The notes under the pieces are model-generated. The model had not been told where the DNA came from. It was given only the letters and a program-made list of their open reading frames with translations, and did no database searches. Source: an uncultured Gammaproteobacteria bacterium (GTDB lineage: Bacteria > Pseudomonadota > Gammaproteobacteria > Poriferisulfidales > GCA-002705445). From it: a stretch of 64,000 bases of DNA. Below are positions 1-64,000 of the stretch, piece by piece. Location: assembly GCA_913065025.1 (NCBI GenBank), contig CAJYAP010000003.1, positions 5,876 through 69,875 on the forward strand, in the 5' to 3' direction. The translations under genes and the position numbers were made by a program. The stretch's first letter is position 1, and each line of letters starts with the position of its first letter.

Positions 1-781
1 TGTTAACTTCTTCTATAGAGGTATTCTTTTTTGTCCGAACAACAAGATCAACAACAGAAACATTAACTGTTGGTATTCTAACAGCGAGACCGTCAAGCTT
101 TCCTTCGAGCTCAGGAATTACTAAACCTACATTTTTAGCTGCCCCTGTTTTTGTAGGGATCATAGACATGGTTGCTGCTCTAGCTCTTCTGATATCTTTA
201 TGATTTGCGTCTGTTAGTCTTTGATCATTAGTGAATGAATGAATGGTTGTTATCAGACCATGCTCAATTCCAATATTATCATTTAAAACTTTTATTACAG
301 GAGCTATACAGTTTGTTGTACATGATGCATTAGAAATTATTGTGTGGTCTTTGGATAAAATATTTTCATTTACACCATATACAACAGTTGCATCAACATT
401 ATTTCCAGGTGCAGATATTATTACTCTTTTTGCACCATTTTTTAAATGAATTTCAGTACCTTCTTTAGAATTAAATTTGCCTGTACACTCGAATACAACA
501 TCAACATTATATTTTGCCCAATTTATTTTACTGGGATCTCTTTCAGATGTGATATTAATTTTATCATTATCAACATACATAAAATTATTATCAGCCGAAA
601 CTTCTTTATTGAATTTGCCGTGCGCTGAGTCATATTTTGTTAAATGTGCACTTACCGAGTTATCTCCAACATCATTAATTGCAACAATTTTCAAGTTTTT
701 GTGATGCTCTGATTCGTAGAGTGCTCTAAGAATATTTCTACCAATCCTTCCGTAGCCATTTATTCCAATGTTTATTGCCAT
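1..781 (-). CDS. gap: glyceraldehyde-3-phosphate dehydrogenase (partial; C-terminus lies beyond the window edge)
   Basis: Reverse frame is open from nt 1 to an ATG at complement 779-781. Translation begins [21 protein letters not shown] (NAD-binding fold) and contains the catalytic signature [14 protein letters not shown] near nt 300-340. It is absent from the ORF track because it runs off the edge. Confidence 0.93.
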
Positions 782-783
782 AT

Positions 784-2799
784 TTATTTCCTTTTTAGTA
801 TTATTTCTGCATGATCAATAATATTTTGCGAAGTAAAGCCAAAATATTTTAATAGTTCTCCGCCTGGAGCAGATTCACCAAAGGAATTAATTCCAATGGT
901 TTTTCCCTTCAAGCCAACATACTTATACCAACAAGAAGTTGACCCTGCTTCAATAGAAATTCTATTACTAACTTTAGAAGGTAGAATTTCTTCTTTGTAT
1001 TCATCACTTTGATTGTCAAAAATTTCATTTGATAGCATTGATATTACTCTTGTACCAATACCTTTTTCTTCTAATTCTTTTGCAGCTTTTATAGCGATTT
1101 CTACCTCACTGCCAGTTGCAATCAATATTATATCTAATTTATCTGAATCTTTTAATATATATGCACCTTTGTTTATTAAAGCTATTTGCTCGTTTGTTCT
1201 TTTTTGGAACTCACAATTTTGTCTTGATAATATTAAGCATGTTGGGCCATTATTATTTTCTAACGCATATTTCCATGCAAAAGCTGTTTCTAAAGTGTCG
1301 CAAGGTCTAATAACAGTGTTATTAGGAATATCTCTCAAGCTATTAGTTTGCTCTATAGCTTGATGTGTTGGGCCATCTTCTCCAAGACCAATTGAATCGT
1401 GAGTAAATATAAAAACATTTTTTAATCCCATTATCGCACTCATTCTTATTGCGTTTTTTGAATAATCAGAAAAAGTAAGGAAAGTTCCGCCGTAAGGAAT
1501 AAAGCCTTTATGGGAGCTTGCCCCATTCATAATTGCCGACATTCCAAATTCGCGAACGCCATAATTTATATAATTACCATCCGTGAATTCTTTAATTTCT
1601 TTTGAACCTGACCATAGAGTTAGGTTTGAAGCTCCAAGATCTGCGGATCCACCAAGCATTTCAGGTAACACTTTCGCATATGCTTCAATACAATTTTGTG
1701 ATGCTTTTCTTGTAGCAATAGTTTCTTGTTTATCATTGCACAATTTAATATAAGCATTTGATTTTTCTAACCATTCCTCTGGAAGTTCTGAAGAAATTCT
1801 TCTTTGAAGTTCTTGTGCCTCTTTAGGATACTTATTTCTATAAAGATCAAAATCACCAATCCATTTGCTCTCTAATTCCAAACCTATTTTTGTATTATCC
1901 CAATAATCATATATGTTTTGAGGTATTTCAAACGGCTCATAATCCCAGCCAATATTTTTCTTGGTTAGGATAGTCTCGTCATTTCCAAAAGGTGCTCCAT
2001 GAGAACTTTCTTTTCCTTCTTTATTTGGAGAACCAAAACCAATCTTAGTTTTACAGCAAATTAAAGTAGGCTTGTTTTTTGACTTTAATGCGTTTTCTAT
2101 AGCATCGCCAAGTTCTTTATAAGAGTGGCCATCTACATTTTTTATTACATTCCATTTATAAGATTCAAACCTCTTCGCTGTGTCATCTGTAAACCAACCC
2201 TCAACATCACCATCTATCGATATACCATTGTCATCATAGAAAACAATCAATTTATTCAGTTGTAGAGTCCCTGCTAAGGAGCAAACCTCATGTGAAATTC
2301 CTTCCATTAAGCAGCCATCTCCTGTGAAAACATATGTATTATGGTCTATTATCTTCGAATCTGGTTTATTATATTTAGATGCAAGTGTTTTTTCTGCTAT
2401 TGCCATTCCTACAGCATTAGCCAAGCCTTGACCTAATGGGCCAGTTGTAGTTTCTACTCCGTCTGTTAGATGGGATTCAGGATGTCCAGGAGTTTTTGAG
2501 TGTAATTGTCTGAAATTTTTAATTTCATTTATGTTTAAATCATAACCAGTTAGGTGTAAAAGACTGTAATGCAGCATTGAACCATGCCCATTTGAAAGAA
2601 CAAATCTATCTCTATTTATCCATTCGGGATTTTTTGGATTATATTTAAGGTAATCATTCCAAAGAACTTGCGCTATATCCGACATGCCTAATGGCATGCC
2701 AGGATGGCCAGATTTTGCTTTATCTATAGCATCCATTGACAATGCTCTTATAGCATTTGCCATATCTTTTCTAATATTATTATTTATTTTTTCTGCCAA
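784..2799 (-). CDS. tkt: transketolase
   Basis: 671 aa with N-terminal [28 protein letters not shown] and the TPP motif [12 protein letters not shown]. Its stop lies 2 nt from the gap start, forming a tkt-gap operon. An alternative start at M13 (nt 2763) would remove the 20-nt overlap with plsY. Confidence 0.95.
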
Positions 2800-3388
2800 T
2801 CTTTGTTTCTTTGTTATTTATAAGGTTCTTAATATTGGTTTTATGTTTATATATTACTACAATTGATAAAACTAAATATAATGATGTAATTGCTAAACTT
2901 TCGTAGCTCAACCATGTATATAATGGTAAAAAAGTAAATGAGACTATAGCAGATAAAGCTGAGTACCTAAATAGAAATGCTGTTATTAACCATGTTAAAA
3001 GACAAATTAATCCTAGTGCAAAATCAAAACCTAAAATAACCCCTAAAGCAGTAGCAACACCTTTTCCGCCCTTGAAATTATAAAAGATGGGGAAGATATG
3101 GCCAATCACAGCAAATATCCCTATAATTTGAACGAATAATTTATTTTCAAAGTAATAATAAGATAATAAAACTGGCAAAATTCCTTTCGATATATCAAAC
3201 ATAAGCGTTGCGAAGGCTAGTAGCTTATTGCCAGATCTTAAAATGTTCGTTGCCCCAGGATTTTTTGAACCATAATCTCTAGGGTCCTGCATTTTAAAAA
3301 TTTTAGAAAATATTATTGAGCTATTAATTGATCCAATAGCGTAGCTAACACCTATTAAAAATATAAAAGAAATGAAAAAATTATCCAA
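2780..3388 (-). CDS. plsY: glycerol-3-phosphate acyltransferase PlsY
   Basis: 202-aa polytopic membrane protein carrying the PlsY motif [14 protein letters not shown]. Confidence 0.9.
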
Positions 3389-3424
3389 CTTGCCCTCAAA
3401 AATTTATAATGGTTATAATTTAAT

Positions 3425-4177
3425 ATGACTGATTATAAAGATAAAATTGGAGAAAAATATAAAAAAATACTATTCATACATGGCTGGGGTTTTAACGGCA
3501 AAATATGGGAAGATTTTGTAAAAATCTTTATGAGTAAAGAAAACTGTGTTTTTTTAAATTTATATGAATGTATAGAAAATGCCAATGGTGATTTTAAGAT
3601 GGCTGCGAAAAATTTGCTAGATGAACATAAAGATGTTGATTTAATTATCTCTTGGTCTTTGGGTTGCTATTTGGCAAAAGAATTTGAGTTATTAACTAAA
3701 ATAAATTCGATTAAAATGGTTTATGTGTCATATTCTCCAAGATTCATGAAATCAAGATTATGGGATTTCGGTTTTGAACAAAATACTATTGATAAACTTA
3801 GGGATAATTTAAGTACAGATTTAATTAAAACTTTAAAAAACTTTTATTTATTAATATTGGGGAATTATAAAAATAAAAAAGAAATATATAAAAGAATTAT
3901 TGCTAATATAAATTTAATGGCTCAAGTTGATTTTAATAATTTGAGTACTGGTCTCAAAATAATTCAAGATTCTGATTATAGGAATTTTTGTAAACATAAG
4001 GATGTGCGTAATTTATATATATATGGAGATAATGATGATATATGCCCACCTGAGATGAGAAAATTTATTGAAGTTTTAGAACCTATTTCTGTTATAAAGG
4101 TTATATCAGAATCTTCTCACATACCTTTTTTAACAAATCCAGAAGATTTTTTTAAAATTTTAAAAGAATACATATGA
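3425..4177 (+). CDS. bioH: pimeloyl-ACP methyl ester carboxylesterase (BioH-like alpha/beta hydrolase)
   Basis: 250 aa with HGWGFNGKIW near the N-terminus, a nucleophile elbow SWSLG and a C-terminal SSHIPF histidine. It overlaps bioC by 4 nt. Confidence 0.75.
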   Translation: MTDYKDKIGEKYKKILFIHGWGFNGKIWEDFVKIFMSKENCVFLNLYECIENANGDFKMAAKNLLDEHKDVDLIISWSLGCYLAKEFELLTKINSIKMVYVSYSPRFMKSRLWDFGFEQNTIDKLRDNLSTDLIKTLKNFYLLILGNYKNKKEIYKRIIANINLMAQVDFNNLSTGLKIIQDSDYRNFCKHKDVRNLYIYGDNDDICPPEMRKFIEVLEPISVIKVISESSHIPFLTNPEDFFKILKEYI

Positions 4178-4968
4178 GTAAAGAAATAATAAAACTTTTT
4201 TCGGAAAAATATATAGATTCAGCTATAGTCCAGAAAGAAATAATAGATAGATTAATGGAAAGACTTTCTTTTATTAATTTATCCCCAAGAAAAGTCGTTG
4301 ATATAGGTTCAGGGGTAGGTTTAAGTACCAAAAGTTTATTAGAGATGCATTCAAATTCTGAGTTTTACATGATTGATCATTCGCATGTTTCATTAAGCTC
4401 AAATATACTAAAAAATAAAAATGTATCTCCTGTATGCGCAAGTTTTAAGGATATACCATTTGAGGATAATACATTTGATTTTGTATTTTCTTCCTCAGCA
4501 CTTCATTGGGAATTAGATATCCAATCTTCGTTTAAAGAGATATACCGCATTTTAAAACCAGGAGGGTTATTCTTATTTTCAACATATGGTCCCGACACCT
4601 TGATAGAATTGAGGTCGTCATGGTCACATGTCGATGATAAAAAACATGTAAACGACTTTTATGATATGCATGATATAGGTGATTTAATGCTGAGTTTAAA
4701 TTTTATGGATTCTGTATTAGATGCTGAAAAAATTATTATCCAGTATGGAAGTGTTATGCAACTCCAAAAAGATCTAAAAAATATTGGTTCAAAGGTTCTC
4801 CGTAGCAAAGGCGGAAAAGAGCCATTATTAGGAAATCATAAAATGAAAGAAATGTATCAAGAATATGAAAAATTTAGATCAAAATCAGGAGATTTACCTG
4901 CTACATATGAAGTAATTTATGGCTCTGCATGGAAAAAAATGGACAATATAATTCAGTACAGCAAATAA
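4174..4968 (+). CDS. bioC: malonyl-ACP O-methyltransferase (class I SAM methyltransferase)
   Basis: 264 aa with the SAM-binding motif VVDIGSGVGLST and ILKPGGLFLFST. It is translationally coupled to bioH. Confidence 0.75.
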   Translation: MSKEIIKLFSEKYIDSAIVQKEIIDRLMERLSFINLSPRKVVDIGSGVGLSTKSLLEMHSNSEFYMIDHSHVSLSSNILKNKNVSPVCASFKDIPFEDNTFDFVFSSSALHWELDIQSSFKEIYRILKPGGLFLFSTYGPDTLIELRSSWSHVDDKKHVNDFYDMHDIGDLMLSLNFMDSVLDAEKIIIQYGSVMQLQKDLKNIGSKVLRSKGGKEPLLGNHKMKEMYQEYEKFRSKSGDLPATYEVIYGSAWKKMDNIIQYSK

Positions 4969-5063
4969 CCTCATAAATAAGGTAATTTTTTGTTTTGTAC
5001 ACTATATTATTAAAGTCTAATTTAGTATACTGTTGCCATTAAATATAATGGTTAATTTGCAAT

Positions 5064-5528
5064 ATGATTGAGTATAAAGAAGGAGAGTTTAAAGAGTTTA
5101 TTATTAAACCTAACAGCTCATTATCTTGGAAGGGAAATAAGATATTCTTTTTTATGCTTTTTTTCGTTTCTTTCGTTATAGCTTTTTCATTTGCGATGGC
5201 CGGAATGTGGTTAATAGTCCCATTTACTGGGCTAGAAATGATTTTATTAGGATCTGCGCTTACATACTGCTATATAAAAAATTCTCAATGTGAAATTGTT
5301 AAAATAGATGAGAATAAAGTTTCTGTAGCATTGATCAGGATGAGGACTAAAAAGGTTTTTGATTGTAATAAGTACTGGGCTAAATTTATTTTAAATAAAC
5401 CTAAATTGAGTGGATACCCTCATAAATTAGTGCTTAGATCAGCAGGAAGAGAGATGGAGATTGGGGCATTGCTAACAGATGAAGAAAGAATAAAGTTAGC
5501 TAGAATGCTGAAAAAAAATGTAGAGTAG
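5064..5528 (+). CDS. DUF2244-like integral membrane protein associated with cytochrome oxidase clusters
   Basis: 154 aa with two adjacent N-terminal TM helices. It sits immediately upstream of coxB, the usual position of this family. The family assignment is from memory and was not searched. Confidence 0.55.
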   Translation: MIEYKEGEFKEFIIKPNSSLSWKGNKIFFFMLFFVSFVIAFSFAMAGMWLIVPFTGLEMILLGSALTYCYIKNSQCEIVKIDENKVSVALIRMRTKKVFDCNKYWAKFILNKPKLSGYPHKLVLRSAGREMEIGALLTDEERIKLARMLKKNVE

Positions 5529-5553
5529 AAATATACAAGGAGCATACAAGATA

Positions 5554-6360
5554 ATGTTTTTAATTAAAAATTTGTTTTTATTCATATCACTAATGACAAC
5601 TTTTAGTTTGGCAAACGCAGGCTGGTTAGATTTAAATATGACTGAAGGAGTTACAGATATAAGCCAGGAAGTCTTTGGGTTGCATATGTTAATATTATGG
5701 ATATGTGTAGTTATTGGAGTTATAGTTTTCGGCGCGATGTTTTGGTCAATACTGATGCATAGAAAGTCTAAAGGTGTTACTCCTGCAACTTTTCACGAAA
5801 GTACTAGTCTAGAATTTTTATGGACTATTGTTCCTTTTGTAATATTAATAGGTATGGCGGTTCCTGCCACGAAAACATTAATAAAAATGTATGATCATAG
5901 TGATTCAGAAATACATATTAAAATTACTGGTTATCAATGGTTATGGCAATACGAATATTTAAATACTGATGTTTCTTTTTATAGTAAATTATCAACCCCA
6001 TATAACGAAATTTATAATAAGGAAACTAAAAATGTAAATTATTTACAAGAAGTTGATAAACAACTTATTGTTCCAATTAACAAAAAAATTAGATTTCTTT
6101 TAACATCTAATGATGTTCTGCATGCTTGGTGGGTACCAGATTTGGCACTAAAAAAAGATGCAATTCCTGGATATATAAATGAAATGTCTGTTGTGATAAA
6201 TGAACCTGGAATTTATAGAGGGAGATGTGCTGAGTTATGTGGAAGACATCATGGTTTTATGCCAATTGTTATAAAAGCAGTTGAAGAAAAAGAATATGAA
6301 GAGTGGTTAGCGAATGCTAATAAAGTCAAATCATCTGACGTAGCAAAAATTAATAAATAA
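5554..6360 (+). CDS. coxB: cytochrome c oxidase subunit II (aa3-type)
   Basis: 268 aa with a signal/TM N-terminus and the CuA centre motif HAWWVP ... CAELCGRHHGFM. Confidence 0.95.
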   Translation: MFLIKNLFLFISLMTTFSLANAGWLDLNMTEGVTDISQEVFGLHMLILWICVVIGVIVFGAMFWSILMHRKSKGVTPATFHESTSLEFLWTIVPFVILIGMAVPATKTLIKMYDHSDSEIHIKITGYQWLWQYEYLNTDVSFYSKLSTPYNEIYNKETKNVNYLQEVDKQLIVPINKKIRFLLTSNDVLHAWWVPDLALKKDAIPGYINEMSVVINEPGIYRGRCAELCGRHHGFMPIVIKAVEEKEYEEWLANANKVKSSDVAKINK

Positions 6361-6372
6361 GGGAGAAATATT

Positions 6373-7944
6373 ATGAGTTCGGTTGTTAAAGATACACATC
6401 ATGATGAACACCCATCAGGAATTATGAGATGGATAACTACAACAAATCATAAGGATATAGGGACCTTATATCTTTGGTTTGCAATGATAATGTTTTTTAT
6501 TGGCGGTCTAATGGCTTTAGTTATACGATCAGAACTTTTTCAACCAGGGTTGCAGTTTGTTGACCCTCAGTTTTTTAACTCAATGACTACAATGCATGCA
6601 CTTGTAATGATTTTTGGTGTAGTAATGCCTGCATTTACTGGTTTGGCTAATTGGATGATTCCTATAATGGTTGGTGGACCAGATATGGCATTACCAAGAA
6701 TGAATAATTGGAGTTTTTGGATAATGCCTTTTGCATTTTCTATGCTTCTATCAACCTTATGGATGGATGGAGGTGCGCCGGCCGGAGGTTGGACATTATA
6801 CCCTCCTCTTAGTCTTCAAACAGGAGATGCATTTCCATTTTTAATATTTGCTATACATTTTATGGGTTTATCTTCAATAATGGGGGCAATAAATATTGTA
6901 GCAACAATTCTCAACATGAGAGCACCAGGCATGACATTAATGAAAATGCCATTATTTGTTTGGACTTGGTTAATTACAGCATTCTTATTAATTGCAGTGA
7001 TGCCTGTTTTAGCTGGTGGTGTAACCATGTTATTGACAGATAAATATTTTGGAACTAGTTTCTTTAATGCAGCAGGTGGTGGAGATCCAGTTATGTTCCA
7101 GCATATTTTCTGGTTCTTTGGACATCCAGAAGTATATATATTAATTCTCCCATCATTTGGTGTCGTTTCAGCAATTATCCCTACTTTTGCAAGAAAACCT
7201 TTATTTGGGTATGCCTCTATGGTTTATGCAACTGCTTCGATAGCTTTCTTATCATTTATAGTTTGGGCGCATCATATGTTTACAGTTGGTATGCCGTTAG
7301 CAGGAGAAGTATTTTTTATGTTTGCAACAATGTTGATTGCTGTACCCACAGGAGTAAAAGTATTTAATTGGGTAACAACAATGTGGAAAGGCGCAATGAC
7401 TTTTGAGACCCCAATGTTATTTGCTATTGGCTTTATAGTAATGTTTACTATTGGAGGATTTTCAGGATTAATGTTGGCCATAACACCAGCAGATTTTCAA
7501 TATCATGATACTTATTTTGTCGTCGCACATTTTCATTATGTATTAGTTCCAGGTTCCATATTTGCAATTATGGCAGCATGCTATTTCTGGCTTCCAAAAT
7601 GGACAGGAAATATGTACCCAGAAACTTTAGGAAAAGTACATTTTTGGCTTTCAACATTCTTTGTAAACTTAACGTTTTTCCCAATGCATTTTGTAGGTTT
7701 AGCAGGTATGCCAAGAAGAATTCCAGATTATTCTCTTCAGTTTGCCGATTATAATATGATTGCAAGTATTGGTGCATTTGGTTTCGGTTTTGCACAAATA
7801 ATATTTTTATACATAATAATTAAAACAATAAAAGGTGGAAGCAAGGCAACAGATCAGGTTTGGGAAGGAGCGGAAGGATTAGAGTGGACGTTACCATCGC
7901 CTCCACCTTATCATTCATTTAGTACACCGCCGGTAATAAAATAG
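6373..7944 (+). CDS. coxA: cytochrome c oxidase subunit I
   Basis: 523 aa, 12-TM heme-copper oxidase with WFFGHPEVYILILP and HHMFTVG motifs. Confidence 0.97.
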   Translation: MSSVVKDTHHDEHPSGIMRWITTTNHKDIGTLYLWFAMIMFFIGGLMALVIRSELFQPGLQFVDPQFFNSMTTMHALVMIFGVVMPAFTGLANWMIPIMVGGPDMALPRMNNWSFWIMPFAFSMLLSTLWMDGGAPAGGWTLYPPLSLQTGDAFPFLIFAIHFMGLSSIMGAINIVATILNMRAPGMTLMKMPLFVWTWLITAFLLIAVMPVLAGGVTMLLTDKYFGTSFFNAAGGGDPVMFQHIFWFFGHPEVYILILPSFGVVSAIIPTFARKPLFGYASMVYATASIAFLSFIVWAHHMFTVGMPLAGEVFFMFATMLIAVPTGVKVFNWVTTMWKGAMTFETPMLFAIGFIVMFTIGGFSGLMLAITPADFQYHDTYFVVAHFHYVLVPGSIFAIMAACYFWLPKWTGNMYPETLGKVHFWLSTFFVNLTFFPMHFVGLAGMPRRIPDYSLQFADYNMIASIGAFGFGFAQIIFLYIIIKTIKGGSKATDQVWEGAEGLEWTLPSPPPYHSFSTPPVIK

Positions 7945-7965
7945 TAATTCATATTAGGAGTATTT

Positions 7966-8064
7966 TTGGAGATAAAGCGAAAAGTTAAAGTAACAACAGT
8001 CATACTATTTGTTGTAGCAGCAACAATATATATTGGCTTCTATTTTATAATGTCTAGTAGGTAG
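7966..8064 (+). CDS. small single-TM membrane protein (32 aa, TTG start), not in the ORF track
   Basis: AGGAG at 7956-7960 lies 5 nt before TTG 7966. The product is (M)EIKRKVKVTTVILFVVAATIYIGFYFIMSSR, with a basic N-terminus followed by about 20 hydrophobic residues. It fills the gap between coxA and ctaG. Confidence 0.4.
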   Translation: MEIKRKVKVTTVILFVVAATIYIGFYFIMSSR

Positions 8065-8072
8065 GAAAAAAT

Positions 8073-8615
8073 ATGAAGGAAAAAAAGTTAAATATTAAAA
8101 CAGCAAAAAAATTAATTTTTATTTGTTTTTCTATGTTTTTGTTTTCTTTTGCCTTGATACCTTTGTATAACGTGATATGTGATGTTACAGGCTTAAATGG
8201 CAATACTTCGAACCTAAAAGAAAAAGTTGAAGCTTACAAGGAAAATGTTAGTTCAGAAAAATTGAATATACAGTTTATCTCTCACCAATCAAATGATAAT
8301 AAACTTTTATTTAAACCATCAGAGTTTGAGATGATAATTTCCCCAGGTAAGGTGTATAGTACTATGTATGTTGCTACAAATAAAACAAATACAACTATAG
8401 TAGGTCAAGCCGTACCAAGCGTATCTCCAAATGAAGCTTCAAAATACTTAAAAAAAATAGAATGCTTTTGTTTTGAAGAGCAAACTTTTAAGCCTGGAGA
8501 AGTAGTTAAATTACCATTATATTTTGCAATAGATGAAAAACTACCAAATAGAATAAAAACAGTAACACTGTCATACTCATTTTTTGAATTTGTAAATGTT
8601 TCTAAAAAAAATTAA
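8073..8615 (+). CDS. ctaG: cytochrome c oxidase assembly protein CtaG/Cox11
   Basis: 180 aa with an N-terminal TM anchor and the Cox11 copper motif KIECFCFEEQ. Confidence 0.92.
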   Translation: MKEKKLNIKTAKKLIFICFSMFLFSFALIPLYNVICDVTGLNGNTSNLKEKVEAYKENVSSEKLNIQFISHQSNDNKLLFKPSEFEMIISPGKVYSTMYVATNKTNTTIVGQAVPSVSPNEASKYLKKIECFCFEEQTFKPGEVVKLPLYFAIDEKLPNRIKTVTLSYSFFEFVNVSKKN

Positions 8616-8632
8616 ATTAAAGGGGAGATTGA

Positions 8633-9502
8633 ATGTCTGAATCAGGAAGTTATTATGTGCCGCACGGAAGCAAATGGCCAATCATAGCAACTATAGGTGT
8701 ATGTACCTCTATGGTTGGTGGTTCATCTTTATTAAATGGAAATGATATAGGAAAATATATTTTAGCAATAGGCATTGCTATGGTAATTTTTATGATCGTA
8801 GGATGGTTCAATACCGTAATATGTGAGAGTGAGCAGGGTATGTATGACGAACAAGTTGACTCTTCCTTTAGATGGGGAATGATATGGTTTATCTTCTCAG
8901 AAGTTATGTTTTTTGCAGCTTTTTTCGGCGCACTATTTTATGTTAGAACCTATTCCTTGCCATGGCTAGGAGGAGAAGGAGCAGGAATAGCAACAAACAC
9001 ATTTTTATGGCCAGAGTTTGAAAATGTATGGCCATTGACAGCTAATGGTCCAGGAGAAATAGGTGGAGCATTTAAAACTATGGGCGCTTGGGGGCTACCA
9101 GCCTTGAATACAGCTATTCTTTTAACCAGTGGTGTAACCTTAACCTGGGCTCACCATGCATTAAAAGAAATGAAGAGAATCCAATTGATAATAGGCTTAG
9201 CGTTAACTGTTGCACTAGGTGCAATATTTATGTATTTTCAGGCGCTTGAATATGGACATGCATTTAATGATTTAAATTTAAACATGGGGAGCGGTATATA
9301 TGGCTCCACTTTTTTCATGTTAACAGGGTTTCATGGCTTTCATGTAACAATAGGCACAATTATGTTACTTGTAGTACTCGGAAGGTCAATATATGGTCAC
9401 TTTAATCCAAAGAATCATTTTGCTTTTGAAGCAGTAGCTTGGTATTGGCATTTTGTTGATGTAGTTTGGTTAGGACTATTTATATTCGTATATTGGATAT
9501 AA
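8633..9502 (+). CDS. coxC: cytochrome c oxidase subunit III
   Basis: 289 aa, 7-TM protein with FHGFHVTIGT and AWYWHFVDVVWL motifs. Confidence 0.95.
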   Translation: MSESGSYYVPHGSKWPIIATIGVCTSMVGGSSLLNGNDIGKYILAIGIAMVIFMIVGWFNTVICESEQGMYDEQVDSSFRWGMIWFIFSEVMFFAAFFGALFYVRTYSLPWLGGEGAGIATNTFLWPEFENVWPLTANGPGEIGGAFKTMGAWGLPALNTAILLTSGVTLTWAHHALKEMKRIQLIIGLALTVALGAIFMYFQALEYGHAFNDLNLNMGSGIYGSTFFMLTGFHGFHVTIGTIMLLVVLGRSIYGHFNPKNHFAFEAVAWYWHFVDVVWLGLFIFVYWI

Positions 9503-9709
9503 TTATTTACCGACCCCGTGCGGTTGAATGTAACCATTCAAATACATGATAATTAGTATGATAAATAATAGTACTGATAGACCAACTCTAATTTTTAGAG
9601 CATTAACAACTCTTTTTTTGTTATCTTTGTCTTTTACTAAAAAAAATAATGAACTAAATAGACTTATAATAATTAGTAAAAACAAAAATATAAATATAAC
9701 TTTAAACAT
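9503..9709 (-). CDS. twin-transmembrane-helix small protein (DUF2909-like)
   Basis: 68 aa with two TM helices joined by a basic loop (KDKDNKKR). It lies on the opposite strand between coxC and surf1, as I recall for other gammaproteobacterial cox clusters. Confidence 0.55.
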   Translation of the reverse strand: MFKVIFIFLFLLIIISLFSSLFFLVKDKDNKKRVVNALKIRVGLSVLLFIILIIMYLNGYIQPHGVGK

Positions 9710-9720
9710 TTTTAATTTTT

Positions 9721-10464
9721 TTGTTTATGAAACCTAAGCTTATTTCTAGCATCATTTTTCTTATATGTATATCCTTATTTTTGTTTTTAGGATTTTGGCA
9801 GTTAGACAGAGCGACTGAAAAAGAAAATATTGTAAAGCTATATGAAGAAAGGCAGCTTATTAGGGCAGAAAAACTAAATAAATTCTCAGATACTAGTATC
9901 GAGAGTAAATATTATAAAAATTTTAAAATAAAAGGAACATATATTAATAAAACATTTCTTGTAGACAATAAAATTAAAAATAATAAACCAGGTTTTAATG
10001 TATTAAGTTTATTTAGATTATCTGCAAGTAATGAAATTATAGTCGTAGATAGAGGTTGGCTTGAAATGAAAGGTCAAAGGAAAAATATAGAAGAAAATTT
10101 TCAATTTTTAAATAATCAAGAAATAGAAAAAAGTGTACAAGAAATTGACGGGTATATTTATCCAAGGGACAAGAGTTATACTATTGGAGATATTTCTACA
10201 AATAAGAGTTGGCCAAGATTGATTCAGGCAGTAAATTTTGAAGAAATTAAAGATTCTATTAAACCAAGTGATTTATTAATCTCTGGTGTAGTATTTAGAT
10301 TAAATTCTAATAATTCATTTGGTTTTGATAGAAGTTGGGAAATCATTTCCATGGGAAGCAATAAACATCTTGGTTATGCATTCCAATGGTTTAGCATGGC
10401 GTTTGCGCTAATAATTTTAACTATATTATTTTTTGTGAGAAAAAGAGATGGGAAAAACGGTTGA
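9721..10464 (+). CDS. SURF1 family cytochrome oxidase biogenesis protein
   Basis: 247 aa with N- and C-terminal TM helices, GFWQLDRA near the N-terminus and HLGYAFQWF near the C-terminus. The track start is TTG 9721; an ATG lies at 9727. Confidence 0.88.
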   Translation: MFMKPKLISSIIFLICISLFLFLGFWQLDRATEKENIVKLYEERQLIRAEKLNKFSDTSIESKYYKNFKIKGTYINKTFLVDNKIKNNKPGFNVLSLFRLSASNEIIVVDRGWLEMKGQRKNIEENFQFLNNQEIEKSVQEIDGYIYPRDKSYTIGDISTNKSWPRLIQAVNFEEIKDSIKPSDLLISGVVFRLNSNNSFGFDRSWEIISMGSNKHLGYAFQWFSMAFALIILTILFFVRKRDGKNG

Positions 10465-11020
10465 ATATTTTTCTTTAATTAAGACAAAGCTTTATCTTTT
10501 GTTAATTATTTTTTCATTTGCTGGGCCTTTGATTCTTGCAACATTCATGTATAAGTATAGCGATTTTATCCCTGTTGCAGAACCAAAATCAAATGGCAAT
10601 CTTATTACGCCAGTAATTACGATAACTCAAGAAGAAGATTTTGAAAATATCTTGAGGGATAAGAAATGGACTTTTATGTATGTGTATGAAAACGAAACAT
10701 GTGATCTTATATGTGAGGCAACTTTATATATGATGCAGCAAGTTAGAGAATCTGTAGGGAGAGAAAGATCTAGAATAAAAAATTTATTAATTGTTGAAGA
10801 TAAATTTAATAGTGCTGAGAATATTAATATTATAAGTAAATATAATAAGATTAAAATGTTAGAGGTATTAAATAATAGTTTTTTTGAAAAACTGAAAAAA
10901 AATCATTTATACATAGTGGACCCTTTAGGAAATATTTTTATGTATTATAACAAGGACTTTGACGCAAAGGGACTAAAGAAAGATATTAAAAAATTACTTA
11001 GAATCTCAAGGATTGGTTAA
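10448..11020 (+). CDS. membrane-anchored Sco-like thioredoxin-fold protein (CxxxC), cox-cluster hypothetical
   Basis: 190 aa with an N-terminal TM helix. KKWTFMYVYENETCDLICEATL resembles the Sco1/SenC CxxxC region, and HLYIVDPLGNIFMYY resembles the Sco C-terminal strand but lacks the copper-ligand His. Confidence 0.5.
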   Translation: MGKTVEYFSLIKTKLYLLLIIFSFAGPLILATFMYKYSDFIPVAEPKSNGNLITPVITITQEEDFENILRDKKWTFMYVYENETCDLICEATLYMMQQVRESVGRERSRIKNLLIVEDKFNSAENINIISKYNKIKMLEVLNNSFFEKLKKNHLYIVDPLGNIFMYYNKDFDAKGLKKDIKKLLRISRIG

Positions 11021-11026
11021 ATTAGC

Positions 11027-12052
11027 ATGGTAAAAATTAATTATTATTTATTATTTGTTATAACGATAACTTTAGCAGTCATAACTCTTGGCGCATATGT
11101 AAGACTATCGCATGCAGGACTAGGTTGCCCAGATTGGCCCGGGTGTTATGGGTATTTAGTAGGGGTTCCAGATAATCCATTAGAAATAACTAATGCGGAA
11201 AAAAATTTTGAAGGCTCAAGTGTTGATATCGGTAAAGCTTGGAAAGAAATGATCCACAGATATCTTGCTGGGGCATTAGGAATTTTTATATTTATAATAT
11301 CTTTAATATTCTATAAAAATAATACGCATAAGCTATTTAAGCTATCACTTTTAGTATCATTTTTAGTAATAATGCAAGCAGCACTAGGAATGTTTACGGT
11401 TACTTTACAATTACAACCTATTATTGTCATGATGCATTTAGTTGGGGGATTAACTATTATTACTTTATTGTGGCTTTTATATTTAAGAAACAACATTAAT
11501 AACTATTTTATCGAAAGTAAATCCCTTATAAATATTTCTTTGAAAAAAATAAAAAAACTATCTTATTTTGGATATTTAACTTTAGTGATTTTAATTATAC
11601 AAGTAATGTTAGGTGGATGGACTAGTACTAATTATGCCGCTTTAGCATGCGCTGACTTTCCAAAATGTAATGCAGCATGGTGGCCACAAATGGACTTCTA
11701 TAGCGCTTTTATTGTTGAACTAGCTACAGATTTAAATTATGAATTTGGTAGACTAGATAGCCCAGCAAGAGTCGCGATACACTTTACACATCGAGTATGG
11801 GCTATAATTGTAGCAGCAATGATAATTAGCTTATCTATTTTATCTTACAAAACGATCAAAATGCCTTCTCAAAAAATAATTTCTCTTTTACTTATTTTTT
11901 TCTTATTAGTACAAGTAATATTAGGGATTTTGAATGTGAAAATGGGTTTACCAATATATGTTGCTGTTGCGCATAATGGTAACGCTGCATTGTTATTAAT
12001 GTGTCTAATAACTCAATTATATTTAATAAAAAGAGTTAAAAGTAACTTGTAG
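11027..12052 (+). CDS. ctaA: heme A synthase (COX15/CtaA)
   Basis: 341 aa polytopic membrane protein with an N-terminal GLGCPDWPGC motif and conserved His-containing helices. Confidence 0.9.
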   Translation: MVKINYYLLFVITITLAVITLGAYVRLSHAGLGCPDWPGCYGYLVGVPDNPLEITNAEKNFEGSSVDIGKAWKEMIHRYLAGALGIFIFIISLIFYKNNTHKLFKLSLLVSFLVIMQAALGMFTVTLQLQPIIVMMHLVGGLTIITLLWLLYLRNNINNYFIESKSLINISLKKIKKLSYFGYLTLVILIIQVMLGGWTSTNYAALACADFPKCNAAWWPQMDFYSAFIVELATDLNYEFGRLDSPARVAIHFTHRVWAIIVAAMIISLSILSYKTIKMPSQKIISLLLIFFLLVQVILGILNVKMGLPIYVAVAHNGNAALLLMCLITQLYLIKRVKSNL

Positions 12053-12060
12053 AAATTACT

Positions 12061-12957
12061 ATGTTTAATTTTAAAATTTACAAAGCTTATTTAGAGTCTT
12101 CAAAGCCTAGAGTAGTTTTGCTAATGATATTTACATCATTTATTGGCATGTTATTAGCTGACCCATTGCATCTAAATTTTAAAATTTTAATTCTAGGGAA
12201 TTTAGGTATTGCTTTAATGTCACTATCTGCTGGCTCGATAAATCAACTACTAGATCAAAGAATTGATAGTATCATGCAAAGAACAAAAAGTAGACCTTTG
12301 GTATCAGGTGTTCTAAAGACTAAAAATGTAGTTTTATATGCTTCTATAATGGCAATTATAGGTTTTTTCATACTATATTTTTACATTAACACACTTACGG
12401 CATGGCTAACTTTTGGATCACTAATTGGCTATGCATTCATATACACAATTTATTTAAAAAGAAGTACACCGCAAAATATTGTTATTGGTGGAGCTGCTGG
12501 AGCCACGCCACCACTACTTGGCTGGACTGCAATGACAGGGCAGATTGATCTAATAGCAGTAATACTGTTTTTAATAATATTTACATGGACGCCGCCACAT
12601 TTTTGGGCTTTAGCACTTTTTAGAAAAGAAGAATATTTTGCTGCCAAAATACCAATGTTACCTGTAACTCATGGAGAGCAATATACAAGAGTTCATATAA
12701 CTCTATACACACTGATGTTAACTATTGTTAGTTTTTTACCTTTTATTATTCAGTTCTCAAGTCATTTCTATCTGATAGGGGCATTGATATTAAACATAGT
12801 ATTTTTATATTATGTAATAAAAATGCAAGTATCGAAAAATAATTTTTTAGCAAACAAAATATTTAATTACTCTATTATATACTTGTCAGCGCTATTCGGA
12901 TTTTTAATAGCAGATAGATATTTAGTTTTATTGGCAGATGTTAAAAGTTTTGCTTAA
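12061..12957 (+). CDS. ctaB: protoheme IX farnesyltransferase (heme O synthase)
   Basis: 298 aa UbiA-family prenyltransferase with DQRIDSIMQRTKSRPL and WTPPHFWALAL motifs. Confidence 0.93.
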   Translation: MFNFKIYKAYLESSKPRVVLLMIFTSFIGMLLADPLHLNFKILILGNLGIALMSLSAGSINQLLDQRIDSIMQRTKSRPLVSGVLKTKNVVLYASIMAIIGFFILYFYINTLTAWLTFGSLIGYAFIYTIYLKRSTPQNIVIGGAAGATPPLLGWTAMTGQIDLIAVILFLIIFTWTPPHFWALALFRKEEYFAAKIPMLPVTHGEQYTRVHITLYTLMLTIVSFLPFIIQFSSHFYLIGALILNIVFLYYVIKMQVSKNNFLANKIFNYSIIYLSALFGFLIADRYLVLLADVKSFA

Positions 12958-13774
12958 GCTTTAGAATAGATTCATTTTCAATTTGTCTTATTCTCTCTCT
13001 AGAAATACCATATTTTATAGATAAGTCTTCCAAAGTGATTTTATTTGATGATAACCATCTGCTTTTTATTATGTCCTTACTTCTTTCGTCTAAACTTCCT
13101 ATAACTTTATATAACTTATTTGTAAGTAATTTTTTATCATCATTTTCCAAAATTATATCTGGCTCTAACTCATTACTTTTTAAGTAAACAGAGGGAGATA
13201 AATTATCTTCATCTTGATCTTCTATTGTTAAATCAGAATTAAACATTCTTTTTTCCATTTCCGTTACATCTTTTAGAGGAACACCTAAGTCTTTGGCAAT
13301 TGAGGACGCTTCTTGCGATGTTAGGCTTGATAGTGAATTTCTTTTTGATCTTAAATTAAAAAACAATTTTCTTTGTGCCTTGGTAGTAGCTACTTTCACA
13401 ATTTTCCAGTTTTTTATCACAAATTCATGTATTTCAGATTTTATTGAATAAATAGCAAAAGTTATTAATTTAAGATTTTTATCCGGATCATATTTTTTAA
13501 CAGCTTTCATTAAACCTATATTACCTTCCTGAATTAAATCACTTAAATTCAGACCATATCCCGAGTAACTTTTTGCAATATAAACAACATATCTTAAGTT
13601 ATGCATAATTAGTTTTTTTGCAGATTCAAGGTCTTTACCATTTGTTAAATTTCTCCCCAAACTAACTTCTTCTTCCGTCGAAAGTATTGGTATGTTCATA
13701 ACATGATTTATGTAAGTATCAATACTTCCAGTACATGAAGGCAGTGAACTATTGTTGTAATTTAATGTTTTCAT
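12941..13774 (-). CDS. rpoH: RNA polymerase sigma-32 (heat-shock sigma factor)
   Basis: Contains the RpoH box KVATTKAQRKLFFNLR and the sigma-70 region 2 motif DLIQEGNIGLMKAVKKYD. The start is chosen at MKTLNYN (nt 13774); the track ORF extends to 13798. Confidence 0.93.
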   Translation of the reverse strand: MKTLNYNNSSLPSCTGSIDTYINHVMNIPILSTEEEVSLGRNLTNGKDLESAKKLIMHNLRYVVYIAKSYSGYGLNLSDLIQEGNIGLMKAVKKYDPDKNLKLITFAIYSIKSEIHEFVIKNWKIVKVATTKAQRKLFFNLRSKRNSLSSLTSQEASSIAKDLGVPLKDVTEMEKRMFNSDLTIEDQDEDNLSPSVYLKSNELEPDIILENDDKKLLTNKLYKVIGSLDERSKDIIKSRWLSSNKITLEDLSIKYGISRERIRQIENESILKLKQNF

Positions 13775-13800
13775 ATATATTTTTAACTCGATTAGCACTC

Positions 13801-13828
13801 ATTATACTAGAGTGCTAATTAATTTCAA
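13801..13828 (-). promoter_or_regulatory. putative sigma-70 promoter of rpoH (TTGAAA-N16-TATAAT)
   Basis: Minus-strand TTGAAA is at complement 13823-13828 and TATAAT at complement 13801-13806, with a 16-nt spacer, about 27 nt upstream of the rpoH ATG. The -10 box is bracketed by a 9-bp inverted repeat (13792-13800 / 13810-13818). Confidence 0.45.
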
Positions 13829-13867
13829 GATTACATAAATAACTATAATAAATCAATGATTTATAGA

Positions 13868-14821
13868 CTAAAAATCCTCATCAAGAAATCTATTAATTAC
13901 GATCTTGCATGTAGTTACACCTATAATAATAATAAAAAATACCATTAATACAGCCTCTACAAAAGATATATTGAGGAAAGAATATTGTATCTCATATGAA
14001 TATAGAAAGTCGCCAATAGAGTTAGAAAAATACCTTGTTATAAATTGAGCTAAAATAAAACCAATAAGAAAACAAAGAAAATTTAATACAATAGGAAAAT
14101 ACATATATTCTCTTCGAATATAAGAGTTTCTTGCGCCAATAATTCTATATATTAATATTTTATTTTTATTAGAAGTTACTTCAATTTTTATATAATTATT
14201 AATAACATTTATTAAAATTAGTATTAGAAAAATTAAAGCAAAAATTAAAAATTTATATAAAATATTTTTGATGTAAATAGTTTTCTTAAGAAAAATAATA
14301 TTTGAACTATATGAATCAATATATGCATTATTTTCTAGAAAAATATTCAGATCATTATTCTCATAATCGTAATCATAATCATAATCAATTACCTTTCTTT
14401 TTATTATTATAGTTTTTGGTAAAGGATTAAAACTTAAATTATTTACAACATTATCTCTACTATTTATTTTAGAATATAAATTTAAAGATTCTTCTTCTGT
14501 ATAGAAATCAATAGAAATAATATTATTTTTTTTACTAATATTTTTTTTTATATCATCTACATAGTTATTGGGTATGTCTTTTTTTAAAAATAGTATAATT
14601 TTTTCGTGTTCATAGTCTATTAAATTATTATTAATATTTTTAATTAAAATATATGACACTAAAACTAAAGATATTGCTATGGATATAGGTATTATTATTA
14701 AAAATAATTTCATGGGATTTTTAAATAATAATTTAGCATTATACTGAAAACATTCTTTGTGATGCTTCATATATGACATTAATGCTTCTAATGAAAGTCT
14801 ATTCTGAAATAATTTTTTCAT
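13868..14821 (-). CDS. ftsX: cell division ABC transporter permease-like protein FtsX
   Basis: 317 aa with an N-terminal TM helix, a periplasmic domain and 3 C-terminal TM helices. It overlaps ftsE and lies upstream of rpoH, the classic ftsEX-rpoH order. Confidence 0.8.
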   Translation of the reverse strand: MKKLFQNRLSLEALMSYMKHHKECFQYNAKLLFKNPMKLFLIIIPISIAISLVLVSYILIKNINNNLIDYEHEKIILFLKKDIPNNYVDDIKKNISKKNNIISIDFYTEEESLNLYSKINSRDNVVNNLSFNPLPKTIIIKRKVIDYDYDYDYENNDLNIFLENNAYIDSYSSNIIFLKKTIYIKNILYKFLIFALIFLILILINVINNYIKIEVTSNKNKILIYRIIGARNSYIRREYMYFPIVLNFLCFLIGFILAQFITRYFSNSIGDFLYSYEIQYSFLNISFVEAVLMVFFIIIIGVTTCKIVINRFLDEDF

Positions 14822-15452
14822 TACTAATATTTATAATTTTTTGCTGTAATTCCCTTACTAAATTAAATTCGTGAGTGGCTACCACCACAGTTGCACCATA
14901 TTGACTTAATTTTATTAACATATTAATAATACTCTTTGATAGGTTTTGGTCTAAATTTCCGGTAGGCTCATCTGCGAGAATTATGTTTGGCCTATGTATT
15001 ATAGCTCTTGCTATTGCCACCCTTTGTCTTTCGCCTGCAGAGAGGCTTTGAATGATTTTATTTCCTTGGTTATTTAGATTAACCAAATCTAGAACTGCTC
15101 TTATTTTTCTGTTAATTTCTTTTCTATGAGATACCAATAATGGTAAAGAAATATTATAATTAACTGTTCTATCTTCCACAAAATAGTTATCTTGCATAAT
15201 TATGCCAACAGATTTTCTGTAATCTGATATTTCATTATTATTGAGTTTTGTAATACTGAGATCATCAACTAATATATCTCCCTTATCTGGCTTTTCTAAA
15301 GCTGATATCAGCCTTAGAAATGTGGTTTTACCAGATCCTGATTCGCCAGTTAAAAAGATAAAATCACCTTTTTTAATATTTATGCTGGTATCATAAAATA
15401 CTTTTTTACCAGAATATATTTTGCAAACATTGTTAAAACTTATCATAACCAT
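14799..15452 (-). CDS. ftsE: cell division ATP-binding protein FtsE
   Basis: 217 aa with Walker A GESGSGKTT, ABC signature LSAGERQR and Walker B ILADEPTGNLD. Confidence 0.9.
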   Translation of the reverse strand: MVMISFNNVCKIYSGKKVFYDTSINIKKGDFIFLTGESGSGKTTFLRLISALEKPDKGDILVDDLSITKLNNNEISDYRKSVGIIMQDNYFVEDRTVNYNISLPLLVSHRKEINRKIRAVLDLVNLNNQGNKIIQSLSAGERQRVAIARAIIHRPNIILADEPTGNLDQNLSKSIINMLIKLSQYGATVVVATHEFNLVRELQQKIINISNEKIISE

Positions 15453-15519
15453 TATGATATATTGTTTTTAGATTTATAGTAATAAGATCTTAAATAAATT
15501 TTTTTGAAAGGGAAAATAT

Positions 15520-16875
15520 ATGAGTTTTATCAATAATATTAATATTTTAAAATATTTTTTAATTTTTAAAATTTTTGCAATATTAATCTTAAGCATATCA
15601 TTTGATGCGAGGGCTGAAATTATGGAAAGAACATTAGAGAATGGGCTTCATGTTATCTTGAAAAAAGATGCACGTGCTCCTGTGGTGACAAGCCATATCT
15701 GGTACAAGATTGGCTCTGCAGATGAGGTAAGCGGTAAGACGGGATTGTCCCATGCTTTAGAACACATGATGTTTAAAGGAACCAAGAACAATCCTGGTGG
15801 AGTATTCTCTGAAATCATTGCCAAGCTAGGCGGTAAAGAAAATGCGTTTACCAGCAAAGACTACACTGCTTATTATCAAACTCTTCCCTCCCAACATCTA
15901 GAGCATGCTATAAAATTGGAATCAGATAGAATGTCAAATTTAGTAGTAAGTAAAGAAGATTTTTTAAAAGAAATCGAGGTTATAAAAGAAGAGAGGAGGC
16001 TAAGAACTGACGATCAGTCAGAGGGTATTGCATATGAACAACTTTATGCGAGCGCATATACTAATAGTTCATACCATGATCCAATTATAGGATGGATGGA
16101 AGATTTAAATAATATGACAGAGAATGACATATCTGATTGGTACGAAAATTGGTACGCACCAAATAATGCTACAGCAGTAATAGTCGGCGATATAGATTTT
16201 GATAAAACTATGACCTTAGTGGAAAAATATTATGGTGGTAAAAAAGCAGTTAAAATTAAAGATAGAATTAATAGAAGTGAGCCATTCCAGTTTGGAGAAA
16301 AAAATGTATCCATTGAAATAAAAGATAAACCTACTTATTTGATAATGGGTTATAAAGTGCCTAGCTTAAATGCTAAAAATGTAGAAAAGTGGGAATGTTA
16401 TGCGTTATCAGTATTATCTGGCATACTTAGCAGCGGCCAAAATTCTCGTTTACAAAAAGTGCTCATAAGAGAAAAGAAAATAGCTAGTTATGCAGACTCC
16501 GGATACTACATGTTTTCAAGAAATAATCCTTTGTTTCTCATAGATGTAAATCCAATAGTTGGCAAAAAGATAAGTAGAATAGAGGTTGAGTTAGATAAAA
16601 TAGTGAAAGAGCTTAAAACTAAGCTAGTAAGTCAAAAGGAACTAGATAGAATAAAAGCACAGGTTTTGGCTTCAGAAGTTTATCAAAGAGATTCAATAGA
16701 TTATCAGGCTAGAGTTTTAGGTATGGTTAAGACATCTATAGGAGATACTAAAATAATAGAGAAATATACTGAAAGTATAGCTTCAGTTACGGCGAAGCAG
16801 GTCCGAGAAGTTGCAAGAAAATATTTAGTACCAAATTTAAAGACTGTAGTAAAGGTAAACGAAAACATTCAATAA
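15520..16875 (+). CDS. M16 family zinc peptidase (active subunit)
   Basis: 451 aa with a signal-like N-terminus and the inverted zinc motif HALEHMMFKGT (HxxEH). Confidence 0.88.
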   Translation: MSFINNINILKYFLIFKIFAILILSISFDARAEIMERTLENGLHVILKKDARAPVVTSHIWYKIGSADEVSGKTGLSHALEHMMFKGTKNNPGGVFSEIIAKLGGKENAFTSKDYTAYYQTLPSQHLEHAIKLESDRMSNLVVSKEDFLKEIEVIKEERRLRTDDQSEGIAYEQLYASAYTNSSYHDPIIGWMEDLNNMTENDISDWYENWYAPNNATAVIVGDIDFDKTMTLVEKYYGGKKAVKIKDRINRSEPFQFGEKNVSIEIKDKPTYLIMGYKVPSLNAKNVEKWECYALSVLSGILSSGQNSRLQKVLIREKKIASYADSGYYMFSRNNPLFLIDVNPIVGKKISRIEVELDKIVKELKTKLVSQKELDRIKAQVLASEVYQRDSIDYQARVLGMVKTSIGDTKIIEKYTESIASVTAKQVREVARKYLVPNLKTVVKVNENIQ

Positions 16876-18206
16876 TGAATAATAAAATAATCAAAATAAC
16901 ATATTTTTTAATAATTATGACGCTATCAAATTTAACACAAGCTAATATAGAAATATCTCAGTATGAAACAAAAAACGGTATAAAAGTTTTATATACTAAA
17001 GCACAAAATATCCCTATGATTGATATTAAAATTACTTTTGATGCAGGGTCTAATAAAGATGGTGACATTAAAGGTTTATCAATGTTAACTCATAGCTTGC
17101 TAGATGAGGGAACTTCAAAAATGAACTCCGAATCTATTGCTTCAACTTTTGAATCTACAGGAGCAATCTTTAATACTTCTGTTAATAAAGATAAATCATC
17201 TATTTCTTTAAGATCATTAACTGAAAAAAAATATTTGGATCCATCTATAAAAATGTTTTTAAAGATTTTATCTGATAGTGTTTTTCCTCAAAAAGAGATT
17301 AATTTGCAAAAAGATAGAACAATTTCTTCAATAATTGAAGATCAAACGGATCCTAGTGAAATATCTATGAATTTATTTTTTAAAGAAATTTATGGTAATT
17401 ATCCATATGCGTATCCTTCAATAGGCATGAAAAATACTTTGAGTAAAATAAAAAGAAAAGATATTCAAAATTTCTATAGAAATAATATAAATTCTAGAAA
17501 CTCAAAAATTGTAATTGTTTCGTCACTCTCAAATAAAGAAGTTATAAGTTTAGCCGAGAAAATATCTAAGTCACTAAATAATTCAGAATTAAAAAAAGAT
17601 GATGTCTCATCTTCACCAAAAATATTAAAAAATAGCAAAGAAAAATATATTTATAAAAAGTTTAACTCTGAGCAGGCACACATATACATAGGTGGTTTAT
17701 CTATAAAAAGAGGGTCTAAATATCAACTTCCATTATATGTTGGAAATTATATTTTTGGAGGAAGTGGTTTTAGTGCAAGACTTATGCAGGAGTTAAGAGT
17801 AAAAAGAGGTTTAACATATGGAGTTTATAGTTATATATATCCAATGAAAGACGTTGGCCCCTTTGTAATTGGAATTGAAACAAAAGCAGAGCAAGCGCAA
17901 GAGTCCGTGAAATTAATTCACAAAATGATAAAGGAATTTCATAAAAATGGGCCAAGCGATAAAGAATTAAAGCACGCCAAAGAAGCTATAATAAATGGTT
18001 TTCCATTAAGGATTGATAGTAACACTGATATTTTAAATTATTTATCAATGATTAATTACTATAATTTACCACTTGATTATTTAAATACTTTTACAAAGAA
18101 AATATCAAAAATAACTAAAAAAGATATTTTAGAAGCCTTTGAAAAAGAAGTTGACGTCAAGAATTTAGTAACTTTAGTCGTTGGAAATGAAAAAGCAAAA
18201 AAATAG
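16875..18206 (+). CDS. M16 family peptidase, non-catalytic partner
   Basis: 443 aa with M16 architecture and a signal peptide. The HxxEH motif is replaced by LTHSLLDEGT. It abuts the preceding M16 gene. Confidence 0.85.
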   Translation: MNNKIIKITYFLIIMTLSNLTQANIEISQYETKNGIKVLYTKAQNIPMIDIKITFDAGSNKDGDIKGLSMLTHSLLDEGTSKMNSESIASTFESTGAIFNTSVNKDKSSISLRSLTEKKYLDPSIKMFLKILSDSVFPQKEINLQKDRTISSIIEDQTDPSEISMNLFFKEIYGNYPYAYPSIGMKNTLSKIKRKDIQNFYRNNINSRNSKIVIVSSLSNKEVISLAEKISKSLNNSELKKDDVSSSPKILKNSKEKYIYKKFNSEQAHIYIGGLSIKRGSKYQLPLYVGNYIFGGSGFSARLMQELRVKRGLTYGVYSYIYPMKDVGPFVIGIETKAEQAQESVKLIHKMIKEFHKNGPSDKELKHAKEAIINGFPLRIDSNTDILNYLSMINYYNLPLDYLNTFTKKISKITKKDILEAFEKEVDVKNLVTLVVGNEKAKK

Positions 18207-18783
18207 CACAGCAAACTTAAAAGTTAAAATAATCTCAGGTTGCTGGAGAGGAAAAAATATTAATTTTCTCGAAAAAAAAGACCTGAGACCAACAAAAAGT
18301 CAAATAAGAGAAACACTTTTTAACTGGATCCAGTATGATGTTGAAAACTCCTATTGTTTAGATTTATTTTCTGGAAGTGGTGTTCTGGGATTTGAAGCAG
18401 CATCGCGAGGAGCAAAGAAAGTTTTTATGGTTGATAATGATTTAGATGTGGTTAATTGTTTAAATATTCAAAAAAAAAAGTTAAAAGGAGATAATATTTT
18501 TATCTTTAATTCTGATTCAGATGAATTCCTTAAAAATTTTAATGAAAAAGTTAGTTTGATATTTCTTGATCCCCCTTTTACAAAAAATATTCTTGATGAA
18601 ACAATAAAGAGTTTAAGTGTATCAAATAGTCTTATTGATAGGTGCAAGATATATATTGAATTACCACACAATAAGAATTTTACAGTGAACATAAAAACTC
18701 CAGAAAATTGGGAATTACTAAAGAGTAAAAAATCTGGAGATGTCGCTTACTTACTTTTTCAGCATAATTGTTCTATGATATAG
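18181..18783 (+). CDS. rsmD: 16S rRNA (guanine966-N2)-methyltransferase RsmD
   Basis: 200 aa with LDLFSGSGVLGFEA (SAM binding) and the DPPF catalytic motif. It lies directly upstream of coaD, the conserved pairing. Confidence 0.85.
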   Translation: MEMKKQKNSTANLKVKIISGCWRGKNINFLEKKDLRPTKSQIRETLFNWIQYDVENSYCLDLFSGSGVLGFEAASRGAKKVFMVDNDLDVVNCLNIQKKKLKGDNIFIFNSDSDEFLKNFNEKVSLIFLDPPFTKNILDETIKSLSVSNSLIDRCKIYIELPHNKNFTVNIKTPENWELLKSKKSGDVAYLLFQHNCSMI

Positions 18784-18815
18784 TCTATATAAGATTAATT
18801 TTAGATGGTTAACTA

Positions 18816-19295
18816 ATGAATATCGCTGTATATCCTGGTACATTTGATCCATTCACAAATGGGCATAAAGATTTAGTGCAAAGAGCTTCGACGAATATAT
18901 TTGATAAGGTATATGTTTGTGTAGCTGAGAATTCTAGGAAAGAAACTCTTTTTTCACTATCAGAAAGAATTAATCTTGCAGAAAAATCTCTTATTGATCT
19001 AAAAAATATTGAAGTAATTGGCTTTGATGGCCTACTTGTAGACTTTGCAGAAAAATTAAATGCCAAAGTTATTTTAAGAGGGCTTCGTGTAGTGTCAGAT
19101 TTTGAATATGAATTTCAAATGTCTAGTATGAACAAGAAGTTAAATCATAACATAGAATCAATTTTTCTAACCCCATCTGAATCTTATGCGTTCTTATCGT
19201 CATCATTAGTTAAGGAAATAGCGGAACTTGGTGGTGATATATCAAAATTTGTGAGTTCTGAAGTAAAGGACGCATTACAAACAAAATACAAATAA
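18816..19295 (+). CDS. coaD: phosphopantetheine adenylyltransferase
   Basis: 159 aa beginning AVYPGTFDPFTNGH, the nucleotidyltransferase (H/T)xGH motif. Confidence 0.95.
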   Translation: MNIAVYPGTFDPFTNGHKDLVQRASTNIFDKVYVCVAENSRKETLFSLSERINLAEKSLIDLKNIEVIGFDGLLVDFAEKLNAKVILRGLRVVSDFEYEFQMSSMNKKLNHNIESIFLTPSESYAFLSSSLVKEIAELGGDISKFVSSEVKDALQTKYK

Positions 19296-19299
19296 TCTA

Positions 19300-19327
19300 T
19301 TGACATATACTATTTATATATTATAAT
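19300..19327 (+). promoter_or_regulatory. consensus-like sigma-70 promoter (TTGACA-N16-TATAAT)
   Basis: TTGACA at 19300-19305 and TATAAT at 19322-19327, 5 nt after the coaD stop. Both hexamers are perfect. The AT-rich background makes a chance -10 likely but a chance -35 less so. Confidence 0.4.
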
Positions 19328-19370
19328 ATTCTTATATATTATTATTATTATTTAGAAATGGATGGTTATT

Positions 19371-19448
19371 ATGTTGGAACTCTTTATTATGCTTGCAGTT
19401 TGGTCTTTAGCCTCAGTATTACTCTATAGACAGTACCTGGGCAAGTAA
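19371..19448 (+). CDS. possible 25-aa hydrophobic small protein
   Basis: The product is MLELFIMLAVWSLASVLLYRQYLGK, one TM-length hydrophobic stretch with a basic/polar tail. It sits between the promoter at 19300 and the hairpin at 19456-19493. The SD is weak (GGATGG). Confidence 0.25.
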   Translation: MLELFIMLAVWSLASVLLYRQYLGK

Positions 19449-19455
19449 TCGTTTT

Positions 19456-19493
19456 TTAAAGAATTGAAGGCCAAGGATGGCTTTCTTCTTTAA
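19456..19493 (+). terminator. possible terminator hairpin (15 bp in two helices with a 2-nt bulge)
   Basis: TTAAAGAATTGAAGGCC - aaggat - GGCTTTCTTCTTTAA. The descending arm and tail are U-rich but there is no clean T-run. Confidence 0.3.
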
Positions 19494-19652
19494 AGTTTAT
19501 GTTAGTCCTCCTTGATATTATAAAAAACAATAGTCTGGTTGGCCCACAATAAAAAACTATTGATTATATAACTTTGACTACAATCCTATATTTGATATAG
19601 TAAAAAATCCCATTAAGGGATTTTAAGCTTAAATAATAATAAGGAGGCTTCA

Positions 19653-19835
19653 ATGAGAAAAATAAAAACACTTCTAGGTTTATGTGTTGCAGTTATGCTT
19701 TCAGGTTGTGCTGCTGACCAAGCATTACTAGACAGATTAGAGTTAGTTGAAGAAACAGCAAAGCAAGCTATTTCATGTTGTGATGCAAATTCACATAGAA
19801 TGAACAAAATGTTCTATGATGCGCAAAAGAAATAG
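19653..19835 (+). CDS. small Lpp-like lipoprotein
   Basis: 60 aa with AAGGAGG 5 nt upstream, a signal peptide with lipobox MLSGC, a predicted helical mature part and a C-terminal lysine (…AQKK), as in Braun lipoprotein. Confidence 0.7.
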   Translation: MRKIKTLLGLCVAVMLSGCAADQALLDRLELVEETAKQAISCCDANSHRMNKMFYDAQKK

Positions 19836-19843
19836 TTAGTTAG

Positions 19844-20662
19844 TTATCTCTGACATTTTTTGCAATAGAAACTCGACCTTTGGTTTATTTTTATTTGTAA
19901 AATGTCGCTTTGACAGATATGGCAGGGCTTAGCAGTTCTGCCATATACTTTAAAATCATACTGAAAATAACCGCTTTTTCCATCCACATTTATATAATCA
20001 TTAATAGAAGATCCGCCTTTTTTTATAGCGCTCTTTAATACTTTTTTAATAGAAGTCACAAGATCTTCGCAATTCTTTTTTGTTAATTTTTTTGATATTT
20101 TATCAGGCCTAATTTTGGATAAAAATAAGGACTCTGATGCATAAATATTCCCAATTCCTACTACAATTTTTGAGTTCATAAGAAGAGATTTAATAGCAAC
20201 ATTCCTATTTTTAGAAGCTTTGTAAAGATATGCTGCAGAAAAATCTTTACTTAATGGCTCAGGGCCAAGATTTAAAAATAATCTATTTGTTAGTAAAGGA
20301 GACTCAGTTGAGTAAAAAATCATTCCAAATTTTCTTGGGTCATTAAATCTAAGAATTACCTTTGAATCAAGTTGCATCTCAAAATGATCATGTTTTTTTT
20401 TAAGTTCATTTCTATTGGCAATCCTTAGGGTACCAGTCATACCAAGATGTATAGTTAAATATAAATTTTCCCCTGAAATAATTATATATTTTGCCCTTCT
20501 TGTAATCCCAGTAATTTTTATATTAACAATTTTTTTTGCTATATCTTTTTGTAATTCCCAGCGAAGCTTTTTCACAGAAATAGTGCATTTTAAAATTGTC
20601 TTGTTAATTAAATACGGAGTAATTCCGTCAATTGTTGTTTGTACTTCAGGTAATTCTGGCAT
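19844..20662 (-). CDS. mutM: formamidopyrimidine-DNA glycosylase
   Basis: 272 aa with N-terminal MPELPEV and a C-terminal zinc finger CHICQSD...CKKCQ. Confidence 0.95.
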   Translation of the reverse strand: MPELPEVQTTIDGITPYLINKTILKCTISVKKLRWELQKDIAKKIVNIKITGITRRAKYIIISGENLYLTIHLGMTGTLRIANRNELKKKHDHFEMQLDSKVILRFNDPRKFGMIFYSTESPLLTNRLFLNLGPEPLSKDFSAAYLYKASKNRNVAIKSLLMNSKIVVGIGNIYASESLFLSKIRPDKISKKLTKKNCEDLVTSIKKVLKSAIKKGGSSINDYINVDGKSGYFQYDFKVYGRTAKPCHICQSDILQIKINQRSSFYCKKCQR

Positions 20663-21307
20663 TTAGATTATAGTCTCAAGTACTATAGGGCTAAGATTTT
20701 CATTGTAGCCTAATTTAAAAATAGGAATATCAGTATAATTAGATAATTCTTCAAAGTTATCCAGCGGTGTATTTTTACTAATATTATTTAGAACAATAAA
20801 TTTTATTTCTAATCCTAGATTTTTAATTGATTGTATTGACAATAAAGTGTGATTTATACACCCTAAAGTATTTTTAACTACAAGTATAATTGGTAAGTTT
20901 AGTTGAACTGCTAAGTCAGCTGTTAGTTTTTTATTAGCTATAGGGGAAAAAAAGCCACCACATCCTTCTACAATATTAAAGCTGCTATTATTATATTTAT
21001 TATTTTCTATAAATTTAATAATGTCATTAAGCTCTATATTTTTATTTTCCATTTGCGCTGCTTTTGGTGGAGAAGCATAAGCTTTAAACATATATTTACA
21101 TATCTTATCTAAAGAAACTTTTTCAAGCTCTGAAAATTTCATTGCATCTTTGGGCATAAGGGTGTTATTTGGTTCTTCGCATCCAGATTCTACAGGTTTT
21201 AAAAAATGAAATTTTATACCTTTTTCAATTAATAATTCGCCAAATTTAAGCATAAACCAAGTTTTTCCAACATCTGTGTCTGTTCCTGTAACCAAGAAAC
21301 CTTTCAT
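20663..21307 (-). CDS. bioD: ATP-dependent dethiobiotin synthetase
   Basis: MKGFLVTGTDTDVGKT P-loop at the N-terminus. The start is chosen at nt 21307; the track ORF extends to 21319. Confidence 0.85.
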   Translation of the reverse strand: MKGFLVTGTDTDVGKTWFMLKFGELLIEKGIKFHFLKPVESGCEEPNNTLMPKDAMKFSELEKVSLDKICKYMFKAYASPPKAAQMENKNIELNDIIKFIENNKYNNSSFNIVEGCGGFFSPIANKKLTADLAVQLNLPIILVVKNTLGCINHTLLSIQSIKNLGLEIKFIVLNNISKNTPLDNFEELSNYTDIPIFKLGYNENLSPIVLETII

Positions 21308-21349
21308 AAATACTCCCAATTATTAAATGTTCATGTGATAATAATACAC

Positions 21350-22573
21350 ATGAGTAATGGTAATATAAATAGAAGAAAGTCTAATGTTGTGAAAGTAGGG
21401 AATGTTTCTATTGGTGGTGAAAATCCAATTGTCGTTCAGTCAATGACTGACACAAATACTTCAGATATTAAAAAAACATCTAGCCAAATCTTAGAGTTAG
21501 CTAAAGCAGGCTCTGAAATAGTAAGGTTAACAGTGAATGATGCAGATGCTATACAAGCAATACCTTTTATTAAGGATAATCTTTTAAAATCTGGTTTAAA
21601 TATACCATTAGTAGGAGATTTTCATTTTAATGGACATATTTTATTAAACAAATATCAAAGCGAAGCTTCACATTTAGATAAGTTTAGAATTAATCCAGGA
21701 AATGTTGGAAAAAAAAATAAAAAAGATAAAAATTTTTCTACTATGATTGAAGCTGCCTGTAAGTTAGATAAGCCAGTTAGGATAGGAGTAAATTGGGGAA
21801 GTCTAGACCAGGAGTTATTAGCTAATAAATTAGATATTAATAATAATCTAGTAAAACCAAAATCACTTGATGAGGTAATGTGTGACGTGGTAATAGCTTC
21901 TGCATTAGAAAATGCAAAGTTTGCTGAATCTATTGGAATGGGTAAAGAAAAAATTATTATTTCTTGTAAATTAAGTAAGGTTAATATGTTAATAGATGTT
22001 TATAAGAGAATATCAAAAATGTGTAATTATGCATTACATTTAGGTCTTACTGAGGCAGGTAGTAATGAACGAGGAATAGTATATTCGGCATGTGCTATAG
22101 GACCTTTATTACTTGATGGTATTGGAGATACAATTAGAGTTTCTTTAACAACAGATATTAATGGAAATAGATCTAAAGAAGTTGATGTTGCAAAATTGAT
22201 TTTACAGAGTTTAGGAATAAGGTATTTTTTACCTGATGTAACATCTTGTCCAGGATGCGGGAGGACAAGTAGTGACTACTTTCAGAAATTAGCTTTTGAT
22301 ATTGATCAATACATAAAAGATAGTATGCCAGTTTGGAAAAAAAATTATCCTGGTGTCGAAAATCTTAAAATATCCGTAATGGGTTGTATTGTTAATGGCC
22401 CAGGTGAGAGTAAGCATGCTGATATTGGAATAAGCTTACCTGGAAGAGGAGAAAACCCTACAGCTCCTGTATATATTGATGGGGAAAAGAAAGTAACTTT
22501 AAAAGGGGATAATATAACTAACGACTTTAAGAAGATATTAATTAATTATATTGATAATAGATTTAAGCAATAA
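21350..22573 (+). CDS. ispG: 4-hydroxy-3-methylbut-2-en-1-yl diphosphate synthase (flavodoxin)
   Basis: RRKSNVVKVGNVSIGGENPIVVQSMTDT N-terminus and a C-terminal 4Fe-4S motif SCPGCGRT ... GCIVNGPGE. The start is chosen at ATG 21350; the track begins at GTG 21335. Confidence 0.95.
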   Translation: MSNGNINRRKSNVVKVGNVSIGGENPIVVQSMTDTNTSDIKKTSSQILELAKAGSEIVRLTVNDADAIQAIPFIKDNLLKSGLNIPLVGDFHFNGHILLNKYQSEASHLDKFRINPGNVGKKNKKDKNFSTMIEAACKLDKPVRIGVNWGSLDQELLANKLDINNNLVKPKSLDEVMCDVVIASALENAKFAESIGMGKEKIIISCKLSKVNMLIDVYKRISKMCNYALHLGLTEAGSNERGIVYSACAIGPLLLDGIGDTIRVSLTTDINGNRSKEVDVAKLILQSLGIRYFLPDVTSCPGCGRTSSDYFQKLAFDIDQYIKDSMPVWKKNYPGVENLKISVMGCIVNGPGESKHADIGISLPGRGENPTAPVYIDGEKKVTLKGDNITNDFKKILINYIDNRFKQ

Positions 22574-22577
22574 TCCA

Positions 22578-23963
22578 CTATTTTATTTTAGAAAATCTTT
22601 CCAATGCTATATTCCTGCTATTACTAAGATTAATTATTGGCTTTATTAAATCATTATTAGTTAATAAGTCTGTCTCATGATCATCAGTGTATAAATCAAA
22701 GTTATTTAACCATTTTTTAGTATAAATATTATCAGGATCAAATTTCTTCTCCTGAAGCAGTGGATTAAATATCCTAAAATATGGAGCAGCATCTGTACCA
22801 CAACCGGAGACCCATTGCCATCCCATAACATTATTTGCAATATCTGCGTCTAACAAATTATCTCTAAACCATTTTTCACCTTCCTGCCATGGTATTAATA
22901 AATTTTTTGTCAGAAACGAAGCTGTAATCATACGAGTTCTATTATGCATCCAGCCTGTTTCCAATAGTTCATTCATGGCAGCGTCAACAATCCTAATACC
23001 AGTATTTCCTTTTTTCCATTTTTCGAGGTTATCTTTATAATTTACTTCCCATTCAAAATTTTCATACTTTTTATTAAAAGGTTTATCGATAACATATGGA
23101 AAATGAAATAATATATAATAAGAAAATTCTCGCCAATATAATTCTTTTATAAAATGTTCTTCGTGCTTACTAAGGGCATGGTTATCATGAAACTTAAAAT
23201 GATTAATTATTTGATTAGTTGTAATCTCTCCAAAACGAAGATGAGGAGACAGTTTTGAAGTTCCAGATACACTAGGGATGTCCCTAACTTCTTTATAGTT
23301 TGAAAGAGATGATTTAAAAAATTTTTCAAGGCTTATATGAGCATTATCTTCTCCAGGAGACCAGTATTTATCAAATTTTTCTGACCATTTATTGTTATTT
23401 ATTGAAAATACCTTTGAAGTATCAATCTCTTTTTCTTCAATGATGAAGTTTCTAATATTTATCGAAGGGAATTTGAGGACTTCCTTTTGAGAATAAAGTA
23501 ACTTGCAGTTTTTATAAAAAGGAGAGTAAACTTTATAAGGATCTCCGGTTTTATTTAGAATTAATGCAGGGTCAACCAATGTAGCCTTATTGTAAGCAAA
23601 TAAATTAATGTTTATTCTTTTAAGGCTTAATTTTAATATTTCCTCTTTTTTTATAAATTCAGGGTGCTTGTTTTGATTAATAAATACAGAATCAAATTTA
23701 TACTTTTCTATAATTTCTAATGTCTTTTTTATATAATCACCTTGAATTATATGAAGAGTGATTTTCTTCCCTTTCAAATTTTCTTTTAAATGGTCAAGGC
23801 TTTTTTTTAGCCACCAAAGGTTAGCTGATCCGTGTGTTTTTAAATATAGATTTTTATCGAACACGAACAGAAAGGTAGTAGAATCATATCCTTTAATGCT
23901 CGAATTAATAGCATCGTTATCATTTAACCTTAGATCATTACTAAAGAGAACTAGGGATTTCAT
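22578..23963 (-). CDS. phrB: deoxyribodipyrimidine photolyase (cryptochrome/photolyase family)
   Basis: 461 aa with the FAD-binding region GIRIVDAAMNELLETGWMHNRTRMITASFL and WQWVSGCGTDAAPYFRIFNP. Confidence 0.92.
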   Translation of the reverse strand: MKSLVLFSNDLRLNDNDAINSSIKGYDSTTFLFVFDKNLYLKTHGSANLWWLKKSLDHLKENLKGKKITLHIIQGDYIKKTLEIIEKYKFDSVFINQNKHPEFIKKEEILKLSLKRININLFAYNKATLVDPALILNKTGDPYKVYSPFYKNCKLLYSQKEVLKFPSINIRNFIIEEKEIDTSKVFSINNNKWSEKFDKYWSPGEDNAHISLEKFFKSSLSNYKEVRDIPSVSGTSKLSPHLRFGEITTNQIINHFKFHDNHALSKHEEHFIKELYWREFSYYILFHFPYVIDKPFNKKYENFEWEVNYKDNLEKWKKGNTGIRIVDAAMNELLETGWMHNRTRMITASFLTKNLLIPWQEGEKWFRDNLLDADIANNVMGWQWVSGCGTDAAPYFRIFNPLLQEKKFDPDNIYTKKWLNNFDLYTDDHETDLLTNNDLIKPIINLSNSRNIALERFSKIK

Positions 23964-23966
23964 TTA

Positions 23967-24866
23967 TTAGTATTTTATACCTTCAACTTTTGTAAGTTTA
24001 ATCAATACCTCTTCTAGTAAATATCTTGATTTTGCTGCAGTATCTTCAAGTTCCTTATGGATTTCTGCATCTTTTGAATTTCTAGCCTCACATTCAGATG
24101 AATATTTTTCAAAAGCAGACAATTTATGTATTAGGTCACTTAAATGTCTAGGACATTCACAATTGATTGTACTTCCAGCAGCGACAATATTTGCAAGATC
24201 CTGATCGGTTAATAATCTATCAGTAGAAGTAGACTTTAAATAATCTGCAAAATTATTACTACACCATTCTGTTATATCAGAATGATTTAGCGGCAATGAT
24301 ATCGTTCCTGTATCTTTAGTTGTCAGAGTAGCTATATCGCTTTCTTTACCGAAATCATATGCACATAATAATTTTGACGCTTTTGATTGATTCAAGATTT
24401 TTTGGATTACATGAATGGTTCCTTGATTAACTGTTGGAATTTCAACTAGAATGAAGTCTATTTTACAATGGTAGTTTGATTTAATATTTTTTGGGTCTTG
24501 GATTACGTCTATCATATTTAATCTCATACTATCTAAACTCTTTTTATCAAGTATCGTCTTTCCTAAAAGTATAAAATTTAAATCATTTTTTCCAGTACTA
24601 GAAATAGCTGTCTTACAACTGGATATTCTTTTTTCTAGGTTCTCAAAATTTAAATTTGCAACCGCACTAATAGCGTCTCCGTTATCTACAAGTTTTTTGA
24701 TAAGTAGAAGTCTATCTATATCAGCTTGTGTGTAAAGTCTATCACCTGCATCAGTTCTTATTGGTTTTACCACTTCGTACCGTCTTTCCCATGCTCTGAG
24801 AGTTTCGGGTCTAATTCCAGTAATTTGGGTTGTTAATCCAATTCTATAATTTTGTTCTGTATTCAT
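23967..24866 (-). CDS. MerR-family transcriptional regulator with a long C-terminal domain (LitR-like candidate)
   Basis: 299 aa with the N-terminal MerR HTH YRIGLTTQITGIRPETLRAWERRY. It lies 3 nt upstream of phrB, so the two are probably co-transcribed. The roughly 220-aa C-terminal domain contains CECPRH. Confidence 0.8.
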   Translation of the reverse strand: MNTEQNYRIGLTTQITGIRPETLRAWERRYEVVKPIRTDAGDRLYTQADIDRLLLIKKLVDNGDAISAVANLNFENLEKRISSCKTAISSTGKNDLNFILLGKTILDKKSLDSMRLNMIDVIQDPKNIKSNYHCKIDFILVEIPTVNQGTIHVIQKILNQSKASKLLCAYDFGKESDIATLTTKDTGTISLPLNHSDITEWCSNNFADYLKSTSTDRLLTDQDLANIVAAGSTINCECPRHLSDLIHKLSAFEKYSSECEARNSKDAEIHKELEDTAAKSRYLLEEVLIKLTKVEGIKY

Positions 24867-25004
24867 AATAATAATTTTGTTTAATTAAAGTATAAATAAA
24901 TATATACAAGGTTACTAATAAATGCAAGTATTATTTATATATATCTATACAATATTTATATTATTATAAGTTATTGTAATAATTGTGTTTAATATATTAA
25001 AATT

Positions 25005-25024
25005 TGTACAGATTTATCTGTACA
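25005..25024. promoter_or_regulatory. inverted-repeat operator candidate TGTACAGAT-tt-ATCTGTACA
   Basis: Perfect 9-bp arms with a 2-bp centre (that is, TGTACA-N8-TGTACA), 139 nt upstream of the MerR-like gene start. A third TGTACA lies at 25066-25071. Confidence 0.5.
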
Positions 25025-25100
25025 TATTAAATTTAAATGTTATTATGTCTATATGTTTAACAAATTGTACATCCCCTGGAGCATCATGCTCCGCATACTT

Positions 25101-25127
25101 GTAGCCGGTTATCCGGCTACTTTTTTT
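25101..25127 (+). terminator. rho-independent terminator or attenuator upstream of the ferredoxin gene
   Basis: GTAGCCGG-ttat-CCGGCTAC followed by T7. It is preceded by a second GC-rich hairpin GGAGC-atcat-GCTCC (25078-25092). No plus-strand gene lies upstream of it, and the fdx ATG is 25 nt downstream. Confidence 0.6.
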
Positions 25128-25152
25128 AATAAAAATATTTAATGGAGGAATT

Positions 25153-25482
25153 ATGTTTGGATTTGGTGATAAAAATAAGGTTCATAAAGTTACAATAGCA
25201 AATACAGGAGAAACATTTGAGGTAACTGGTAAAATTAACTTACTTCAGGCAGCTCATAACGCTGGTATAGAGTGGCCGTGTGATTGTAAAGTAGGTAGTT
25301 GTGGAACATGCAGGGCAGTATTAAAAGAAGGAAAAGTTAAAGAATTAGCTGACTTTGCATATACATTAGATGGCGACATGCTTAAAGACGGATATATTCT
25401 TGCATGCCAATCATCATTAAAAAGTGACATTACTGTAGAATTAGATAAATCCCAAAAAGCTGTAGAAGCAACAAAAATGTAA
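25153..25482 (+). CDS. plant-type [2Fe-2S] ferredoxin
   Basis: 109 aa with GGAGGA 4-9 nt upstream and the cluster ligand pattern CKVGSCGTC ... ACQS. Confidence 0.88.
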   Translation: MFGFGDKNKVHKVTIANTGETFEVTGKINLLQAAHNAGIEWPCDCKVGSCGTCRAVLKEGKVKELADFAYTLDGDMLKDGYILACQSSLKSDITVELDKSQKAVEATKM

Positions 25483-26817
25483 TTAACTATTAAATTCTAG
25501 TTCAACCCCAAAAGGTTGTTCTGGAATTTCATTGTTTTTATAAGCAATATTTCCAGATACAATTGTCGTCAACACTTTTGTCCTAAATGGAACGTCAGAA
25601 AATGCTGACCAACCGCATTTATGCATCATAGGCATTTTATCCAGCTCACCAACATCTAGAAAATCTAATAATACTAAATCAGCCCAGTAACCTTCTCTTA
25701 TAAAACCTCTTTCTTTAACGTTATAACAAATAGCAGGATTATGACAAACTTTCTCAATAATTTTTTCAAGAGAGAAAATACCGTTATGGTAAAGCTCTAA
25801 AACCGCTCTTAATGAATGTTGAATTACTGGAAGGCCTGCAGGTATATCTTCGTACTTCCCAGTCTTTTCAGATATTAAATGAGGAGCATGATCTGTAGCG
25901 ATTACGTCAATATTATCATTATTTACAGCTTCAATGAGTGCAAGTCTATCTGATTCTTCTTTGATCGAAGGATTACATTTTATGAAACCTTTTTTTGTGG
26001 CGTAATCTTTTTTTGAATAAAGCATATGATGTATACAAACTTCTGCAGTAATAGATTTTCCTGACACATTGCTACTATTAGAAAAGAAATCTATTTCATC
26101 TTTTGTTGTTAGATGAAGAACGTGCAGTCTAGAACCATTATTTCTTGCTAGATTAACAGCTAAAGTAGATGACTCAATACAGCATTCTCTACTTCTAATT
26201 TCTGTATGCATTTCAAGAGGTATATCGTCACCATACTTTTCTTTTGCAGCTTTAAAGTTTTTATCAATTATAGGAGAACTTTCACAATGAGTTGCTATTA
26301 ATTTTGGACAGTGAAGAAATATATCCTCCAGTGACTTTAAATTATCAACAAGCATATTACCAGTAGATGCGCCCATAAATATTTTTACACCACAAGCTCT
26401 TTTTGAGGTATTTTTAATTTCTTCGATATTGTCATTCGTAGCACCTAAGTAAAAAGAATAATTAGCAAAAGATCTATTTTTGGCAATTTCAAACTTTTTA
26501 TCTAACCCATCATTCGTAATGATAGGTGGTTTATTATTAGGCATATCCATATATGTAGTTGTTCCACCTATAACTGCGGCCAATGATTCTGATCTTATAT
26601 CAGCTTTATCGGTAAGGCCGGGCTCTCTAAAATGCACTTGATCATCTATCATTCCAGGAATTAAATATTTACCTGTAGCGTCAATAACAATATCAGCTTG
26701 CATATGAGATAAATTATCCGATATTTGATTAATTCTGCCACTTTTTACAAAGATATCACTTATCTTTCTTTTGTTTTCATTGATGATTGTTGCATTTGTT
26801 ATTAATATAGATTTCAT
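25483..26817 (-). CDS. pyrC: dihydroorotase (long, allantoinase-like class)
   Basis: 444 aa amidohydrolase with DDQVHFREPG (HxH metal site) and DVIATDHAPH. Confidence 0.85.
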   Translation of the reverse strand: MKSILITNATIINENKRKISDIFVKSGRINQISDNLSHMQADIVIDATGKYLIPGMIDDQVHFREPGLTDKADIRSESLAAVIGGTTTYMDMPNNKPPIITNDGLDKKFEIAKNRSFANYSFYLGATNDNIEEIKNTSKRACGVKIFMGASTGNMLVDNLKSLEDIFLHCPKLIATHCESSPIIDKNFKAAKEKYGDDIPLEMHTEIRSRECCIESSTLAVNLARNNGSRLHVLHLTTKDEIDFFSNSSNVSGKSITAEVCIHHMLYSKKDYATKKGFIKCNPSIKEESDRLALIEAVNNDNIDVIATDHAPHLISEKTGKYEDIPAGLPVIQHSLRAVLELYHNGIFSLEKIIEKVCHNPAICYNVKERGFIREGYWADLVLLDFLDVGELDKMPMMHKCGWSAFSDVPFRTKVLTTIVSGNIAYKNNEIPEQPFGVELEFNS

Positions 26818-26861
26818 TGTATTTACTCAATTTATTTAAGTGTATAATTATAAAGCCAATT

Positions 26862-28184
26862 ATGAATTTAAAAATATATAATACTCTATCCAAAGAAAAA
26901 GAGCTATTCAAACCACTAGATCAAAAATCTATAAAAATGTATGTGTGTGGTCCTACTGTATACAATTTCGCTCATATTGGAAATGCAAGACCTGCTGTTG
27001 TATTTGATATGCTTTACCGCCTTCTAAAAAATATTTATCCCGAGGTTATATATGTTAGGAATATTACAGATGTAGACGATAAGATAAATGAAGCCGCAAG
27101 AAAACTAAACAAACCAATATCATTTATCACTAAAAAATATACCGATATATATCACCAAGATATGACTAGTTTGGGCGTACTTCGTCCAAATCATGAACCA
27201 CGTGTTACAGATAACATTGATCAAATCATATCTATGATACAAAGAATTTTAGACAATAAAAAAGCTTATATAAATGATAGCCATGTTTTATTTGATGTTA
27301 CTTCATTTGATGAATATGGAAAATTATCTAATAGAGATAAAGATGAAATGTTATCTGGAGCCAGAGTAGAAGTTGCAGACTATAAAAAATATGCTGGGGA
27401 TTTTGTACTTTGGAAGCCATCTAATAAAGACGAGCCCGGTTGGAATAGTCCTTGGGGCTATGGAAGACCTGGATGGCATATTGAATGCTCCTCAATGGTA
27501 GAAACTTATTTAGGTGAAGAAATAGATATTCATGGTGGAGGTCAGGATTTAATATTTCCTCATCACGAAAATGAAATAGCTCAAAGTTGCAGCGCTCATA
27601 ATAGTAAAAGTTATGCTAGATACTGGGTTCATAATGGTTATTTAAACATGGAAGGTGAGAAGATGTCTAAATCACTGGGAAATATTATTACGGTTAAAGA
27701 GTTATTAGAGGAGTATGATGGAGAAGTAATAAGACTAGCTCTTTTAAGCACGCACTATAGAAAACCAATAAACTTTGGAAAAAGTTTATTAGAGCAGTCA
27801 AAAAATATATTAAACAAGTTATATAAAAAGCTTAATAGTGAAAGTGATGAAGCTTTAGTATCAGAAGATATTTTAATCCCATTATTAGATGACTTGAATA
27901 CACCATTAGCAATTTCGAATTTATCAAAAATAAAATGCTCAAAAACACTTAAAAAAAGTGCTAATTTTCTTGGTTTGTTAAACAGAACGTCTGAGGAATG
28001 GTTTGCATTAAATAATAAATCCACAATGTCTGAAAATGATATAGAATTACTAATAAAACAAAGAGATGAAGCAAGAAAATTAAAGAATTTTGCAAAAGCT
28101 GATGAAATTAGAGACCAGTTAGATAATAATCATGTAGTATTAGAGGATGTTGATGGAAAGACAATATGGCGAGTGAAAAAATGA
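26862..28184 (+). CDS. cysS: cysteine--tRNA ligase
   Basis: MNLKIYNTLSKEKELF N-terminus, the HIGNARP (HIGH) and KMSKSLGN motifs. The start is chosen at 26862; the track ORF starts at 26817. Confidence 0.95.
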   Translation: MNLKIYNTLSKEKELFKPLDQKSIKMYVCGPTVYNFAHIGNARPAVVFDMLYRLLKNIYPEVIYVRNITDVDDKINEAARKLNKPISFITKKYTDIYHQDMTSLGVLRPNHEPRVTDNIDQIISMIQRILDNKKAYINDSHVLFDVTSFDEYGKLSNRDKDEMLSGARVEVADYKKYAGDFVLWKPSNKDEPGWNSPWGYGRPGWHIECSSMVETYLGEEIDIHGGGQDLIFPHHENEIAQSCSAHNSKSYARYWVHNGYLNMEGEKMSKSLGNIITVKELLEEYDGEVIRLALLSTHYRKPINFGKSLLEQSKNILNKLYKKLNSESDEALVSEDILIPLLDDLNTPLAISNLSKIKCSKTLKKSANFLGLLNRTSEEWFALNNKSTMSENDIELLIKQRDEARKLKNFAKADEIRDQLDNNHVVLEDVDGKTIWRVKK

Positions 28185-28654
28185 CAAAAATATTTAAAGA
28201 AAGAAAAACAGTTGAGCAAGTAGAAGAAGGTTATGAGTTAGCTCCTAAATTCGATGAGGATGGCTTGATGCCAGTTGTCACAACTGATGCAAGTAATGGT
28301 GATGTACTAATGTTGGGTTATCAAAATGAAGAAGCGTTAAAGATGACTATAGAAACTGGAGAAGCTTATTATTGGAGTAGAAGCCGAAAATGCTTATGGC
28401 ATAAAGGCGCAACAAGCGGTTTGATTCAAAAAATTATAGATATAAGAATTGATGATGATCAGGATGCAATTTGGCTTAAGGTAGAGCTACAAGGTTTAGA
28501 AGCTAGTTGCCACGTGGGTTATAAATCTTGTTTTTATAGAAGCATACCAACAGGGAATACAAAAGAAGATATTAAATTAATATATAAAGAAGATGAAAAA
28601 GTTTTTGAACCAGAAAAAGTATATGGGGATGCACCTAACCCAACAAAACTATAA
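28166..28654 (+). CDS. hisI: phosphoribosyl-AMP cyclohydrolase
   Basis: 162 aa with MLGYQNEEALKMTIETGEAYYWSRSR and the Zn-site cysteines in CHVGYKSCF. An alternative ATG at 28181 forms an ATGA overlap with the cysS stop. Confidence 0.88.
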   Translation: MASEKMTKIFKERKTVEQVEEGYELAPKFDEDGLMPVVTTDASNGDVLMLGYQNEEALKMTIETGEAYYWSRSRKCLWHKGATSGLIQKIIDIRIDDDQDAIWLKVELQGLEASCHVGYKSCFYRSIPTGNTKEDIKLIYKEDEKVFEPEKVYGDAPNPTKL

Positions 28655-28662
28655 TTATATTT

Positions 28663-30156
28663 ATGGTTCATTTATATCAATCTTTAAAAAACACAGTCAA
28701 ATTTGGCTTCAAATCTAAAATAATAGAAGATAGTTTAGGTAACTCAGTATCAAATTTTGGGCTAATATTTAAATCAATATTGCTTGGGAATATCCTTTTA
28801 AGGTTATTAGAAAATAACTCAGCTAGACCAATTGGTCTAATGTTGCCGAATATAGTTCCTACAGCAATTATCTTTTTTGCTATTCAATATTTAGGTAAAA
28901 CAGCGGCAATAATAAATTTTACATCTGGCTCAAAAAATATAATCTCTTGTCTTGAAAAGTCAGATATAAAATACATAGTAACTTCTAAAAAATTTATTGA
29001 CCAAGGTGATATGGGGTCTTTAATTACAAAAATTGAGAACAAAAATTACAAGTTTATTTATCTTGAAGACATTAGAAAAATTTTATCCTTGAAAGATAAG
29101 TTATTTGCAATAAAAGATTTTATATTAAATGTTTTCATATCAAAAAAATTAGAAGAAAACCAATCAGCGGTAATTTTATATACTTCTGGCACAGAAAGTG
29201 ATCCAAAAGGAGTTAACCTTACCCATCAAAATCTTTTTTCTAATAGAATGCAGGTTCTTGAATCTCTTAAAATCAATAGAAATGAAAAATTTTTCACTTG
29301 CCTGCCTTTTTTTCATTCTTTTGGACTGGGAATAGGAGTTCTACTTCCCATTTTATATGGATGCAAAGTATTTTTATATCCAACCCCTTTGCATTTTCAG
29401 ACAATTCCAAAACTTATAAATGAAACTAAATCAACTGTCTTTTTCTCAACCGATACCTTTTTAAAAAAATATATTCCACATATAAATAAATCCACTTTTA
29501 ATAATTTAAAATATTTAATTGCTGGAGCTGAAAAAGTAGATGTAAGTACACATGAGCAATATCGTGAATTCGGTGTTCAAATTTTAGAAGGTTACGGTGT
29601 TACTGAGGCGTCCCCAGCTGTTTCTGTTAACACAAAAGAAAATTATAAAATTGGTTCAGTTGGAAAGTTTATTTCAGGAGTTGATTACAAGATTGAGAAA
29701 ATTGATGGTTATGAAGAAGGTGGTTTACTCTTTATAAAAGGAAAAAATGTAATTACAAAATATCTTGGTCAATCAGAAGAATTTGATTGGTATAACACAG
29801 GTGATGTTGTACGTGTTGATAAAGAAGGATACTTATTTATTTTAGGAAGATTAAAAAGGTTTGCAAAAATAGCTGGTGAAATGATTTCATTATCTCAGAT
29901 TGAAGAGTTCCCAAAAAAACTTTGGCCTGAAAATACTAGTATAGTTTGCTCAATAAAAGATGAGAAAAAAGGCGAGGCACTAATATTATTAACTGATAAT
30001 AAAAATTCAAATTTGTCAGAATTATCCAGCTTTATGCAAGAAGCAGGTTTATCAAATCTATATTTTCCAAAAAAAATAAAAATTATAAGTGAATTCCCTA
30101 TATTAGGCAGTGGTAAAATTAATTTTAGAAGTCTGCAAGAGATTGCAGAATCTTAA
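28663..30156 (+). CDS. AMP-dependent synthetase/ligase (acyl-ACP/acyl-CoA synthetase, Aas-like)
   Basis: 497 aa with the adenylation motif YTSGTESDPKGV plus GYGVTEASP and TGDVVRVDKEGYLFILGR. Confidence 0.85.
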   Translation: MVHLYQSLKNTVKFGFKSKIIEDSLGNSVSNFGLIFKSILLGNILLRLLENNSARPIGLMLPNIVPTAIIFFAIQYLGKTAAIINFTSGSKNIISCLEKSDIKYIVTSKKFIDQGDMGSLITKIENKNYKFIYLEDIRKILSLKDKLFAIKDFILNVFISKKLEENQSAVILYTSGTESDPKGVNLTHQNLFSNRMQVLESLKINRNEKFFTCLPFFHSFGLGIGVLLPILYGCKVFLYPTPLHFQTIPKLINETKSTVFFSTDTFLKKYIPHINKSTFNNLKYLIAGAEKVDVSTHEQYREFGVQILEGYGVTEASPAVSVNTKENYKIGSVGKFISGVDYKIEKIDGYEEGGLLFIKGKNVITKYLGQSEEFDWYNTGDVVRVDKEGYLFILGRLKRFAKIAGEMISLSQIEEFPKKLWPENTSIVCSIKDEKKGEALILLTDNKNSNLSELSSFMQEAGLSNLYFPKKIKIISEFPILGSGKINFRSLQEIAES

Positions 30157-31214
30157 AAAAATTCTTTATTTAATCTATTTCCCAAAGAACATATTAACTC
30201 ATATGGTATAGCGTCTATTGAAGATGACACTTCTTTGATATTTATATTTTCCCCCCATAATTCGACATTTGACCCTACTTGAATATTTTTATCTTGAATA
30301 TCTATCATAGTGATATCCATCGAAACTCGGCCAACTATATTAAAAAAATTTCCACCAAAAAAAACTTTACCAATATTGCCTAATCTTCTCGGAATACCAT
30401 CTCCATAACCAATTCCTACTGCAGCAATCTTTGTATCATTTTTAATCTTATAAGTCTGCCCATAACCAATTGATTCTCCTTTTTTACAGTTTTTAATTGA
30501 GATTACGGGGGCGGTTAAAGTCATTACAGGTTTAACATTAATTATGCTCGGTGAATTACATGGATTTATTCCATAAAGAACTAAACCAGGTCTTATCCAG
30601 TGTTGATTATTATTAAATTTTTTAGAGTATCTAATAGTACCTGCTGAGTTAAAAATACTTAGCTCAACATTCTTTCCATTTACAAAATTCTCTAAAAGAC
30701 TAATTTGTTTATTTGAGAAATTGTCCTCATCTTCATCAGCACAAGCTAAATGAGTCATAATACCAACTTGATCGCTCACATTTTTGCAGTTCTTAAACAC
30801 TTCTTCAAAATCTGAACTATGAAAACCTAGTCTATTCATTCCAGTATCTATCTTAATCCACAATTTTATATTTTTTTTGAGAGTTGTATTTTCTATTATT
30901 TTTACTTGTGAAAAGTCGTGAATTACTGGTCTAATATTATTTTTAGAACAATATTTATATTCATCTTTATTTGAAAATCCTTGCAAACAAACAATTTCTT
31001 TATCTATGTGATTATTTCTTAGATATTTTGCTTCTTCTATTGTTGCTACGGCAAAAGCATCTGACTCTCTAAGTAAATTTGCAACCTCAAGTATGCCATG
31101 ACCATAAGCATCAGATTTAATCATAGACATTACTTTAGACTTTGGTAAAACTTTTCTTATAGCAGATAAATTATTAATTAAATTATTTTTATTAATTAAG
31201 ATGGATCCATTCAT
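30153..31214 (-). CDS. alr: alanine racemase
   Basis: 353 aa with the PLP-lysine region VMSMIKSDAYGHG and a C-terminal GRVSMD motif. It overlaps the dnaB stop by 4 nt. Confidence 0.92.
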   Translation of the reverse strand: MNGSILINKNNLINNLSAIRKVLPKSKVMSMIKSDAYGHGILEVANLLRESDAFAVATIEEAKYLRNNHIDKEIVCLQGFSNKDEYKYCSKNNIRPVIHDFSQVKIIENTTLKKNIKLWIKIDTGMNRLGFHSSDFEEVFKNCKNVSDQVGIMTHLACADEDEDNFSNKQISLLENFVNGKNVELSIFNSAGTIRYSKKFNNNQHWIRPGLVLYGINPCNSPSIINVKPVMTLTAPVISIKNCKKGESIGYGQTYKIKNDTKIAAVGIGYGDGIPRRLGNIGKVFFGGNFFNIVGRVSMDITMIDIQDKNIQVGSNVELWGENINIKEVSSSIDAIPYELICSLGNRLNKEFF

Positions 31215-32584
31215 TTAAAGCCCTCAGGAGCAGAGTATATCTCTGGAGTATAGTTTTCAAATCTAGTACATTCTCCAAGAAATGTTAAGGTAGTTTTAAA
31301 AATTGGTCCATTTCTCTGTTTTGCTATTATGATTTCCGCTTTGCCTTTATCTGTAGAATCCTCATTATAAACTTCGTCTCTATAAATGAATGCTATTAAA
31401 TCAGCGTCTTGCTCTATAGCACCTGATTCTCTTAAATCTGACATAATAGGTCTTTTATCAGTTCTATTTTCTAAACTTCTATTTAATTGTGATAACGCTA
31501 CAACAGGAACATCTAATTCTCTAGCCAAAGCTTTAAGAGATCTTGATATCTCAGATAGTTCAGTGGCTCTATTTTCAGAATTACTAGATAGCTGCATTAA
31601 TTGCATATAGTCTATTACAATTAAATCTAAACCTTTTTCTCTTTTAAGTCTTCTTGACCTTGCTCTTATGTCAGTAGGTGTTAAAGCAGGGGTGTCATCA
31701 ATAAAAATATTAGCTTTAGATAATAATGCGACTGCATTTGTTAGTCTTGGCCAGTCATCATCAGTAAGTTTCCCAGTTCTAATTTTTTGCTGATTAATTC
31801 TACCCATAGAAGATATTAGTCTTGTAGATAATTGGGTTCCTGACATTTCCATACTAAAAATTGCTGTTACTGCATCATTTTTCAAAGATGCATATTCAGC
31901 CAAGTTCATAGCGAAACTCGTTTTACCCATTGACGGTCTTCCAGCAACTATTATAAGATCGCCTCCTTGTAAACCAGTTGTTTTATTATCAAATTCACTA
32001 AACCCAGTTGCTACACCAGTAACAGATTCTCCATTTTCAGCTCGTTCTTCAATTTGTTCCAAAGACTCTTTAACTAAGTCATTGATATTTTGAAAACCGT
32101 TATTTGCTTTCAATGATTCTTCAGATATATTAAATATTTTTTGTTCTGCTTCATCAAGTAAAGCTTTACTATCTATTCCACCATCGCGAGATTTTTCAAT
32201 CAAACTATTGCTTACGTTTATTAGTTGTCTAAGAATAGATTGCTCTCTAACAATACTCGCGTATGCTTTAATATTAGCTGCAGACGGAGTTTGATTTATT
32301 ATTTCTGACAAGTATGTTGAAAAAGATTTATCATCCGATATATTTACCTTTTCATTTATGGTAACAATATCAAAAGGAATATTGTCATTAACTAGATTTA
32401 CAATACATGAGTAAATTTTTCTATGTTCTTGGTTGTAAAAATCATTAACTTGCAAAATATCAGCAATTTGCTCCCAAGCTTCATTATCTAATATAAGGCC
32501 CCCCAGAACAGCTATTTCCGCCTCAATAGAATTAGGAGAATTGTTAAGACCTTGAAATGTAAGACTTTTACTCATTATGAACAA
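31211..32584 (-). CDS. dnaB: replicative DNA helicase
   Basis: 457 aa with Walker A GRPSMGKTSF, Walker B LIVIDYMQLM and ALSQLNRSLE. Confidence 0.96.
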   Translation of the reverse strand: MFIMSKSLTFQGLNNSPNSIEAEIAVLGGLILDNEAWEQIADILQVNDFYNQEHRKIYSCIVNLVNDNIPFDIVTINEKVNISDDKSFSTYLSEIINQTPSAANIKAYASIVREQSILRQLINVSNSLIEKSRDGGIDSKALLDEAEQKIFNISEESLKANNGFQNINDLVKESLEQIEERAENGESVTGVATGFSEFDNKTTGLQGGDLIIVAGRPSMGKTSFAMNLAEYASLKNDAVTAIFSMEMSGTQLSTRLISSMGRINQQKIRTGKLTDDDWPRLTNAVALLSKANIFIDDTPALTPTDIRARSRRLKREKGLDLIVIDYMQLMQLSSNSENRATELSEISRSLKALARELDVPVVALSQLNRSLENRTDKRPIMSDLRESGAIEQDADLIAFIYRDEVYNEDSTDKGKAEIIIAKQRNGPIFKTTLTFLGECTRFENYTPEIYSAPEGFK

Positions 32585-32615
32585 CCAAGCTTTATTATTC
32601 TAATATTTTATATTA

Positions 32616-33071
32616 TCAGCTTTGATTATTTGTTTCGACAATTAGATTAATTATTGCGTTTGTCTCTATACCTAGATGTATACTTATAGAATATTCACCA
32701 ATTTTTTTAATTGCCCCGTCAGGCATTCTGATCTCTTTACGCTCTATTTCTTGATCGTTAGCTAGAAGTTGCTTCTCGACTTCATATGGGCCAATTGAAC
32801 CAAACAATAAACCTTCTTCATTTGCTTCTGCTACTATTTTTATAGTAAAACCGTCTAGTTTTTCTTTTCTTTTTAAAGCAATATCAAGAGTCTCTTTAGC
32901 AATTTTTTCAAGCTCCTCTCTTTTTTCCTCAAACTCTTTAAGATTCTCTTCAGTAGCATATTTTGCTTTAGCTTTTGGAATAAGATGATTTCTAGCAAAA
33001 CCAGGTTTTACGTTAACTTTATCTCCTAGGTCACCTAAATTTTCAATTTTCTCAAGTAATATTACTTCCAT
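32616..33071 (-). CDS. rplI: 50S ribosomal protein L9
   Basis: 151 aa beginning MEVILLEKIENLGDLGDKVNVKPGFARNHLIP. Confidence 0.95.
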   Translation of the reverse strand: MEVILLEKIENLGDLGDKVNVKPGFARNHLIPKAKAKYATEENLKEFEEKREELEKIAKETLDIALKRKEKLDGFTIKIVAEANEEGLLFGSIGPYEVEKQLLANDQEIERKEIRMPDGAIKKIGEYSISIHLGIETNAIINLIVETNNQS

Positions 33072-33088
33072 TAGTATAGTCCTATGTT

Positions 33089-33313
33089 TTAGTGATTATC
33101 AGAGTATGGAATTAGAGCTAAAAAACGTGCTCTCTTAACAGCAGTTGATATCTGTCTTTGGTATTTTGCTTTTGTACCAGTAATCCTACTAGGTAAAATT
33201 TTTCCGGTTTCAGTAATATACTCTCTTATAAGATTAAGGTCTTTATAATCAATTTCAGAAATACCTTCCTTTGTAAATTTACAAAATTTTTGTTTTTTAA
33301 AATATCTAGACAT
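33089..33313 (-). CDS. rpsR: 30S ribosomal protein S18
   Basis: [25 protein letters not shown] matches the S18 N-terminus. The start is chosen at 33313; the track ORF extends to 33331. Confidence 0.95.
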
Positions 33314-33713
33314 TTTCAGCTCCACTTTCAATAGAATTTATATTATCTGAACTTGTTTCTACTTTTTTAGTAACTTCTTCTTTATTACTCTCTTCTTCAT
33401 TAGTTAATATAGATGAATTTTCGGTAATAGCTGCTTTTCTTTGTAAAATCATATTTCTTATTACAGCATCATTAAATTTAAAGTTTGAAGATAACTCTTT
33501 TATAACTTCTATACTACATTCTATATTTAGGAGAATGTAATGCGCTTTATGAATTTTATTTATTGGGTATGCTAACTGTCTTCTTCCCCAGTCTTCTTCC
33601 CTATGTATTTTACCACCGCTTTTAGAAATGATACCTGAGTATTTTTTTATCATATCAGGAACTTGATCACTTTGATCGGGATGAACTAAAAAAACTATTT
33701 CGTAATGTCTCAT
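33306..33713 (-). CDS. rpsF: 30S ribosomal protein S6
   Basis: 135 aa beginning [18 protein letters not shown], with an acidic C-terminal tail. No priB lies between rpsF and rpsR. Confidence 0.95.
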
Positions 33714-33798
33714 ATTTTTCCTTATGGTTTATTGTCTCTTGGATTTTCCAAGCAGAACAAGGAAAATGCATTTTACAGAATGAATACTAAGACTGCAA

Positions 33799-34545
33799 TT
33801 ATTTTATTTTTGAGTATATAGTATTGATTAAAATACCTGTTGCTACAGCCATATTGAGGCTTTCAACGACACCATTCATATTAATTTTAAGAGTATAATC
33901 ACAACTTTCCAAGGTTTTTTTTCTCAAACCATTAGATTCTCCGCCAATAATAAGAGCAATTGGTGTTTTAAAAGACAACTGATTAACATCATTTGAGGCT
34001 TTATCCGAAGCTCCATAAATCCAGTAATCATTTTTTTTCAGCATATCAAGAACTCTAGAAATATTTTTCACTCTTATTACCGGTATTGTTTCAGCAGACC
34101 CTGCTGCAACCTTTTTAACAGTTTCATTTAAATTAACAGAATCATGGTCTTTTATAATAACAGCAGAAATATTATAGGCATCGCATATTCGTAAACATGC
34201 ACCTAAGTTTCTTGGATCCGAAACCTCATCTAAAATAAGTAAAATCTGATTCTCATGCTGACTCTTGATAAAACTAATCATATCTTTTTCAATAATTTCA
34301 GTTTTCTTCTTAGCAATCGCTAATACACCTTGGTGACTTTTAACATTTGAAATTTCATATATTTTATCATTAGACATTTTTTGAATGGTGATATTATTTT
34401 TTTTTGCTTCATTTGATATGGCGTCAAATTTACTTGAACTTTTGTCAGATAAATAGATTTCATATACATCAAATGGTCTTACTTTAAGTAAAATCCTTAC
34501 TGCATGTATTCCAACAATATTATCTTTACTAGAATTCTTTTTCAT
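33799..34545 (-). CDS. rlmB: 23S rRNA (guanosine-2'-O)-methyltransferase RlmB (SpoU/TrmH family)
   Basis: 248 aa with SpoU motifs LDEVSDPRNLGACLR and LIIGGESNGL plus SLNMAVATGI. It lies downstream of rnr, the conserved pairing. Confidence 0.88.
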   Translation of the reverse strand: MKKNSSKDNIVGIHAVRILLKVRPFDVYEIYLSDKSSSKFDAISNEAKKNNITIQKMSNDKIYEISNVKSHQGVLAIAKKKTEIIEKDMISFIKSQHENQILLILDEVSDPRNLGACLRICDAYNISAVIIKDHDSVNLNETVKKVAAGSAETIPVIRVKNISRVLDMLKKNDYWIYGASDKASNDVNQLSFKTPIALIIGGESNGLRKKTLESCDYTLKINMNGVVESLNMAVATGILINTIYSKIK

Positions 34546-36047
34546 TTTTTTGCTAATATAAAATCAATCTTTTTTTCAGACGGGAATGCACTATGTAATT
34601 TCACATTAATTTTATCACCTATCTTATATATTTTCTTTGATTTATCTCCAATTAAAATATTCTTTTTTTCATTATAAATAAAATATTCATTTCCTAAACT
34701 AGAAATATGGATTAGACCTTGGATTGGCTCTTCTATGACCGAAATAAATAATCCAAAATTAACGATTGAATTGACAGTTGCTGTAAATGTTTTTCCTATA
34801 AATTTCGTAGCGTAATTACAAAGCAAAATAGATTGTAATTCTCTTTCAGCTGATTCGGAATTTCGTTCATTTTCGGAGCAAGTTAAACCAATTTTTTCTA
34901 AGTTATTAAAATCATACTTTGATTCTTTTTTTTCAATAATATTCTTTATTATTCTATGCACTATTAAATCTGGATAGCGACGTATTGGAGATGTAAAGTG
35001 ATTGTATGATTTTAAAGCTAATCCAAAATGACCTATATTCTTAGGAGTATATTCTGCTCTCGACATTGATCTTAGTAGTATTGATGTTACAAGATTGTCG
35101 TCTAACTTTTTTCTAGCTAATTCTATCAATTTATTTATATCTTCAGTATTAGGTATTTTAGACTTAGAGAGAGTGTAACCAAGGTTTTTTAAGGAAATTG
35201 ATGCATCTTCAATCTTTTCTAGAGTTGGTTCATCATGGACTCTATAAAGTGAAGCAGATTTATTTTTTTTGATAAAAAGGCTACTTGCAACATTCGCCAT
35301 TATCATACATTCTTCAATAAGTTTTTGTGATTCTAGTCTAACGTTATTTTTTAAACCTTTTATTTCATTATTCTTATCAAGAACAAATGAAAATTCTTGC
35401 GTATCAAAATTAACAGCATTTCTTTTTTCTCTAGATTTTTTAAGAATTTTATATAATTCAAAAAGATTATTAATATTTTCTACAACATTCTTATCTTTAA
35501 TAATATTTTTATTATTTAAATATTCATCTACTTGGTTATATGTTAATCTTGCTGAAGAATTGATAAGGGCATTATAAAATTTATATGTTTTTATTTTTCC
35601 ATCATTGCCAATAAGAATTTCAGCAACAATAGTATACTTGTCTTCACTTGGTCGAAGAGAGCATAAATTATTAGATAGTATTTCTGGGAGCATTGGAACA
35701 ACATAGCCAGGAAAATAAGTAGACGTTCCTCTTTTTCTTGCTTCCTTATCTATATTCGAGTTATTTTCAACATAATGAGCAACATCAGCTATTGCAACAT
35801 ATAACTTCCAGCTTCCTTCAAATTTTTCGCAGTACACAGCATCGTCAAAATCTTTTGCATCTTCACCATCTATTGTTACAAAATCTAGATCCTTTAAATT
35901 TTTTCTTTTAAAAGATTTCTTTTTAAATTTTTTCTTTTTATATTCCTGTATATCTTTTGTAACTCCTTTATTCCAGACATTACTAAGATTAAATTTTTTA
36001 ATAATTTTTTCAATTTCTTCATTAAGTCTGAATTTTATTTTTTTCAT
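34542..36047 (-). CDS. rnr: RNase R/II-family 3'-5' exoribonuclease (short form: RNB + S1 only)
   Basis: 501 aa. The RNB catalytic motif TIDGEDAKDFDDAVYC begins at about residue 57, and HFGLALKSYNHFTSPIRRYPDL is present. The C-terminal S1-like domain contains NFGLFISV. Confidence 0.88.
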   Translation of the reverse strand: MKKIKFRLNEEIEKIIKKFNLSNVWNKGVTKDIQEYKKKKFKKKSFKRKNLKDLDFVTIDGEDAKDFDDAVYCEKFEGSWKLYVAIADVAHYVENNSNIDKEARKRGTSTYFPGYVVPMLPEILSNNLCSLRPSEDKYTIVAEILIGNDGKIKTYKFYNALINSSARLTYNQVDEYLNNKNIIKDKNVVENINNLFELYKILKKSREKRNAVNFDTQEFSFVLDKNNEIKGLKNNVRLESQKLIEECMIMANVASSLFIKKNKSASLYRVHDEPTLEKIEDASISLKNLGYTLSKSKIPNTEDINKLIELARKKLDDNLVTSILLRSMSRAEYTPKNIGHFGLALKSYNHFTSPIRRYPDLIVHRIIKNIIEKKESKYDFNNLEKIGLTCSENERNSESAERELQSILLCNYATKFIGKTFTATVNSIVNFGLFISVIEEPIQGLIHISSLGNEYFIYNEKKNILIGDKSKKIYKIGDKINVKLHSAFPSEKKIDFILAKK

Positions 36048-36122
36048 ATTATATGTTGTTGAACTATATTCGAGGAGAATTTGGGTAGGTGAGTCTTACA
36101 AAAAATTTTCAATTTATTTTTT

Positions 36123-37919
<1,797 letters not shown>

Positions 37920-38048
37920 TTAATTGTTAATTTAAACGGATTGTGTTGCAAAAAACTATTATCCAAATAAACTTATCTGACATAAAAGAAGTTTGCAAGT
38001 GTATTTGTTATAATTGGTTTGTTTTATAAAGATTATTTGGGAATTAGT

Positions 38049-38696
38049 ATGAGAGTAACAAAGAAAAACATGATTGAAAGCCAGCTGAAGCCTGAAGGGA
38101 TAAGTTGCCCTGAAACTATCAATTGTATTTCTAAGGTGGATAGAGAGGATTTTGTTCCAAAAGAGTTCGTGGATTCCTCATATGCTGAATATGATATTCC
38201 ATTGGGAAATAATTATTCAATGTTAAGACCAATAATTACCGCAAAGATTTTACAATTATTGAAAATCACGAAAGGCGATGAAATTTTAGAAATTGGAACT
38301 GGTAGTGGTTATCTAACCTGCTGTTTATCCATTATGGGTAAGGAAGTTGATACAGTTGATATAGATGAAAATATTCAAAAAAAAGCCAAACAATCTAATA
38401 ACTCATACAATACTTATAATATTAATTATATTAATGAAGATATTTTTTCTAACTGGACTCCAAAAAAAAAATATGATGTTATAATTATTACTGGATCAAT
38501 AGATTCAAGAATTGAAAAACTTGAAGATGCCTTGAACGTAAATGGACGAATGTTTGCTGTAATTGGACAGTATCCTGTAATGAATGTAAACATCATTAAG
38601 CGAGTTTCAGAAGAAAAAGTTATATTTGATCAGTCGTTTGAAACAACATTAGAACCATTAAAAAATATTAACAAAAAAAGTTATTTAAATTTTTAA
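38049..38696 (+). CDS. protein-L-isoaspartate O-methyltransferase-like SAM methyltransferase
   Basis: SAM motif ILEIGTGSGYLT. The ATG is at 38049; the track uses TTG 38019. It is followed by rhodanese and tolC genes. Confidence 0.75.
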   Translation: MRVTKKNMIESQLKPEGISCPETINCISKVDREDFVPKEFVDSSYAEYDIPLGNNYSMLRPIITAKILQLLKITKGDEILEIGTGSGYLTCCLSIMGKEVDTVDIDENIQKKAKQSNNSYNTYNINYINEDIFSNWTPKKKYDVIIITGSIDSRIEKLEDALNVNGRMFAVIGQYPVMNVNIIKRVSEEKVIFDQSFETTLEPLKNINKKSYLNF

Positions 38697-38709
38697 TATA
38701 ATTAATTTT

Positions 38710-39027
38710 ATGATAGAAATGACAGCTCTTGAGCTTAATGAATACATTGCCAATAATTCAAATATTGTATTAATAGATGTAAGAGAAACATGGGAGTACA
38801 ATGTTGCTTATATAAAAGATTCAATTCATATTCCTATTTCAGAAATTCAAAATAGAATGCACGATTTCAATGAAGACGAAACAATAGTTTTTATATGTCA
38901 CCATGGAGTAAGAAGTAGAATGGTTGGTAATTATTTTCAGCAAAACGACTATGAAAATATAATTAATTTGAGAGGTGGGATAGATTCTTGGGCTAAGACA
39001 GTTGATAATCAAATGGCGGTCTATTAA
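38710..39027 (+). CDS. single-domain rhodanese sulfurtransferase
   Basis: 105 aa with the active-site loop CHHGVRS. Confidence 0.85.
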   Translation: MIEMTALELNEYIANNSNIVLIDVRETWEYNVAYIKDSIHIPISEIQNRMHDFNEDETIVFICHHGVRSRMVGNYFQQNDYENIINLRGGIDSWAKTVDNQMAVY

Positions 39028-39038
39028 ATAATTTTATT

Positions 39039-40364
39039 ATGAAATACTTTATGCGCTTTTTTTATTTTTTGATTTTATATATTCTTCCTATTAATATTGT
39101 CTATGCGGTAGATTTAATCGAGGTGTACAATATTGCTGTTAAGAATGACCCAGAGCTAATGGCTTCGGAAGCTAAACATAAAGCTACAATGCAAGATTAT
39201 CCAATAGCAAGGTCATATCTATTACCTAATTTAAAATTTTCAGCTAGCAGTCAAAGAACAAGAGAGTCTATTGATGGCTCGGTATACGGTAGATCAACTT
39301 CAACAACTCAATTTACAACGGATGAATATAGCATAAACTTGAAGCAGCCTTTATACAGAAGAGATTTATTTGCATTGCTAGAAAAGTCAGAATATGAAGT
39401 TGCAAAGTCGCTTGCTGAAAGAGATGCAGCACGACAAGATTTAATTATTAGAGTTTCTGAGTCTTATTTTAATATATTAGATAGTATAGATAATATAAGC
39501 TATGTTAAGTCTGAAAATGTTGCAATAAAGTCTCAATTAAGTGAATCAAAAAAAAGACTCGAGGTGGGATTGATTGCTATAACTGATTATGCTGAAGCTC
39601 AAGCATCCTACGATTTGTCAGAAACAAAATATATTGAAGCAGAAAATTTAAGTGACCTTTCAAAAGAGTCTTTGTATGTCTTAACAGGCAAGCAGTTTAA
39701 AAAATTTTCATCTTTAACGCTTGATATAAAAGTTAAAGATCCGAATCCAGATAATATAAAAGCTTGGGAAGATTTTGCAATTAAACAAAATTTAGAGTTA
39801 TTGGCTTATAAACGAGCACAAGACGTTGCAATAACGAATCTTAAGTACGAGCGATCTAAACATTTTCCAACCCTTGATATATATGGGGCTGTGAAAGAAA
39901 CAGACAAAGGAGGAGGTTCATCTGGTGCTTTTGAATCTAATAATGATTACATAGGTATAGAACTTAACATCCCAATTTTTATTGGCGGCAACACGTATTA
40001 TAATAGTAAAAAGGCATATTATTTAGAAGAACAAGCAAGATACAATTTGATAAAAAAGAAAAGAGAGATAGTTAGAGATTCAAGACAAGCTTTTTTGAAC
40101 CTAAAATCTAGTATAAGTAAAGTTAAAGCGTCTAAAAAAGCTCTAGAGTCTAATGAATTATCAGTGGAATATAATAAAGCGGGCTTTGAGGTTGGAACAA
40201 GATCAACAACGGATGTTTTATTGGCGTTAAAAGATCTTTTTAAAGCAAAAAAAAATTATTCAAAAGCAAAATACGAATATCTAATAAGTAATTTAAAGCT
40301 AAAAAAATCAATCGGCACATTATCAATAGACGATCTTGAGATAATTAATACTTGGTTAAATTAA
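39039..40364 (+). CDS. tolC: TolC-family outer membrane channel
   Basis: 441 aa with a signal peptide and two repeats of the OEP coiled-coil/beta architecture, beginning DLIEVYNIAVKNDPEL. Confidence 0.88.
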   Translation: MKYFMRFFYFLILYILPINIVYAVDLIEVYNIAVKNDPELMASEAKHKATMQDYPIARSYLLPNLKFSASSQRTRESIDGSVYGRSTSTTQFTTDEYSINLKQPLYRRDLFALLEKSEYEVAKSLAERDAARQDLIIRVSESYFNILDSIDNISYVKSENVAIKSQLSESKKRLEVGLIAITDYAEAQASYDLSETKYIEAENLSDLSKESLYVLTGKQFKKFSSLTLDIKVKDPNPDNIKAWEDFAIKQNLELLAYKRAQDVAITNLKYERSKHFPTLDIYGAVKETDKGGGSSGAFESNNDYIGIELNIPIFIGGNTYYNSKKAYYLEEQARYNLIKKKREIVRDSRQAFLNLKSSISKVKASKKALESNELSVEYNKAGFEVGTRSTTDVLLALKDLFKAKKNYSKAKYEYLISNLKLKKSIGTLSIDDLEIINTWLN

Positions 40365-41618
40365 ATGATAGAAAAATTTATTTATAAATTTACACTACTA
40401 CTAATTTTTCCAATAGTTTTTATTTACACAATTTATCAATGTATTTTTGTAGATAAAAAATATTTTCTAAATAGATTTGGTATTATATTAAATTTAAGAA
40501 ATAAAAATAATTTATGCATACACTGCGCTTCATTAGGTGAAATTAATGGAGCCAAAGAATTGATTAAAGAGATAGCAAAAGATAATAGTATTTTGATATC
40601 CACAAATACATACTCTGGAATGAGGCGCGCAAAAGAATTATTCCCAGAACTTGATGTTGTATATTTCCCTTTAGATTATAAATTCTGTATTTTCAGTTGG
40701 TTAAAATTTTCAAAAGTAAAAAATATTATTATATATGAGACCGAAATATGGCCAAATTTTTATAGAATATTTGCCAGTAAAGAAAGAAAACTAGTCCTTA
40801 TAAATGCAAGAATTAATAAAGATTTGCATCAGAATAGAATTGCTAAAAGAATTTATTCTCAAGCTCTAGTAAATTGTGATTTAATAATTTGTAAATCTGA
40901 GTATGAGAAAAAAAAGTTTTTAAGTTTTGATATTAATGAGGAAATTTTATTAGTAACTAGCAACCTTAAGTACTCATATAAGCCAAATAATGATAGTGAT
41001 AGAAATCCTTTAGGCATTAAAAAATACTTTTTAATGGCCTCAACACATTCACCTGACGAGCAATATTTTAGAAAAGCAATTTCAGAACTAGCAAATAAAG
41101 ACGTAACTACTGTAATTGCACCGAGACACGTAAAAAAATCAATGAAAATATATAAATATTTTCAGAAGCAGGGTACAACTCCACATTTATATACCAACCT
41201 GATTAAAAATAGAAACATAAGTATTAAGAGTGGCAGTATTATAATAATTAATAAATATGGTATTTTGTCTAAATTTTATAATGAAGCAAAATTTGTTTAT
41301 GTTGGCGGAGGATTTTCTAAGAGGGGAATTCAAAATATTATTGAACCATCATCCCACGGGAATATACTTTTAGTTGGCCCCAATATTGATAATTTTTATG
41401 AAGAGATTGAAAGCTTAGTTAAAATAGAATGTGCAACAATTATTCCACGAACCCAATATGCGGAGAGAGACTGTAATTTTCATATAGAACGTTATAATAG
41501 TATAGATGATGAAACACTAAAAAAAATGGGCAAAGTAGGTAAAGAATATAACTTAAGGTTTAAAAATGTTTTAGAGAAATATATAGAAATTCTAAGAAGT
41601 AAAAAAATTATTAACTAA
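40365..41618 (+). CDS. waaA: 3-deoxy-D-manno-octulosonic acid (Kdo) transferase
   Basis: 417 aa with an N-terminal TM anchor, HCASLGEINGAKELI and a GGGF ... QNIIEP C-terminal domain. Confidence 0.88.
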   Translation: MIEKFIYKFTLLLIFPIVFIYTIYQCIFVDKKYFLNRFGIILNLRNKNNLCIHCASLGEINGAKELIKEIAKDNSILISTNTYSGMRRAKELFPELDVVYFPLDYKFCIFSWLKFSKVKNIIIYETEIWPNFYRIFASKERKLVLINARINKDLHQNRIAKRIYSQALVNCDLIICKSEYEKKKFLSFDINEEILLVTSNLKYSYKPNNDSDRNPLGIKKYFLMASTHSPDEQYFRKAISELANKDVTTVIAPRHVKKSMKIYKYFQKQGTTPHLYTNLIKNRNISIKSGSIIIINKYGILSKFYNEAKFVYVGGGFSKRGIQNIIEPSSHGNILLVGPNIDNFYEEIESLVKIECATIIPRTQYAERDCNFHIERYNSIDDETLKKMGKVGKEYNLRFKNVLEKYIEILRSKKIIN

Positions 41619-42294
41619 AACTCTTTATTATTCTTTTCATTTCATTATTATAGTTCTCTAGTTTTAACAATGATCTTTCTAATCTCATAATACTTTTATT
41701 AAATAATTTTTTTTCATAAAAAAAATATGACTTATCAAAGTCTATTAAGTGGAAATTATTTTTATTATCTATAAGAATATTTTTCGCGTTTAAATCTGCA
41801 TGATAAACATTATGTTTATAAAAATCTTCTAATGTCTTTTTTAAGATAGACCACAATTCGTAATTCATTTTATTATTTATAACAAAATCATTAAGAGTTC
41901 CGACATTTTGAATTTTACAAGTTATCAAACTGGCAGTATATGTAAATTTTTTTTTAATTACTTCAAGTGCTGCAGGCTTTGGAACCGGAAGATCTTTGGA
42001 AAATAAACTATTTAAGAAATTGTATTCTTTAACTGATCTTGTTGAAGCAAGAGAATCAAAAATATAATTATCATAAGAAATTTTTGAAGCAAATCCACCA
42101 CGAATATAATGTTTTAGAATGTATACCTTATTATCATATTCTATTTCATAAGCTTTGCCTCTTCCATTAATTTCAGATTTGATTAGTCCTTCTTTAGTTA
42201 TATAATCAATATTAAATAATTTATCAGTGAAGTTATTAAAGATCTTAGAGTTATATTGTATATATATATTCTTATTTTTTATAATTTCATCCAT
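41611..42294 (-). CDS. kdkA: Kdo kinase
   Basis: 227 aa with the kinase-like catalytic loop VYHADLNAKNILI and DFDKS. It lies within the LPS core cluster. Confidence 0.8.
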   Translation of the reverse strand: MDEIIKNKNIYIQYNSKIFNNFTDKLFNIDYITKEGLIKSEINGRGKAYEIEYDNKVYILKHYIRGGFASKISYDNYIFDSLASTRSVKEYNFLNSLFSKDLPVPKPAALEVIKKKFTYTASLITCKIQNVGTLNDFVINNKMNYELWSILKKTLEDFYKHNVYHADLNAKNILIDNKNNFHLIDFDKSYFFYEKKLFNKSIMRLERSLLKLENYNNEMKRIIKSFS

Positions 42295-42304
42295 TACTCA
42301 TTAT

Positions 42305-43369
42305 ATGCAAAATAATAAAAAAAATGTAGGTAATATATGTATTTTACGTACTTCCTCGTTGGGTGATATATGTCATATGATGCCTTTTATTTATACTCTT
42401 AGAAATGAATATCCAAAAGCAAAAATTACTTGGATAATTGGAAAAAATGAAGCTGATTTTTTAGGTAAAATAGATGGTATTGATTTTATAATATTTGATA
42501 AAAGTAAAACTTTTAAATCCTATATTGCAATTATAAAAAAATTAAAAGACATAAAATATGATGTATTATTTATTATGCAGGTTTCTCTAAGAGCTAACAT
42601 TGTAAGTTTATTTGTAAATTCGGATGTTAAATTAGGTTATGACTTAAAAAGATCTAGTGACTTGCATAGTTTTTTTTCTAATAGGAAAATAAATAGTTCC
42701 CCACATATGCATGTTGTAGATGTATTTTTAAGTTTTCTTCATTTTTTAAATATTAAGACAAGTGATTTCTTGTATAAATGGGATATTAAAGAAAGATTTT
42801 CTAAAGAACATTTATTCAAAAATTTTGTTGGTTTACAAAAAAAATACTTTGTATTAAGTCCATGCTCAAGAAGCAATAATCGCAATTGGCTAATTGAAAG
42901 GTATGCGACAGTTGCTGACTATATAACTGTTAATTATGGATTACAGTGTGTTTTATCATCTTCACCAAGCGTCAAAGAAAAAGAATTTATAGAAGAAGTT
43001 ATTAACCATATGAATACAGCACCTTTAAATCTTTCAGGTAAAACAAATTTACATGAATTTCTAACCTTAGTTAAGAATTCTGAATTATTGATTAGTCCAG
43101 ATAGTGGACCAATACACATAGCAACATGTGTTGGTAAACCCGTAATTGGATTATATGGTGTTACAAATAGTGTAAGAGCAGGCCCATACAACAGTAAAGA
43201 TCTGTGTGTTGATAAATATAATGAAGCTTTATTAAAATATAAAGGGATAAATCCACATGAGGCAAAATGGAGATTTAAGAATAATAATAGTAATGTTATG
43301 AGTTTGATTAGTGTAGAAGAAGTAATTAAAAAAATAGATAAGTATTTTACAAAAAGGAGCATAGATTGA
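42305..43369 (+). CDS. waaC: ADP-heptose:LPS heptosyltransferase I (GT9)
   Basis: ICILRTSSLGDICHMMP N-terminal motif and DSGPIHIA. The start is chosen at ATG 42305; the track ORF from 42227 would overlap kdkA. Confidence 0.8.
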   Translation: MQNNKKNVGNICILRTSSLGDICHMMPFIYTLRNEYPKAKITWIIGKNEADFLGKIDGIDFIIFDKSKTFKSYIAIIKKLKDIKYDVLFIMQVSLRANIVSLFVNSDVKLGYDLKRSSDLHSFFSNRKINSSPHMHVVDVFLSFLHFLNIKTSDFLYKWDIKERFSKEHLFKNFVGLQKKYFVLSPCSRSNNRNWLIERYATVADYITVNYGLQCVLSSSPSVKEKEFIEEVINHMNTAPLNLSGKTNLHEFLTLVKNSELLISPDSGPIHIATCVGKPVIGLYGVTNSVRAGPYNSKDLCVDKYNEALLKYKGINPHEAKWRFKNNNSNVMSLISVEEVIKKIDKYFTKRSID

Positions 43370-44286
43370 TAATCGTTACAGGAGCTGCAGGATTTATTGG
43401 TTTTAATATCGCAAAGAGATTAAATTTGATGGGCATAAAAGATTTAATATTATTTGACGATAAAGAAAAATTTAGTAATCCAAAAAAATTCTCAGATCTA
43501 AATTATATAGATTATAGGCATTACACAGACCTAAATAACCTTAAGAATATTCAATGTATATTTCATGAAGGTGCATGCTCAGATACCATGGAATATAATA
43601 AAGATTATATGATGGGTATAAACTATGAATATTCAAAAGAAATTTTCTCAATAGCAAAATCAAATAAAGCAAAATTTATATATGCTTCTAGTGCATCAGT
43701 TTATGGTTTAAATGAAAATTCCCAGGAAATAGAAAAAAATGAATCGCCATTAAATATTTATGCAGAGTCAAAATTATTATTCGACAAATTTATAATTAAT
43801 CAAGACTATCCTGCAGTTGGACTAAGATATTTTAATGTTTATGGGCGAGGTGAAGAAAATAAAGGAAAAATGGCATCTATGGCTTACAAGATGAATCAAG
43901 AGTATCTGGAATCAAAAAAAATATCTTTGTTTAAAGGTACTGGAGGATATATGGACGGAGAGCAGAAAAGAGACTTTATTTATATTGATGATGTGGTATC
44001 AATAAATATGTTTTTTATGAATGAATCTTTTCATGATGTATATAATGTTGGTACAGGAAAAGCAGAATCTTTTAATGAAATAGCAAAAAATATTTTCAAA
44101 TATTATAAAGATGAAGATCTTAATTTTAATTACATTGAAATGCCTGAATACTTAGTACCAAAATATCAAAATTTTACACAAGCAAATATTTTGAAATTAA
44201 GAGAGGCTGGGTACAGTTACGATTTTTTTAGTTTAGAAGAGGGTATTAAAAATTATTTAAATGATTTGAATACATCATCAGAGTGA
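43366..44286 (+). CDS. hldD: ADP-L-glycero-D-manno-heptose-6-epimerase
   Basis: 306 aa beginning IIVTGAAGFIGFN (Rossmann fold), with YAESK catalytic residues. The TTG start overlaps the waaC stop. Confidence 0.9.
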   Translation: MIIVTGAAGFIGFNIAKRLNLMGIKDLILFDDKEKFSNPKKFSDLNYIDYRHYTDLNNLKNIQCIFHEGACSDTMEYNKDYMMGINYEYSKEIFSIAKSNKAKFIYASSASVYGLNENSQEIEKNESPLNIYAESKLLFDKFIINQDYPAVGLRYFNVYGRGEENKGKMASMAYKMNQEYLESKKISLFKGTGGYMDGEQKRDFIYIDDVVSINMFFMNESFHDVYNVGTGKAESFNEIAKNIFKYYKDEDLNFNYIEMPEYLVPKYQNFTQANILKLREAGYSYDFFSLEEGIKNYLNDLNTSSE

Positions 44287-45245
44287 ATATCAACCAAGCA
44301 ATTATAGTGACCATACTTACATTTTTTCTCAAAGCATGGGCTGCATGACATTCCTTTATAGTGAATATCTTTATTTTTAGTAAGAGGGGGAGTAAAATCA
44401 GGTGATGTAGATCCATATATAGATATCGATTTAGTATTCGTTGCTGCGGCAAGATGCATTAAACCTGAATCATTAGAAACACAGAATTTAGAAATATGCA
44501 TCAAATCTACCGCGTCTGCAATAGAAGTTTTGCCACATAAATTGACCATATTTTTATTGGTAACAATATCATTACCGATAGACTTTTCATTATTACTTCC
44601 CAATATTAGAATTTTAAAATCATTATTTAGTTTTTTACCAAGTTCTCTGAATTTATTAACTGGCCACATCTTGGACGGCCCAAAAGCTGCGCCAGGAGCA
44701 AATATAATAACTTTTTTATCTTTTTTTAAATCATATTTTTCAGATAAATTTTTAATATTTTCAGAATTTGAATCTAGAGACGGGTAATAATTTTCACTCA
44801 ACTCTTCATTGTTGTCAGAATACATTGAAATATATCTACTAGCAGTTTTTCTTCTACTTTCTTTAGAGAATTCTTTTAAATCATTAATTAACAGATATCT
44901 TAATTCCCCTAATTCTCCTGTTCTAATAGGTATCTTTGCAAAATATGGTATTAAGGATGACTTTAGTGATCTAGATAAAACAATGCTTCGATCATAAGAA
45001 GATTTTTTAATTTCTTTTGCCAACCGTAATCTTTTGAATAAACCAAGTTCTCTATGATTACAGTCTAAAATAATTACTTTATTGATTTCTGGCATTCTTT
45101 CTACGAGATTTTTTAATGAAGAATTAACTAATATATCTATTGAAGTTTTTGGATTATTTGATTTTATTTTTTTCAATAGTGTTTGTGACATTACAATATC
45201 GCCAAGCCAATTTTGTGGGATAATGAGTAATTTTTGTGTAGGCAT
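44253..45245 (-). CDS. waaF: ADP-heptose:LPS heptosyltransferase II (GT9)
   Basis: 330 aa with LLIIPQNWLGDIVMSQ and NDSGLMHLAAA motifs. Confidence 0.85.
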   Translation of the reverse strand: MPTQKLLIIPQNWLGDIVMSQTLLKKIKSNNPKTSIDILVNSSLKNLVERMPEINKVIILDCNHRELGLFKRLRLAKEIKKSSYDRSIVLSRSLKSSLIPYFAKIPIRTGELGELRYLLINDLKEFSKESRRKTASRYISMYSDNNEELSENYYPSLDSNSENIKNLSEKYDLKKDKKVIIFAPGAAFGPSKMWPVNKFRELGKKLNNDFKILILGSNNEKSIGNDIVTNKNMVNLCGKTSIADAVDLMHISKFCVSNDSGLMHLAAATNTKSISIYGSTSPDFTPPLTKNKDIHYKGMSCSPCFEKKCKYGHYNCLVDIHSDDVFKSFK

Positions 45246-45250
45246 AAAAT

Positions 45251-46750
45251 TTAATCAGATGATTTAATTATTTTATTAATAATATTTGATGAAGAACACC
45301 CTTTTACAAAAGGAATAATTTTTACCTCTCCTTTATTCTTTTTTATAAAATCACTTCCAACAATTTCATTTGCTTTGTAATCTCCGCCTTTTATCAAAAT
45401 ATTTGGTTTGATTAATTTTATTAGTTTGAGTGGAGTTTGTTCACTAAATTTTATTATAAATGCATCATCAAAAGTTGCGCGCCTAATCATTTCCATTCTA
45501 TCTTTTAAAGTATTAATGGGCCTATGTTCACCTTTGAGATTTTTTACTGATAAATCGTCATTTACTCCAATAAATAAAAAATCAGCTGATTTTCTTGCTT
45601 CATCTAAATATGTAGTGTGTCCTCGATGTAGTATATCAAAACAGCCATTCGTAAATCCAATAGTCATACCTAAGCTTTTTATTAGTTTAATGATTTTTTT
45701 TAAATCTTCTTCATTCTTTATAATTCTTTTACATTCATCTAGCTCATCCAGGTTTTGAAAGAATTCTTCTTCCGAATCTTTTTGTAATGAAGACTCTTTA
45801 TAAACTATGTCTGTTAACTCGTCTCCACTAATAGACTGAGCTCCTAATTTTTTAATAACTTCTCCAGCTGCTATATTTGCAACCATAGAAGCAAAATACA
45901 TATCATCATCTTCACTGGAAAGATATGTAGCGCAAAGAACTGCAATTACTGTATCTCCTGCACCTGTAACATCGAATACTTCTTTTTCAGCTGTTGCCTT
46001 AATATGCAAAGATTTATGATTTTTTCTTACAAGAATCATCCCCTCTGAGCCTAAAGTTACTAATATTGAATTTATATTTAATTTTCTTGATAAAGATTTT
46101 GCATTAGAAATTATTTCATTATGATCTTTGCAACCTCCAACAATATTTTCAAATTCTTTTAAATTAGGAGTTATCGCAAAAGCATTCTTATAACAGTTGA
46201 AGTCATCACCTTTTGGATCAATAAAAACAGGCTTTTTAAATTTATTTGAAATTTTGATTAAAGTTGTAATATCTTTCAGAGATCCTTTGCCGTAATCTGA
46301 GAAAATTACTGCATCTGAATTTTTAATTAATTTTTCAACATCTTTGGTAGGAATATTTTTCTTTTCTAATCGATTACCCGATTCATCATCAATTCTCATA
46401 AGTTGTTGATTTTGACTTATAAGTCTTGTTTTTGTGGTAGTTTTAAAGTCTCTATCCGAGACTGAAGTTAAATTTATTCTTAAAGATTTTATTAATTTTC
46501 TTAAAATTTTTCCATTATCATCAATACCAATATTTGCGACAAGATTAGTATCAAGACCAAGTGATTTGACATTGACAGCTACATTTGCTGCACCACCCGG
46601 TTTTAAAATTTCTTTTTCAATTTTTAAAACAGGTACTGGCGCCTCTGGTGATATACGATTTGTAACCCCGAATGAATATTTATCAAGTATTGCATCACCA
46701 ATTACTAAAATTTTTGATTTTTTAAATAGACCCATTTTTTTTATATCCAT
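45251..46750 (-). CDS. hldE: bifunctional D-beta-D-heptose 7-phosphate kinase / D-beta-D-heptose 1-phosphate adenylyltransferase
   Basis: 499 aa with an N-terminal ribokinase-like domain (DVTGAGDT) and a C-terminal cytidylyltransferase domain (GFTNGCFDILHRGH). Confidence 0.93.
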   Translation of the reverse strand: MDIKKMGLFKKSKILVIGDAILDKYSFGVTNRISPEAPVPVLKIEKEILKPGGAANVAVNVKSLGLDTNLVANIGIDDNGKILRKLIKSLRINLTSVSDRDFKTTTKTRLISQNQQLMRIDDESGNRLEKKNIPTKDVEKLIKNSDAVIFSDYGKGSLKDITTLIKISNKFKKPVFIDPKGDDFNCYKNAFAITPNLKEFENIVGGCKDHNEIISNAKSLSRKLNINSILVTLGSEGMILVRKNHKSLHIKATAEKEVFDVTGAGDTVIAVLCATYLSSEDDDMYFASMVANIAAGEVIKKLGAQSISGDELTDIVYKESSLQKDSEEEFFQNLDELDECKRIIKNEEDLKKIIKLIKSLGMTIGFTNGCFDILHRGHTTYLDEARKSADFLFIGVNDDLSVKNLKGEHRPINTLKDRMEMIRRATFDDAFIIKFSEQTPLKLIKLIKPNILIKGGDYKANEIVGSDFIKKNKGEVKIIPFVKGCSSSNIINKIIKSSD

Positions 46751-47531
46751 TATTTATGTATGTTTTATTTTTGCTAATGGCTTCTTTCAATAGTTTATCA
46801 TTCTTAGAAAAGTTTTCTCTACTATTAATTTCGTGTTTTAAATGAAATAAGCCTGTTGAGAATATAGCCTCTTTCCTAAATATATTACTATTAATTAACC
46901 TAACAACTAAATCTGAATCTTCTCTTCCCCATCCAACATAAGATTCATCAAACCCATTTATATGTAAGAAATCTTTTTTCCAAACTCCTAAATTACAGGT
47001 TTTAGCACCTTTCCATTTTTTTAGTTTAGTTTTTCTTAAAGGGTAATTATTTATTCTTAAGAGTGGTAAAATTCTATTTAAATCTTTTTTTATTCTTAAT
47101 TTAATAAATTTCCTTACATTTATTAAGTTTATGTTTTCATCGCTATTAATAATTCTACTTGAAAAAGAATTAGAGAGCATTACTCTGTTACCTCTTGCAA
47201 AAAAACCATTTTCTGAGATTTCTCTATGTTTTTTTATAAAATCATTAAAAGCCATACAGTCGCCATCAATGAAAATTAGATATTCGCCAGATGACATTTT
47301 AACTGCTTCATTCCTTATTTTCGCGGCACGAAATCCAGAGTCCTCATGCCAGGCATGACTAATTTTTAGTTTGCTATTATATTTATTAATTAATTCTTTT
47401 GTATCTGAAGTTGAGCCATCATCTGCGATAACTATTTCAAAATTTTTATCTTTCTGAGTAAGGAATGATTCTAAGGATTTATTAAGAAATTCAGGACTAT
47501 TGTACGTTGTGATAATTACTGAAATTAACAT
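46722..47531 (-). CDS. family 2 glycosyltransferase (LPS core)
   Basis: 269 aa with ISVIITTYNSPEFL, VIADDGS and FIDGDC (DxD). Confidence 0.85.
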   Translation of the reverse strand: MLISVIITTYNSPEFLNKSLESFLTQKDKNFEIVIADDGSTSDTKELINKYNSKLKISHAWHEDSGFRAAKIRNEAVKMSSGEYLIFIDGDCMAFNDFIKKHREISENGFFARGNRVMLSNSFSSRIINSDENINLINVRKFIKLRIKKDLNRILPLLRINNYPLRKTKLKKWKGAKTCNLGVWKKDFLHINGFDESYVGWGREDSDLVVRLINSNIFRKEAIFSTGLFHLKHEINSRENFSKNDKLLKEAISKNKTYINNGYKKNGSI

Positions 47532-47556
47532 TATTTGTTATCCAAATATTTAGTTA

Positions 47557-47757
47557 TTAAATCTCATCATTTCCATTTAATTTATATACTGTAGAGCAAT
47601 AAGGGCACTTAATAGTGTTGCCACTTTCTTTTTCAATCGGCAAAAAAATTTTTGGATGAGAAAGTTTTAAGTAATCCTCTCTAGGGCAACTTAACGGCAG
47701 GTCATTAGTATTGATTAATATTGTATTTAAAGCTTTCTTAGTTTTTTTTTCAGACAT
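47557..47757 (-). CDS. zinc-finger (CHCC-type) small protein
   Basis: 66 aa with LSCPRED ... HP ... CPYCSTVY spacing, typical of the zf-CHCC family. Confidence 0.65.
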   Translation of the reverse strand: MSEKKTKKALNTILINTNDLPLSCPREDYLKLSHPKIFLPIEKESGNTIKCPYCSTVYKLNGNDEI

Positions 47758-47760
47758 GCT

Positions 47761-48684
47761 TTATTTTATAATTGTTAGCCAGTTTTTGTATTTTTCAGAT
47801 TTTCCATTAACAATATCAAAGAATTTTTTTTGTAATTTCTCGGTTATGGGACCTCTTGAGCCATTTCCTATAGATCTTTCGTCTAATTCTCTAATAGGTG
47901 TTACTTCTGCAGCTGTACCAGTAAAAAAAGCTTCATCCGAAATATAAATTTCGTCTCTAGTGATATTTTTAACTTTAATCTCAATTCCTTCATCTTCGGC
48001 TATTTTCATTACAGTTCTTCTTGTTATTCCGTCCAAAGCTGAATTTACCTCAGGAGTATAAATAGTTTTGTCGTTTACGATAAAAATATTTTCACCACTA
48101 CCTTCAGCAACATAACCATTGACATCAAGCAAAAGTGCTTCATCGTATCCACAATTTAGAGCTTCCTGAAGTGCAAGCATGGAGTTGATATAGTTTCCAT
48201 TAGCTTTTGCTTTACACATTGTTGCATTTACATGATGCCTTGTATAAGACGATGTTTTAATTCTAATGCCATTCTTTAGGTTATCGTCGCTAAAATAAGA
48301 TCCCCATTCCCATGCAGCGACCATTAAATGTTCTTTCAAATTATCGGCTCTTAAGCCCATACCTTCTGAACCATAAAAAACCATAGGTCTAATATAACCA
48401 GATTTTAAGTTATTTTTTTCAACTACCAATTTTTGAGCTTCTTCTATTTCTTTTTGCGAAAAAGGAATTTTCATACCTAATATTTTTGCCGAGTTTATCA
48501 ACCTTTTTGTATGATCTTCTAGTCTAAATATTCCAGCTCCTTTATCTGTTTTGTAAGCTCTTACGCCTTCGAATGCACCCATACCATAATGAAGGGTATG
48601 CGTTAATACGTGGACTTTAGCCTCTCTCCAAGGAACTAATTCACCATCCAACCATATAAAACCATCTCTATCAGACATCGACAT
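47761..48684 (-). CDS. ilvE: branched-chain-amino-acid aminotransferase
   Basis: About 307 aa with DGFIWLDGELVPWREAKVHVLTHTLHYGMGAFEGVRAY and EGSGENIF. The start is chosen at MSMSDRDG (48684). Confidence 0.93.
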   Translation of the reverse strand: MSMSDRDGFIWLDGELVPWREAKVHVLTHTLHYGMGAFEGVRAYKTDKGAGIFRLEDHTKRLINSAKILGMKIPFSQKEIEEAQKLVVEKNNLKSGYIRPMVFYGSEGMGLRADNLKEHLMVAAWEWGSYFSDDNLKNGIRIKTSSYTRHHVNATMCKAKANGNYINSMLALQEALNCGYDEALLLDVNGYVAEGSGENIFIVNDKTIYTPEVNSALDGITRRTVMKIAEDEGIEIKVKNITRDEIYISDEAFFTGTAAEVTPIRELDERSIGNGSRGPITEKLQKKFFDIVNGKSEKYKNWLTIIK

Positions 48685-48712
48685 AATAATGCTCCAATTT
48701 GTCATATTAGAT

Positions 48713-48743
48713 TCATTTGCATATGCAAATGAGAAATATTATC
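48713..48743. promoter_or_regulatory. perfect 20-bp palindrome overlapping a Fur-box-like site in the ilvE/fbpA divergent region
   Basis: TCATTTGCATATGCAAATGA lies at 48713-48732. The overlapping sequence GCAAATGAGAAATATTATC (48725-43) matches 13 of 19 positions of the Fur consensus GATAATGATAATCATTATC. It is about 50 nt upstream of the iron-transporter gene. Confidence 0.5.
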
Positions 48744-48790
48744 ATCTATTACTTATTAAACCTAAATTATATACATTAAGGAAAATATAT

Positions 48791-49855
48791 ATGCAAAATA
48801 CACTTTTTTTTATTAATTATAAAGCTTTGCAATCAATATTAATATTAATATTTATGTTTGCACCTGTGAACAGTTATAGCCACTCTGCGAAAAATCATGT
48901 GGAAGAAGAAATTAATGTTTACTCAGGCAGGAAAGGAAAATTAATAGAACCAATGTTAGAAAAATTTGAAAATAAAACTGGCATCAAGGTAAACCTAATT
49001 ACTGCTAAATCAGACGCATTAATAAAACGCATGGAATCTGAAGGAGAAAGTTCACCAGCAGATTTATTTATTACAGTAGACGTTGGTAGATTAGATCGTG
49101 CAAAAAAAATGGGTTTACTTCAAAAAATAAATAGTTTTTCTATAATAAATAAATTACCACAAAATTATATAGATAAAGATAGAGAATGGATTGGTATATC
49201 AAAAAGAATTAGAACCGTAGTTATTTCAAAAAAAATGAAAGATAAAAATGACTTAAAAAACTTTGAAGACCTAGCAAATAATCAATGGACAGGAAGAATC
49301 TGTGTTCGTTCCTCGAATAATATTTACAATCAGTCGCTAGTAGCTTCCATGATAGCAAATCATGGGGAACAAAAAACAGAGAGCACTATTAAAGAAATAG
49401 TTAAAAATTTTGCAAGAAAACCTTCGGGAAACGATAGAGCTCAGATAACTGCAATTTCTAAGGGTGAATGCGATATTGCAATAGTTAATCATTATTATTA
49501 TTTGCTAATGTTAAATTCTAAAGATGAAGAAAAAAGGAAAGCAGCAAATCAAACAGAGGTTATATTTTTAAATCAAGATAACCGAGGAGCACATGTAAAT
49601 ATCAGTGGTCTTGGTATTCCAAAACACGCTAAAAATTACGAGAATGCAATACAGCTAATTTCATTTATGTTAGAAATCGAAGCGCAAGAATGGTATGCAA
49701 AAACAAATAATGAGTTTCCTGTAGTAAATGGCGCTAAAGTTAGTAAGTTACTAAGTGAATGGGGAAGTATCAAGCTAGACGAATCCACATTAAAAAAATT
49801 AGGCGATTTAAATCCTAATGCTGTAAAATTGATGGATAGAGTAGGTTGGCAGTAG
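48791..49855 (+). CDS. fbpA: Fe(3+) ABC transporter periplasmic substrate-binding protein
   Basis: About 354 aa from MQNTLFF, with a signal peptide and an EEINVYSGRKGKLIEP start typical of FbpA/AfuA-type binding proteins. Confidence 0.85.
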   Translation: MQNTLFFINYKALQSILILIFMFAPVNSYSHSAKNHVEEEINVYSGRKGKLIEPMLEKFENKTGIKVNLITAKSDALIKRMESEGESSPADLFITVDVGRLDRAKKMGLLQKINSFSIINKLPQNYIDKDREWIGISKRIRTVVISKKMKDKNDLKNFEDLANNQWTGRICVRSSNNIYNQSLVASMIANHGEQKTESTIKEIVKNFARKPSGNDRAQITAISKGECDIAIVNHYYYLLMLNSKDEEKRKAANQTEVIFLNQDNRGAHVNISGLGIPKHAKNYENAIQLISFMLEIEAQEWYAKTNNEFPVVNGAKVSKLLSEWGSIKLDESTLKKLGDLNPNAVKLMDRVGWQ

Positions 49856-49915
49856 AATAGGGGATTTTCAATTTTAAACTTAGAGAGATTAGCATTAATT
49901 ATTGCATTAATATTT

Positions 49916-51442
49916 ATGGTGCCATTTGTATTTTTGGCGTCATCAATATTCTTTCCTTTTAGTGATAACTGGAATCATATAATAGATAATGTTCTTTATG
50001 ATTATTTTTTAAATTCTTTGGCTTTAGCATTTGGTGTTGGATTTTGTACCCTTATAATTGGAACCTCTACTGCATGGCTAACATCAGTGTTTGATTTTCC
50101 ATATCGAAAAATAATTTCTTGGCTTTTACTTATGCCATTAGCAATGCCAGCATATATAATTGCAATTACCTATGTGGGTATAATCGATAGCGTAAATTTT
50201 CTTCCAGACATAAGAAATCTATTCGGCGCGATTATTATGATCTCATTGGTTTTATACCCATATGTGTATATTCTAGCTAGAGGTGCTTTTTTAGAGCAAT
50301 CTAAAGAGTTGTATGAAAATTCACAAATGTTAGGAGCTTCGCAACTACAAATATTTCTTAGTGTATCAGTTCCAATGGCGAGACCCGCTATTATATTAGG
50401 TGTGACACTGGCCGCAATGGAGGCATTGGCTGATTTTGGAACAGTTGAATTTTTAGGTGTTCCTACTTTTACAACAGGAATATTTAGAACCTGGTTAGGA
50501 ATGAATGATACTGTTACGGCAACTCAAATGGCAACTTTATTCCTAAGTATAGTTTTTGTTTTTGTTTTCATAGAGCAACAGTCTAGAAAAAGAGTTCGAT
50601 ATGCCGAAAATATAAAGACACAGTCTAAACAAAACTATAAAATCTCTTCAAAAAAAAATAATACTTTGATAATAATAATATGTATTTTACCTATAGCTTT
50701 TGGATTTATTATTCCATTTTTACAACTATTATATTGGTCTGTATTCATATCTAATGAAAATTGGGACTCAGGATTTTTTAATATTGTTAGTGATACTTTA
50801 TTTTTATCTTTTCTAGCAGCATTAATAATTACTTTTATATCTATTTTAGTAACTTATGTAAAAAGATTTAATCCAAATAGTATTATTAACAAATTTATGC
50901 AAATTATCACTCTGGGCTATGCCATTCCTGGACCCGTAGTTGCAATTGCTGTTCTAGTTCCATTTGCAACATTAGATAATTATATCAATCAAATTCTGAT
51001 ATCTAAATTTGATTTATCTGTTGGATTAATTTTTAGCGGGTCATTCTTTATTTTAATCTTTGCTTATTGCATAAGATTTTTAACAGTATCATCAAGAACA
51101 ATAAGTTCAGGTTTAGATTCTATTAGTTTAGCTACTGATGATGCAGCTAAGTCTCTGGGTGCAAATACTAAAGTTATATTATCTAAAATTCATTTTCCTT
51201 TACTCAAAACATCATTACTAACTAGTTTTCTTTTAGTTTTTATTGACGTGATGAAAGAGTTACCGCTTACTTCTATTTTAAGACCTTTTAACTTTAATAC
51301 TCTTTCTGTTAAAGCATTTGAATTAGCTTCAGATGAAAAAATTGCCGATGCATCAAATGCTTCGATTATGATTGTTTTGGCAGGAATTATTCCTGTAATT
51401 TTAATTACAAAAAATATATTAGGAAAAAGAAATAAGGTATGA
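49916..51442 (+). CDS. fbpB: Fe(3+) ABC transporter permease (duplicated MetI-like domain)
   Basis: 508 aa, roughly 12 TM, with two permease repeats. The frame is open upstream to 49856 with AGGGGA at 49859-64, so a non-ATG start near 49871 is possible. Confidence 0.85.
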   Translation: MVPFVFLASSIFFPFSDNWNHIIDNVLYDYFLNSLALAFGVGFCTLIIGTSTAWLTSVFDFPYRKIISWLLLMPLAMPAYIIAITYVGIIDSVNFLPDIRNLFGAIIMISLVLYPYVYILARGAFLEQSKELYENSQMLGASQLQIFLSVSVPMARPAIILGVTLAAMEALADFGTVEFLGVPTFTTGIFRTWLGMNDTVTATQMATLFLSIVFVFVFIEQQSRKRVRYAENIKTQSKQNYKISSKKNNTLIIIICILPIAFGFIIPFLQLLYWSVFISNENWDSGFFNIVSDTLFLSFLAALIITFISILVTYVKRFNPNSIINKFMQIITLGYAIPGPVVAIAVLVPFATLDNYINQILISKFDLSVGLIFSGSFFILIFAYCIRFLTVSSRTISSGLDSISLATDDAAKSLGANTKVILSKIHFPLLKTSLLTSFLLVFIDVMKELPLTSILRPFNFNTLSVKAFELASDEKIADASNASIMIVLAGIIPVILITKNILGKRNKV

Positions 51443-51449
51443 TTGGTAT

Positions 51450-52508
51450 ATGAATAAAAAATTAATTATTTCTGATTTGTCTTTAGTGTTAGAGAATAAC
51501 AAGGATAAAAATAAAGTACTAACAAATGTTAATTTTGATTTAGAAGAATCAGAGATAGGATGTATTTTAGGTCCAAGCGGGTGTGGCAAGAGTTCATTGT
51601 TGCGTGCAATTGCTGGGTTTGAAAATATAAATTCAGGATCTATTCTAAAAGACGGAGTATGTATTTCAAATAGCCTTGAAAATACACCTGTGCAAGATAG
51701 GAAAATGGGTATGGTTTTTCAAGATTACGCATTATTTCCAAACATGGATATAAAAACCAATGTTGCTTTTGGATTAAAGAATAATACTAAAAAAGAAAAA
51801 GAGGACAGGGTAAATCATCTATTAGATATGGTGGGTCTTGGGAAATATAAAGATAAATATCCTCACGAATTGTCTGGAGGAGAACAACAAAGAGTCGCGC
51901 TTATAAGAGCTTTAGCACCTTCACCAGATATACTTCTTCTTGACGAACCCTTTTCTAATATTGACGCAGATATTAAAGAAGATCTAGTCTCTGATATTCG
52001 AGATTTATTAAAAGAATTATCAATTACTTCCATCATAGTTACTCATGACCAAAATGAGGCATTTAATATTGCAGATAAGGTTGCCATTATGAATAACGGT
52101 AAAGTTGAGCAAATTGGAAATGCTTATGATATATATCATAAGCCAGTCAATAAATTTGTAGCTGACTTTATAGGTCTTGGTGTTTTTATTCCAATTACTA
52201 GAAATAAAAATGGGCAGCTAGAAACACCTCTCGGCATGATTGAGAAAGATAAATTATCTGAAAAACATGTTCCAGCAAAAGATTTAGAAATGTTATTGCG
52301 CCCAGATGATATTATTCATAATGATGAAAGCGCTATAATGGCCGTAGTTGTGGAAAAACAATTCAGAGGCGCAGAGTTTTTATATAAATTACTATACAAT
52401 GACAAATACCCGCTTCTTTGTTTTGCTCCAAGTCATCACAATCATAAAATTGGTGAAGCAATTGGGATAGAATTAGAAATTGAACATTACGTAATATTTG
52501 AAAAATAA
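51450..52508 (+). CDS. fbpC: Fe(3+) ABC transporter ATP-binding protein
   Basis: 352 aa with Walker [10 protein letters not shown], signature LSGGEQQR, Walker [12 protein letters not shown] and a C-terminal TOBE-like domain. Confidence 0.9.
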
Positions 52509-54193
52509 TGAAAAGAAAAAATACAAAATTTTCGTCTGATATAGTGAAGGGATACGATAGGGCTCCTAGTAGAGCTATGCTAAGAGGCGTTGGTTTTAAA
52601 GATAAAGATTTTAATATACCGCAGGTTGGAATTGCTTCAACTTGGAGTGAAGTAACGCCATGCAATTCTCATATAAATAAACTTGCCGATGCAGTTAGTT
52701 CTGGCGTTGAAAGAAGTAATCTGAAACCAGTAATATTTAATACAATTACTATTTCTGATGGTATATCTATGGGAACAGAGGGCATGAAATACTCTTTAGT
52801 TTCTAGAGAGGTTATAGCAGACTCAATTGAAACAGTAGCTGCATGCGAAGGTTTTGACGGAGTAATAGCTATTGGTGGATGTGATAAAAATATGCCTGGT
52901 TGTTTAATAGGTCTAGCTAGATTAAATAGACCATCTTTATTTATATATGGCGGTACAATAATGCCTGGGACATATAAAAATAAGAAAATTGATATTGTTT
53001 CAGTTTTTGAGGCAGTTGGGCAATTTGCTAAAAAAGAAATATCTGAAAAAGAATTAAAAAACATAGAAGAAAAAGCTATACCAGGACCTGGATCTTGCGG
53101 TGGCATGTATACTGCAAATACAATGGCTTCTGCTGTAGAAGCATTAGGAATGAGCTTACCTGGAAGTTCTTCACAGGCTGCGATTTCTAAAGATAAAAAT
53201 TTAGATTGTGTAAATTCTGGAAAGGCTCTTAAAAATTTATTAGAAAAAAACATTACCCCTAAAGATATTATGACAAGAAAAGCATTTATTAACGCTATAA
53301 CGGTAACTATCACATTAGGTGGATCAACAAATGCTGTTCTTCATTTATTAGCAATGGCAAACGCAATTGGAGTTAAATTAGAGTTAAACGACTTTACAAG
53401 AATTGGAAAAAAAGTCCCAGTGTTGGGTGACTTAAGGCCAAGTGGTAAGTACATGATGTCAGAGCTGGTAAAAATTGGTGGAATCCAACCACTTATGAAA
53501 ATGTTGCTAGATGCTGGAATGCTTTATGGCGATTGCATAACCGTAACAGGAAAAACTTTGGCGGAAAATTTAAGTAAAGTAAAAAAATATCCTTCAAAAC
53601 AAAAAATTATTAGGTCATTAGATAACCCAATAAAAAAAGACAGCCATCTTGTGATTTTATATGGAAATCTTGCCCCAGATGGGGCAGTAGCAAAAATTTC
53701 TGGAAAGGAAGGATTGAGGTTTGAAGGCAAAGCAATAGTTTTTAATTCTGAAGAAATCGCCATGAAAGCTATTTTAGAAGGAAAAGTAAAAAAAGGACAT
53801 GTGATTGTTATTCGATATGAGGGTCCAAAGGGTGGGCCAGGAATGAGAGAAATGTTGGGCCCAACAAGCGCAATTATGGGTCAAGGCTTAGGCAAAGATG
53901 TAGCTCTAATTACCGACGGTAGATTTTCTGGGGGTAGCCATGGTTTTGTTATTGGTCATGTTTCTCCAGAAGCTGCAATAAAAGGGCCTATTGCTGTAAT
54001 TAAAAATGGCGATCAAATAGTAATTGATGCGCAAAAACAAATCATTGACTTAAAAGTAAGTAAAAAAGAAATTAAGGAAAGAACTCAGAAATTAACTCAT
54101 GTTAAATCTAAATATAAAAAAGGTATTTTAGCAAAATATGCAACTTTAGTAAGTTCTGCTTCAAAGGGCGCAGTCACAGATCTTTTTGAATAA
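52508..54193 (+). CDS. ilvD: dihydroxy-acid dehydratase
   Basis: 561 aa with [16 protein letters not shown] and [14 protein letters not shown] motifs. Its ATG overlaps the fbpC TAA (TAATG). Confidence 0.96.
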
Positions 54194-54199
54194 CGAACA

Positions 54200-54439
54200 T
54201 TAAGCAGGTTTTATTGTAAACCTCCCTGTAAATACCCATCTTATTATTAGGTATGATGGAAAAATTAATAATGACGCTAATGCAATTTCATTCTTGCTAT
54301 ATGGAAGAAATTTACTAAGAGGCCAAAATAAAGAATACCCTTCGTAAACATAATAAATCATATTTAAAGGATGAATTAAAAATAGCAACAATGTTAAAAC
54401 ATACATTAATCTATTTAATCTTTGATAAATGTTATGCAT
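54200..54439 (-). CDS. hypothetical small membrane protein
   Basis: 79 aa with two or three hydrophobic helices and no recognisable motif. Confidence 0.45.
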   Translation of the reverse strand: MHNIYQRLNRLMYVLTLLLFLIHPLNMIYYVYEGYSLFWPLSKFLPYSKNEIALASLLIFPSYLIIRWVFTGRFTIKPA

Positions 54440-54498
54440 TTTTAATCCTCTAATAAATAATTATTTTCCCTATAATTTTACACTTTTAATTTATTATT

Positions 54499-54921
54499 TC
54501 AAAAACCAGCTTTTTTAAGAAGTTCTTTCGCCTTTTCTTTATCTTGCTCTACAAGATTACCTTCTTCATACATCATTGCTAATGTTGTTAATGACCCTAC
54601 CAATCCTTGGCTAGCTGCTTTTGTGTACCAATGAACGGCAGCTTCTCCATTTTTTTCAGTACAGTCACCTTCCATATACATAAATCCTAAACCATGTTGG
54701 GCTAAGGCATGCCCATTTTCTGCTGCAGATTTCATCCATTTAAAAGCTAATAAAGGATTAGCTTTATTGCCTAAACCATTTTGGTACATGATAGCGCATC
54801 TATGTTGAGCTTCAGTATCTCCATTTTCTGCAAGGGGAGACAGCAATTGCATAGCTCTTGAAAAATGTTTAGCTTCGAACGCACTTAATCCGCTACTTAA
54901 TTCAACCTCATTTTTTTTCAT
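54499..54921 (-). CDS. Sel1-repeat (TPR-like) protein
   Basis: 140 aa with three tandem Sel1-type repeats (GDTEAQHRCAIMYQNGLG, GHALAQHGLGFMYMEG, GLVGSLTTLAMMYEEG). No signal peptide. Confidence 0.8.
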   Translation of the reverse strand: MKKNEVELSSGLSAFEAKHFSRAMQLLSPLAENGDTEAQHRCAIMYQNGLGNKANPLLAFKWMKSAAENGHALAQHGLGFMYMEGDCTEKNGEAAVHWYTKAASQGLVGSLTTLAMMYEEGNLVEQDKEKAKELLKKAGF

Positions 54922-55001
54922 CTTTATATCCCATTAACAATATTTTATTCTGATAGTATATACATATAATATATTAATAATAAATGCTTTAGGAGACTCT
55001 G

Positions 55002-56102
55002 TTGTCAAAAAATATGTTAAGAAGCGCGATTCAAAAAGTCGCTACAGGCCCAGAATTTAGTAAAAATATAACTGAAGAAGATAGCTATAACTCTATGTTA
55101 AATATATTAGATAGTGAATCTGATCCTATTCAAGCTGCAATTTACTTAATTGCAATGAGAATGAAAAGAGAAACTATGGACGAAAACATAGGATCACTTA
55201 AAGCACTTATAGATAAATCAAATATTATTACAGCTGATGTTGATGAGTTGCTTGATATAGCAGAGCCATATAATGGTTTTCTTAGGAATACTCCTATAAG
55301 CGCCTTTTTACCTTCAGTATTTTCTTCAATTGGAATACCATGTGTTACTCATGGAGTTGAAACAGTTGGCCCCAAATTTGGACTAACAACAAAAAAAATA
55401 TTAGAAACAGCAGGAATTAAAGTATCCAATAGTTCACAAGAGGCGTCTGATTTTTTAGGTAATAAAGATATCGGCTGGTCTTATATTGACCAAGAAAAAT
55501 TTTGTAAACCTCTATACGATTTGATTAATTTAAGGACAAGAATGGTAAAAAGAACCGTATTAACCACTATTGAAGTTCTAGTTGGCCCAATAAGAGGAAA
55601 AGATAAAACACATCTTTTGACCGGATATGTGCATGCAGCATACCCACCAGTCTATTCAGATCTTGCGAAAGTCTCAGGTTTTGACTCAGCTGTTTTAGTA
55701 AAAGGTGTTGAAGGTGGTGTTTCTCCAGCACTAAGAGGTGATGGAAAAGTTTTCTATTATTATGATAACAGTGAAATGCAAGAAACAAAATTTAATCCAA
55801 AAAATATATCTATAGAACAAAATATGAGAGCAGTGCCATTACCAGAACTTGAGAAAAAAGAAGAAATTAAATTAGATGAAATATCTAGTGATATAAACGT
55901 AGATGATTTTTCAAGCAAAGCGGTAGAAATTGGAATTGATGCATTGAACGGTAAAGACGGCCCTGCGAAAGATACTTTGGTATATACTGGAGCCATAACA
56001 CTTTCAATTATAAAAAATATTGATTTTAATGACGCAGCTGTTCAGATTAGAAAGTCTATAGATAGTGGCAAAGCAAAAGAATTTTTTTATAATGCAATTT
56101 GA
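55002..56102 (+). CDS. anthranilate phosphoribosyltransferase-like (glycosyl transferase family 3) paralog
   Basis: 366 aa with a TTG start after AGGAG. The N-terminal helical domain (IQAAIYLIAMRMKRET) and the HG..VGPKFG region resemble TrpD, but the GTGGD PRPP motif position reads IAEPYNG. Confidence 0.6.
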   Translation: MSKNMLRSAIQKVATGPEFSKNITEEDSYNSMLNILDSESDPIQAAIYLIAMRMKRETMDENIGSLKALIDKSNIITADVDELLDIAEPYNGFLRNTPISAFLPSVFSSIGIPCVTHGVETVGPKFGLTTKKILETAGIKVSNSSQEASDFLGNKDIGWSYIDQEKFCKPLYDLINLRTRMVKRTVLTTIEVLVGPIRGKDKTHLLTGYVHAAYPPVYSDLAKVSGFDSAVLVKGVEGGVSPALRGDGKVFYYYDNSEMQETKFNPKNISIEQNMRAVPLPELEKKEEIKLDEISSDINVDDFSSKAVEIGIDALNGKDGPAKDTLVYTGAITLSIIKNIDFNDAAVQIRKSIDSGKAKEFFYNAI

Positions 56103-56153
56103 ATTATAATTAGCAAATGTTTAAAATAAATAAATGTATACAAGAGGAGCAAA

Positions 56154-56348
56154 ATGAACGAAACATATAGAAATGCAGTAGTGCAAATGGAAGAGCAAGG
56201 TGTTCAAGATGAATATATTCTTGGTTGGCAAGGTGGTTTTTTAGGCCATCCACCAAGAGAAGAAACAAGAACAAATGAAGCTTATGATGCAGGCTACGAA
56301 GATGGCCAAGAAAAAAACTTAGCCAATATAGGTGATTGGAAGAAATAG
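56154..56348 (+). CDS. hypothetical acidic small protein
   Basis: 64 aa with a strong SD (GAGGAG at 56144-49) and no recognisable motif. Confidence 0.55.
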   Translation: MNETYRNAVVQMEEQGVQDEYILGWQGGFLGHPPREETRTNEAYDAGYEDGQEKNLANIGDWKK

Positions 56349-56349
56349 A

Positions 56350-56904
56350 TTATTTGTTTACTAGAGAAGCAATTGGTCTTCGCAAAGATAGTAATATTTT
56401 AGGAACCTCTTGATCAATAACATACATTCTTATCCAATTATTATCTAATTCCCCCATATGGGTCATCAAATGGTTCCCAAGTATAATTCTTGATTTATAA
56501 CTTGGTTCCTCGTTATATTCTAGCTCAGAATATTCTCCCATCCGGTCATTTAAAAGATTAATAAATTTAGTCTTAATATTTTCTTTTGGGATTTTTAAAT
56601 CGACCTGGTTAATATTTACTGTTTCATTAAGTTTTTTAGCAATATCTGTTATAAAATTTATTTTTTTTTCTTTATCATAAGATTTGATTTCATTATTTGC
56701 TACATAAATCTGGAAACAAGAAACCTCTTTTAAAATTTCCATTCTTTCGGACCAAGTGTCGGTATCAAAGCCTTCATTTTCTAAATTGAGTAAAGTTTTT
56801 TTTGATATTTTCCAAATACTTACAGCAAGAGCACTAGCAATTTGCCCAACTTGTCTTTTTTTTCCTTTTTGATTCCAACCGCTATGTATTCTTTGTATAC
56901 TCAT
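56350..56904 (-). CDS. hypothetical protein
   Basis: 184 aa soluble protein with no recognisable motif. It is convergent with the 64-aa gene, with 1 nt between the two stops. Confidence 0.6.
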   Translation of the reverse strand: MSIQRIHSGWNQKGKKRQVGQIASALAVSIWKISKKTLLNLENEGFDTDTWSERMEILKEVSCFQIYVANNEIKSYDKEKKINFITDIAKKLNETVNINQVDLKIPKENIKTKFINLLNDRMGEYSELEYNEEPSYKSRIILGNHLMTHMGELDNNWIRMYVIDQEVPKILLSLRRPIASLVNK

Positions 56905-56949
56905 ATTAATATATTTGTTAATTACATATTTTATTATACATCATTACTT

Positions 56950-57522
56950 ATGAGAGAGATAAAACCAAATTCATTTATCTTTGAATTTAATAATGCTTTG
57001 AAAAAGGAAGATTGTAAAAGCATTATAGGTAGATTTGAGGATAATAAAGAAGAACATTATATCGGCAAAATTGGTCAAAATATTTCCGAAGATTTAGATA
57101 TAAAAAAATCTACAGATTTATTTATTAGTGGTAAAGAAATTTGGAAAGATGTTGATAAACTTTTCTTTAGTGCGTTAGCAAAATCATTACATGAGTTTAA
57201 AAATGAAATAGAATTTTTTAAAGGTCCTTTTAAGGATATGGGATATGCTATTCAAAGAACTGATGCTGGGCAATATTATCATTGGCATATAGATGGAGGA
57301 AGTCATGATTTTAGCTATAGGCAACTTGTAGCAATATTTTATTTAAACGATTTAGAAGAGAGTCAGGGTGGCACAACAGATTTCTATCATCAGAATATAA
57401 GTATAACCCCAGAGGCTGGAAAGTTAATTTTATTCCCCCCATTCTGGACTCACAAACATAGAGGTTCAGAAGTTTTATTTAAAGCAAAGTACATTGCGAC
57501 AACATGGATTGTATTTGCTTAA
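56950..57522 (+). CDS. 2OG-Fe(II) oxygenase (prolyl-4-hydroxylase-like)
   Basis: About 190 aa from MREIKPNSF. The facial triad is HWHID ... THKH, and the double-stranded beta-helix strand motif is VAIFYLND ... GGTTDF. Confidence 0.8.
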   Translation: MREIKPNSFIFEFNNALKKEDCKSIIGRFEDNKEEHYIGKIGQNISEDLDIKKSTDLFISGKEIWKDVDKLFFSALAKSLHEFKNEIEFFKGPFKDMGYAIQRTDAGQYYHWHIDGGSHDFSYRQLVAIFYLNDLEESQGGTTDFYHQNISITPEAGKLILFPPFWTHKHRGSEVLFKAKYIATTWIVFA

Positions 57523-57529
57523 AAACTAA

Positions 57530-57850
57530 TTAAGAAAAAGAAGTTTCTTCCATATTACCAGATATATCAATATCTATAATTTTTACGTCTGGCATTTGAT
57601 TTATAATATATGCAGCCATCATGATAGCTGTTTCTTTTTTATTAAGATGAATAGATGTAAATAAACGATCTGCAGCTATTTGACATTTTTGGAATTGACT
57701 TGGGTTATCAACCCAACTTTTGCTCATCTGCCATCCTTTATTCATGTCTGAATCCATTTGAGCAAAAAAGGATTGAGCTTCTGTTACAATTTTCTCTTGA
57801 ATTTTAAGAGGATATTCATTCTCGCCGAGAATGACATTAAGTTCGTACAT
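57530..57850 (-). CDS. hypothetical protein (106 aa), last gene of the dsrA-divergent operon
   Basis: Its ATG lies 3 nt after the stop of the 68-aa gene. No recognisable motif. Confidence 0.6.
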   Translation of the reverse strand: MYELNVILGENEYPLKIQEKIVTEAQSFFAQMDSDMNKGWQMSKSWVDNPSQFQKCQIAADRLFTSIHLNKKETAIMMAAYIINQMPDVKIIDIDISGNMEETSFS

Positions 57851-57853
57851 ATA

Positions 57854-58060
57854 TTATTTTTTAGAGCCTTTCTCTTCATGTGCAAGGTCAACTATATCCA
57901 TAGCTAAATCTCTATACTCTTCTCTAAAACCTGCAATCTCTGAGTCATCATCTGGAGCAAAATATTCAGATGCTTCAACTCCTTGTTCTCTATCCAAAGC
58001 TATGAACTTTTTTTGCATATCCAGTAACTTTTGAATTTTAGCTTGCTTATCTTCACTCAT
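57854..58060 (-). CDS. hypothetical acidic helical protein (68 aa)
   Basis: MSEDKQAKIQKLLDMQKKF... with a predicted helical character. No recognisable motif. Confidence 0.55.
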   Translation of the reverse strand: MSEDKQAKIQKLLDMQKKFIALDREQGVEASEYFAPDDDSEIAGFREEYRDLAMDIVDLAHEEKGSKK

Positions 58061-58143
58061 TTAATCCATCCTTTCAATTTTAACTAAGTTTTAATAATAA
58101 CCTAGTTGTTGATATAAAATCCACTAGTCCAAATTGGGTAGGT

Positions 58144-58488
58144 TTAATACCCGCCTTTTCTTCTGCTTTCAGGCAAGCCAGAAATTCTTCCACCTTGTTT
58201 ACTAGGGTCCCCTGGAAAAAGATCATAAAGAACTTTGGCATCTATTTTTTCACCCCAAAGCTTTTCAAAAAATTTTACTAGTTTTCTCGTATTCGGCTGG
58301 TTCCCAGCATTATTAAAAAATTCATCTCTTAGATGATTTATTACATCCCAATGCCTATCAGTTAATTGTAATTTTTCAATATCAGCTATAGCTTTAGCTA
58401 GGTCTTCAGACCAATCTTCAGCATTAACTAAGTATCCCATTTCTGTTGTCTCTATTTGTTTTCCCGCAATTTCTATTGTTGGCATCAT
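58144..58488 (-). CDS. DsrC/TusE-family protein lacking both C-terminal cysteines
   Basis: 114 aa with a GGGAGG SD. It aligns by eye along its whole length with DsrC (IEIAGKQIETTEMGYL ... LTDRHWDVINHLRDEF ... LYDLFP...KQ). The tail reads QGGRISGLPESRRKGGY instead of QACRFAGLPKPTGCV. Confidence 0.85.
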   Translation of the reverse strand: MMPTIEIAGKQIETTEMGYLVNAEDWSEDLAKAIADIEKLQLTDRHWDVINHLRDEFFNNAGNQPNTRKLVKFFEKLWGEKIDAKVLYDLFPGDPSKQGGRISGLPESRRKGGY

Positions 58489-58510
58489 TTACCTCCCTAA
58501 CGAATTAAAT

Positions 58511-59191
58511 TTATTCACTACTTTTTGAAACAGCTACAGGAGCTATACTTTTGTGAGGTAAAAAGATACCACATCCATATAATTTTCCAATACCTATTCC
58601 GAGCTGTTGTATTTTTATCGAGTCTTTTTTTTCAAGATCTGTTATTAGTAAAGTTTTTCCAATAAGGGTTTTATTAGGAATTTTAATAAAATGTTCCTTC
58701 CCGCACAGCATCTTTTTAACATTTATACCCATAGATATTAAAGATGAATTAACCTCTTGAAGAAACTCTTCTTCGTTTGCATTATTTTCAACAACAACTG
58801 TCCTGCAAAAAAGAGTATCTGTGATAATCAAATTCTTTGTGCTGGGCCTTGAAAGAGTCATCTCATATTTTCCAATTTTAAGCATTTCGCCATCAAGTTT
58901 ATAAAATTCCTTGGAATATTCGACAGGTGTTCTTATGCAAAATCTTGTCCTTTTCGAAAGATATATTTCTGTTTCTGGTCTCTCCCATCCAGCTCCTGAC
59001 TCGGCGCCATATACTGAGTGTATCGCTAAATTATTAATATCTCTTATTTTTGGGAATTTATTAAGAACAGCCTCAAATAAATCATAAGCATGGTCAGATG
59101 AAATCTTATTGCAGTTAACCTTAAATGATACATCAACTATTGCATTATCAGTTTCGTTTGGTTTATTTTGATCATCTTCTTCCCAATACAT
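58511..59191 (-). CDS. Cas6/Cmx6-like RAMP protein, not associated with CRISPR
   Basis: 226 aa. The C-terminal sequence GIGIGKLYGCGIFLPHK exactly fits the Cas6 glycine-rich loop pattern GhG-x5-GhG. The N-terminus MYWEEDD...IVDVSFKVNC..SSDHAYDL resembles what I remember of subtype I-MYXAN Cas6 (Cmx6) family members. No search was run. Confidence 0.6.
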   Translation of the reverse strand: MYWEEDDQNKPNETDNAIVDVSFKVNCNKISSDHAYDLFEAVLNKFPKIRDINNLAIHSVYGAESGAGWERPETEIYLSKRTRFCIRTPVEYSKEFYKLDGEMLKIGKYEMTLSRPSTKNLIITDTLFCRTVVVENNANEEEFLQEVNSSLISMGINVKKMLCGKEHFIKIPNKTLIGKTLLITDLEKKDSIKIQQLGIGIGKLYGCGIFLPHKSIAPVAVSKSSE

Positions 59192-59193
59192 AA

Positions 59194-59385
59194 TTACCTT
59201 TTTGGTGAGGTAAACAGATTTTCAAGATCTGTTTCCCAGTAGTCTGGTGTATCGTCAAAGTTAGGTTTGATGTCTAGTGATAAAAACATTTCACCTTCTT
59301 CAATTTTTTTAGATATAAACTCTTTAAGGTCTTTATAGGATTTCAACTTATATTGTTGAATAAGTATTTCACTCATTGTTAACAT
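59194..59385 (-). CDS. hypothetical acidic small protein (63 aa)
   Basis: GGAG lies 7 nt upstream, inside the end of the TauD-like gene. There are 2 nt between its stop and the next start. No recognisable motif. Confidence 0.55.
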   Translation of the reverse strand: MLTMSEILIQQYKLKSYKDLKEFISKKIEEGEMFLSLDIKPNFDDTPDYWETDLENLFTSPKR

Positions 59386-59389
59386 TTTT

Positions 59390-60271
59390 TTACTCCACTC
59401 TTTTAGAAAATCTTAGTCTTTTAAGCAGTCTTTTATTATTACCATCAACATATTCTTCTCTTTTATGCAGTACGTTATTTGCTAAATAACCCTGATTTTC
59501 TTTCAATAAAAGATTAAAAGTATAATGATTATCTTCCGCTATAAAACTAAAAATAAAATCTTTTATTTTTTTTATTGTATCATTTTTTTTCCATATAATA
59601 TTTTGCTGTCTTGAAGTAAACCTCATGTTTAGAAAGTTTCTTTCATCTATATAAAAAACAGGGCCTTTCACAGAATGACTACCTACAATATTTTTATTTC
59701 CTGGTATCTCCATAATATCGTTTTGCATCAATATATTTATGAACTCAGGATTATGATCTCTCAAGTAAATATATATAATTTCATGATCTAATATTATATT
59801 TTCCCCTCCTCGCTGAGCTGGGTGCTCACAATGCAGTAAGAAAGATTTTATAGCTGAATCTAGCGGGTAGTAGTAACCATCGGTGTGCCAATTTAGCTGT
59901 TTATTTGTATATGGAATATATTCTACATTGGGACTTTTTTCCTTACTTTGATTTTGATTAGTGATATTAGAAATGTCATCTTCATCGGCAAGAAGATTTG
60001 ATACAGAATTTACTAATTTTAATCTAGAACAGAATTTTTTTAGAGATTCGTTTGTTAATTTTGCATCAAATTCATACATTGCAAAATTGTATTTAGTAAC
60101 AGAGTCCTTAAGCAAATTAATTTTATTATTATTTATATCGTTATTTTTAAATTTAATTAAAATTTTTTCTCTCGAAATTGGGTATTGCGCAAGTTTATAG
60201 TCGCGCCATTTTTTATATTCTGTTTGATTTTCGAGTAAAAAAGGAGAGTTCATTATTAGATTGTATGACAT
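59390..60271 (-). CDS. TauD/TfdA-family Fe(II)/2-oxoglutarate dioxygenase
   Basis: 293 aa with LNWHTDGYY (HxD) and a distal His in NNVLHKREEY followed by basic residues, the TauD-like layout. It is the first gene of the operon, 210 nt from dsrA. Confidence 0.75.
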   Translation of the reverse strand: MSYNLIMNSPFLLENQTEYKKWRDYKLAQYPISREKILIKFKNNDINNNKINLLKDSVTKYNFAMYEFDAKLTNESLKKFCSRLKLVNSVSNLLADEDDISNITNQNQSKEKSPNVEYIPYTNKQLNWHTDGYYYPLDSAIKSFLLHCEHPAQRGGENIILDHEIIYIYLRDHNPEFINILMQNDIMEIPGNKNIVGSHSVKGPVFYIDERNFLNMRFTSRQQNIIWKKNDTIKKIKDFIFSFIAEDNHYTFNLLLKENQGYLANNVLHKREEYVDGNNKRLLKRLRFSKRVE

Positions 60272-60481
60272 TTAAGATTAATTTTGATAGGATAATTGTG
60301 AAAATATATTAAATTTATTTAATAAATGTTTGTTACAAGTAATATATCCAATATGGGGTATATAAATGATTCCAAAAGAGATAGATAGGACACCCCAAAA
60401 GAACGATGTCAATAGCAGGAAATAACTCATAAAATAAAATTATCTATAGATAAAAATAATGTAATACAAAGGAGAAAAAGA

Positions 60482-61735
60482 GTGGCTGATAAACATAACA
60501 CCCCTATGTTAGATGAATTAGAGCATGGCCCATGGCCTAGTTTTATATCAGGTATTAAAAGATTAAGAGATCAACACCCAGAAGAGAGAATTTCTAGTAC
60601 AGCAAATTCATTATTAGGTCAGCTCGAACATTCCTACGAAACAAGAAAAGGTTATTGGAAAGGTGGGACAGTCAGTGTATTTGGTTATGGAAGTGGAATT
60701 ATCCCAAGATTTTCCGAAGTAGGTGATGCGTTTCCAGAGTCCAGAGAATTTCATACTCTAAGGGTGCAACCTCCAGCAGGTAATTACTATACTACTGGTA
60801 TGCTAAGACAGCTTGGTGAAAGTTGGGAAAAACATGGTTCTGGCCTCCAAACATTTCATGGTCAAACAGGAAATATAATGTTTATTGGTTCAACAACCGA
60901 AAACACTCAACACTTTTTTGATGAAATTAACGAATACGGATGGGATCTTGGTGGAGCCGGCCCATGTGTTCGAACTGGAATGTGTTGCGTTGGCGCCGCA
61001 AGATGCGAGCAATCTAATATTGACGAAATAAAAATTCATAGAACATTATTAAATAATTTCACAGATGATGTTCATAGACCTGCTTTACCTTATAAATTCA
61101 AATTCAAAGTATCTGGATGCCCAAATGATTGTGTTAACTCCATTGAAAGAGCTGACTGTGCAATTATAGGTACATGGAGAGACGATATGAAAGTCGATCA
61201 ATCAGAGGTTAAGGATTTTGTTGCGAAAAAAGGCAGGAAGTATGTAATCGATAATGTAATTACAAGATGCCCAACAAATTGTTTATCTTTAAAAGACGAT
61301 GATACTTTAGAAGTTGATAATAGAAATTGTGTAAAATGCATGCATTGTTTAAATGTAATGCCAAAAGCATTAAGTCCAGGAGATGATAAAGGCGCAACCG
61401 TCCTTATGGGTGGTAAAAGAACTTTGAAAGTAGGTGACTTAATGGGAACAGTTATAGTTCCATTTATGAAATTAGATACCGAAGAAGACTATGAAAAACT
61501 TACAGAATTAGCTGAAGAAACTATAGATTTTTGGGCTGAGAATGGATTAGAGCATGAGCGTTGTGGAGAAATGATTGAAAGAATAGGGCTTGTGAATTTC
61601 TTGGATGGTATTGGATTAGAAGTTGATCCAAATATGGTTGCGGATCCAACAACAAGTTCATACGTTAGAATGGACGGATGGGATGATGAAGCTGAAAAGT
61701 GGTTCAAGGAAAAATTACAGGCTGCAGAAGCTTAA
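60482..61735 (+). CDS. dsrA: dissimilatory sulfite reductase alpha subunit (oxidative/reverse type)
   Basis: 417 aa with a GTG start after AAGGAG. The N-terminus is TPMLDELEHGPWPSF, the siroheme/4Fe-4S cysteines are CCVGAARCE and SGCPNDC, and a ferredoxin insert is present. Confidence 0.96.
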   Translation: MADKHNTPMLDELEHGPWPSFISGIKRLRDQHPEERISSTANSLLGQLEHSYETRKGYWKGGTVSVFGYGSGIIPRFSEVGDAFPESREFHTLRVQPPAGNYYTTGMLRQLGESWEKHGSGLQTFHGQTGNIMFIGSTTENTQHFFDEINEYGWDLGGAGPCVRTGMCCVGAARCEQSNIDEIKIHRTLLNNFTDDVHRPALPYKFKFKVSGCPNDCVNSIERADCAIIGTWRDDMKVDQSEVKDFVAKKGRKYVIDNVITRCPTNCLSLKDDDTLEVDNRNCVKCMHCLNVMPKALSPGDDKGATVLMGGKRTLKVGDLMGTVIVPFMKLDTEEDYEKLTELAEETIDFWAENGLEHERCGEMIERIGLVNFLDGIGLEVDPNMVADPTTSSYVRMDGWDDEAEKWFKEKLQAAEA

Positions 61736-61766
61736 TTTTTAATAAATTTAAAATAAGGAATTAATA

Positions 61767-62855
61767 ATGTCGGAACAACAAGCAAAACCAGCAAATAGAC
61801 CACCAATAGAAACAGGATGTCCTGATGCATTTCAATATATGCATCCAGTAATGAGAAGGAATTATGGGCAATGGGCATATCATGAAGATCCACGTCCAGG
61901 CGTATTAAAACATGTCGCTCACAGTGGTGATGCTATATGGACAGTTAGAGCTGGAACCCAAAGGATTTTAGATGTCACAACTTTAAATCTGTTATGTGAT
62001 ATTGGAGATAGATATGCTGATGGCTACGTTAGATTTACTATTAGAAGTAACATTGAATACATGATTGACCAAGAATCTAAAGTTGGGCCTTTAATAGTTG
62101 AATTAGAAAAAAATGGATTTGTAGTAGGTGGAACAAAAAACTCTGTAGCAATGATATCTCATACACAGGGATGGTTGCATTGTGATATTCCTGGAACTGA
62201 TGCATCTGGAGTTGTAAAGGCCATGATGGATGAAGTAATTGATGAATTTAAAGGTTGGAATATGCCTAATAGAGTTCATATGACAACATCATGCTGTCAG
62301 ATTAACTGTGGTGGGCAAGGCGACATTGCTATCAATGTTCAGCACACAAAACCGCCAAAAATTAATCATGACTTGGTTTCAAATGTCTGTGAAAGACCTT
62401 CGGTTGTTGCACGCTGCCCAGTAGCCGCTATTAGACCAGCACAGGTGAATGGAAAACCATCTCTAGAAGTTGACGAAAAAAAATGTATTTGTTGTGGAGC
62501 ATGCTATCCACCATGTCCCCCAATGCAGATTAATGATGCGGAGCATACAAAACTTTCAGTATGGGTTGGTGGGAACCATTCTAATGCTAGAGGAAAACCA
62601 TCATTTCAAAAATTAGTTGCAGCTGGTATACCAAACAATCCTCCAAGATGGCCTGAAGCAACTGCAATTGTGAAAAAAATTCTAAGAGCTTATAGAGACG
62701 ATGCAAAGGATTGGGAAAGAATTAGTGATTGGGTTGAAAGAATTGGATGGCCAAGATTCTTCGAGTTAACAGGGCTACCATTTACAAAATTCCATATAAA
62801 CAATTGGAAGGGCGCTAGAAATAGTCTTAATGCATCTACTCATATAAGATTTTAA
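61767..62855 (+). CDS. dsrB: dissimilatory sulfite reductase beta subunit
   Basis: 362 aa with TTSCCQINCGGQGD and the ferredoxin domain CPVAAIRP ... CICCGACYPPCP. Confidence 0.96.
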   Translation: MSEQQAKPANRPPIETGCPDAFQYMHPVMRRNYGQWAYHEDPRPGVLKHVAHSGDAIWTVRAGTQRILDVTTLNLLCDIGDRYADGYVRFTIRSNIEYMIDQESKVGPLIVELEKNGFVVGGTKNSVAMISHTQGWLHCDIPGTDASGVVKAMMDEVIDEFKGWNMPNRVHMTTSCCQINCGGQGDIAINVQHTKPPKINHDLVSNVCERPSVVARCPVAAIRPAQVNGKPSLEVDEKKCICCGACYPPCPPMQINDAEHTKLSVWVGGNHSNARGKPSFQKLVAAGIPNNPPRWPEATAIVKKILRAYRDDAKDWERISDWVERIGWPRFFELTGLPFTKFHINNWKGARNSLNASTHIRF

Positions 62856-62876
62856 TAGTATTAAAGAGGAGATAAT

Positions 62877-63269
62877 TTGAAACTAGGAATATTAATTAAT
62901 GAAGGCCCATATCAACATCAAGCGTCTGATACCGCTCTTCAATATGTAAAAGCTGCGATAAAGAAGGGTCATGAAATCTATCGTGTATTCTTTTATAACG
63001 ATGGCGTGAATAATGCTACAAGACTAGCTACACCGCCTCAAGATGATAGAAATATTACAAAAGAATGGTCGGAATTAGCAAAAAATCATAATATAGATTT
63101 GGTTGTTTGCGTCGCTGCTGCACAAAGAAGAGGTATTTTGGACAAAGGTGAAGCAGAAAGAAATGGTAAGGATTCTGATAATATCGAGGAAGGTTTTAGA
63201 ATATCCGGGTTAGGCCAACTTGTTGAAGCTGGTATCCAAGCTGATAGATTAATTACTTTTGGAGATTAA
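62877..63269 (+). CDS. dsrE: sulfurtransferase DsrE
   Basis: 130 aa with a TTG start after GAGGAG. INEGPYQHQASD and the active-site Cys in VVCVAAAQRRG are present. Confidence 0.95.
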   Translation: MKLGILINEGPYQHQASDTALQYVKAAIKKGHEIYRVFFYNDGVNNATRLATPPQDDRNITKEWSELAKNHNIDLVVCVAAAQRRGILDKGEAERNGKDSDNIEEGFRISGLGQLVEAGIQADRLITFGD

Positions 63270-63274
63270 GACTT

Positions 63275-63691
63275 GTGAGCGAAGAAGGAATTGTAAAAAA
63301 ATTTATGTACGTAAATAGAAAAAGTCCTTATGGAACTATTTACGCTTTGGAATCTCTAGAAGTTGTTTTAATAACTGCAGCTTTTGATCAAGATGTAAGT
63401 TTAACTTTTACTGATGATGGTGTTTATCAATTGATGAAAGATCAAAAAACTGATGGTATTGGAATGAAAAACTTTTCATCAACATACTCAGCTTTAGGTG
63501 ATTATGAAATAAAGAAAATTTTTATTGATAAAGAATCTTTAGAAGAAAGGGGTTTATCAGTATCAGATTTACAAGAATTGGTTTGGGAAGATGAAGACGA
63601 AGATTATGCTGAGAAGAGCTCGATTAATTTAGTATCAAGAGCAGAGTTGTCAAATATTATGAGTCAGCAAGACATTGTCATGAGTTTTTAA
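63275..63691 (+). CDS. dsrF: sulfurtransferase subunit DsrF
   Basis: 138 aa with a GTG start and KKFMYVNRKSPYGTIYALESLEVVL. Confidence 0.93.
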   Translation: MSEEGIVKKFMYVNRKSPYGTIYALESLEVVLITAAFDQDVSLTFTDDGVYQLMKDQKTDGIGMKNFSSTYSALGDYEIKKIFIDKESLEERGLSVSDLQELVWEDEDEDYAEKSSINLVSRAELSNIMSQQDIVMSF

Positions 63692-63708
63692 TAGGAATAA
63701 ATATAAAT

Positions 63709-64000
63709 ATGAGCATGTTACATACAGTAAATAAATCGCCATTTGAGAATTCAACAGTCACTTCTTGTATCTCAATGTGCGCTAAAGATAGCAGTATCTT
63801 GTTTATAGAAGATGCAGTTATATCTGTAATGAAGTCTACAAAATTTACAGAGATGATAGAAAGTTCTTTAAAAGATTTTAAAATGTACGCTTTAAAGCCT
63901 GATTTGGAGGCAAGAGGCCTATCTTTAAATAATGTAATAGAGGGAGTTGAGATTGTTGGATATGAAGATTTTGTAGATCTTACTACTGAGCATGATTCAG
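63709..64000 (+). CDS. dsrH: sulfurtransferase subunit DsrH (3' end cut by window edge)
   Basis: MSMLHTVNKSPFENSTVTSCISMC... includes the conserved N-terminal Cys region. It runs off the window edge and is not in the ORF track. Confidence 0.88.
   Translation, partial: MSMLHTVNKSPFENSTVTSCISMCAKDSSILFIEDAVISVMKSTKFTEMIESSLKDFKMYALKPDLEARGLSLNNVIEGVEIVGYEDFVDLTTEHDS

Follow-up and report, generated by a model that had tools for sequence, protein, structure and literature searches.

A conserved gene set with a CRISPR-independent Cas6-fold protein and a cysteine-less DsrC paralogue adjoins dsrAB in gammaproteobacterial sulfur oxidisers

The stretch of DNA analysed here, a 64-kb window from a marine bacterium, carries a row of six minus-strand open reading frames (57530-60271) running divergently from the start of an oxidative dsr operon, and encoding a TauD-like enzyme, a 63-aa protein (s63), a Cas6-like protein, a DsrC-like protein and two further small proteins, s68 and s106 (Table 1). 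The genes are separated by gaps of 4, 2, 22, 83 and 3 nt, and the TauD-like gene starts 210 nt from the GTG of dsrA on the opposite strand, all exactly as given in a preliminary description made from the sequence alone. That description had also placed these genes outside the described oxidative Dsr set (dsrABEFHCMKLJOPNRS), which held: none is a member, and the sole Dsr homologue among them, the DsrC-like protein, is encoded outside the operon and on the other strand.

Table 1. Genes and sequence features of the island and its surroundings (positions in the window)
Feature	Position	Strand	Description
TrpD2/YbiB-like protein, 366 aa	55002..56102	plus	glycosyl-transferase-family-3 protein; PF02885 + PF00591
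Alvin_2107-family protein, 64 aa	56154..56348	plus	'globule sulfur oxidation protein'; NF049856 88.2 bits vs cutoff 60
h184 (184 aa)	56350..56904	minus	conserved, no family; pN/pS 0.05-0.15
2OG-Fe(II) oxygenase	56950..57522	plus	2OG-FeII_Oxy_3, P4H-like; PF13640 1e-13; convergent with s106
s106 (106 aa)	57530..57850	minus	acidic; conserved motif DMDKGWQMS...QRCQI
s68 (68 aa)	57854..58060	minus	acidic; probably helical
DsrC-like/s68 spacer, 83 nt	58061..58143	minus	sequence conserved within clade; carries TACCCAATTTGGACTAGTGGATTTTATA at 58113-58140
DsrC-like (114 aa)	58144..58488	minus	Cys-less DsrC/TusE-family paralogue, C-terminus RKGGY
Cas6-like (226 aa)	58511..59191	minus	CRISPR-independent Cas6-fold protein, Cmx6-like
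s63 (63 aa)	59194..59385	minus	acidic; tight gene partner of Cas6-like
TauD-like (293 aa)	59390..60271	minus	TauD/TfdA-superfamily Fe(II)/2-oxoglutarate dioxygenase, BBOX/TMLH/TmpA-like branch
Divergent dsrA/TauD-like control region	60272..60481		phylogenetic footprint of 12 relatives
TTGATAGGATAA	60284-60295		conserved block of control region
Imperfect inverted repeat	60343-60364		conserved block of control region
TTGACA-like block	60406-60413		conserved block of control region
Palindrome TTATCTATAGATAA	60440-60453		conserved block of control region
dsrA, dsrB, dsrE, dsrF	60482..63691	plus	start of oxidative dsr operon; divergent neighbour

All six reading frames are real genes, each under purifying selection, because even the small ones show pN/pS of only about 0.06-0.15 against five relatives (s63, 0.06-0.12; s68, 0.06-0.15; s106, 0.06-0.13) and have homologues reaching down to 33-50% identity. 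The preliminary description called the row an operon, which holds in part, the gene row being confirmed and joint transcription not demonstrated. Two or three transcription units are conceivable, since the blocks TauD-63aa-Cas6, DsrC-like and 68aa-106aa lie apart or inverted in other lineages and the 83-nt spacer is conserved within the clade.

NCBI-style models label the 226-aa protein type I-MYXAN Cas6/Cmx6. It matches PF09559 (2.6e-54, 184.5 bits against a cutoff of 26.7) and TIGR02807 cas6_cmx6 (121.5 bits against 98.85), profile comparison with Cas6 gives E=2e-23, and its AF2 model (pLDDT 84.5) aligns in Foldseek with the type I-B Cas6 8fcj_B (TM 0.78/0.82, E=2e-15), sharing the double-RRM (double ferredoxin-like) fold of type I-MYXAN/I-B Cas6 at a TM of about 0.8 (PDB 8FCJ chain B). 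Its identity to Cas6 of these types is only 23-29%, and it has two conserved additions, MxWEE at the N-terminus and an inserted SGxGWxRP. In comparison with two genuine I-MYXAN Cas6 proteins, each encoded in a complete cas operon with array, the histidine at the start of helix 1 (H34), two arginines (R87, R130) and the G-rich loop GxGxxxxxGxGxF (G198/G200/G206/G208/F210) are invariant. Among 149 family representatives, some of them fragments, the loop is found in 119 and the His34 motif DH[AG] in 85, with His34 replaced in some distant members. The family is near neutral (median pI 6.4) and not strongly basic. The protein thus has a Cas6 fold, stands outside CRISPR and retains the residues of genuine Cas6; that it also retains RNA cleavage is an inference argued by the conservation of H34, R87 and R130 alone.

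Genuine I-MYXAN Cas6 is encoded in cas6-cas3-cas8-cas7-cas5-cas4/1-cas2 operons followed by arrays of 12 and 21 repeats, whereas the Cas6-like gene lacks both, always pairs with the gene for the 63-aa protein and usually lies beside dsrA. No CRISPR array occurs in the 64-kb window or across the 1.29 Mb that 82 related loci make up together, PADLOC found no Cas family besides Cas6 among the 55 window ORFs, and no cas genes appear among the Pfam-annotated neighbours in one related locus (L081); a search of the window matched no Rfam family. A decaying CRISPR-Cas remnant, that is, an orphan cas6 next to dsr by chance, is therefore all but excluded: the name given by NCBI-style models speaks for it, but the gene keeps its place in 58 of 63 loci with a pN/pS of about 0.2, 259 clusters at 50% identity reach E<=1e-30, arrays are absent throughout, and the protein carries conserved additions specific to its subfamily.

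The DsrC-like protein, the most conserved of the island, matches PF04358, the DsrC/TusE/RspA family, over its full length (1.3e-30, with residues 6-107 covering positions 1-102 of the 107-position profile) and keeps the GLP motif before the C-terminal arm. The hallmark of DsrC is a pair of conserved cysteines in that arm together with the motif AGLPKPTG-C (PMC8477390); the DsrC-like protein has lost both redox cysteines, and in the window it has no cysteine anywhere. Its arm reads ESRRKGGY in place of KPTGCV and is two residues longer, the tail ...GLPESRRKGGY being kept in all loci and the RKGGY C-terminus in 119 of the 120 best database matches. Unlike DsrC, it is encoded outside the dsr operon, and it is additional to a canonical two-Cys DsrC that is separately present in the dsr operon of related loci. 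Identity as DsrC was rejected on the cysteine-free arm despite the fold match, and identity as TusE on a score of 77.7 bits against the NF008562 cutoff of 191 and the lack of cysteine. Cys-less relatives of DsrC and TusE are classed apart as RspA (PMC8477390). The 'R' of that name stands for a suspected regulatory role. Our protein fits the RspA branch only by the absence of both C-terminal cysteines, without phylogenetic placement.

These scores bear on a reading in which the island modifies or processes tRNA or another stable RNA, a function that would come from the TusE side of the family; the DsrC-like protein would then be an adaptor resembling TusE, and RNA would be bound by the Cas6-like and TrpD2-like proteins. 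In favour, TusE acts on a complex of RNA and enzyme, the DsrC-like protein does reach 77.7 bits on the TusE model, and NCBIfam names TrpD2 proteins of the YbiB type as DNA-binding. However, the catalytic cysteine of TusE is missing, the score stays far under the cutoff, and the linkage is strictly to dsrA rather than to mnmA or tusBCD, leaving this reading very improbable.

The small proteins s63, s68 and s106 matched nothing in Pfam, NCBIfam or PHROGs and have no PDB match; across homologues their median pI is 4.5, 5.3 and 4.8, respectively. For s63, 3738 database proteins score E<=1e-3, the AF2 model (pLDDT 87) found no fold match in PDB or BFVD, and the gene lies a median of 4 nt from the Cas6-like start. 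The tightest pair is s63 and Cas6-like, not Cas6-like and DsrC-like. Near the C-terminus of s68, A60-H61 and S66 are invariant, and Cys56 of s106 is nearly so.

The TauD-like protein matches PF02668 (3e-15, 57.1 bits against a cutoff of 27), and H129-x-D131...H269, R281 and R285 are invariant in 21 homologues; it is a member of the TauD/TfdA Fe(II)/2OG superfamily with a complete iron and 2OG site. With the BBOX/TMLH/TmpA branch it shares the HxD...H iron triad and the 2-oxoglutarate arginine, as well as a motif, PYTNKxLNWHTDGYY, which we take to be akin to the BBOX-type active-site strand. Its E-values against solved enzymes of that branch are weak, with TmpA (1e-7) and BBOX (6e-6) nearest and PDB profile matches spanning 1e-7 to 1e-5. 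TauD sensu stricto, TMLH, BBOX and TmpA were all rejected as identities, the best NCBIfam scores being 24-42 bits against cutoffs of 268-415. Beyond s106, further genes travel with the row, so that the six-gene module initially proposed was too small: the 2OG-Fe(II) oxygenase no farther than 10 kb away in 34 of 51 loci, h184 in 36, the Alvin_2107-family protein in 35 and the TrpD2-like protein, whose PRK07394 and YbiB matches fall below cutoff, in 24. For the oxygenase, a start at M37 (56950) is likelier than the listed TTG at 56842 because the latter overlaps the next gene.

A second alternative is a pathway of protein or peptide modification, in which one of the small proteins or the RRK(GGY) tail of the DsrC-like protein would be hydroxylated by the TauD-like enzyme together with the other 2OG oxygenases, yielding a modified carrier or cofactor for sulfur oxidation. 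The iron and 2OG site of the TauD-like enzyme is complete, it is basic (pI 8.9) amid acidic neighbours, its branch acts on cationic substrates (TmpA, BBOX), and a locus may hold up to three dioxygenases. Against this, the TauD-like gene is absent from some loci that retain Cas6-like and DsrC-like (L029, L050, L070), the enzymes for activation, cleavage or export that characterise peptide-modification clusters are lacking, and the role of the Cas6 fold is left unexplained. We regard this alternative as unlikely.

A genome scan found 192 relatives of the Cas6-like protein; the 80 retained are all from Gammaproteobacteria or unclassified Pseudomonadota, and every named carrier is a gammaproteobacterial sulfur oxidiser. 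Where a locus offers enough room, dsrA lies within 3.5 kb of the Cas6-like gene (58/63), the DsrC-like gene follows it directly downstream in 58 of 77 loci, and this synteny persists to 35% identity of the Cas6-like protein. Lineage labels of the syntenic records include Thiotrichaceae/Thiotrichales, Candidatus Poriferihabitaceae (order Arenicellales), Ectothiorhodospiraceae, Sedimenticola and Thiohalophilus, and the cultured Thiohalophilus thiocyanatoxydans has the same cluster layout. DsrA/B are 73-98% identical in related loci, and Pfam annotation recovers dsrABEFHCMKL in L081. The other genes travel along to differing extents (TauD-like in 59/69 loci, s68 homologues in 50/71, s106 homologues in 23/62), and at three loci (L040, L043, L044) the 63aa+Cas6 pair stands without dsr or DsrC-like within 10 kb. 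We found no paper in the literature searched that describes this island, which is apparently undescribed as a conserved gene set adjoining dsrAB.

Most claims of the preliminary description thus held. The 226-aa protein is a Cas6-type RAMP by profile and structure, and a placement outside the Cas6 fold, named beforehand as refuting, did not result; the absence of an array or other cas gene in 64 kb, the lack of C-terminal cysteines in the DsrC-like protein and the lack of a recognisable family for the three small acidic proteins, in both profile and structure searches, all stand. The suspicion that DsrC-like neighbours recur beside Cmx6-like genes was borne out, and synteny is neither absent nor confined to a few close relatives. 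What failed is the idea of orphans in many proteobacteria, to be traced across phyla, the named matches coming only from gammaproteobacterial sulfur oxidisers. A co-functioning module co-regulated with sulfur oxidation is supported by synteny, with action on RNA or on protein undecided.

A protein-only accessory complex remains possible. Here the Cas6 fold, without RNA, would serve as a scaffold for acidic s63, DsrC-like, s68, s106 and the Alvin_2107-family protein, and the complex would modulate or assemble DsrAB/DsrEFH, for example with the RKGGY arm in the DsrAB channel as a non-reactive mimic of DsrC. Acidity is shared by five co-located small proteins and is what ligands of a groove for nucleic acid would be expected to show. 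In addition, the C-terminal arm of the DsrC-like protein does not vary and is longer than in DsrC, and the Alvin_2107 family takes its name from sulfur-globule oxidation. A precedent is DsrD, an allosteric activator of DsrAB (PMC8794893): this small accessory protein, whose gene accompanies dsrAB, alters Dsr activity without carrying sulfur; DsrD, however, marks the reductive pathway, and no sequence relationship to any island protein was detected. This complex leaves unexplained why exactly the RNA-processing residues of Cas6 (His34, Arg87, Arg130, G-rich loop) are invariant, and the persistence of the 63aa+Cas6 pair at the three loci without dsr or DsrC-like also counts against it.

The region between dsrA and the TauD-like gene contains several conserved blocks (Table 1). 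A related motif, yyACCC-N2-7-GGGr, is enriched at 90-240 nt upstream of dsrA, with 14 of 61 loci carrying it where 1.4 would be expected; this short inverted repeat with a GC stem recurs upstream of s68 in 8 of 54 loci (0.44 expected). Other lineages have a 5-bp hairpin, TACCC-N5-GGGTA, located 8-21 nt past the stop codon of the DsrC-like gene and some 100-120 nt ahead of s68; with its 5-bp stem and 5-nt loop it is near in size to the genuine I-MYXAN repeat hairpin AUGCC-GUAA-GGCGU. This candidate hairpin is lineage-restricted, absent where the DsrC-like/s68 gap is 17-26 nt, and degenerate in the window itself. One class of the dsrA-proximal sites, CCCATGGG, leaves no space for a loop, so that it resembles a DNA operator rather than a hairpin, and the motif is found on either strand of the intergenic region. 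Co-regulation with dsr is supported by the divergent common control region and the inverted repeat near dsrA and s68, without expression data.

Taken together, we read the island as a conserved accessory gene set that belongs to the oxidative Dsr pathway of sulfur-oxidising Gammaproteobacteria. At its core are the Cas6-fold protein, s63 encoded a few nt upstream and the Cys-less DsrC paralogue ending in RKGGY; the Alvin_2107-family protein, two more acidic small proteins and between one and three Fe(II)/2OG dioxygenases accompany them. Synteny with dsrA and the absence of CRISPR are shown. A sulfur relay is disfavoured because homologues of DsrC-like, s63, s68 and Alvin_2107 mostly lack any cysteine and a canonical DsrC is separately present. 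Our leading reading, in which the island serves to regulate Dsr, is tentative, with a probability of roughly 0.35, and its mechanism is inferred.

In this regulatory reading, the Cas6-like protein would bind, and probably cut, transcripts of the dsr locus at a specific small RNA hairpin through the invariant His34, the two arginines and the G-rich loop, although no RNA target has been demonstrated, and the near-neutral pI of its family and the replacement of His34 in some distant members count against this. Acidic s63 may dock on it as a cap or regulator, and the DsrC-like protein, unable to carry sulfur, would be an adaptor or decoy coupling Cas6-like to the state of DsrAB/DsrEFH or to DNA, by analogy with TusE on MnmA-tRNA. 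There too a DsrC-family protein is encoded with, and here may dock on, an RNA-binding protein; but TusE delivers persulfide through a cysteine that the DsrC-like protein lacks, and its partner is MnmA, whereas the proposed partner here is Cas6-like, with no interaction shown. The dioxygenases may add an O2-dependent hydroxylation input, though nothing ties them to a protein substrate. A bolder and less probable version, also conceivable, is that a domesticated Cas6 endoribonuclease, with s63 and a sulfur-blind DsrC adaptor, would cut mini-hairpins of dsr transcripts and so set expression, the dioxygenases providing an oxygen signal.

Sulfur oxidation by abundant Gammaproteobacteria, be they marine, sediment-dwelling or symbiotic, is driven by the oxidative Dsr pathway, whose regulation and several accessory steps are still unresolved. 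Across the dsrA promoter lies an island as conserved as parts of the dsr operon, masked by annotation names such as 'CRISPR-associated Cas6/Cmx6', 'sulfur relay protein DsrC' or 'TusE', and 'hypothetical'. Metagenomic surveys should exclude such Cas6 matches from CRISPR-Cas content and RKGGY proteins from DsrC counts. If the island functions as proposed, sulfur-metabolism research would gain new, testable players, and CRISPR biology would gain a clear example of a Cas6 taken into the service of a housekeeping process; on the bolder reading, its Cas6 would be the first to serve a conserved cellular function beyond CRISPR, and the island would supply a regulatory layer so far missing from the Dsr pathway.

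A gene island that is widely conserved and under purifying selection is physically coupled to dsrA. Within the window it includes six minus-strand ORFs divergent from dsrA, whose GTG start codon at 60482 lies 210 nt from that of the TauD-like dioxygenase gene. The preliminary description had placed these ORFs in a row with gaps of 4, 2, 22, 83 and 3 nt, which held exactly against the ORF coordinates; its reading of them as a co-functioning module was supported, with corrections to taxonomic breadth, core pairing and extent of the module. Shine-Dalgarno-like sequences precede s63, Cas6-like, DsrC-like and s68. The small acidic proteins of 63, 68 and 106 residues (s63, s68 and s106) are products of genuine genes, since tblastn found homologues with 33-50% identity in distant lineages and pN/pS is 0.06-0.13 within the clade. 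None of the three matched Pfam, NCBIfam or PHROGs, and their profiles matched no PDB sequence.

Genes of the six-ORF row and conserved blocks of the dsrA/TauD intergenic footprint (window positions)
Feature	Position	Strand	Basis
TauD-like (293 aa)	59390-60271	minus	Pfam/NCBIfam TauD 3e-15
s63	59194-59385	minus	ORF
Cas6-like (226 aa)	58511-59191	minus	Pfam/NCBIfam Cas6 2.6e-54; TIGR02807 above its cutoff
DsrC-like (114 aa)	58144-58488	minus	Pfam/NCBIfam DsrC 1.3e-30
s68	57854-58060	minus	ORF
s106	57530-57850	minus	ORF
TTGATAGGATAA	60284-60295		Conserved block
Imperfect inverted repeat	60343-60364		Conserved block
TTGACA-like block	60406-60413		Conserved block
Palindrome TTATCTATAGATAA	60440-60453		Conserved block

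Run against a collection holding a single genome for each species, the Cas6-like profile recovered 192 encoded relatives, and exhaustive profile searching yielded 259 clusters (50% identity) at E<=1e-30. All named relatives belong to Gammaproteobacteria or unclassified Pseudomonadota, with record labels including Thiotrichaceae, Cocleimonas, Leucothrix, Sedimenticola, Ectothiorhodospiraceae, the sponge-associated Poriferihabitaceae and Porisulfidus, and marine single-cell genomes. Synteny was scored in 80 fetched loci, each denominator counting only loci with sufficient flanking sequence. A divergent dsrA lies within 3.5 kb of the Cas6-like gene in 58 of 63 loci, and the DsrC-like gene follows immediately downstream on the same strand in 58/77. 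Also nearby are the TauD-like gene (59/69), s63 (56/76, an underestimate, as tblastn missed at least one), s68 (50/71) and s106 (23/62). This synteny persists even where Cas6-like identity has fallen to 35%. The complete arrangement is found in the cultured Thiohalophilus thiocyanatoxydans (locus L081), laid out as dsrLKMCHFEBA and, divergently, TauD, s63, Cas6, DsrC-like and s68, followed further along by a PKHD-type hydroxylase, s106, 2OG-FeII_Oxy_3, DUF6866, a 184-aa protein of unknown family (h184) and an Alvin_2107-like gene.

The closest association is that of s63 with the Cas6-like gene, a median of 4 nt apart, rather than Cas6-like with DsrC-like, although the recurrence of DsrC-like neighbours that the preliminary description had suspected is confirmed. 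Three loci with Porisulfidus or Oxydemutatoraceae labels (L040, L043, L044) carry the s63 and Cas6-like pair by itself, flanked by aroB and a parA-like gene, and the s63 profile matched 3738 database proteins. Other lineages have the DsrC-like gene or the s68-s106 block inverted or in another position, so the six genes act as two or three sub-modules instead of one fixed operon. A 235-aa protein without a Pfam match occupies the usual s63 position between TauD-like and Cas6-like in a Poriferihabitaceae-type locus (L015, 9292-9999); its sister loci (L018, L021, L025, L027, L030, L033) have the same gap of about 700 nt and no s63 match.

The conserved island also reaches beyond the six ORFs to which the module had been confined. 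Adjoining them at 55002-57522 are genes for a 2OG-Fe(II) oxygenase (2OG-FeII_Oxy_3), h184, an Alvin_2107-family protein (NCBIfam 'globule sulfur oxidation protein') and a TrpD2/YbiB-like protein, each recurring within 10 kb in some 50% to two thirds of loci. If the 2OG oxygenase began at its listed TTG (56842), it would run 63 nt into the 184-aa gene and have an unusual hydrophobic leader; a start at the ATG at 56950 (M37) is more likely. A Sel1-repeat protein lies at 54499-54921, and in L023 a Sel1-like ORF, judged by eye only, follows the Alvin_2107 homologue. Two further genes are seen in other lineages, one for a PKHD-type (YbiX-like) Fe2+ dioxygenase, located between s68 and s106, and one for a DUF6866/Sfum_1244-family protein, next to the 2OG oxygenase (L023, 11617-12348 and 13463-14530; L081, 11889-12563 and 17459-18502); neither is among the scanned window ORFs (44253-60271). 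DUF6866 was considered as DsrS, and its NCBIfam name is merely 'Sfum_1244 family'. Some ORFs elsewhere in the window (1-54000) matched the PADLOC defence models mad1/2/3/8, AriA, MzaA, HEC-02 and type II methyltransferases, which likely reflects generic ATPase or methylase similarity.

None of the recognisable members of the island passes the functional test set by its namesake. The Cas6-like protein, publicly annotated as 'type I-MYXAN Cas6/Cmx6', gives an AlphaFold model (pLDDT 84.5) whose top structural match is 8fcj_B, a Cas6 from the Cascade of a type I-B CRISPR-associated transposon (TM 0.78/0.82; sequence profile 2e-23), with classical Cas6 and Cas6e structures ranking next. Nine dsr-linked members were aligned with two genuine type I-MYXAN Cas6 proteins encoded on cyanobacterial plasmids, where each gene stands at the head of a full cas operon with an array of 12 or 21 repeats behind it. 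His34, Leu38, Gly68, Arg87, Arg130, Leu186 and a G-rich loop (G198/G200/G206/G208/F210) are invariant in 11/11. His34 lies where the first helix begins, the site of the catalytic histidine in characterised Cas6 enzymes. Unlike the genuine I-MYXAN proteins, the dsr-linked subfamily has two additions: a conserved segment at the N-terminus, MxWEE, and an insertion, SGxGWxRP. Apparent s63-Cas6 fusions among database matches were rejected as upstream read-through or chimeric calls.

The window contains no CRISPR array and matched no Rfam family, and among 55 of its ORFs compared with PADLOC, Cas6 was the sole Cas family matched. By sequence and fold the protein qualifies as a Cas6; all tests of CRISPR context it fails. 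That it still handles RNA is an inference from the retained residues. A decaying CRISPR remnant is all but excluded. A tRNA-related role is very unlikely.

The DsrC-like protein, annotated publicly as 'TusE/DsrC family', is the most conserved of the island, with a median identity of 94% in the close clade versus 77% for Cas6-like, and 59% versus 38% in distant lineages. Its C-terminus reads ...GLP(E/x)SxRKGGY in every locus; among its best 120 database matches, 119 end in RKGGY and 114 are cysteine-free. A canonical DsrC ending in ...QACKYAGLPKPTGCV is also encoded inside the dsr operon of related loci, at a position that the window stops short of. With a tail lacking cysteine and a separate canonical DsrC, the DsrC-like protein is therefore an extra paralogue, incapable of DsrC or TusE chemistry. 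In one clade (L023, L024, L029, L047, L050, L053, L068, L074) GGCP replaces GLP before RKGGY, regaining one cysteine at neither canonical DsrC position. The s63 family bears the NCBI name 'sulfur relay protein DsrC' (P0302, P0287, P0352, P0356), a misnomer that could inflate DsrC counts; kinship of s63 with DsrC was rejected (hhalign probability 0.7%). The s63 model (pLDDT 87) is a small three-helix unit whose fold found no match in PDB or the viral structures of BFVD.

The TauD-like protein retains a complete iron and 2-oxoglutarate site and is distant from solved enzymes (TmpA 1e-7, BBOX 6e-6). A hydroxylation or peptide-modification pathway seems unlikely. TauD-like is basic; s63, s68, s106, DsrC-like and Alvin_2107 are all acidic. 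Homologues of s63, s68, DsrC-like and Alvin_2107 mostly have no cysteine, which is evidence against a persulfide relay. The main rival to a regulatory role, held with nearly as much confidence, is an accessory complex made of protein alone that would act on DsrAB or DsrEFH.

Footprinting of the dsrA/TauD intergenic region across twelve relatives revealed four conserved blocks. The palindrome TTATCTATAGATAA is perfect, lies 28 nt upstream of the dsrA start codon and is conserved in the close clade; as inferred from sequence alone, it could be an operator. Its GATAAT/ATTATC halves recall iron-regulator boxes. A GC-stem inverted repeat, yyACCC-N2-7-GGGr, occurs 90-240 nt upstream of dsrA in 14/61 loci (1.4 expected) and 40-150 nt upstream of s68 in 8/54 (0.44 expected), without correction for kinship among loci. 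We take this shared motif, which may act as DNA or as RNA, as comparative evidence for co-regulation of dsrA with the island.

The copy near s68 consists, in five loci, of a perfect 5-bp stem around a loop of 5 nt (TACCC-N5-GGGTA) and lies 8-21 nt past the DsrC-like stop; the window version is degenerate (58113-58140). Genuine I-MYXAN repeats have the form AUGCC-GUAA-GGCGU followed by a 7-8-nt tail, and the likeness in size is suggestive. It is not proof, because one dsrA-proximal class (CCCATGGG, within longer palindromes such as GAACCTC...GAGGTTC) is loopless and resembles a protein operator, the motif occurs on either strand of the intergenic region, and it is absent where the DsrC-like/s68 gap is merely 17-26 nt. 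Among 15 aligned instances the stem register varies by lineage (4-nt loop with a U-G wobble versus 5-nt loop), so that a pair count over these related sequences would carry no meaning. No terminator was predicted on the coding strand of the 83-nt spacer, and a window-clade hairpin there, CTAGT...ACTAG, was rejected as not conserved in L002. Locus L020 carries a tandem AACAACTCAAAAAAC-type repeat immediately after the DsrC-like stop (~11284-11530), broken by an N run at an assembly gap. The long, near-identical GC-rich hairpins of Thiohalophilus (L081, 9781-10000 and 11685-11888) resemble REP elements and are species-specific, outside the conserved island.

Full-text literature searches, which left some subscription Allochromatium vinosum omics outside, found no link of a Cas6-like protein to dsrAB, DsrC or TusE in sulfur oxidisers. 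The sole hooks were the NCBIfam name of the Alvin_2107 family, of which a symbiont transcriptome study mentions a homologue (PMC8269255), the four extra DsrC/TusE paralogues of unknown role in A. vinosum (PMC3368242), and one of these, Alvin_1508, reported 7-8-fold down on pyrite with dsrE and dsrF (PMC11267869), its RKGGY type being unestablished.

The composition of the island fits no described system. Our leading reading, inferred, with its mechanism unproven and held at a probability of only about 0.35, is a regulatory device formed jointly by Cas6-like, s63, DsrC-like and the dioxygenases. In such a device the domesticated Cas6 would bind or cut specific RNA with the acidic s63 as its partner, the sulfur-blind DsrC paralogue would serve as adaptor or decoy, and the dioxygenases may provide an O2 input.

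Follow-up and report, generated by a model that had tools for sequence, protein, structure and literature searches.

A cysteine-free DsrC paralogue with a conserved KGGY arm accompanies oxidative dsr genes

Introduction

How can a member of the DsrC family take part in sulfur metabolism without a single cysteine? The question is raised by a gene in a 64,000-nucleotide stretch of DNA from an uncultured gammaproteobacterium (the window), found next to genes of the oxidative Dsr pathway, a main route by which sulfur is oxidised in oceans, sediments and symbioses. The gene, at 58144..58488 on the minus strand, encodes a cysteine-free DsrC-family protein that we call DsrCL, of the KGGY type. We tentatively regard DsrCL as a functional paralogue of DsrC belonging to the oxidative (reverse) Dsr system, and not to CRISPR or tRNA thiolation.

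A DsrC fold without cysteines

By profile search, DsrCL matched PF04358 (DsrC; 1.3e-30, 106.4 bits against a cut-off of 24.9) and TIGR03342 (2.7e-27, 95.3 bits against 53.5), a full-length match above the curated cut-offs that places it in the DsrC/TusE/DsvC superfamily. The open reading frame gives 114 aa from its first ATG. A Shine-Dalgarno element, GGGAGG, was read from the sequence upstream of the start (58492..58497, minus strand), 3 nt from the first ATG and 6 nt from the second; given this spacing, the second ATG at 58485 is likely the true start, and the resulting length of 113 aa agrees with homologues of 112-113 aa.

Among solved structures, the best match was A. vinosum DsrC, 1YX3 (E 5e-21). 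An AlphaFold2 model of DsrCL (pLDDT 90) compared with this structure at a TM of 0.86, and the top Foldseek matches were 1YX3, 1SAU and 2XSJ_C, with TM values of 0.75-0.86. The model and its matches indicate a DsrC fold with a flexible C-terminal arm, the arm being the part modelled with the lowest confidence. The arm scaffold LFP-x2-P-x-KQ-x5-GLP is kept, and belongs to a set of 27 positions that do not vary in DsrC or in the KGGY family. The core of the protein is acidic, with a net charge of -6 and a pI of 5.1-5.8, and the tail is basic (+3).

The tail reads ...LFPGDPSKQGGRISGLPESRRKGGY, and the whole protein contains no cysteine. In the HMMER alignment to 1YX3 and 1SAU, CysB of A. vinosum DsrC aligns with Gly100 (codon at 58189..58191, minus strand), a glycine in 81 of 81 genomes. 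Past the shared GLP the tail is two residues longer than that of 1YX3 and has no CysA; the arm ends in GLPESRRKGGY (residues 104-114; 58147..58179, minus strand) where DsrC has GLPKPTGCV. The canonical DsrC pattern C-x10-C-x, with a penultimate CysA and CysB ten residues upstream, is therefore absent. The profiles, the 1YX3 alignment and the lack of any cysteine confirm a preliminary description of this DNA, which had taken the product for a full-length DsrC/TusE homologue with both cysteines replaced. It had also argued that such a protein could not carry a persulfide or trisulfide. This is borne out: because both reactive cysteines are exchanged, CysB for Gly and the CysA-bearing end for ESRRKGGY-COOH, DsrCL is, judged by its sequence, unable to carry sulfur in either thiol-based form.

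The cysteine-free arm is conserved

A homologue search across 5.8 billion proteins returned 1353 matches, and we inspected the best 120 of these, which are 66-99% identical to DsrCL. The GGY end is present in 118 of the best 120, nearly all of which read ...DPSKQGGRI[AGS]GLPESRRKGGY; the tails of the two others are aberrant or frameshifted, and one of the 118 contains one Cys, at an arm position that varies. More divergent members, seen among the representatives of clusters at 50% identity, differ in the middle of the arm and keep (R/K)KGGY, as in GLPQSTRKGGY and GLPRPFGKGGY. The arm is the best-conserved part of the protein. Its last 11 residues, GLPESRRKGGY, are identical in 81 species-level genomes, where each position is encoded by 2-6 synonymous codons and most of the available synonymous codons are in use. 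Invariant residues combined with freely varying codons point to strong purifying selection on the cysteine-free arm. Sequencing error or a frameshift hiding a Cys-containing tail, a possibility that the preliminary description had allowed for, is ruled out: none of the three frames at the 3' end of the gene yields such a tail, the homologues end in GGY, and the tail is invariant in the 81 genomes despite its varied codons.

Paralogues and family tree

The assembly containing the window (0.98 Mb, 30% G+C, 83% complete) holds three DsrC-family genes. The canonical two-Cys dsrC was expected downstream of dsrH, outside the window, and lies directly after dsrH at G000:C3:69928-70248, 53 nt past the window end, with the tail KQACKYAGLPKPTGCV. 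The dsrC slot within dsrABEFHC is thus held by a separate two-Cys gene and not by DsrCL. The third family member is found on another contig (G000:C4:42095-42412; L003:1489-1830); it has CysB only and no CysA, its tail reads ...ICKLAGLPMPQPDT, and it falls with P0182 and P0267 into a distinct, conserved CysB-only clade. No sulfur genes were found near it.

In the DsrC family tree, the KGGY sequences form one clade (support 99/93), which includes a few degenerate tails and is separate from the clade containing the canonical DsrC of the same genome. The preliminary description had considered that a phylogeny might place the protein in a well-characterised subgroup of known function; the clade is indeed well defined, but it is not a functionally characterised one. 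Orthologues were found in 27 of 30 relatives at 56-96% identity, all scoring above 120 bits against at most 82 bits for paralogues; two of the remaining relatives have DsrC paralogues only, and one has no match at all.

Members of the cysteine-free clade are annotated as 'tRNA 2-thiouridine synthesizing protein E' (TusE, e.g. by JGI) or 'sulfur relay protein DsrC', labels that imply a thiol chemistry these proteins cannot perform. An identity as TusE is ruled out by the absence of Cys and by an NF008562 score of 77.7 bits against an equivalog cut-off of 191.

DsrCL tracks the oxidative dsr genes

A scan of one genome per species found relatives of DsrCL in at least 553 species. To define its distribution, we used 400 genomes drawn evenly from the window's class, counting as orthologues matches with E<=1e-28 that aligned to the last residue. 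DsrCL was present in 111 of these genomes, dsrA in 124 and a Cas6-like gene in 124. Among the 111 carriers, 108 have dsrA, 108 have the Cas6-like gene and 105 have all three; conversely, 108 of the 124 dsrA genomes (~87%) carry DsrCL. As ~12% of the dsrA genomes in this sample are without it, DsrCL is not essential for the Dsr pathway. The three carriers without dsrA are contig-edge artefacts: in each, the contig stops within the cluster, inside or beside dsrQ, at the point where dsrA would be expected. Elsewhere in the phylum, outside the class, the gene is rare, and all carriers checked (G577, G694 and G951) have dsrA.

In the window, dsrA of the oxidative type (60482..61735, plus strand) begins the dsrABEFH(C) operon, and DsrCL belongs to a cluster transcribed divergently from it on the minus strand. 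The first gene of this cluster, dsrQ (59390..60271), encodes a TauD-family dioxygenase (PF02668 3.3e-15); the name dsrQ for a tauD-like gene upstream of dsrA is credited to Lenk et al. 2012 (PMC7596348; bioRxiv 10.1101/197269). There follow a gene for a 63-aa protein (59194..59385, minus strand), which is conserved by tblastn in most loci and forms a dsrQ-63aa-Cas6-like unit with its neighbours, and a Cas6/Cmx6-like gene (58511..59191, minus strand; PF09559 2.6e-54), the usual but not obligatory upstream neighbour of DsrCL. The usual downstream neighbour is a gene for a 68-aa acidic protein (57854..58060, minus strand), which directly follows DsrCL in 62 of 77 loci. The order dsrQ(TauD-like)-~63aa-Cas6-like-DsrC-like-~68aa, divergent from dsrABEFHC, is the common arrangement; among 65 loci with enough flanking sequence, dsrA lies <=7 kb from DsrCL in 63 and the Cas6-like gene is adjacent in 54. 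A promoter and terminator scan of the cluster was uninformative.

Two to three Fe(II)/2OG oxygenase genes (the TauD-like dsrQ and P4H-like 2OG-FeII_Oxy_3 genes) and DUF6866 recur around the cluster in distant Gammaproteobacteria (the window, at 56842-57522 and 59390-60271; L004; L005), which hints at an oxygen-dependent chemistry attached to the Dsr region. At L005:12006-12344 the same extended neighbourhood contains a further DsrC-family gene, which has CysB only and a long tail (...GCRLAGLHAPAGAEDKGFGSAV); it adjoins genes for an acetyltransferase, a 2OG-Fe(II) oxygenase and a DUF6866 protein.

Departures from the common order are informative. In Ca. Porisulfidus and its relatives, DsrCL stands alone, ~314 nt from dsrA and divergent from it, and the dsrQ-63aa-Cas6-like unit is intact elsewhere on the chromosome (L125:8692-10399 and L126:8369-10052; genomes G020 and G017), far from both dsrAB and DsrCL. 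This separation marks the three-gene unit and DsrCL as separate modules. The complete genomes G577, G694 and G321 contain DsrCL and dsrA and have no Cas6-like match at E<=1e-5; in the reverse direction, G231 and G332 retain dsrQ-63aa-Cas6-like-68aa-106aa with DsrCL cleanly missing, and ~12 genomes have the Cas6-like gene and dsrA without DsrCL. In the G694 lineage, which belongs to another class, DsrCL resides inside the dsr operon itself, in the order dsrKLJOPN-cysG-apbC/mrp-[DsrC-like]-tauE (L121:1-11130; GCA_027446705.1, contig DAIDSA010000065.1). Here the start of tauE overlaps the DsrCL stop by 4 nt, and the two are translationally coupled. The products encoded around it include siroheme synthase (cysG), an ApbC/Mrp-type Fe-S carrier and a TauE sulfite exporter, an order that links DsrCL to the supply of siroheme and Fe-S cofactors and to sulfite export.

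The presence and position of DsrCL thus track the oxidative dsr genes, and the Porisulfidus arrangement, the absences in either direction and the G694 operon make the dsr operon its firmest association. The suggestion that DsrCL is a non-catalytic partner of the adjacent Cas6-like protein is not supported in that form. An obligate partnership of this kind is ruled out by the unlinking in Ca. Porisulfidus and by the genomes that keep one gene without the other.

A copy on a phage contig

The IMG/VR contig UViG_3300032087_002997 carries a stand-alone KGGY copy of 113 aa (L092:5974-6315) that is 88% identical to that of the window. Its neighbours are a phage endonuclease gene on one side and PHROG-480/8676 genes on the other; a Mom-like gene for DNA modification lies further upstream, and no dsr or Cas6-like neighbours were found on this contig. 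Exchange with phages, which had been raised as worth checking, therefore occurs. The phage copy is sister to the window's copy in the DsrC family tree, so the phage took up the gene recently from a host of the window's lineage. A phage origin of DsrCL is ruled out by the breadth of the cellular clade and by the place of the one phage copy next to that of the window, which indicate transfer from host to phage. Since the phage carries DsrCL alone, the protein presumably works with host components and without its neighbouring genes. Among 50,697 INPHARED phage records we found no member of the KGGY subfamily and only TusE-like relatives at 36-43% identity. Kieft et al. 2021 counted five viral DsrC genes out of 141 in which both cysteine motifs are missing, and did not assign them a role (PMC8190135).

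A possible role in the oxidative Dsr machinery

What DsrCL does in the Dsr system can be approached through the features it has kept. We infer that it is a non-redox partner or modulator of the oxidative Dsr machinery, a role that seems plausible, if short of probable. DsrCL would dock as DsrC does, with its arm inserted into a DsrC-binding partner, most probably rDsrAB, with DsrMK or DsrEFH as alternatives. Once docked, it would act without thiol chemistry, either as a modulator or as a factor in assembly, maturation or handling; it could, for example, activate its partner, occupy the active-site channel as a placeholder or help to release sulfite. A precedent for such a role would be DsrD, the small HTH-type activator of DsrAB in sulfate reducers. 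Docking on a partner of DsrC is suggested by the DsrC fold, by the 27 shared invariant positions including the arm scaffold, and by the arm being the most constrained part of the protein. The tracking of dsrA, the position beside dsrA in Porisulfidus, the in-operon copy and the lone phage copy all argue for a role as partner or modulator.

Other observations argue against it. The sulfite channel of DsrAB is positively charged and might repel the +3 arm, co-occurrence with the Cas6-like gene is as tight as that with dsrA in Gammaproteobacteria, and the dsrA genomes of the class that do without DsrCL have to be accounted for. In addition, the default reading of Cys-less DsrC homologues in the literature is a regulatory one, as RspA (PMC9371685). 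On balance, the data speak more for a role at the protein level, within the Dsr system, than for DNA binding.

A more specific form of this role is possible but doubtful, and draws on an analogy with DsrD. The KGGY-arm protein could be a dedicated non-thiol effector of oxidative DsrAB, the sulfur oxidisers' counterpart of DsrD. With its invariant basic arm inserted into the channel used by DsrC, it would raise the activity of the enzyme, shield the siroheme site or guide the product sulfite towards export; phages would then carry it to boost sulfur oxidation by their hosts.

DNA binding and the palindrome upstream of dsrA

The best-surviving rival, which we consider rather unlikely, is that DsrCL is a transcriptional regulator in the sense of RspA, whose HTH-like core and basic RRKGGY tail would bind the control region shared by dsrQ and dsrA and adjust dsr expression. 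In favour of this reading, the gene lies divergent to dsrA, a position it holds even where its neighbours are elsewhere, the tail is basic, and a phage could gain from a factor that switches on the dsr genes of its host. Grimm et al. are said to have reported in 2010 that A. vinosum DsrC binds dsr promoter DNA. There is also a possible precedent in M. thiovorans HY1 (Methylovirgula), where the DsrC-like MHY1_00075, which has no CysA, is encoded three locus tags from dsrQ and is noted as a probable regulatory RspA, the term of Venceslau et al. 2014 (PMC9371685). Judged by position alone, MHY1_00075 is probably an orthologue of the window's DsrCL.

A candidate operator was found in the dsrA upstream regions of the window and of L012-L091 and L093-L109. 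In 45 of 69 loci, where fewer than one would be expected, a 16-bp palindrome, TAYCYC-N4-GRGRTA, occurs 120-240 nt before the start of dsrA, and a CACCCCA box often comes ~20 nt after it. In the window, the palindrome is present in degenerate form, TATCCAATATGGGGTA, at 60345..60360, and the box as CACCCCAA at 60391-60398. The palindrome is, however, equally present in dsr genomes without DsrCL, in 11 of ~15 usable dsrA upstream regions. Its retention there means that this sole conserved operator-like element is not tied to DsrCL and lends no support to the regulator model; it is probably the operator of a separate dsr regulator.

Further points count against DNA binding. The core is acidic, and the strongest conservation falls in the arm, which in DsrC enters enzymes, and not in the HTH-like helices. 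Fold matches to HTH regulators were insignificant (E >0.8), and one lineage has the gene at the 3' end of its dsr operon, surrounded by genes for cofactors and an exporter. That an HTH-like fold encoded beside dsrAB need not mean DNA binding is illustrated by DsrD, a winged-helix protein long thought to be a regulator that binds DNA only non-specifically (PMC8794893).

Neighbouring genes, a modified arm and decay

It is improbable that DsrCL is a subunit of a module formed with the dsrQ (TauD-like), 63-aa, Cas6-like and 68-aa proteins, for instance as an adaptor coupling the Cas6-like protein, which is of an RNA-binding type, or the dioxygenase to the Dsr system. The adjacency of the Cas6-like gene in 54 of 65 loci, its presence in 108 of the 111 carriers of the class sample and a gene order fixed across many families would fit such a module. 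They are outweighed by the arrangements described above, namely the unlinking from dsrQ-63aa-Cas6-like in Ca. Porisulfidus, the lack of a Cas6-like match in G577, G694 and G321, and the absence of DsrCL from between retained neighbours in G231 and G332, and by a phage copy that has none of these neighbours.

Still less likely is that the arm is chemically modified after translation to yield a new carrier or redox group, through hydroxylation by the neighbouring 2OG oxygenases or through removal of the terminal Tyr, which would leave Gly-Gly free to be adenylated and thiocarboxylated. Sulfur carriers of the ThiS/MoaD type use Gly-Gly ends, the KGGY end is invariant, and two to three Fe(II)/2OG oxygenase genes occur in the neighbourhood. 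The identical arm is nevertheless kept where oxygenase genes are not nearby and in the phage, the fold is not beta-grasp, and we found no E1-like adenylating enzyme or JAMM-type protease in any neighbourhood examined.

Lastly, the idea that DsrCL is a decaying dsrC duplicate or an artefact of sequencing error or frameshift can be dismissed with near certainty, given that no alternative frame supplies a Cys at the 3' end, that there are more than 1300 homologues, that the tail is invariant although synonymous change is saturated, and that the gene is kept in streamlined genomes of ~1 Mb.

Implications

Cys-less DsrC homologues near dsr genes are already published, and the loose name "RspA" exists for them. 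In the searchable open literature, we found no description of the KGGY hallmark, the tracking of dsrA, the independence from the Cas6-like gene or the in-operon placement, and no paper linking a DsrC-like protein with Cas6 was found in the open literature. DsrCL is present in roughly 87% of the sampled gammaproteobacterial dsrA genomes, its arm is conserved to the degree of an active site, and phages sometimes carry it. Its role, whether in modulating DsrAB, in maturation or sulfite release, or in transcription, would fill a gap in the model of the pathway. Knowing it would also put right the widespread "TusE" and "DsrC" labels through which sulfur carriers are overcounted in metagenomes and in surveys of viral auxiliary metabolic genes.

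Comparison with known systems

DsrC, the gamma subunit or substrate protein of dissimilatory sulfite reductase, is the closest known system. DsrCL and DsrC (1YX3) share a Pfam/TIGR family, fold and length at 40% identity, have the arm scaffold LFP..P.KQ.....GLP in common and are both encoded in the dsr region of a sulfur oxidiser. They differ in the replacement of CysB by Gly and of TGCV by RRKGGY, with the DsrCL arm two residues longer and more basic. Relative to the canonical DsrC of its own genome, DsrCL is 42% identical and falls in a separate clade. TusE, of the sulfur relay for tRNA 2-thiouridine, is a member of the same superfamily, but DsrCL lacks the penultimate Cys that accepts sulfur from TusBCD, and its distribution follows dsrAB. 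Viral DsrC/TusE-like auxiliary metabolic genes mostly keep one or both cysteines, unlike the KGGY-type phage copy.

RspA, the 'regulatory sulfur-related protein' of the DsrC superfamily, comes close in definition, as DsrCL is a DsrC-family member lacking functional cysteine(s) and neither protein needs conserved cysteines; the regulatory role of RspA is itself only a proposal. DsrD of sulfate reducers resembles DsrCL in being small, of HTH type, free of cysteines and encoded beside dsrAB, although the two are unrelated in fold and family. In sulfate reducers, DsrD is an allosteric activator of DsrAB (PMC8794893). Sulfur oxidisers have no dsrD, and DsrCL could, hypothetically, be its functional analogue in these organisms.

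Follow-up and report, generated by a model that had tools for sequence, protein, structure and literature searches.

Can a protein from a CRISPR family have a function outside CRISPR, and if so, what is it doing beside the genes of sulfur oxidation? The question is raised by a gene, here named cas6L (its product Cas6L), that lies close to a dsr operon in the window, the whole 64,000-nucleotide stretch of DNA that was analyzed. The original prediction had called its 226-aa product an orphan Cas6/Cmx6-like protein, and the open reading frame (ORF) is present exactly as given there, ATG start included (Table 1).

Cas6L is a true Cas6/Cmx6 relative, and its similarity to that family is far above chance. 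It matches Pfam PF09559 with E = 2.6e-54 and 184.5 bits (cutoff 26.7), and the alignment is full length, taking residues 19–215 over model positions 1–191 of 191. With the NCBIfam model TIGR02807 (cas6_cmx6), the score is 121.5 bits (cutoff 98.85); a divergent member of the clade, in locus L089, falls under this cutoff at 81.6 bits. Six PADLOC Cas6 models also match (best E = 1.4e-55), each hitting a single one of the 66 window ORFs, which was taken to be Cas6L, and a sequence search of the PDB returned 8fcj_B (E = 1e-22). The AlphaFold (AF2) model (pLDDT 86.3, pTM 0.81) has the predicted architecture of a double-RRM/ferredoxin-like fold followed by a C-terminal glycine-rich loop. In the Foldseek comparison that had been proposed as a check, its top matches were 8fcj_B (TM 0.79/0.82) and 8fcu_B (TM 0.79–0.84 over the two, rmsd 1.9 Å), and all further significant matches were Cas6/Cse3 structures. 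The C-terminus, G198-I-G200-IGKLY-G206-C-G208-IFLPHK, has the GhG-x5-GhG pattern from which family membership had been suggested, and sequence profiles and predicted fold now bear that membership out.

The rest of a CRISPR system, however, is missing, as had been predicted for the window. TRF found no array-like repeats there, a k-mer scan detected no CRISPR array in the 64 kb or in 84 related loci taken with 10 kb on either side, and Rfam, including its CRISPR-DR families, gave no match between 54 and 64 kb of the window at the gathering threshold or at E ≤ 5. Apart from the Cas6 matches to Cas6L, PADLOC recognized no cas genes among the 66 ORFs. A generic 2OG model of PADLOC that is tagged as CRISPR-associated matches the prolyl-4-hydroxylase-like oxygenase of the window, and a permissive scan (E ≤ 0.01) pairs the DsrC-like protein weakly with type III-A Csm2 (19 bits, E = 3e-4). 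A true Cmx6 (P0324, locus L085) served as the control: it is part of a TniQ-Cas6-Cas8(DevT)-Cas7-Cas5 locus that has a mini-array of three repeats 3.4 kb off. The GC hairpin repeats of locus L070 were considered as a possible mini-array and rejected; because copies are present 7 kb away and on both strands, they are dispersed REP-like elements.

Table 1. Features of the window around cas6L, in order of position
Feature	Position	Strand	Remarks
YbiB/TrpD2-like protein	55002..56102	+	Glycosyl transferase family 3 fold, nucleic-acid-binding family; conserved neighbor
s64, 64-aa protein	56154..56348	+	Alvin_2107 family "globule sulfur oxidation" (NF049856, 88.2 bits, cutoff 60)
p184, 184-aa protein	56350..56904	-	Conserved neighbor, no family match
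Prolyl-4-hydroxylase (P4H)-like 2OG-Fe(II) oxygenase	56842..57522	+	Conserved neighbor
s106, 106-aa acidic protein	57530..57850	-	Conserved neighbor, no family match
s68, 68-aa acidic protein	57854..58060	-	Conserved, 3' of DsrC-like gene
DsrC/TusE-family paralogue	58144..58488	-	22 nt downstream of cas6L; PF04358 E = 1.3e-30, TIGR03342
cas6L	58511..59191	-	226 aa, ATG start; CRISPR-independent clade of Cas6/Cmx6 family
Glycine-rich loop codons, G198-x-G200-x5-G206-C-G208	58568..58600	-	Common to CRISPR-linked Cmx6; near-invariant in Cas6L clade
Codons of residues 64–72 (ESGAGWERP)	58976..59002	-	Clade-specific loop insertion; G68, W69, R71 invariant
Codons of acidic N-terminal tail MYWEEDDQ	59168..59191	-	Peculiar to Cas6L clade; model confidence low
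s63, 63-aa acidic protein, pI 4.65	59194..59385	-	Stop codon 2 nt before cas6L start
dsrQ, TauD-family Fe(II)/2-oxoglutarate oxygenase	59390..60271	-	4 nt upstream of s63
dsrQ-dsrA divergent intergenic region	60272..60481	.	CCC-N(2-6)-GGG palindrome-like motif and CCCAAAAG motif, kept across lineages
dsrA	60482..61735	+	Oxidative-type dissimilatory sulfite reductase, divergent from dsrQ operon
dsrB	61767..62855	+	Oxidative-type dissimilatory sulfite reductase, divergent from dsrQ operon
dsrE and dsrF	62877..63691	+	Operon passes window end; related loci continue with dsrHCMKL

Cas6L can thus be called an orphan in that no CRISPR-Cas context surrounds it in the window or in the 84 loci, but it is not isolated, being the third gene of a conserved operon of dsrQ, the 63-aa protein gene, and cas6L. 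The clade motif was matched in 192 genomes, and nearly all of the 80 species loci examined for gene context have the order TauD-like oxygenase (dsrQ), 63-aa protein (s63), cas6L, divergent from dsrABEFHC and packed within a few bases. The gap in most loci is about −17 to +8 nt between the TauD gene and s63 and about 0 to +8 nt between s63 and cas6L. The TauD gene is upstream of Cas6L in 57 of 65 species loci, dsrA is divergent from the tauD-like gene in 53 of the 56 with enough flank, and 57 of 71 have a DsrC-like gene no more than 3.5 kb from Cas6L. As a rule, a cysteine-less DsrC paralogue and further small acidic proteins come after the operon. The exceptions to the TauD/dsr linkage are L044 (in which the s63-Cas6L pair stands alone, without TauD or dsr), L047, L048, and L086. 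The trio is kept at 35–40% identity and in a divergent subclade. Cas6L is found in about 190 species genomes, and 263 clusters at 50% identity reach E ≤ 1e-30. Its carriers are sulfur-oxidizing Gammaproteobacteria; marine AT-rich gammaproteobacteria, sponge symbionts, and Thiotrichaceae are among them. It is under strong purifying selection, with a dN/dS of about 0.09 (0.08–0.11). Guilt by association with the dsr neighborhood would link it to sulfur oxidation.

These data bear on the view that Cas6L is an ordinary Cas6 that serves a distant CRISPR-Cas locus in trans or is the decaying remnant of a lost locus. Annotation pipelines do call it a type I-MYXAN Cas6/Cmx6, and many type III loci rely on a Cas6 supplied in trans (PMC12669027). 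Against this stand the dsrQ-s63-dsr synteny, which is fixed in about 190 species and persists at identities as low as 35%, and the lack of any array or cas genes within ±10 kb of any locus. Conservation across distant taxa also exceeds what would be expected of a protein that coevolves with variable repeats, the low dN/dS argues against a relic, and, as described below, the protein lacks the invariant His50 and has a remodeled repeat-binding surface. Service in trans, or decay, is therefore highly improbable.

The immediate neighbors of Cas6L are those that had been named at the outset, the DsrC-like protein on one side and the 63-aa protein on the other. The latter, s63, has the tightest linkage of any partner of Cas6L. 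It has the conserved motif GE.F..D.KPp.f.DtP..We and is modeled from its single sequence as three helices (pLDDT 72), a model for which no match was found among PDB folds. In loci L089 and L090, the position of s63 is held by DUF6967, but the two were not equated, the motif likeness being weak and the hhalign probability 13.5%. In some lineages, a 235-aa ORF is found between s63 and Cas6L or in the place of s63; it has no family in Pfam or NCBIfam, and kinship with Cas6 was rejected (hhalign probability 0.1%). A toxin-antitoxin reading of the s63-Cas6L pair was rejected by reasoning, as the pair is kept vertically beside dsr in about 190 species and is not patchy or mobile. No relative was found in viral contigs.

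Judging from its sequence, DsrQ, the product of the first gene of the operon, is an intact Fe/2OG oxygenase of the TauD type: both the HxD...H triad (H129-x-D131...H269) and the 2-oxoglutarate arginines (R281/R285) are present, with at least 95% conservation in 65 homologues. The DsrC-like protein resembles the DsrC/TusE/RspA family in giving a full-length family match and differs from it in that both redox cysteines are replaced; in about 65 loci, the paralogue ends in an invariant RKGGY, not PTGCV, whereas CysA and CysB are both retained in the DsrC proper encoded at these loci. The RKGGY end was considered as a GG terminus of the ThiS/MoaD kind, with the neighboring "ThiF" of L089 and L090 as its activator. 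This was rejected since that protein is the housekeeping tRNA enzyme TcdA (328.6 bits vs. a cutoff of 304). In the same two divergent loci, a homologue of p184 is directly 3' of Cas6L. The true start of the P4H-like oxygenase is probably 3' of the listed TTG, since its homologues have about 190 aa.

What kind of protein Cas6L has become can be judged from a residue comparison of 299 dsr-type members with 100 CRISPR-type members, the latter mostly cyanobacterial proteins of transposon-associated type I-B systems (CAST). Position 50 is His in 100 of 100 CRISPR-type proteins; the dsr type has Glu, Ala, or Asp and essentially no His, and the window protein has Arg. Tyr36 is present in 97 of the CRISPR-type proteins but in only 106 of the 299 dsr-type proteins (the window protein itself has it), and Tyr39, found in 98 of 100, is replaced by Ser, Phe, or Ala. 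These three residues are presumed to be catalytic, given their invariance and the analogy with Tyr31/His46/Lys52 of Pyrococcus Cas6; no experimental mapping of catalytic residues is known to us for Cas6 of the Cmx6 type. Of the 46 columns that are conserved among CRISPR-type proteins, the dsr-type clade keeps only 20. The core net charge is +0.9 compared to +8.5, a loss of about eight net positive charges, and the pI is 6.6 compared to 8.9. Six basic positions have been lost and five new ones gained, with R83, R87, R130, and R203 kept. The glycine-rich loop has lost its basic residues at positions 202 and 204. D20, D33, and H58 are, like these four arginines, common to the Cas6L clade and CRISPR-linked Cmx6.

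The clade has also acquired invariant elements of its own, namely W3 (286 of 299 members) in the acidic N-terminal tail, H34, a G-W-x-R-P loop, K160, and H213-K214. The G-W-x-R-P loop belongs to an insertion at residues 64–72, where CRISPR-linked Cmx6 has a 9-residue gap, and the PHK that follows the glycine-rich loop (H213, K214) is peculiar to the clade. H34 occurs in 269 of 299 dsr-type members, and CRISPR-type proteins outside CAST have it too (as DHGY), but a subclade whose gene context is the same has Tyr or some other residue at this position. Since H34, H58, and H213 are conserved, an alternative active site is possible. Since the glycine-rich loop and the cleft arginines are the best conserved parts, continued RNA binding would fit.

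One explanation that builds on these residues is that Cas6L is a structure-specific RNA endonuclease with a rewired active site (e.g., H34, H58, or H213-K214) that processes or destabilizes a transcript of the host, with the mRNA of dsr or of the dsrQ operon as the most plausible target, and so exerts post-transcriptional control of sulfur oxidation, modulated by s63 and DsrQ. The Cas6 fold and the glycine-rich loop are intact, the cleft arginines and H34 are shared as described, and the gene adjoins the dsr promoter region. In addition, dsr in Allochromatium is reportedly under post-transcriptional control via DsrR and DsrS (Grimm et al.). On the other hand, the family-invariant His50 is gone, H34 varies where the gene context does not, and the charge of the core has fallen with the loss of basic residues in the loop. 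Nor was a conserved hairpin found in the intergenic regions that were folded. Conserved hairpins had been suggested in the 83-nt gap at 58061–58143 and in the dsrQ-dsrA intergenic region, but folding there is at the level of shuffled sequences (z −0.32, −0.08, and +0.51), and RNAalifold gave no consensus structure for the gap across 10 relatives (−0.47 kcal/mol). No hairpin structure is common to the gaps between Cas6L and the DsrC-like gene in more than 30 lineages, Rfam gave zero matches, and the dsrA/dsrB/dsrE gaps are too short for a hairpin. An RNA target of Cas6L may lie elsewhere or in a coding region, and a nuclease of this kind appears unlikely. The block at 58061–58143, which precedes s68, looks like a promoter or operator because it is conserved in sequence yet unstructured.

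Another explanation dispenses with RNA altogether. Cas6L could be a protein-protein adaptor or a small-molecule subunit on an RRM/ferredoxin-like scaffold, for example presenting s63 or the RKGGY tail to DsrQ, or binding a sulfur metabolite. Its near-neutral charge and acidic tail, its obligate pairing with the small acidic s63, the many small, acidic, conserved neighbors together with two oxygenases, and the new invariant surface motifs peculiar to the clade would all suit such a role. However, the parts that are most conserved, the glycine-rich loop and the cleft arginines, are the RNA contacts of other Cas6 proteins. Moreover, the usual substrates of TauD-family enzymes are small molecules or carrier-tethered amino acids, and folded proteins are seldom acted upon. 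A Cas6L wholly without RNA binding is a doubtful prospect.

The reading we prefer, with a probability of roughly 55%, is that Cas6L is an exapted Cas6 scaffold and not a canonical crRNA endonuclease, acting as a ligand-recognition or adaptor subunit with s63 and usually DsrQ. Of the two roles that had been proposed for it, an exapted non-nuclease function fits better; recognition or cleavage of an RNA hairpin agrees less well with the missing His50, the largely lost basic surface, and the lack of a conserved hairpin. The absence of the invariant His and the loss of much of the basic surface are the reasons for favoring a non-nuclease, and judging from these residues, Cas6L probably no longer cleaves RNA. 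Its apparent recruitment beside dsr follows from the fixed three-gene unit and the lack of a detectable CRISPR partner. The scaffold, with its double-RRM fold, glycine-rich loop, and cleft arginines, would have been retained and put to use in a complex with s63 and, as a rule, DsrQ; gene order and coupling point to these contacts. Through such a complex, a reaction dependent on O2 and 2-oxoglutarate could be linked to Dsr-dependent sulfur oxidation, either controlling or assisting it. The ligand in the conserved cleft might be a conserved RNA, bound but uncut, or it might be proteinaceous, for example s63 or the tail peptide of the DsrC-like protein. More speculatively, the three proteins could form a switch that senses O2 and 2-oxoglutarate, with Cas6L binding a host RNA (e.g., a dsr-locus transcript) or the arm of the DsrC-like protein and thereby gating the oxidative Dsr pathway in aerobic sulfur oxidizers. 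This is a long shot, but if true, Cas6L would be the first instance of a single Cas6 RAMP protein that has been recruited, free of CRISPR, to regulate core energy metabolism in globally abundant marine bacteria.

The proposed exaptation of Cas6L bears on annotation as well as on evolution. Pipelines name hundreds of these genes in sulfur oxidizers "type I-MYXAN CRISPR-associated protein Cas6/Cmx6," a name that implies a CRISPR system, and none is detectable at the Cas6L loci. Cas6L would offer a clean and widespread case of one Cas protein exapted outside defense, with a bearing on the evolution of RAMP/Cas6 proteins and on further uses of the fold. It also ties DsrQ, s63, and the cysteine-less DsrC paralogue into one testable module beside dsrAB in bacteria of ecological importance; what dsrQ does has been a question since 2012. 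In the literature searched, no paper was found on Cmx6, on Cas6 together with DsrC, dsrAB, or sulfite reductase, or describing Cas6L.

One gene of this module has been described before. According to PMC7596348, Lenk et al. 2012 gave the name dsrQ to a tauD-like gene that precedes dsr clusters, and the TauD-family gene of the window, divergent from dsrA, corresponds to it. It occurs in sulfur oxidizers that are mostly aerobic and is of unknown function (PMC7596348), being listed elsewhere as "DsrQ/DsrU, unknown functions" (PMC6018796); a role in releasing sulfite from sulfonates has been speculated (PMC7596348, PMC6018796). These two papers name the tauD-like gene only, not the co-transcribed genes for the 63-aa and Cas6-like proteins.

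The closest known relative of Cas6L is the type I-B/I-MYXAN Cas6/Cmx6, as seen in chain B of 8FCJ, a type I-B CAST Cascade. The two are homologous over their full length, with the same double-RRM fold (TM about 0.8), a glycine-rich loop of the form GxG-x5-x-CGhF-P, and the shared Asp, His, and Arg residues given above. They differ in that Cas6L loci are without adjacent cas5/cas7/cas8, an array, or TniQ/transposon genes; that Cas6L lacks His50, does not conserve Tyr36/Tyr39, and carries less positive charge; that it adds the W3 tail, the 9-residue insertion, and H213-K214; and that its range is sulfur-oxidizing Gammaproteobacteria, beside dsr. A second comparison is with the type I-E-derived cas5-6-7-8 module of Streptomyces, an array-less class 1 derivative associated with a STAND NTPase (PMC8730458). 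Like Cas6L, it consists of cas-derived genes without an adaptation module or array and is presumed to be exapted. The Streptomyces module, however, keeps several effector subunits and presumably serves defense, whereas Cas6L is a single Cas6 homologue set amid energy metabolism with an oxygenase.

The reading frame described in the original prediction is present at its coordinates and on its strand (see table), and the resemblance to Cmx6 noted there is correct: Cas6L is a real Cas6/Cmx6 homologue. Its residues 19-215 span model positions 1-191 of 191 in Pfam PF09559 (Cas6; E=2.6e-54), and it scores 121.5 bits against NCBIfam TIGR02807 (cas6_cmx6; curated cutoff 98.85). In a PADLOC scan of 66 window ORFs, six Cas6 models each took a single ORF, taken to be Cas6L (best E=1.4e-55). 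Among solved structures, a profile of 62 homologues matched one set only: type I-B CAST Cascade Cas6, over the full length of 8fcj_B (E=1.1e-22). An AlphaFold model built on the same alignment (pLDDT 86.3, pTM 0.81) has low confidence only at residues 1-13 and 218-226. The Foldseek check proposed with the prediction also leads to Cas6: the top matches are 8fcj_B and 8fcu_B (TM 0.79-0.84, rmsd 1.9 Å), and those below them are exclusively Cas6, Cse3 and Cas6e structures. The glycine-rich motif pointed out at the C-terminus, G198-I-G200-IGKLY-G206-C-G208, is the family's loop.

Features of the Cas6L neighbourhood (window coordinates unless a related locus is named)
Feature	Position	Strand	Remarks
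YbiB/TrpD2-like protein, 366 aa	55002-56102	+	conserved neighbour of dsr/dsrQ region
Alvin_2107-family protein, 64 aa	56154-56348	+	NF049856, 88.2 bits, cutoff 60
p184, 184 aa	56350-56904	-	homologues at L089 9684-10232, L090 9706-10266
Prolyl-hydroxylase-like (P4H-like) 2OG-Fe(II) oxygenase	56842-57522	+	conserved neighbour
Intergenic gap holding conserved block CCAATTTGGACTAGTGGATTTTAT...AACTAGGTTATNATT	58061-58143		gap between DsrC-like gene and s68
s68 (68 aa) and s106 (106 aa)		-	beyond DsrC-family gene in same row
DsrC-family protein	58144-58488	-
Cas6L	58511-59191	-	ATG start, 226 aa
s63, 63 aa	59194-59385	-
DsrQ, TauD-family oxygenase	59390-60271	-
dsrA/dsrB/dsrE/dsrF	60482 onward	+	divergent from Cas6L gene row
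DUF6967-annotated small protein	L089 8783-9001; L090 8832-9041		upstream of Cas6L, divergent subclade

The Cas6L clade is large and lacks detectable CRISPR context. At E<=1e-30 it comprises 263 of the 1,547 family clusters (50% identity), and its motif GCGIF[LM]P[HY]K, scanned in one genome per species, occurs in 192 genomes. The best 80 of these all belong to Gammaproteobacteria either named as sulfur oxidisers or with sulfur-oxidising relatives; among them are Thiotrichaceae, Cocleimonas, Leucothrix, Sedimenticola, genomes from single marine cells and, from sponges, the symbionts Poriferihabitaceae, Porisulfidus and Oxydemutatoraceae. As first reported, the window holds no CRISPR array: TRF detected no array-like repeat, a k-mer scan no array, and Rfam no hit at gathering threshold and, within 54-64 kb, no relevant one at E<=5. 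Nor was there an array within ±10 kb at any of 84 related loci, or any relative in viral contigs. As a positive control, the true Cmx6 of Rippkaea orientalis PCC 8801 (P0324) belongs to the gene row TniQ-Cas6-DevT(Cas8)-Cas7-Cas5, and a mini-array of three repeats follows 3.4 kb downstream. A Cas6 that serves CRISPR in trans, or is left over from it, is a very improbable reading; the dN/dS of 0.08-0.11 against six close relatives marks Cas6L as a functional gene rather than a relic.

Other PADLOC matches were also seen. The DsrC-like protein weakly matched Csm2, the type III-A small subunit (E=3e-4, 19 bits), probably through chance helical similarity. A generic 2OG-domain model tagged 'CRISPR-associated' matched the P4H-like oxygenase (E=1.7e-17), and linkage to orphan Cas6 genes like Cas6L may be where its label comes from. 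Outside 54-64 kb, window ORFs matched mad1, mad2, mad3 and mad8 (methylation-associated defence) as well as MzaA, HEC-02A/B, AriA-like and methyltransferase models, possibly through generic ATPase or methyltransferase similarity only.

Cas6L has a fixed place in a dsrQ-s63-cas6L operon, next to the oxidative dsr operon, and the DsrC-like and 63-aa neighbours originally named stand in its minus-strand row. Among loci with enough flank, a TauD homologue lies upstream on the same strand in 57 of 65, dsrA is divergent in 53 of 56, a DsrC-like gene follows within 3.5 kb downstream in 57 of 71, and s68 is present in 52 of 71. Between TauD and s63, and between s63 and Cas6L, the spacing is usually about 0 to +8 nt, and some ORFs overlap slightly; this points to a single operon, probably with coupled translation. 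This arrangement is still seen at 35-40% protein identity. It is also kept in a divergent subclade (L089, L090), with a small protein annotated DUF6967 and a p184 homologue after Cas6L. The tightest pair is s63-Cas6L, found alone beside aroK-aroB at one locus (L044) without TauD or dsr; at another (L086), the trio adjoins rpsF.

According to a passage in Löffler et al. 2020 (PMC7596348), Lenk et al. 2012 introduced the name dsrQ for a tauD-like gene lying upstream of dsr clusters, and Hausmann et al. 2018 (PMC6018796) list 'DsrQ/DsrU (unknown functions)'. Our literature search found no mention of a Cas6-like gene in dsrQ/dsr context, nor did the reviews of CRISPR exaptation consulted mention Cas6L. 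At least 95% of 65 DsrQ homologues keep H129-x-D131...H269 and R281/R285; DsrQ is therefore likely to be active as an Fe/2OG oxygenase.

The s63 protein is acidic (pI 4.65) and gave no fold match; its conserved segment, GE.F..D.KPp.f.DtP..We, falls within a low-confidence loop between helices of the predicted model. By its HMM it accompanies Cas6L at every locus except L064, one truncated locus and the clade of Poriferihabitaceae and relatives, where a 235-aa ORF occupies its site. In L001 a 235-aa ORF (9328-10035) holds the s63 site. At L087 (7135-7842), a 235-aa ORF lies between s63 and Cas6L, and an extra ORF there, mostly inferred from a 680-830-nt gap, also occurs in L036, L041, L043, L049, L066, L074 and L083. 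It has no detectable family, and the 235-aa ORF is not related to Cas6. The DUF6967 protein is the positional equivalent of s63; homology is unproven, as the two share a weak EGxxFxxMDhxP-like motif and nothing more (hhalign probability 13.5%). The DsrC paralogue adjoining Cas6L has lost both redox cysteines. In the window and about 65 related loci its C-terminal arm always ends ...PSKQ[GA]x[RK]IxGLPxSxRKGGY, whereas genuine DsrC there ends ...QACK.AGLPKPTGCV. So strongly constrained a cysteine-less arm points to a decoy or regulatory role, or to modification of the arm.

Among the other neighbours, p184 matches no Pfam, NCBIfam or PADLOC family yet is conserved in about 50 loci; it directly follows Cas6L in the divergent subclade and so may belong to the Cas6L module. 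The TTG start listed for the P4H-like oxygenase makes it overlap p184 and probably lies too far upstream. A Sel1-repeat protein is also conserved. Alvin_2107 is a family of 'globule sulfur oxidation' proteins with a member kept here across lineages, and the 366-aa neighbour resembles YbiB/TrpD2, the nucleic-acid-binding branch of the anthranilate phosphoribosyltransferase fold.

The hairpins suggested for 58061-58143 and 60272-60481 did not hold up, as both regions fold no better than shuffles. The first holds a sequence-conserved block with no consensus RNA structure, probably a promoter or operator, so that s68-s106 may form a transcription unit of their own. A related motif, ATTAGAAT..TCCAATAT, precedes the DsrC-like gene in another clade. 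The Cas6L-to-DsrC-like gaps of more than 30 lineages share no common hairpin. One sponge-symbiont genome (L070) has GC-rich hairpin repeats GACTCTCCCGCGAGGGGAGAG on both strands in two intergenic regions, at 10690-11150 and 17930-18320; these are dispersed REP- or MITE-like elements, not specific to the Cas6L locus. An RNA target within coding sequence, or at another place in the genome, is possible. Between dsrQ and dsrA (60335-60400), a palindrome-like motif reads ATATCCAATATGGGGTATAT in the window. Versions of it, (A)TCCC-N2-6-GGGAT or CCCATGGG, are found upstream of dsrA across distant lineages, and ACAyCCCAAAAGAAC is a second recurring motif. The two are a possible operator, bound by a regulator of dsr.

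Our general reading, held at about 0.55, is that Cas6L is an exapted Cas6 scaffold, probably non-cleaving, that would act alongside s63, and in most cases DsrQ, as a binding or adaptor subunit. The ligand could be either RNA or protein, and the role might be linked to O2 sensing or dsr regulation. Two other readings are less likely, in about equal measure: a still-active RNase and a purely non-RNA adaptor. We compared 299 dsr-type members with 100 CRISPR-type members; the latter are mostly cyanobacterial CAST proteins, a caveat for the comparison. Common to both types are D20, D33, H58, R83, R87, R130, R203, C207, F210 and the glycine-rich loop, and the window protein keeps Tyr36. In the CRISPR type, His50 is present in 100/100 (E/A/D in dsr-type, R in the window protein), Tyr39 in 98/100 (S/F/A in dsr-type) and Tyr36 in 97/100 (106/299 in dsr-type). 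The catalytic residues of Pyrococcus Cas6 are Tyr31/His46/Lys52, which the Tyr36...His50 spacing resembles; by this likeness, Tyr36/Tyr39/His50 would be catalytic and canonical cleavage would have been lost in Cas6L. The aligned core carries a net charge of +0.9 ± 3.9 in dsr-type and +8.5 ± 3.6 in CRISPR-type members (mean pI 6.6 vs 8.9), with basic residues lost at G-loop positions 202 and 204 and four other positions, but five new basic positions have appeared. Of the 46 columns conserved in CRISPR-type members, the dsr-type clade retains only 20. Its gains are W3 (286/299), which lies in an acidic N-terminal tail, H34 (269/299; Tyr or other in the P0250 subclade, whose gene context is the same), a 9-residue loop insertion with G68-W69-x-R71-P, and R81, K160, G164 and H213-K214.
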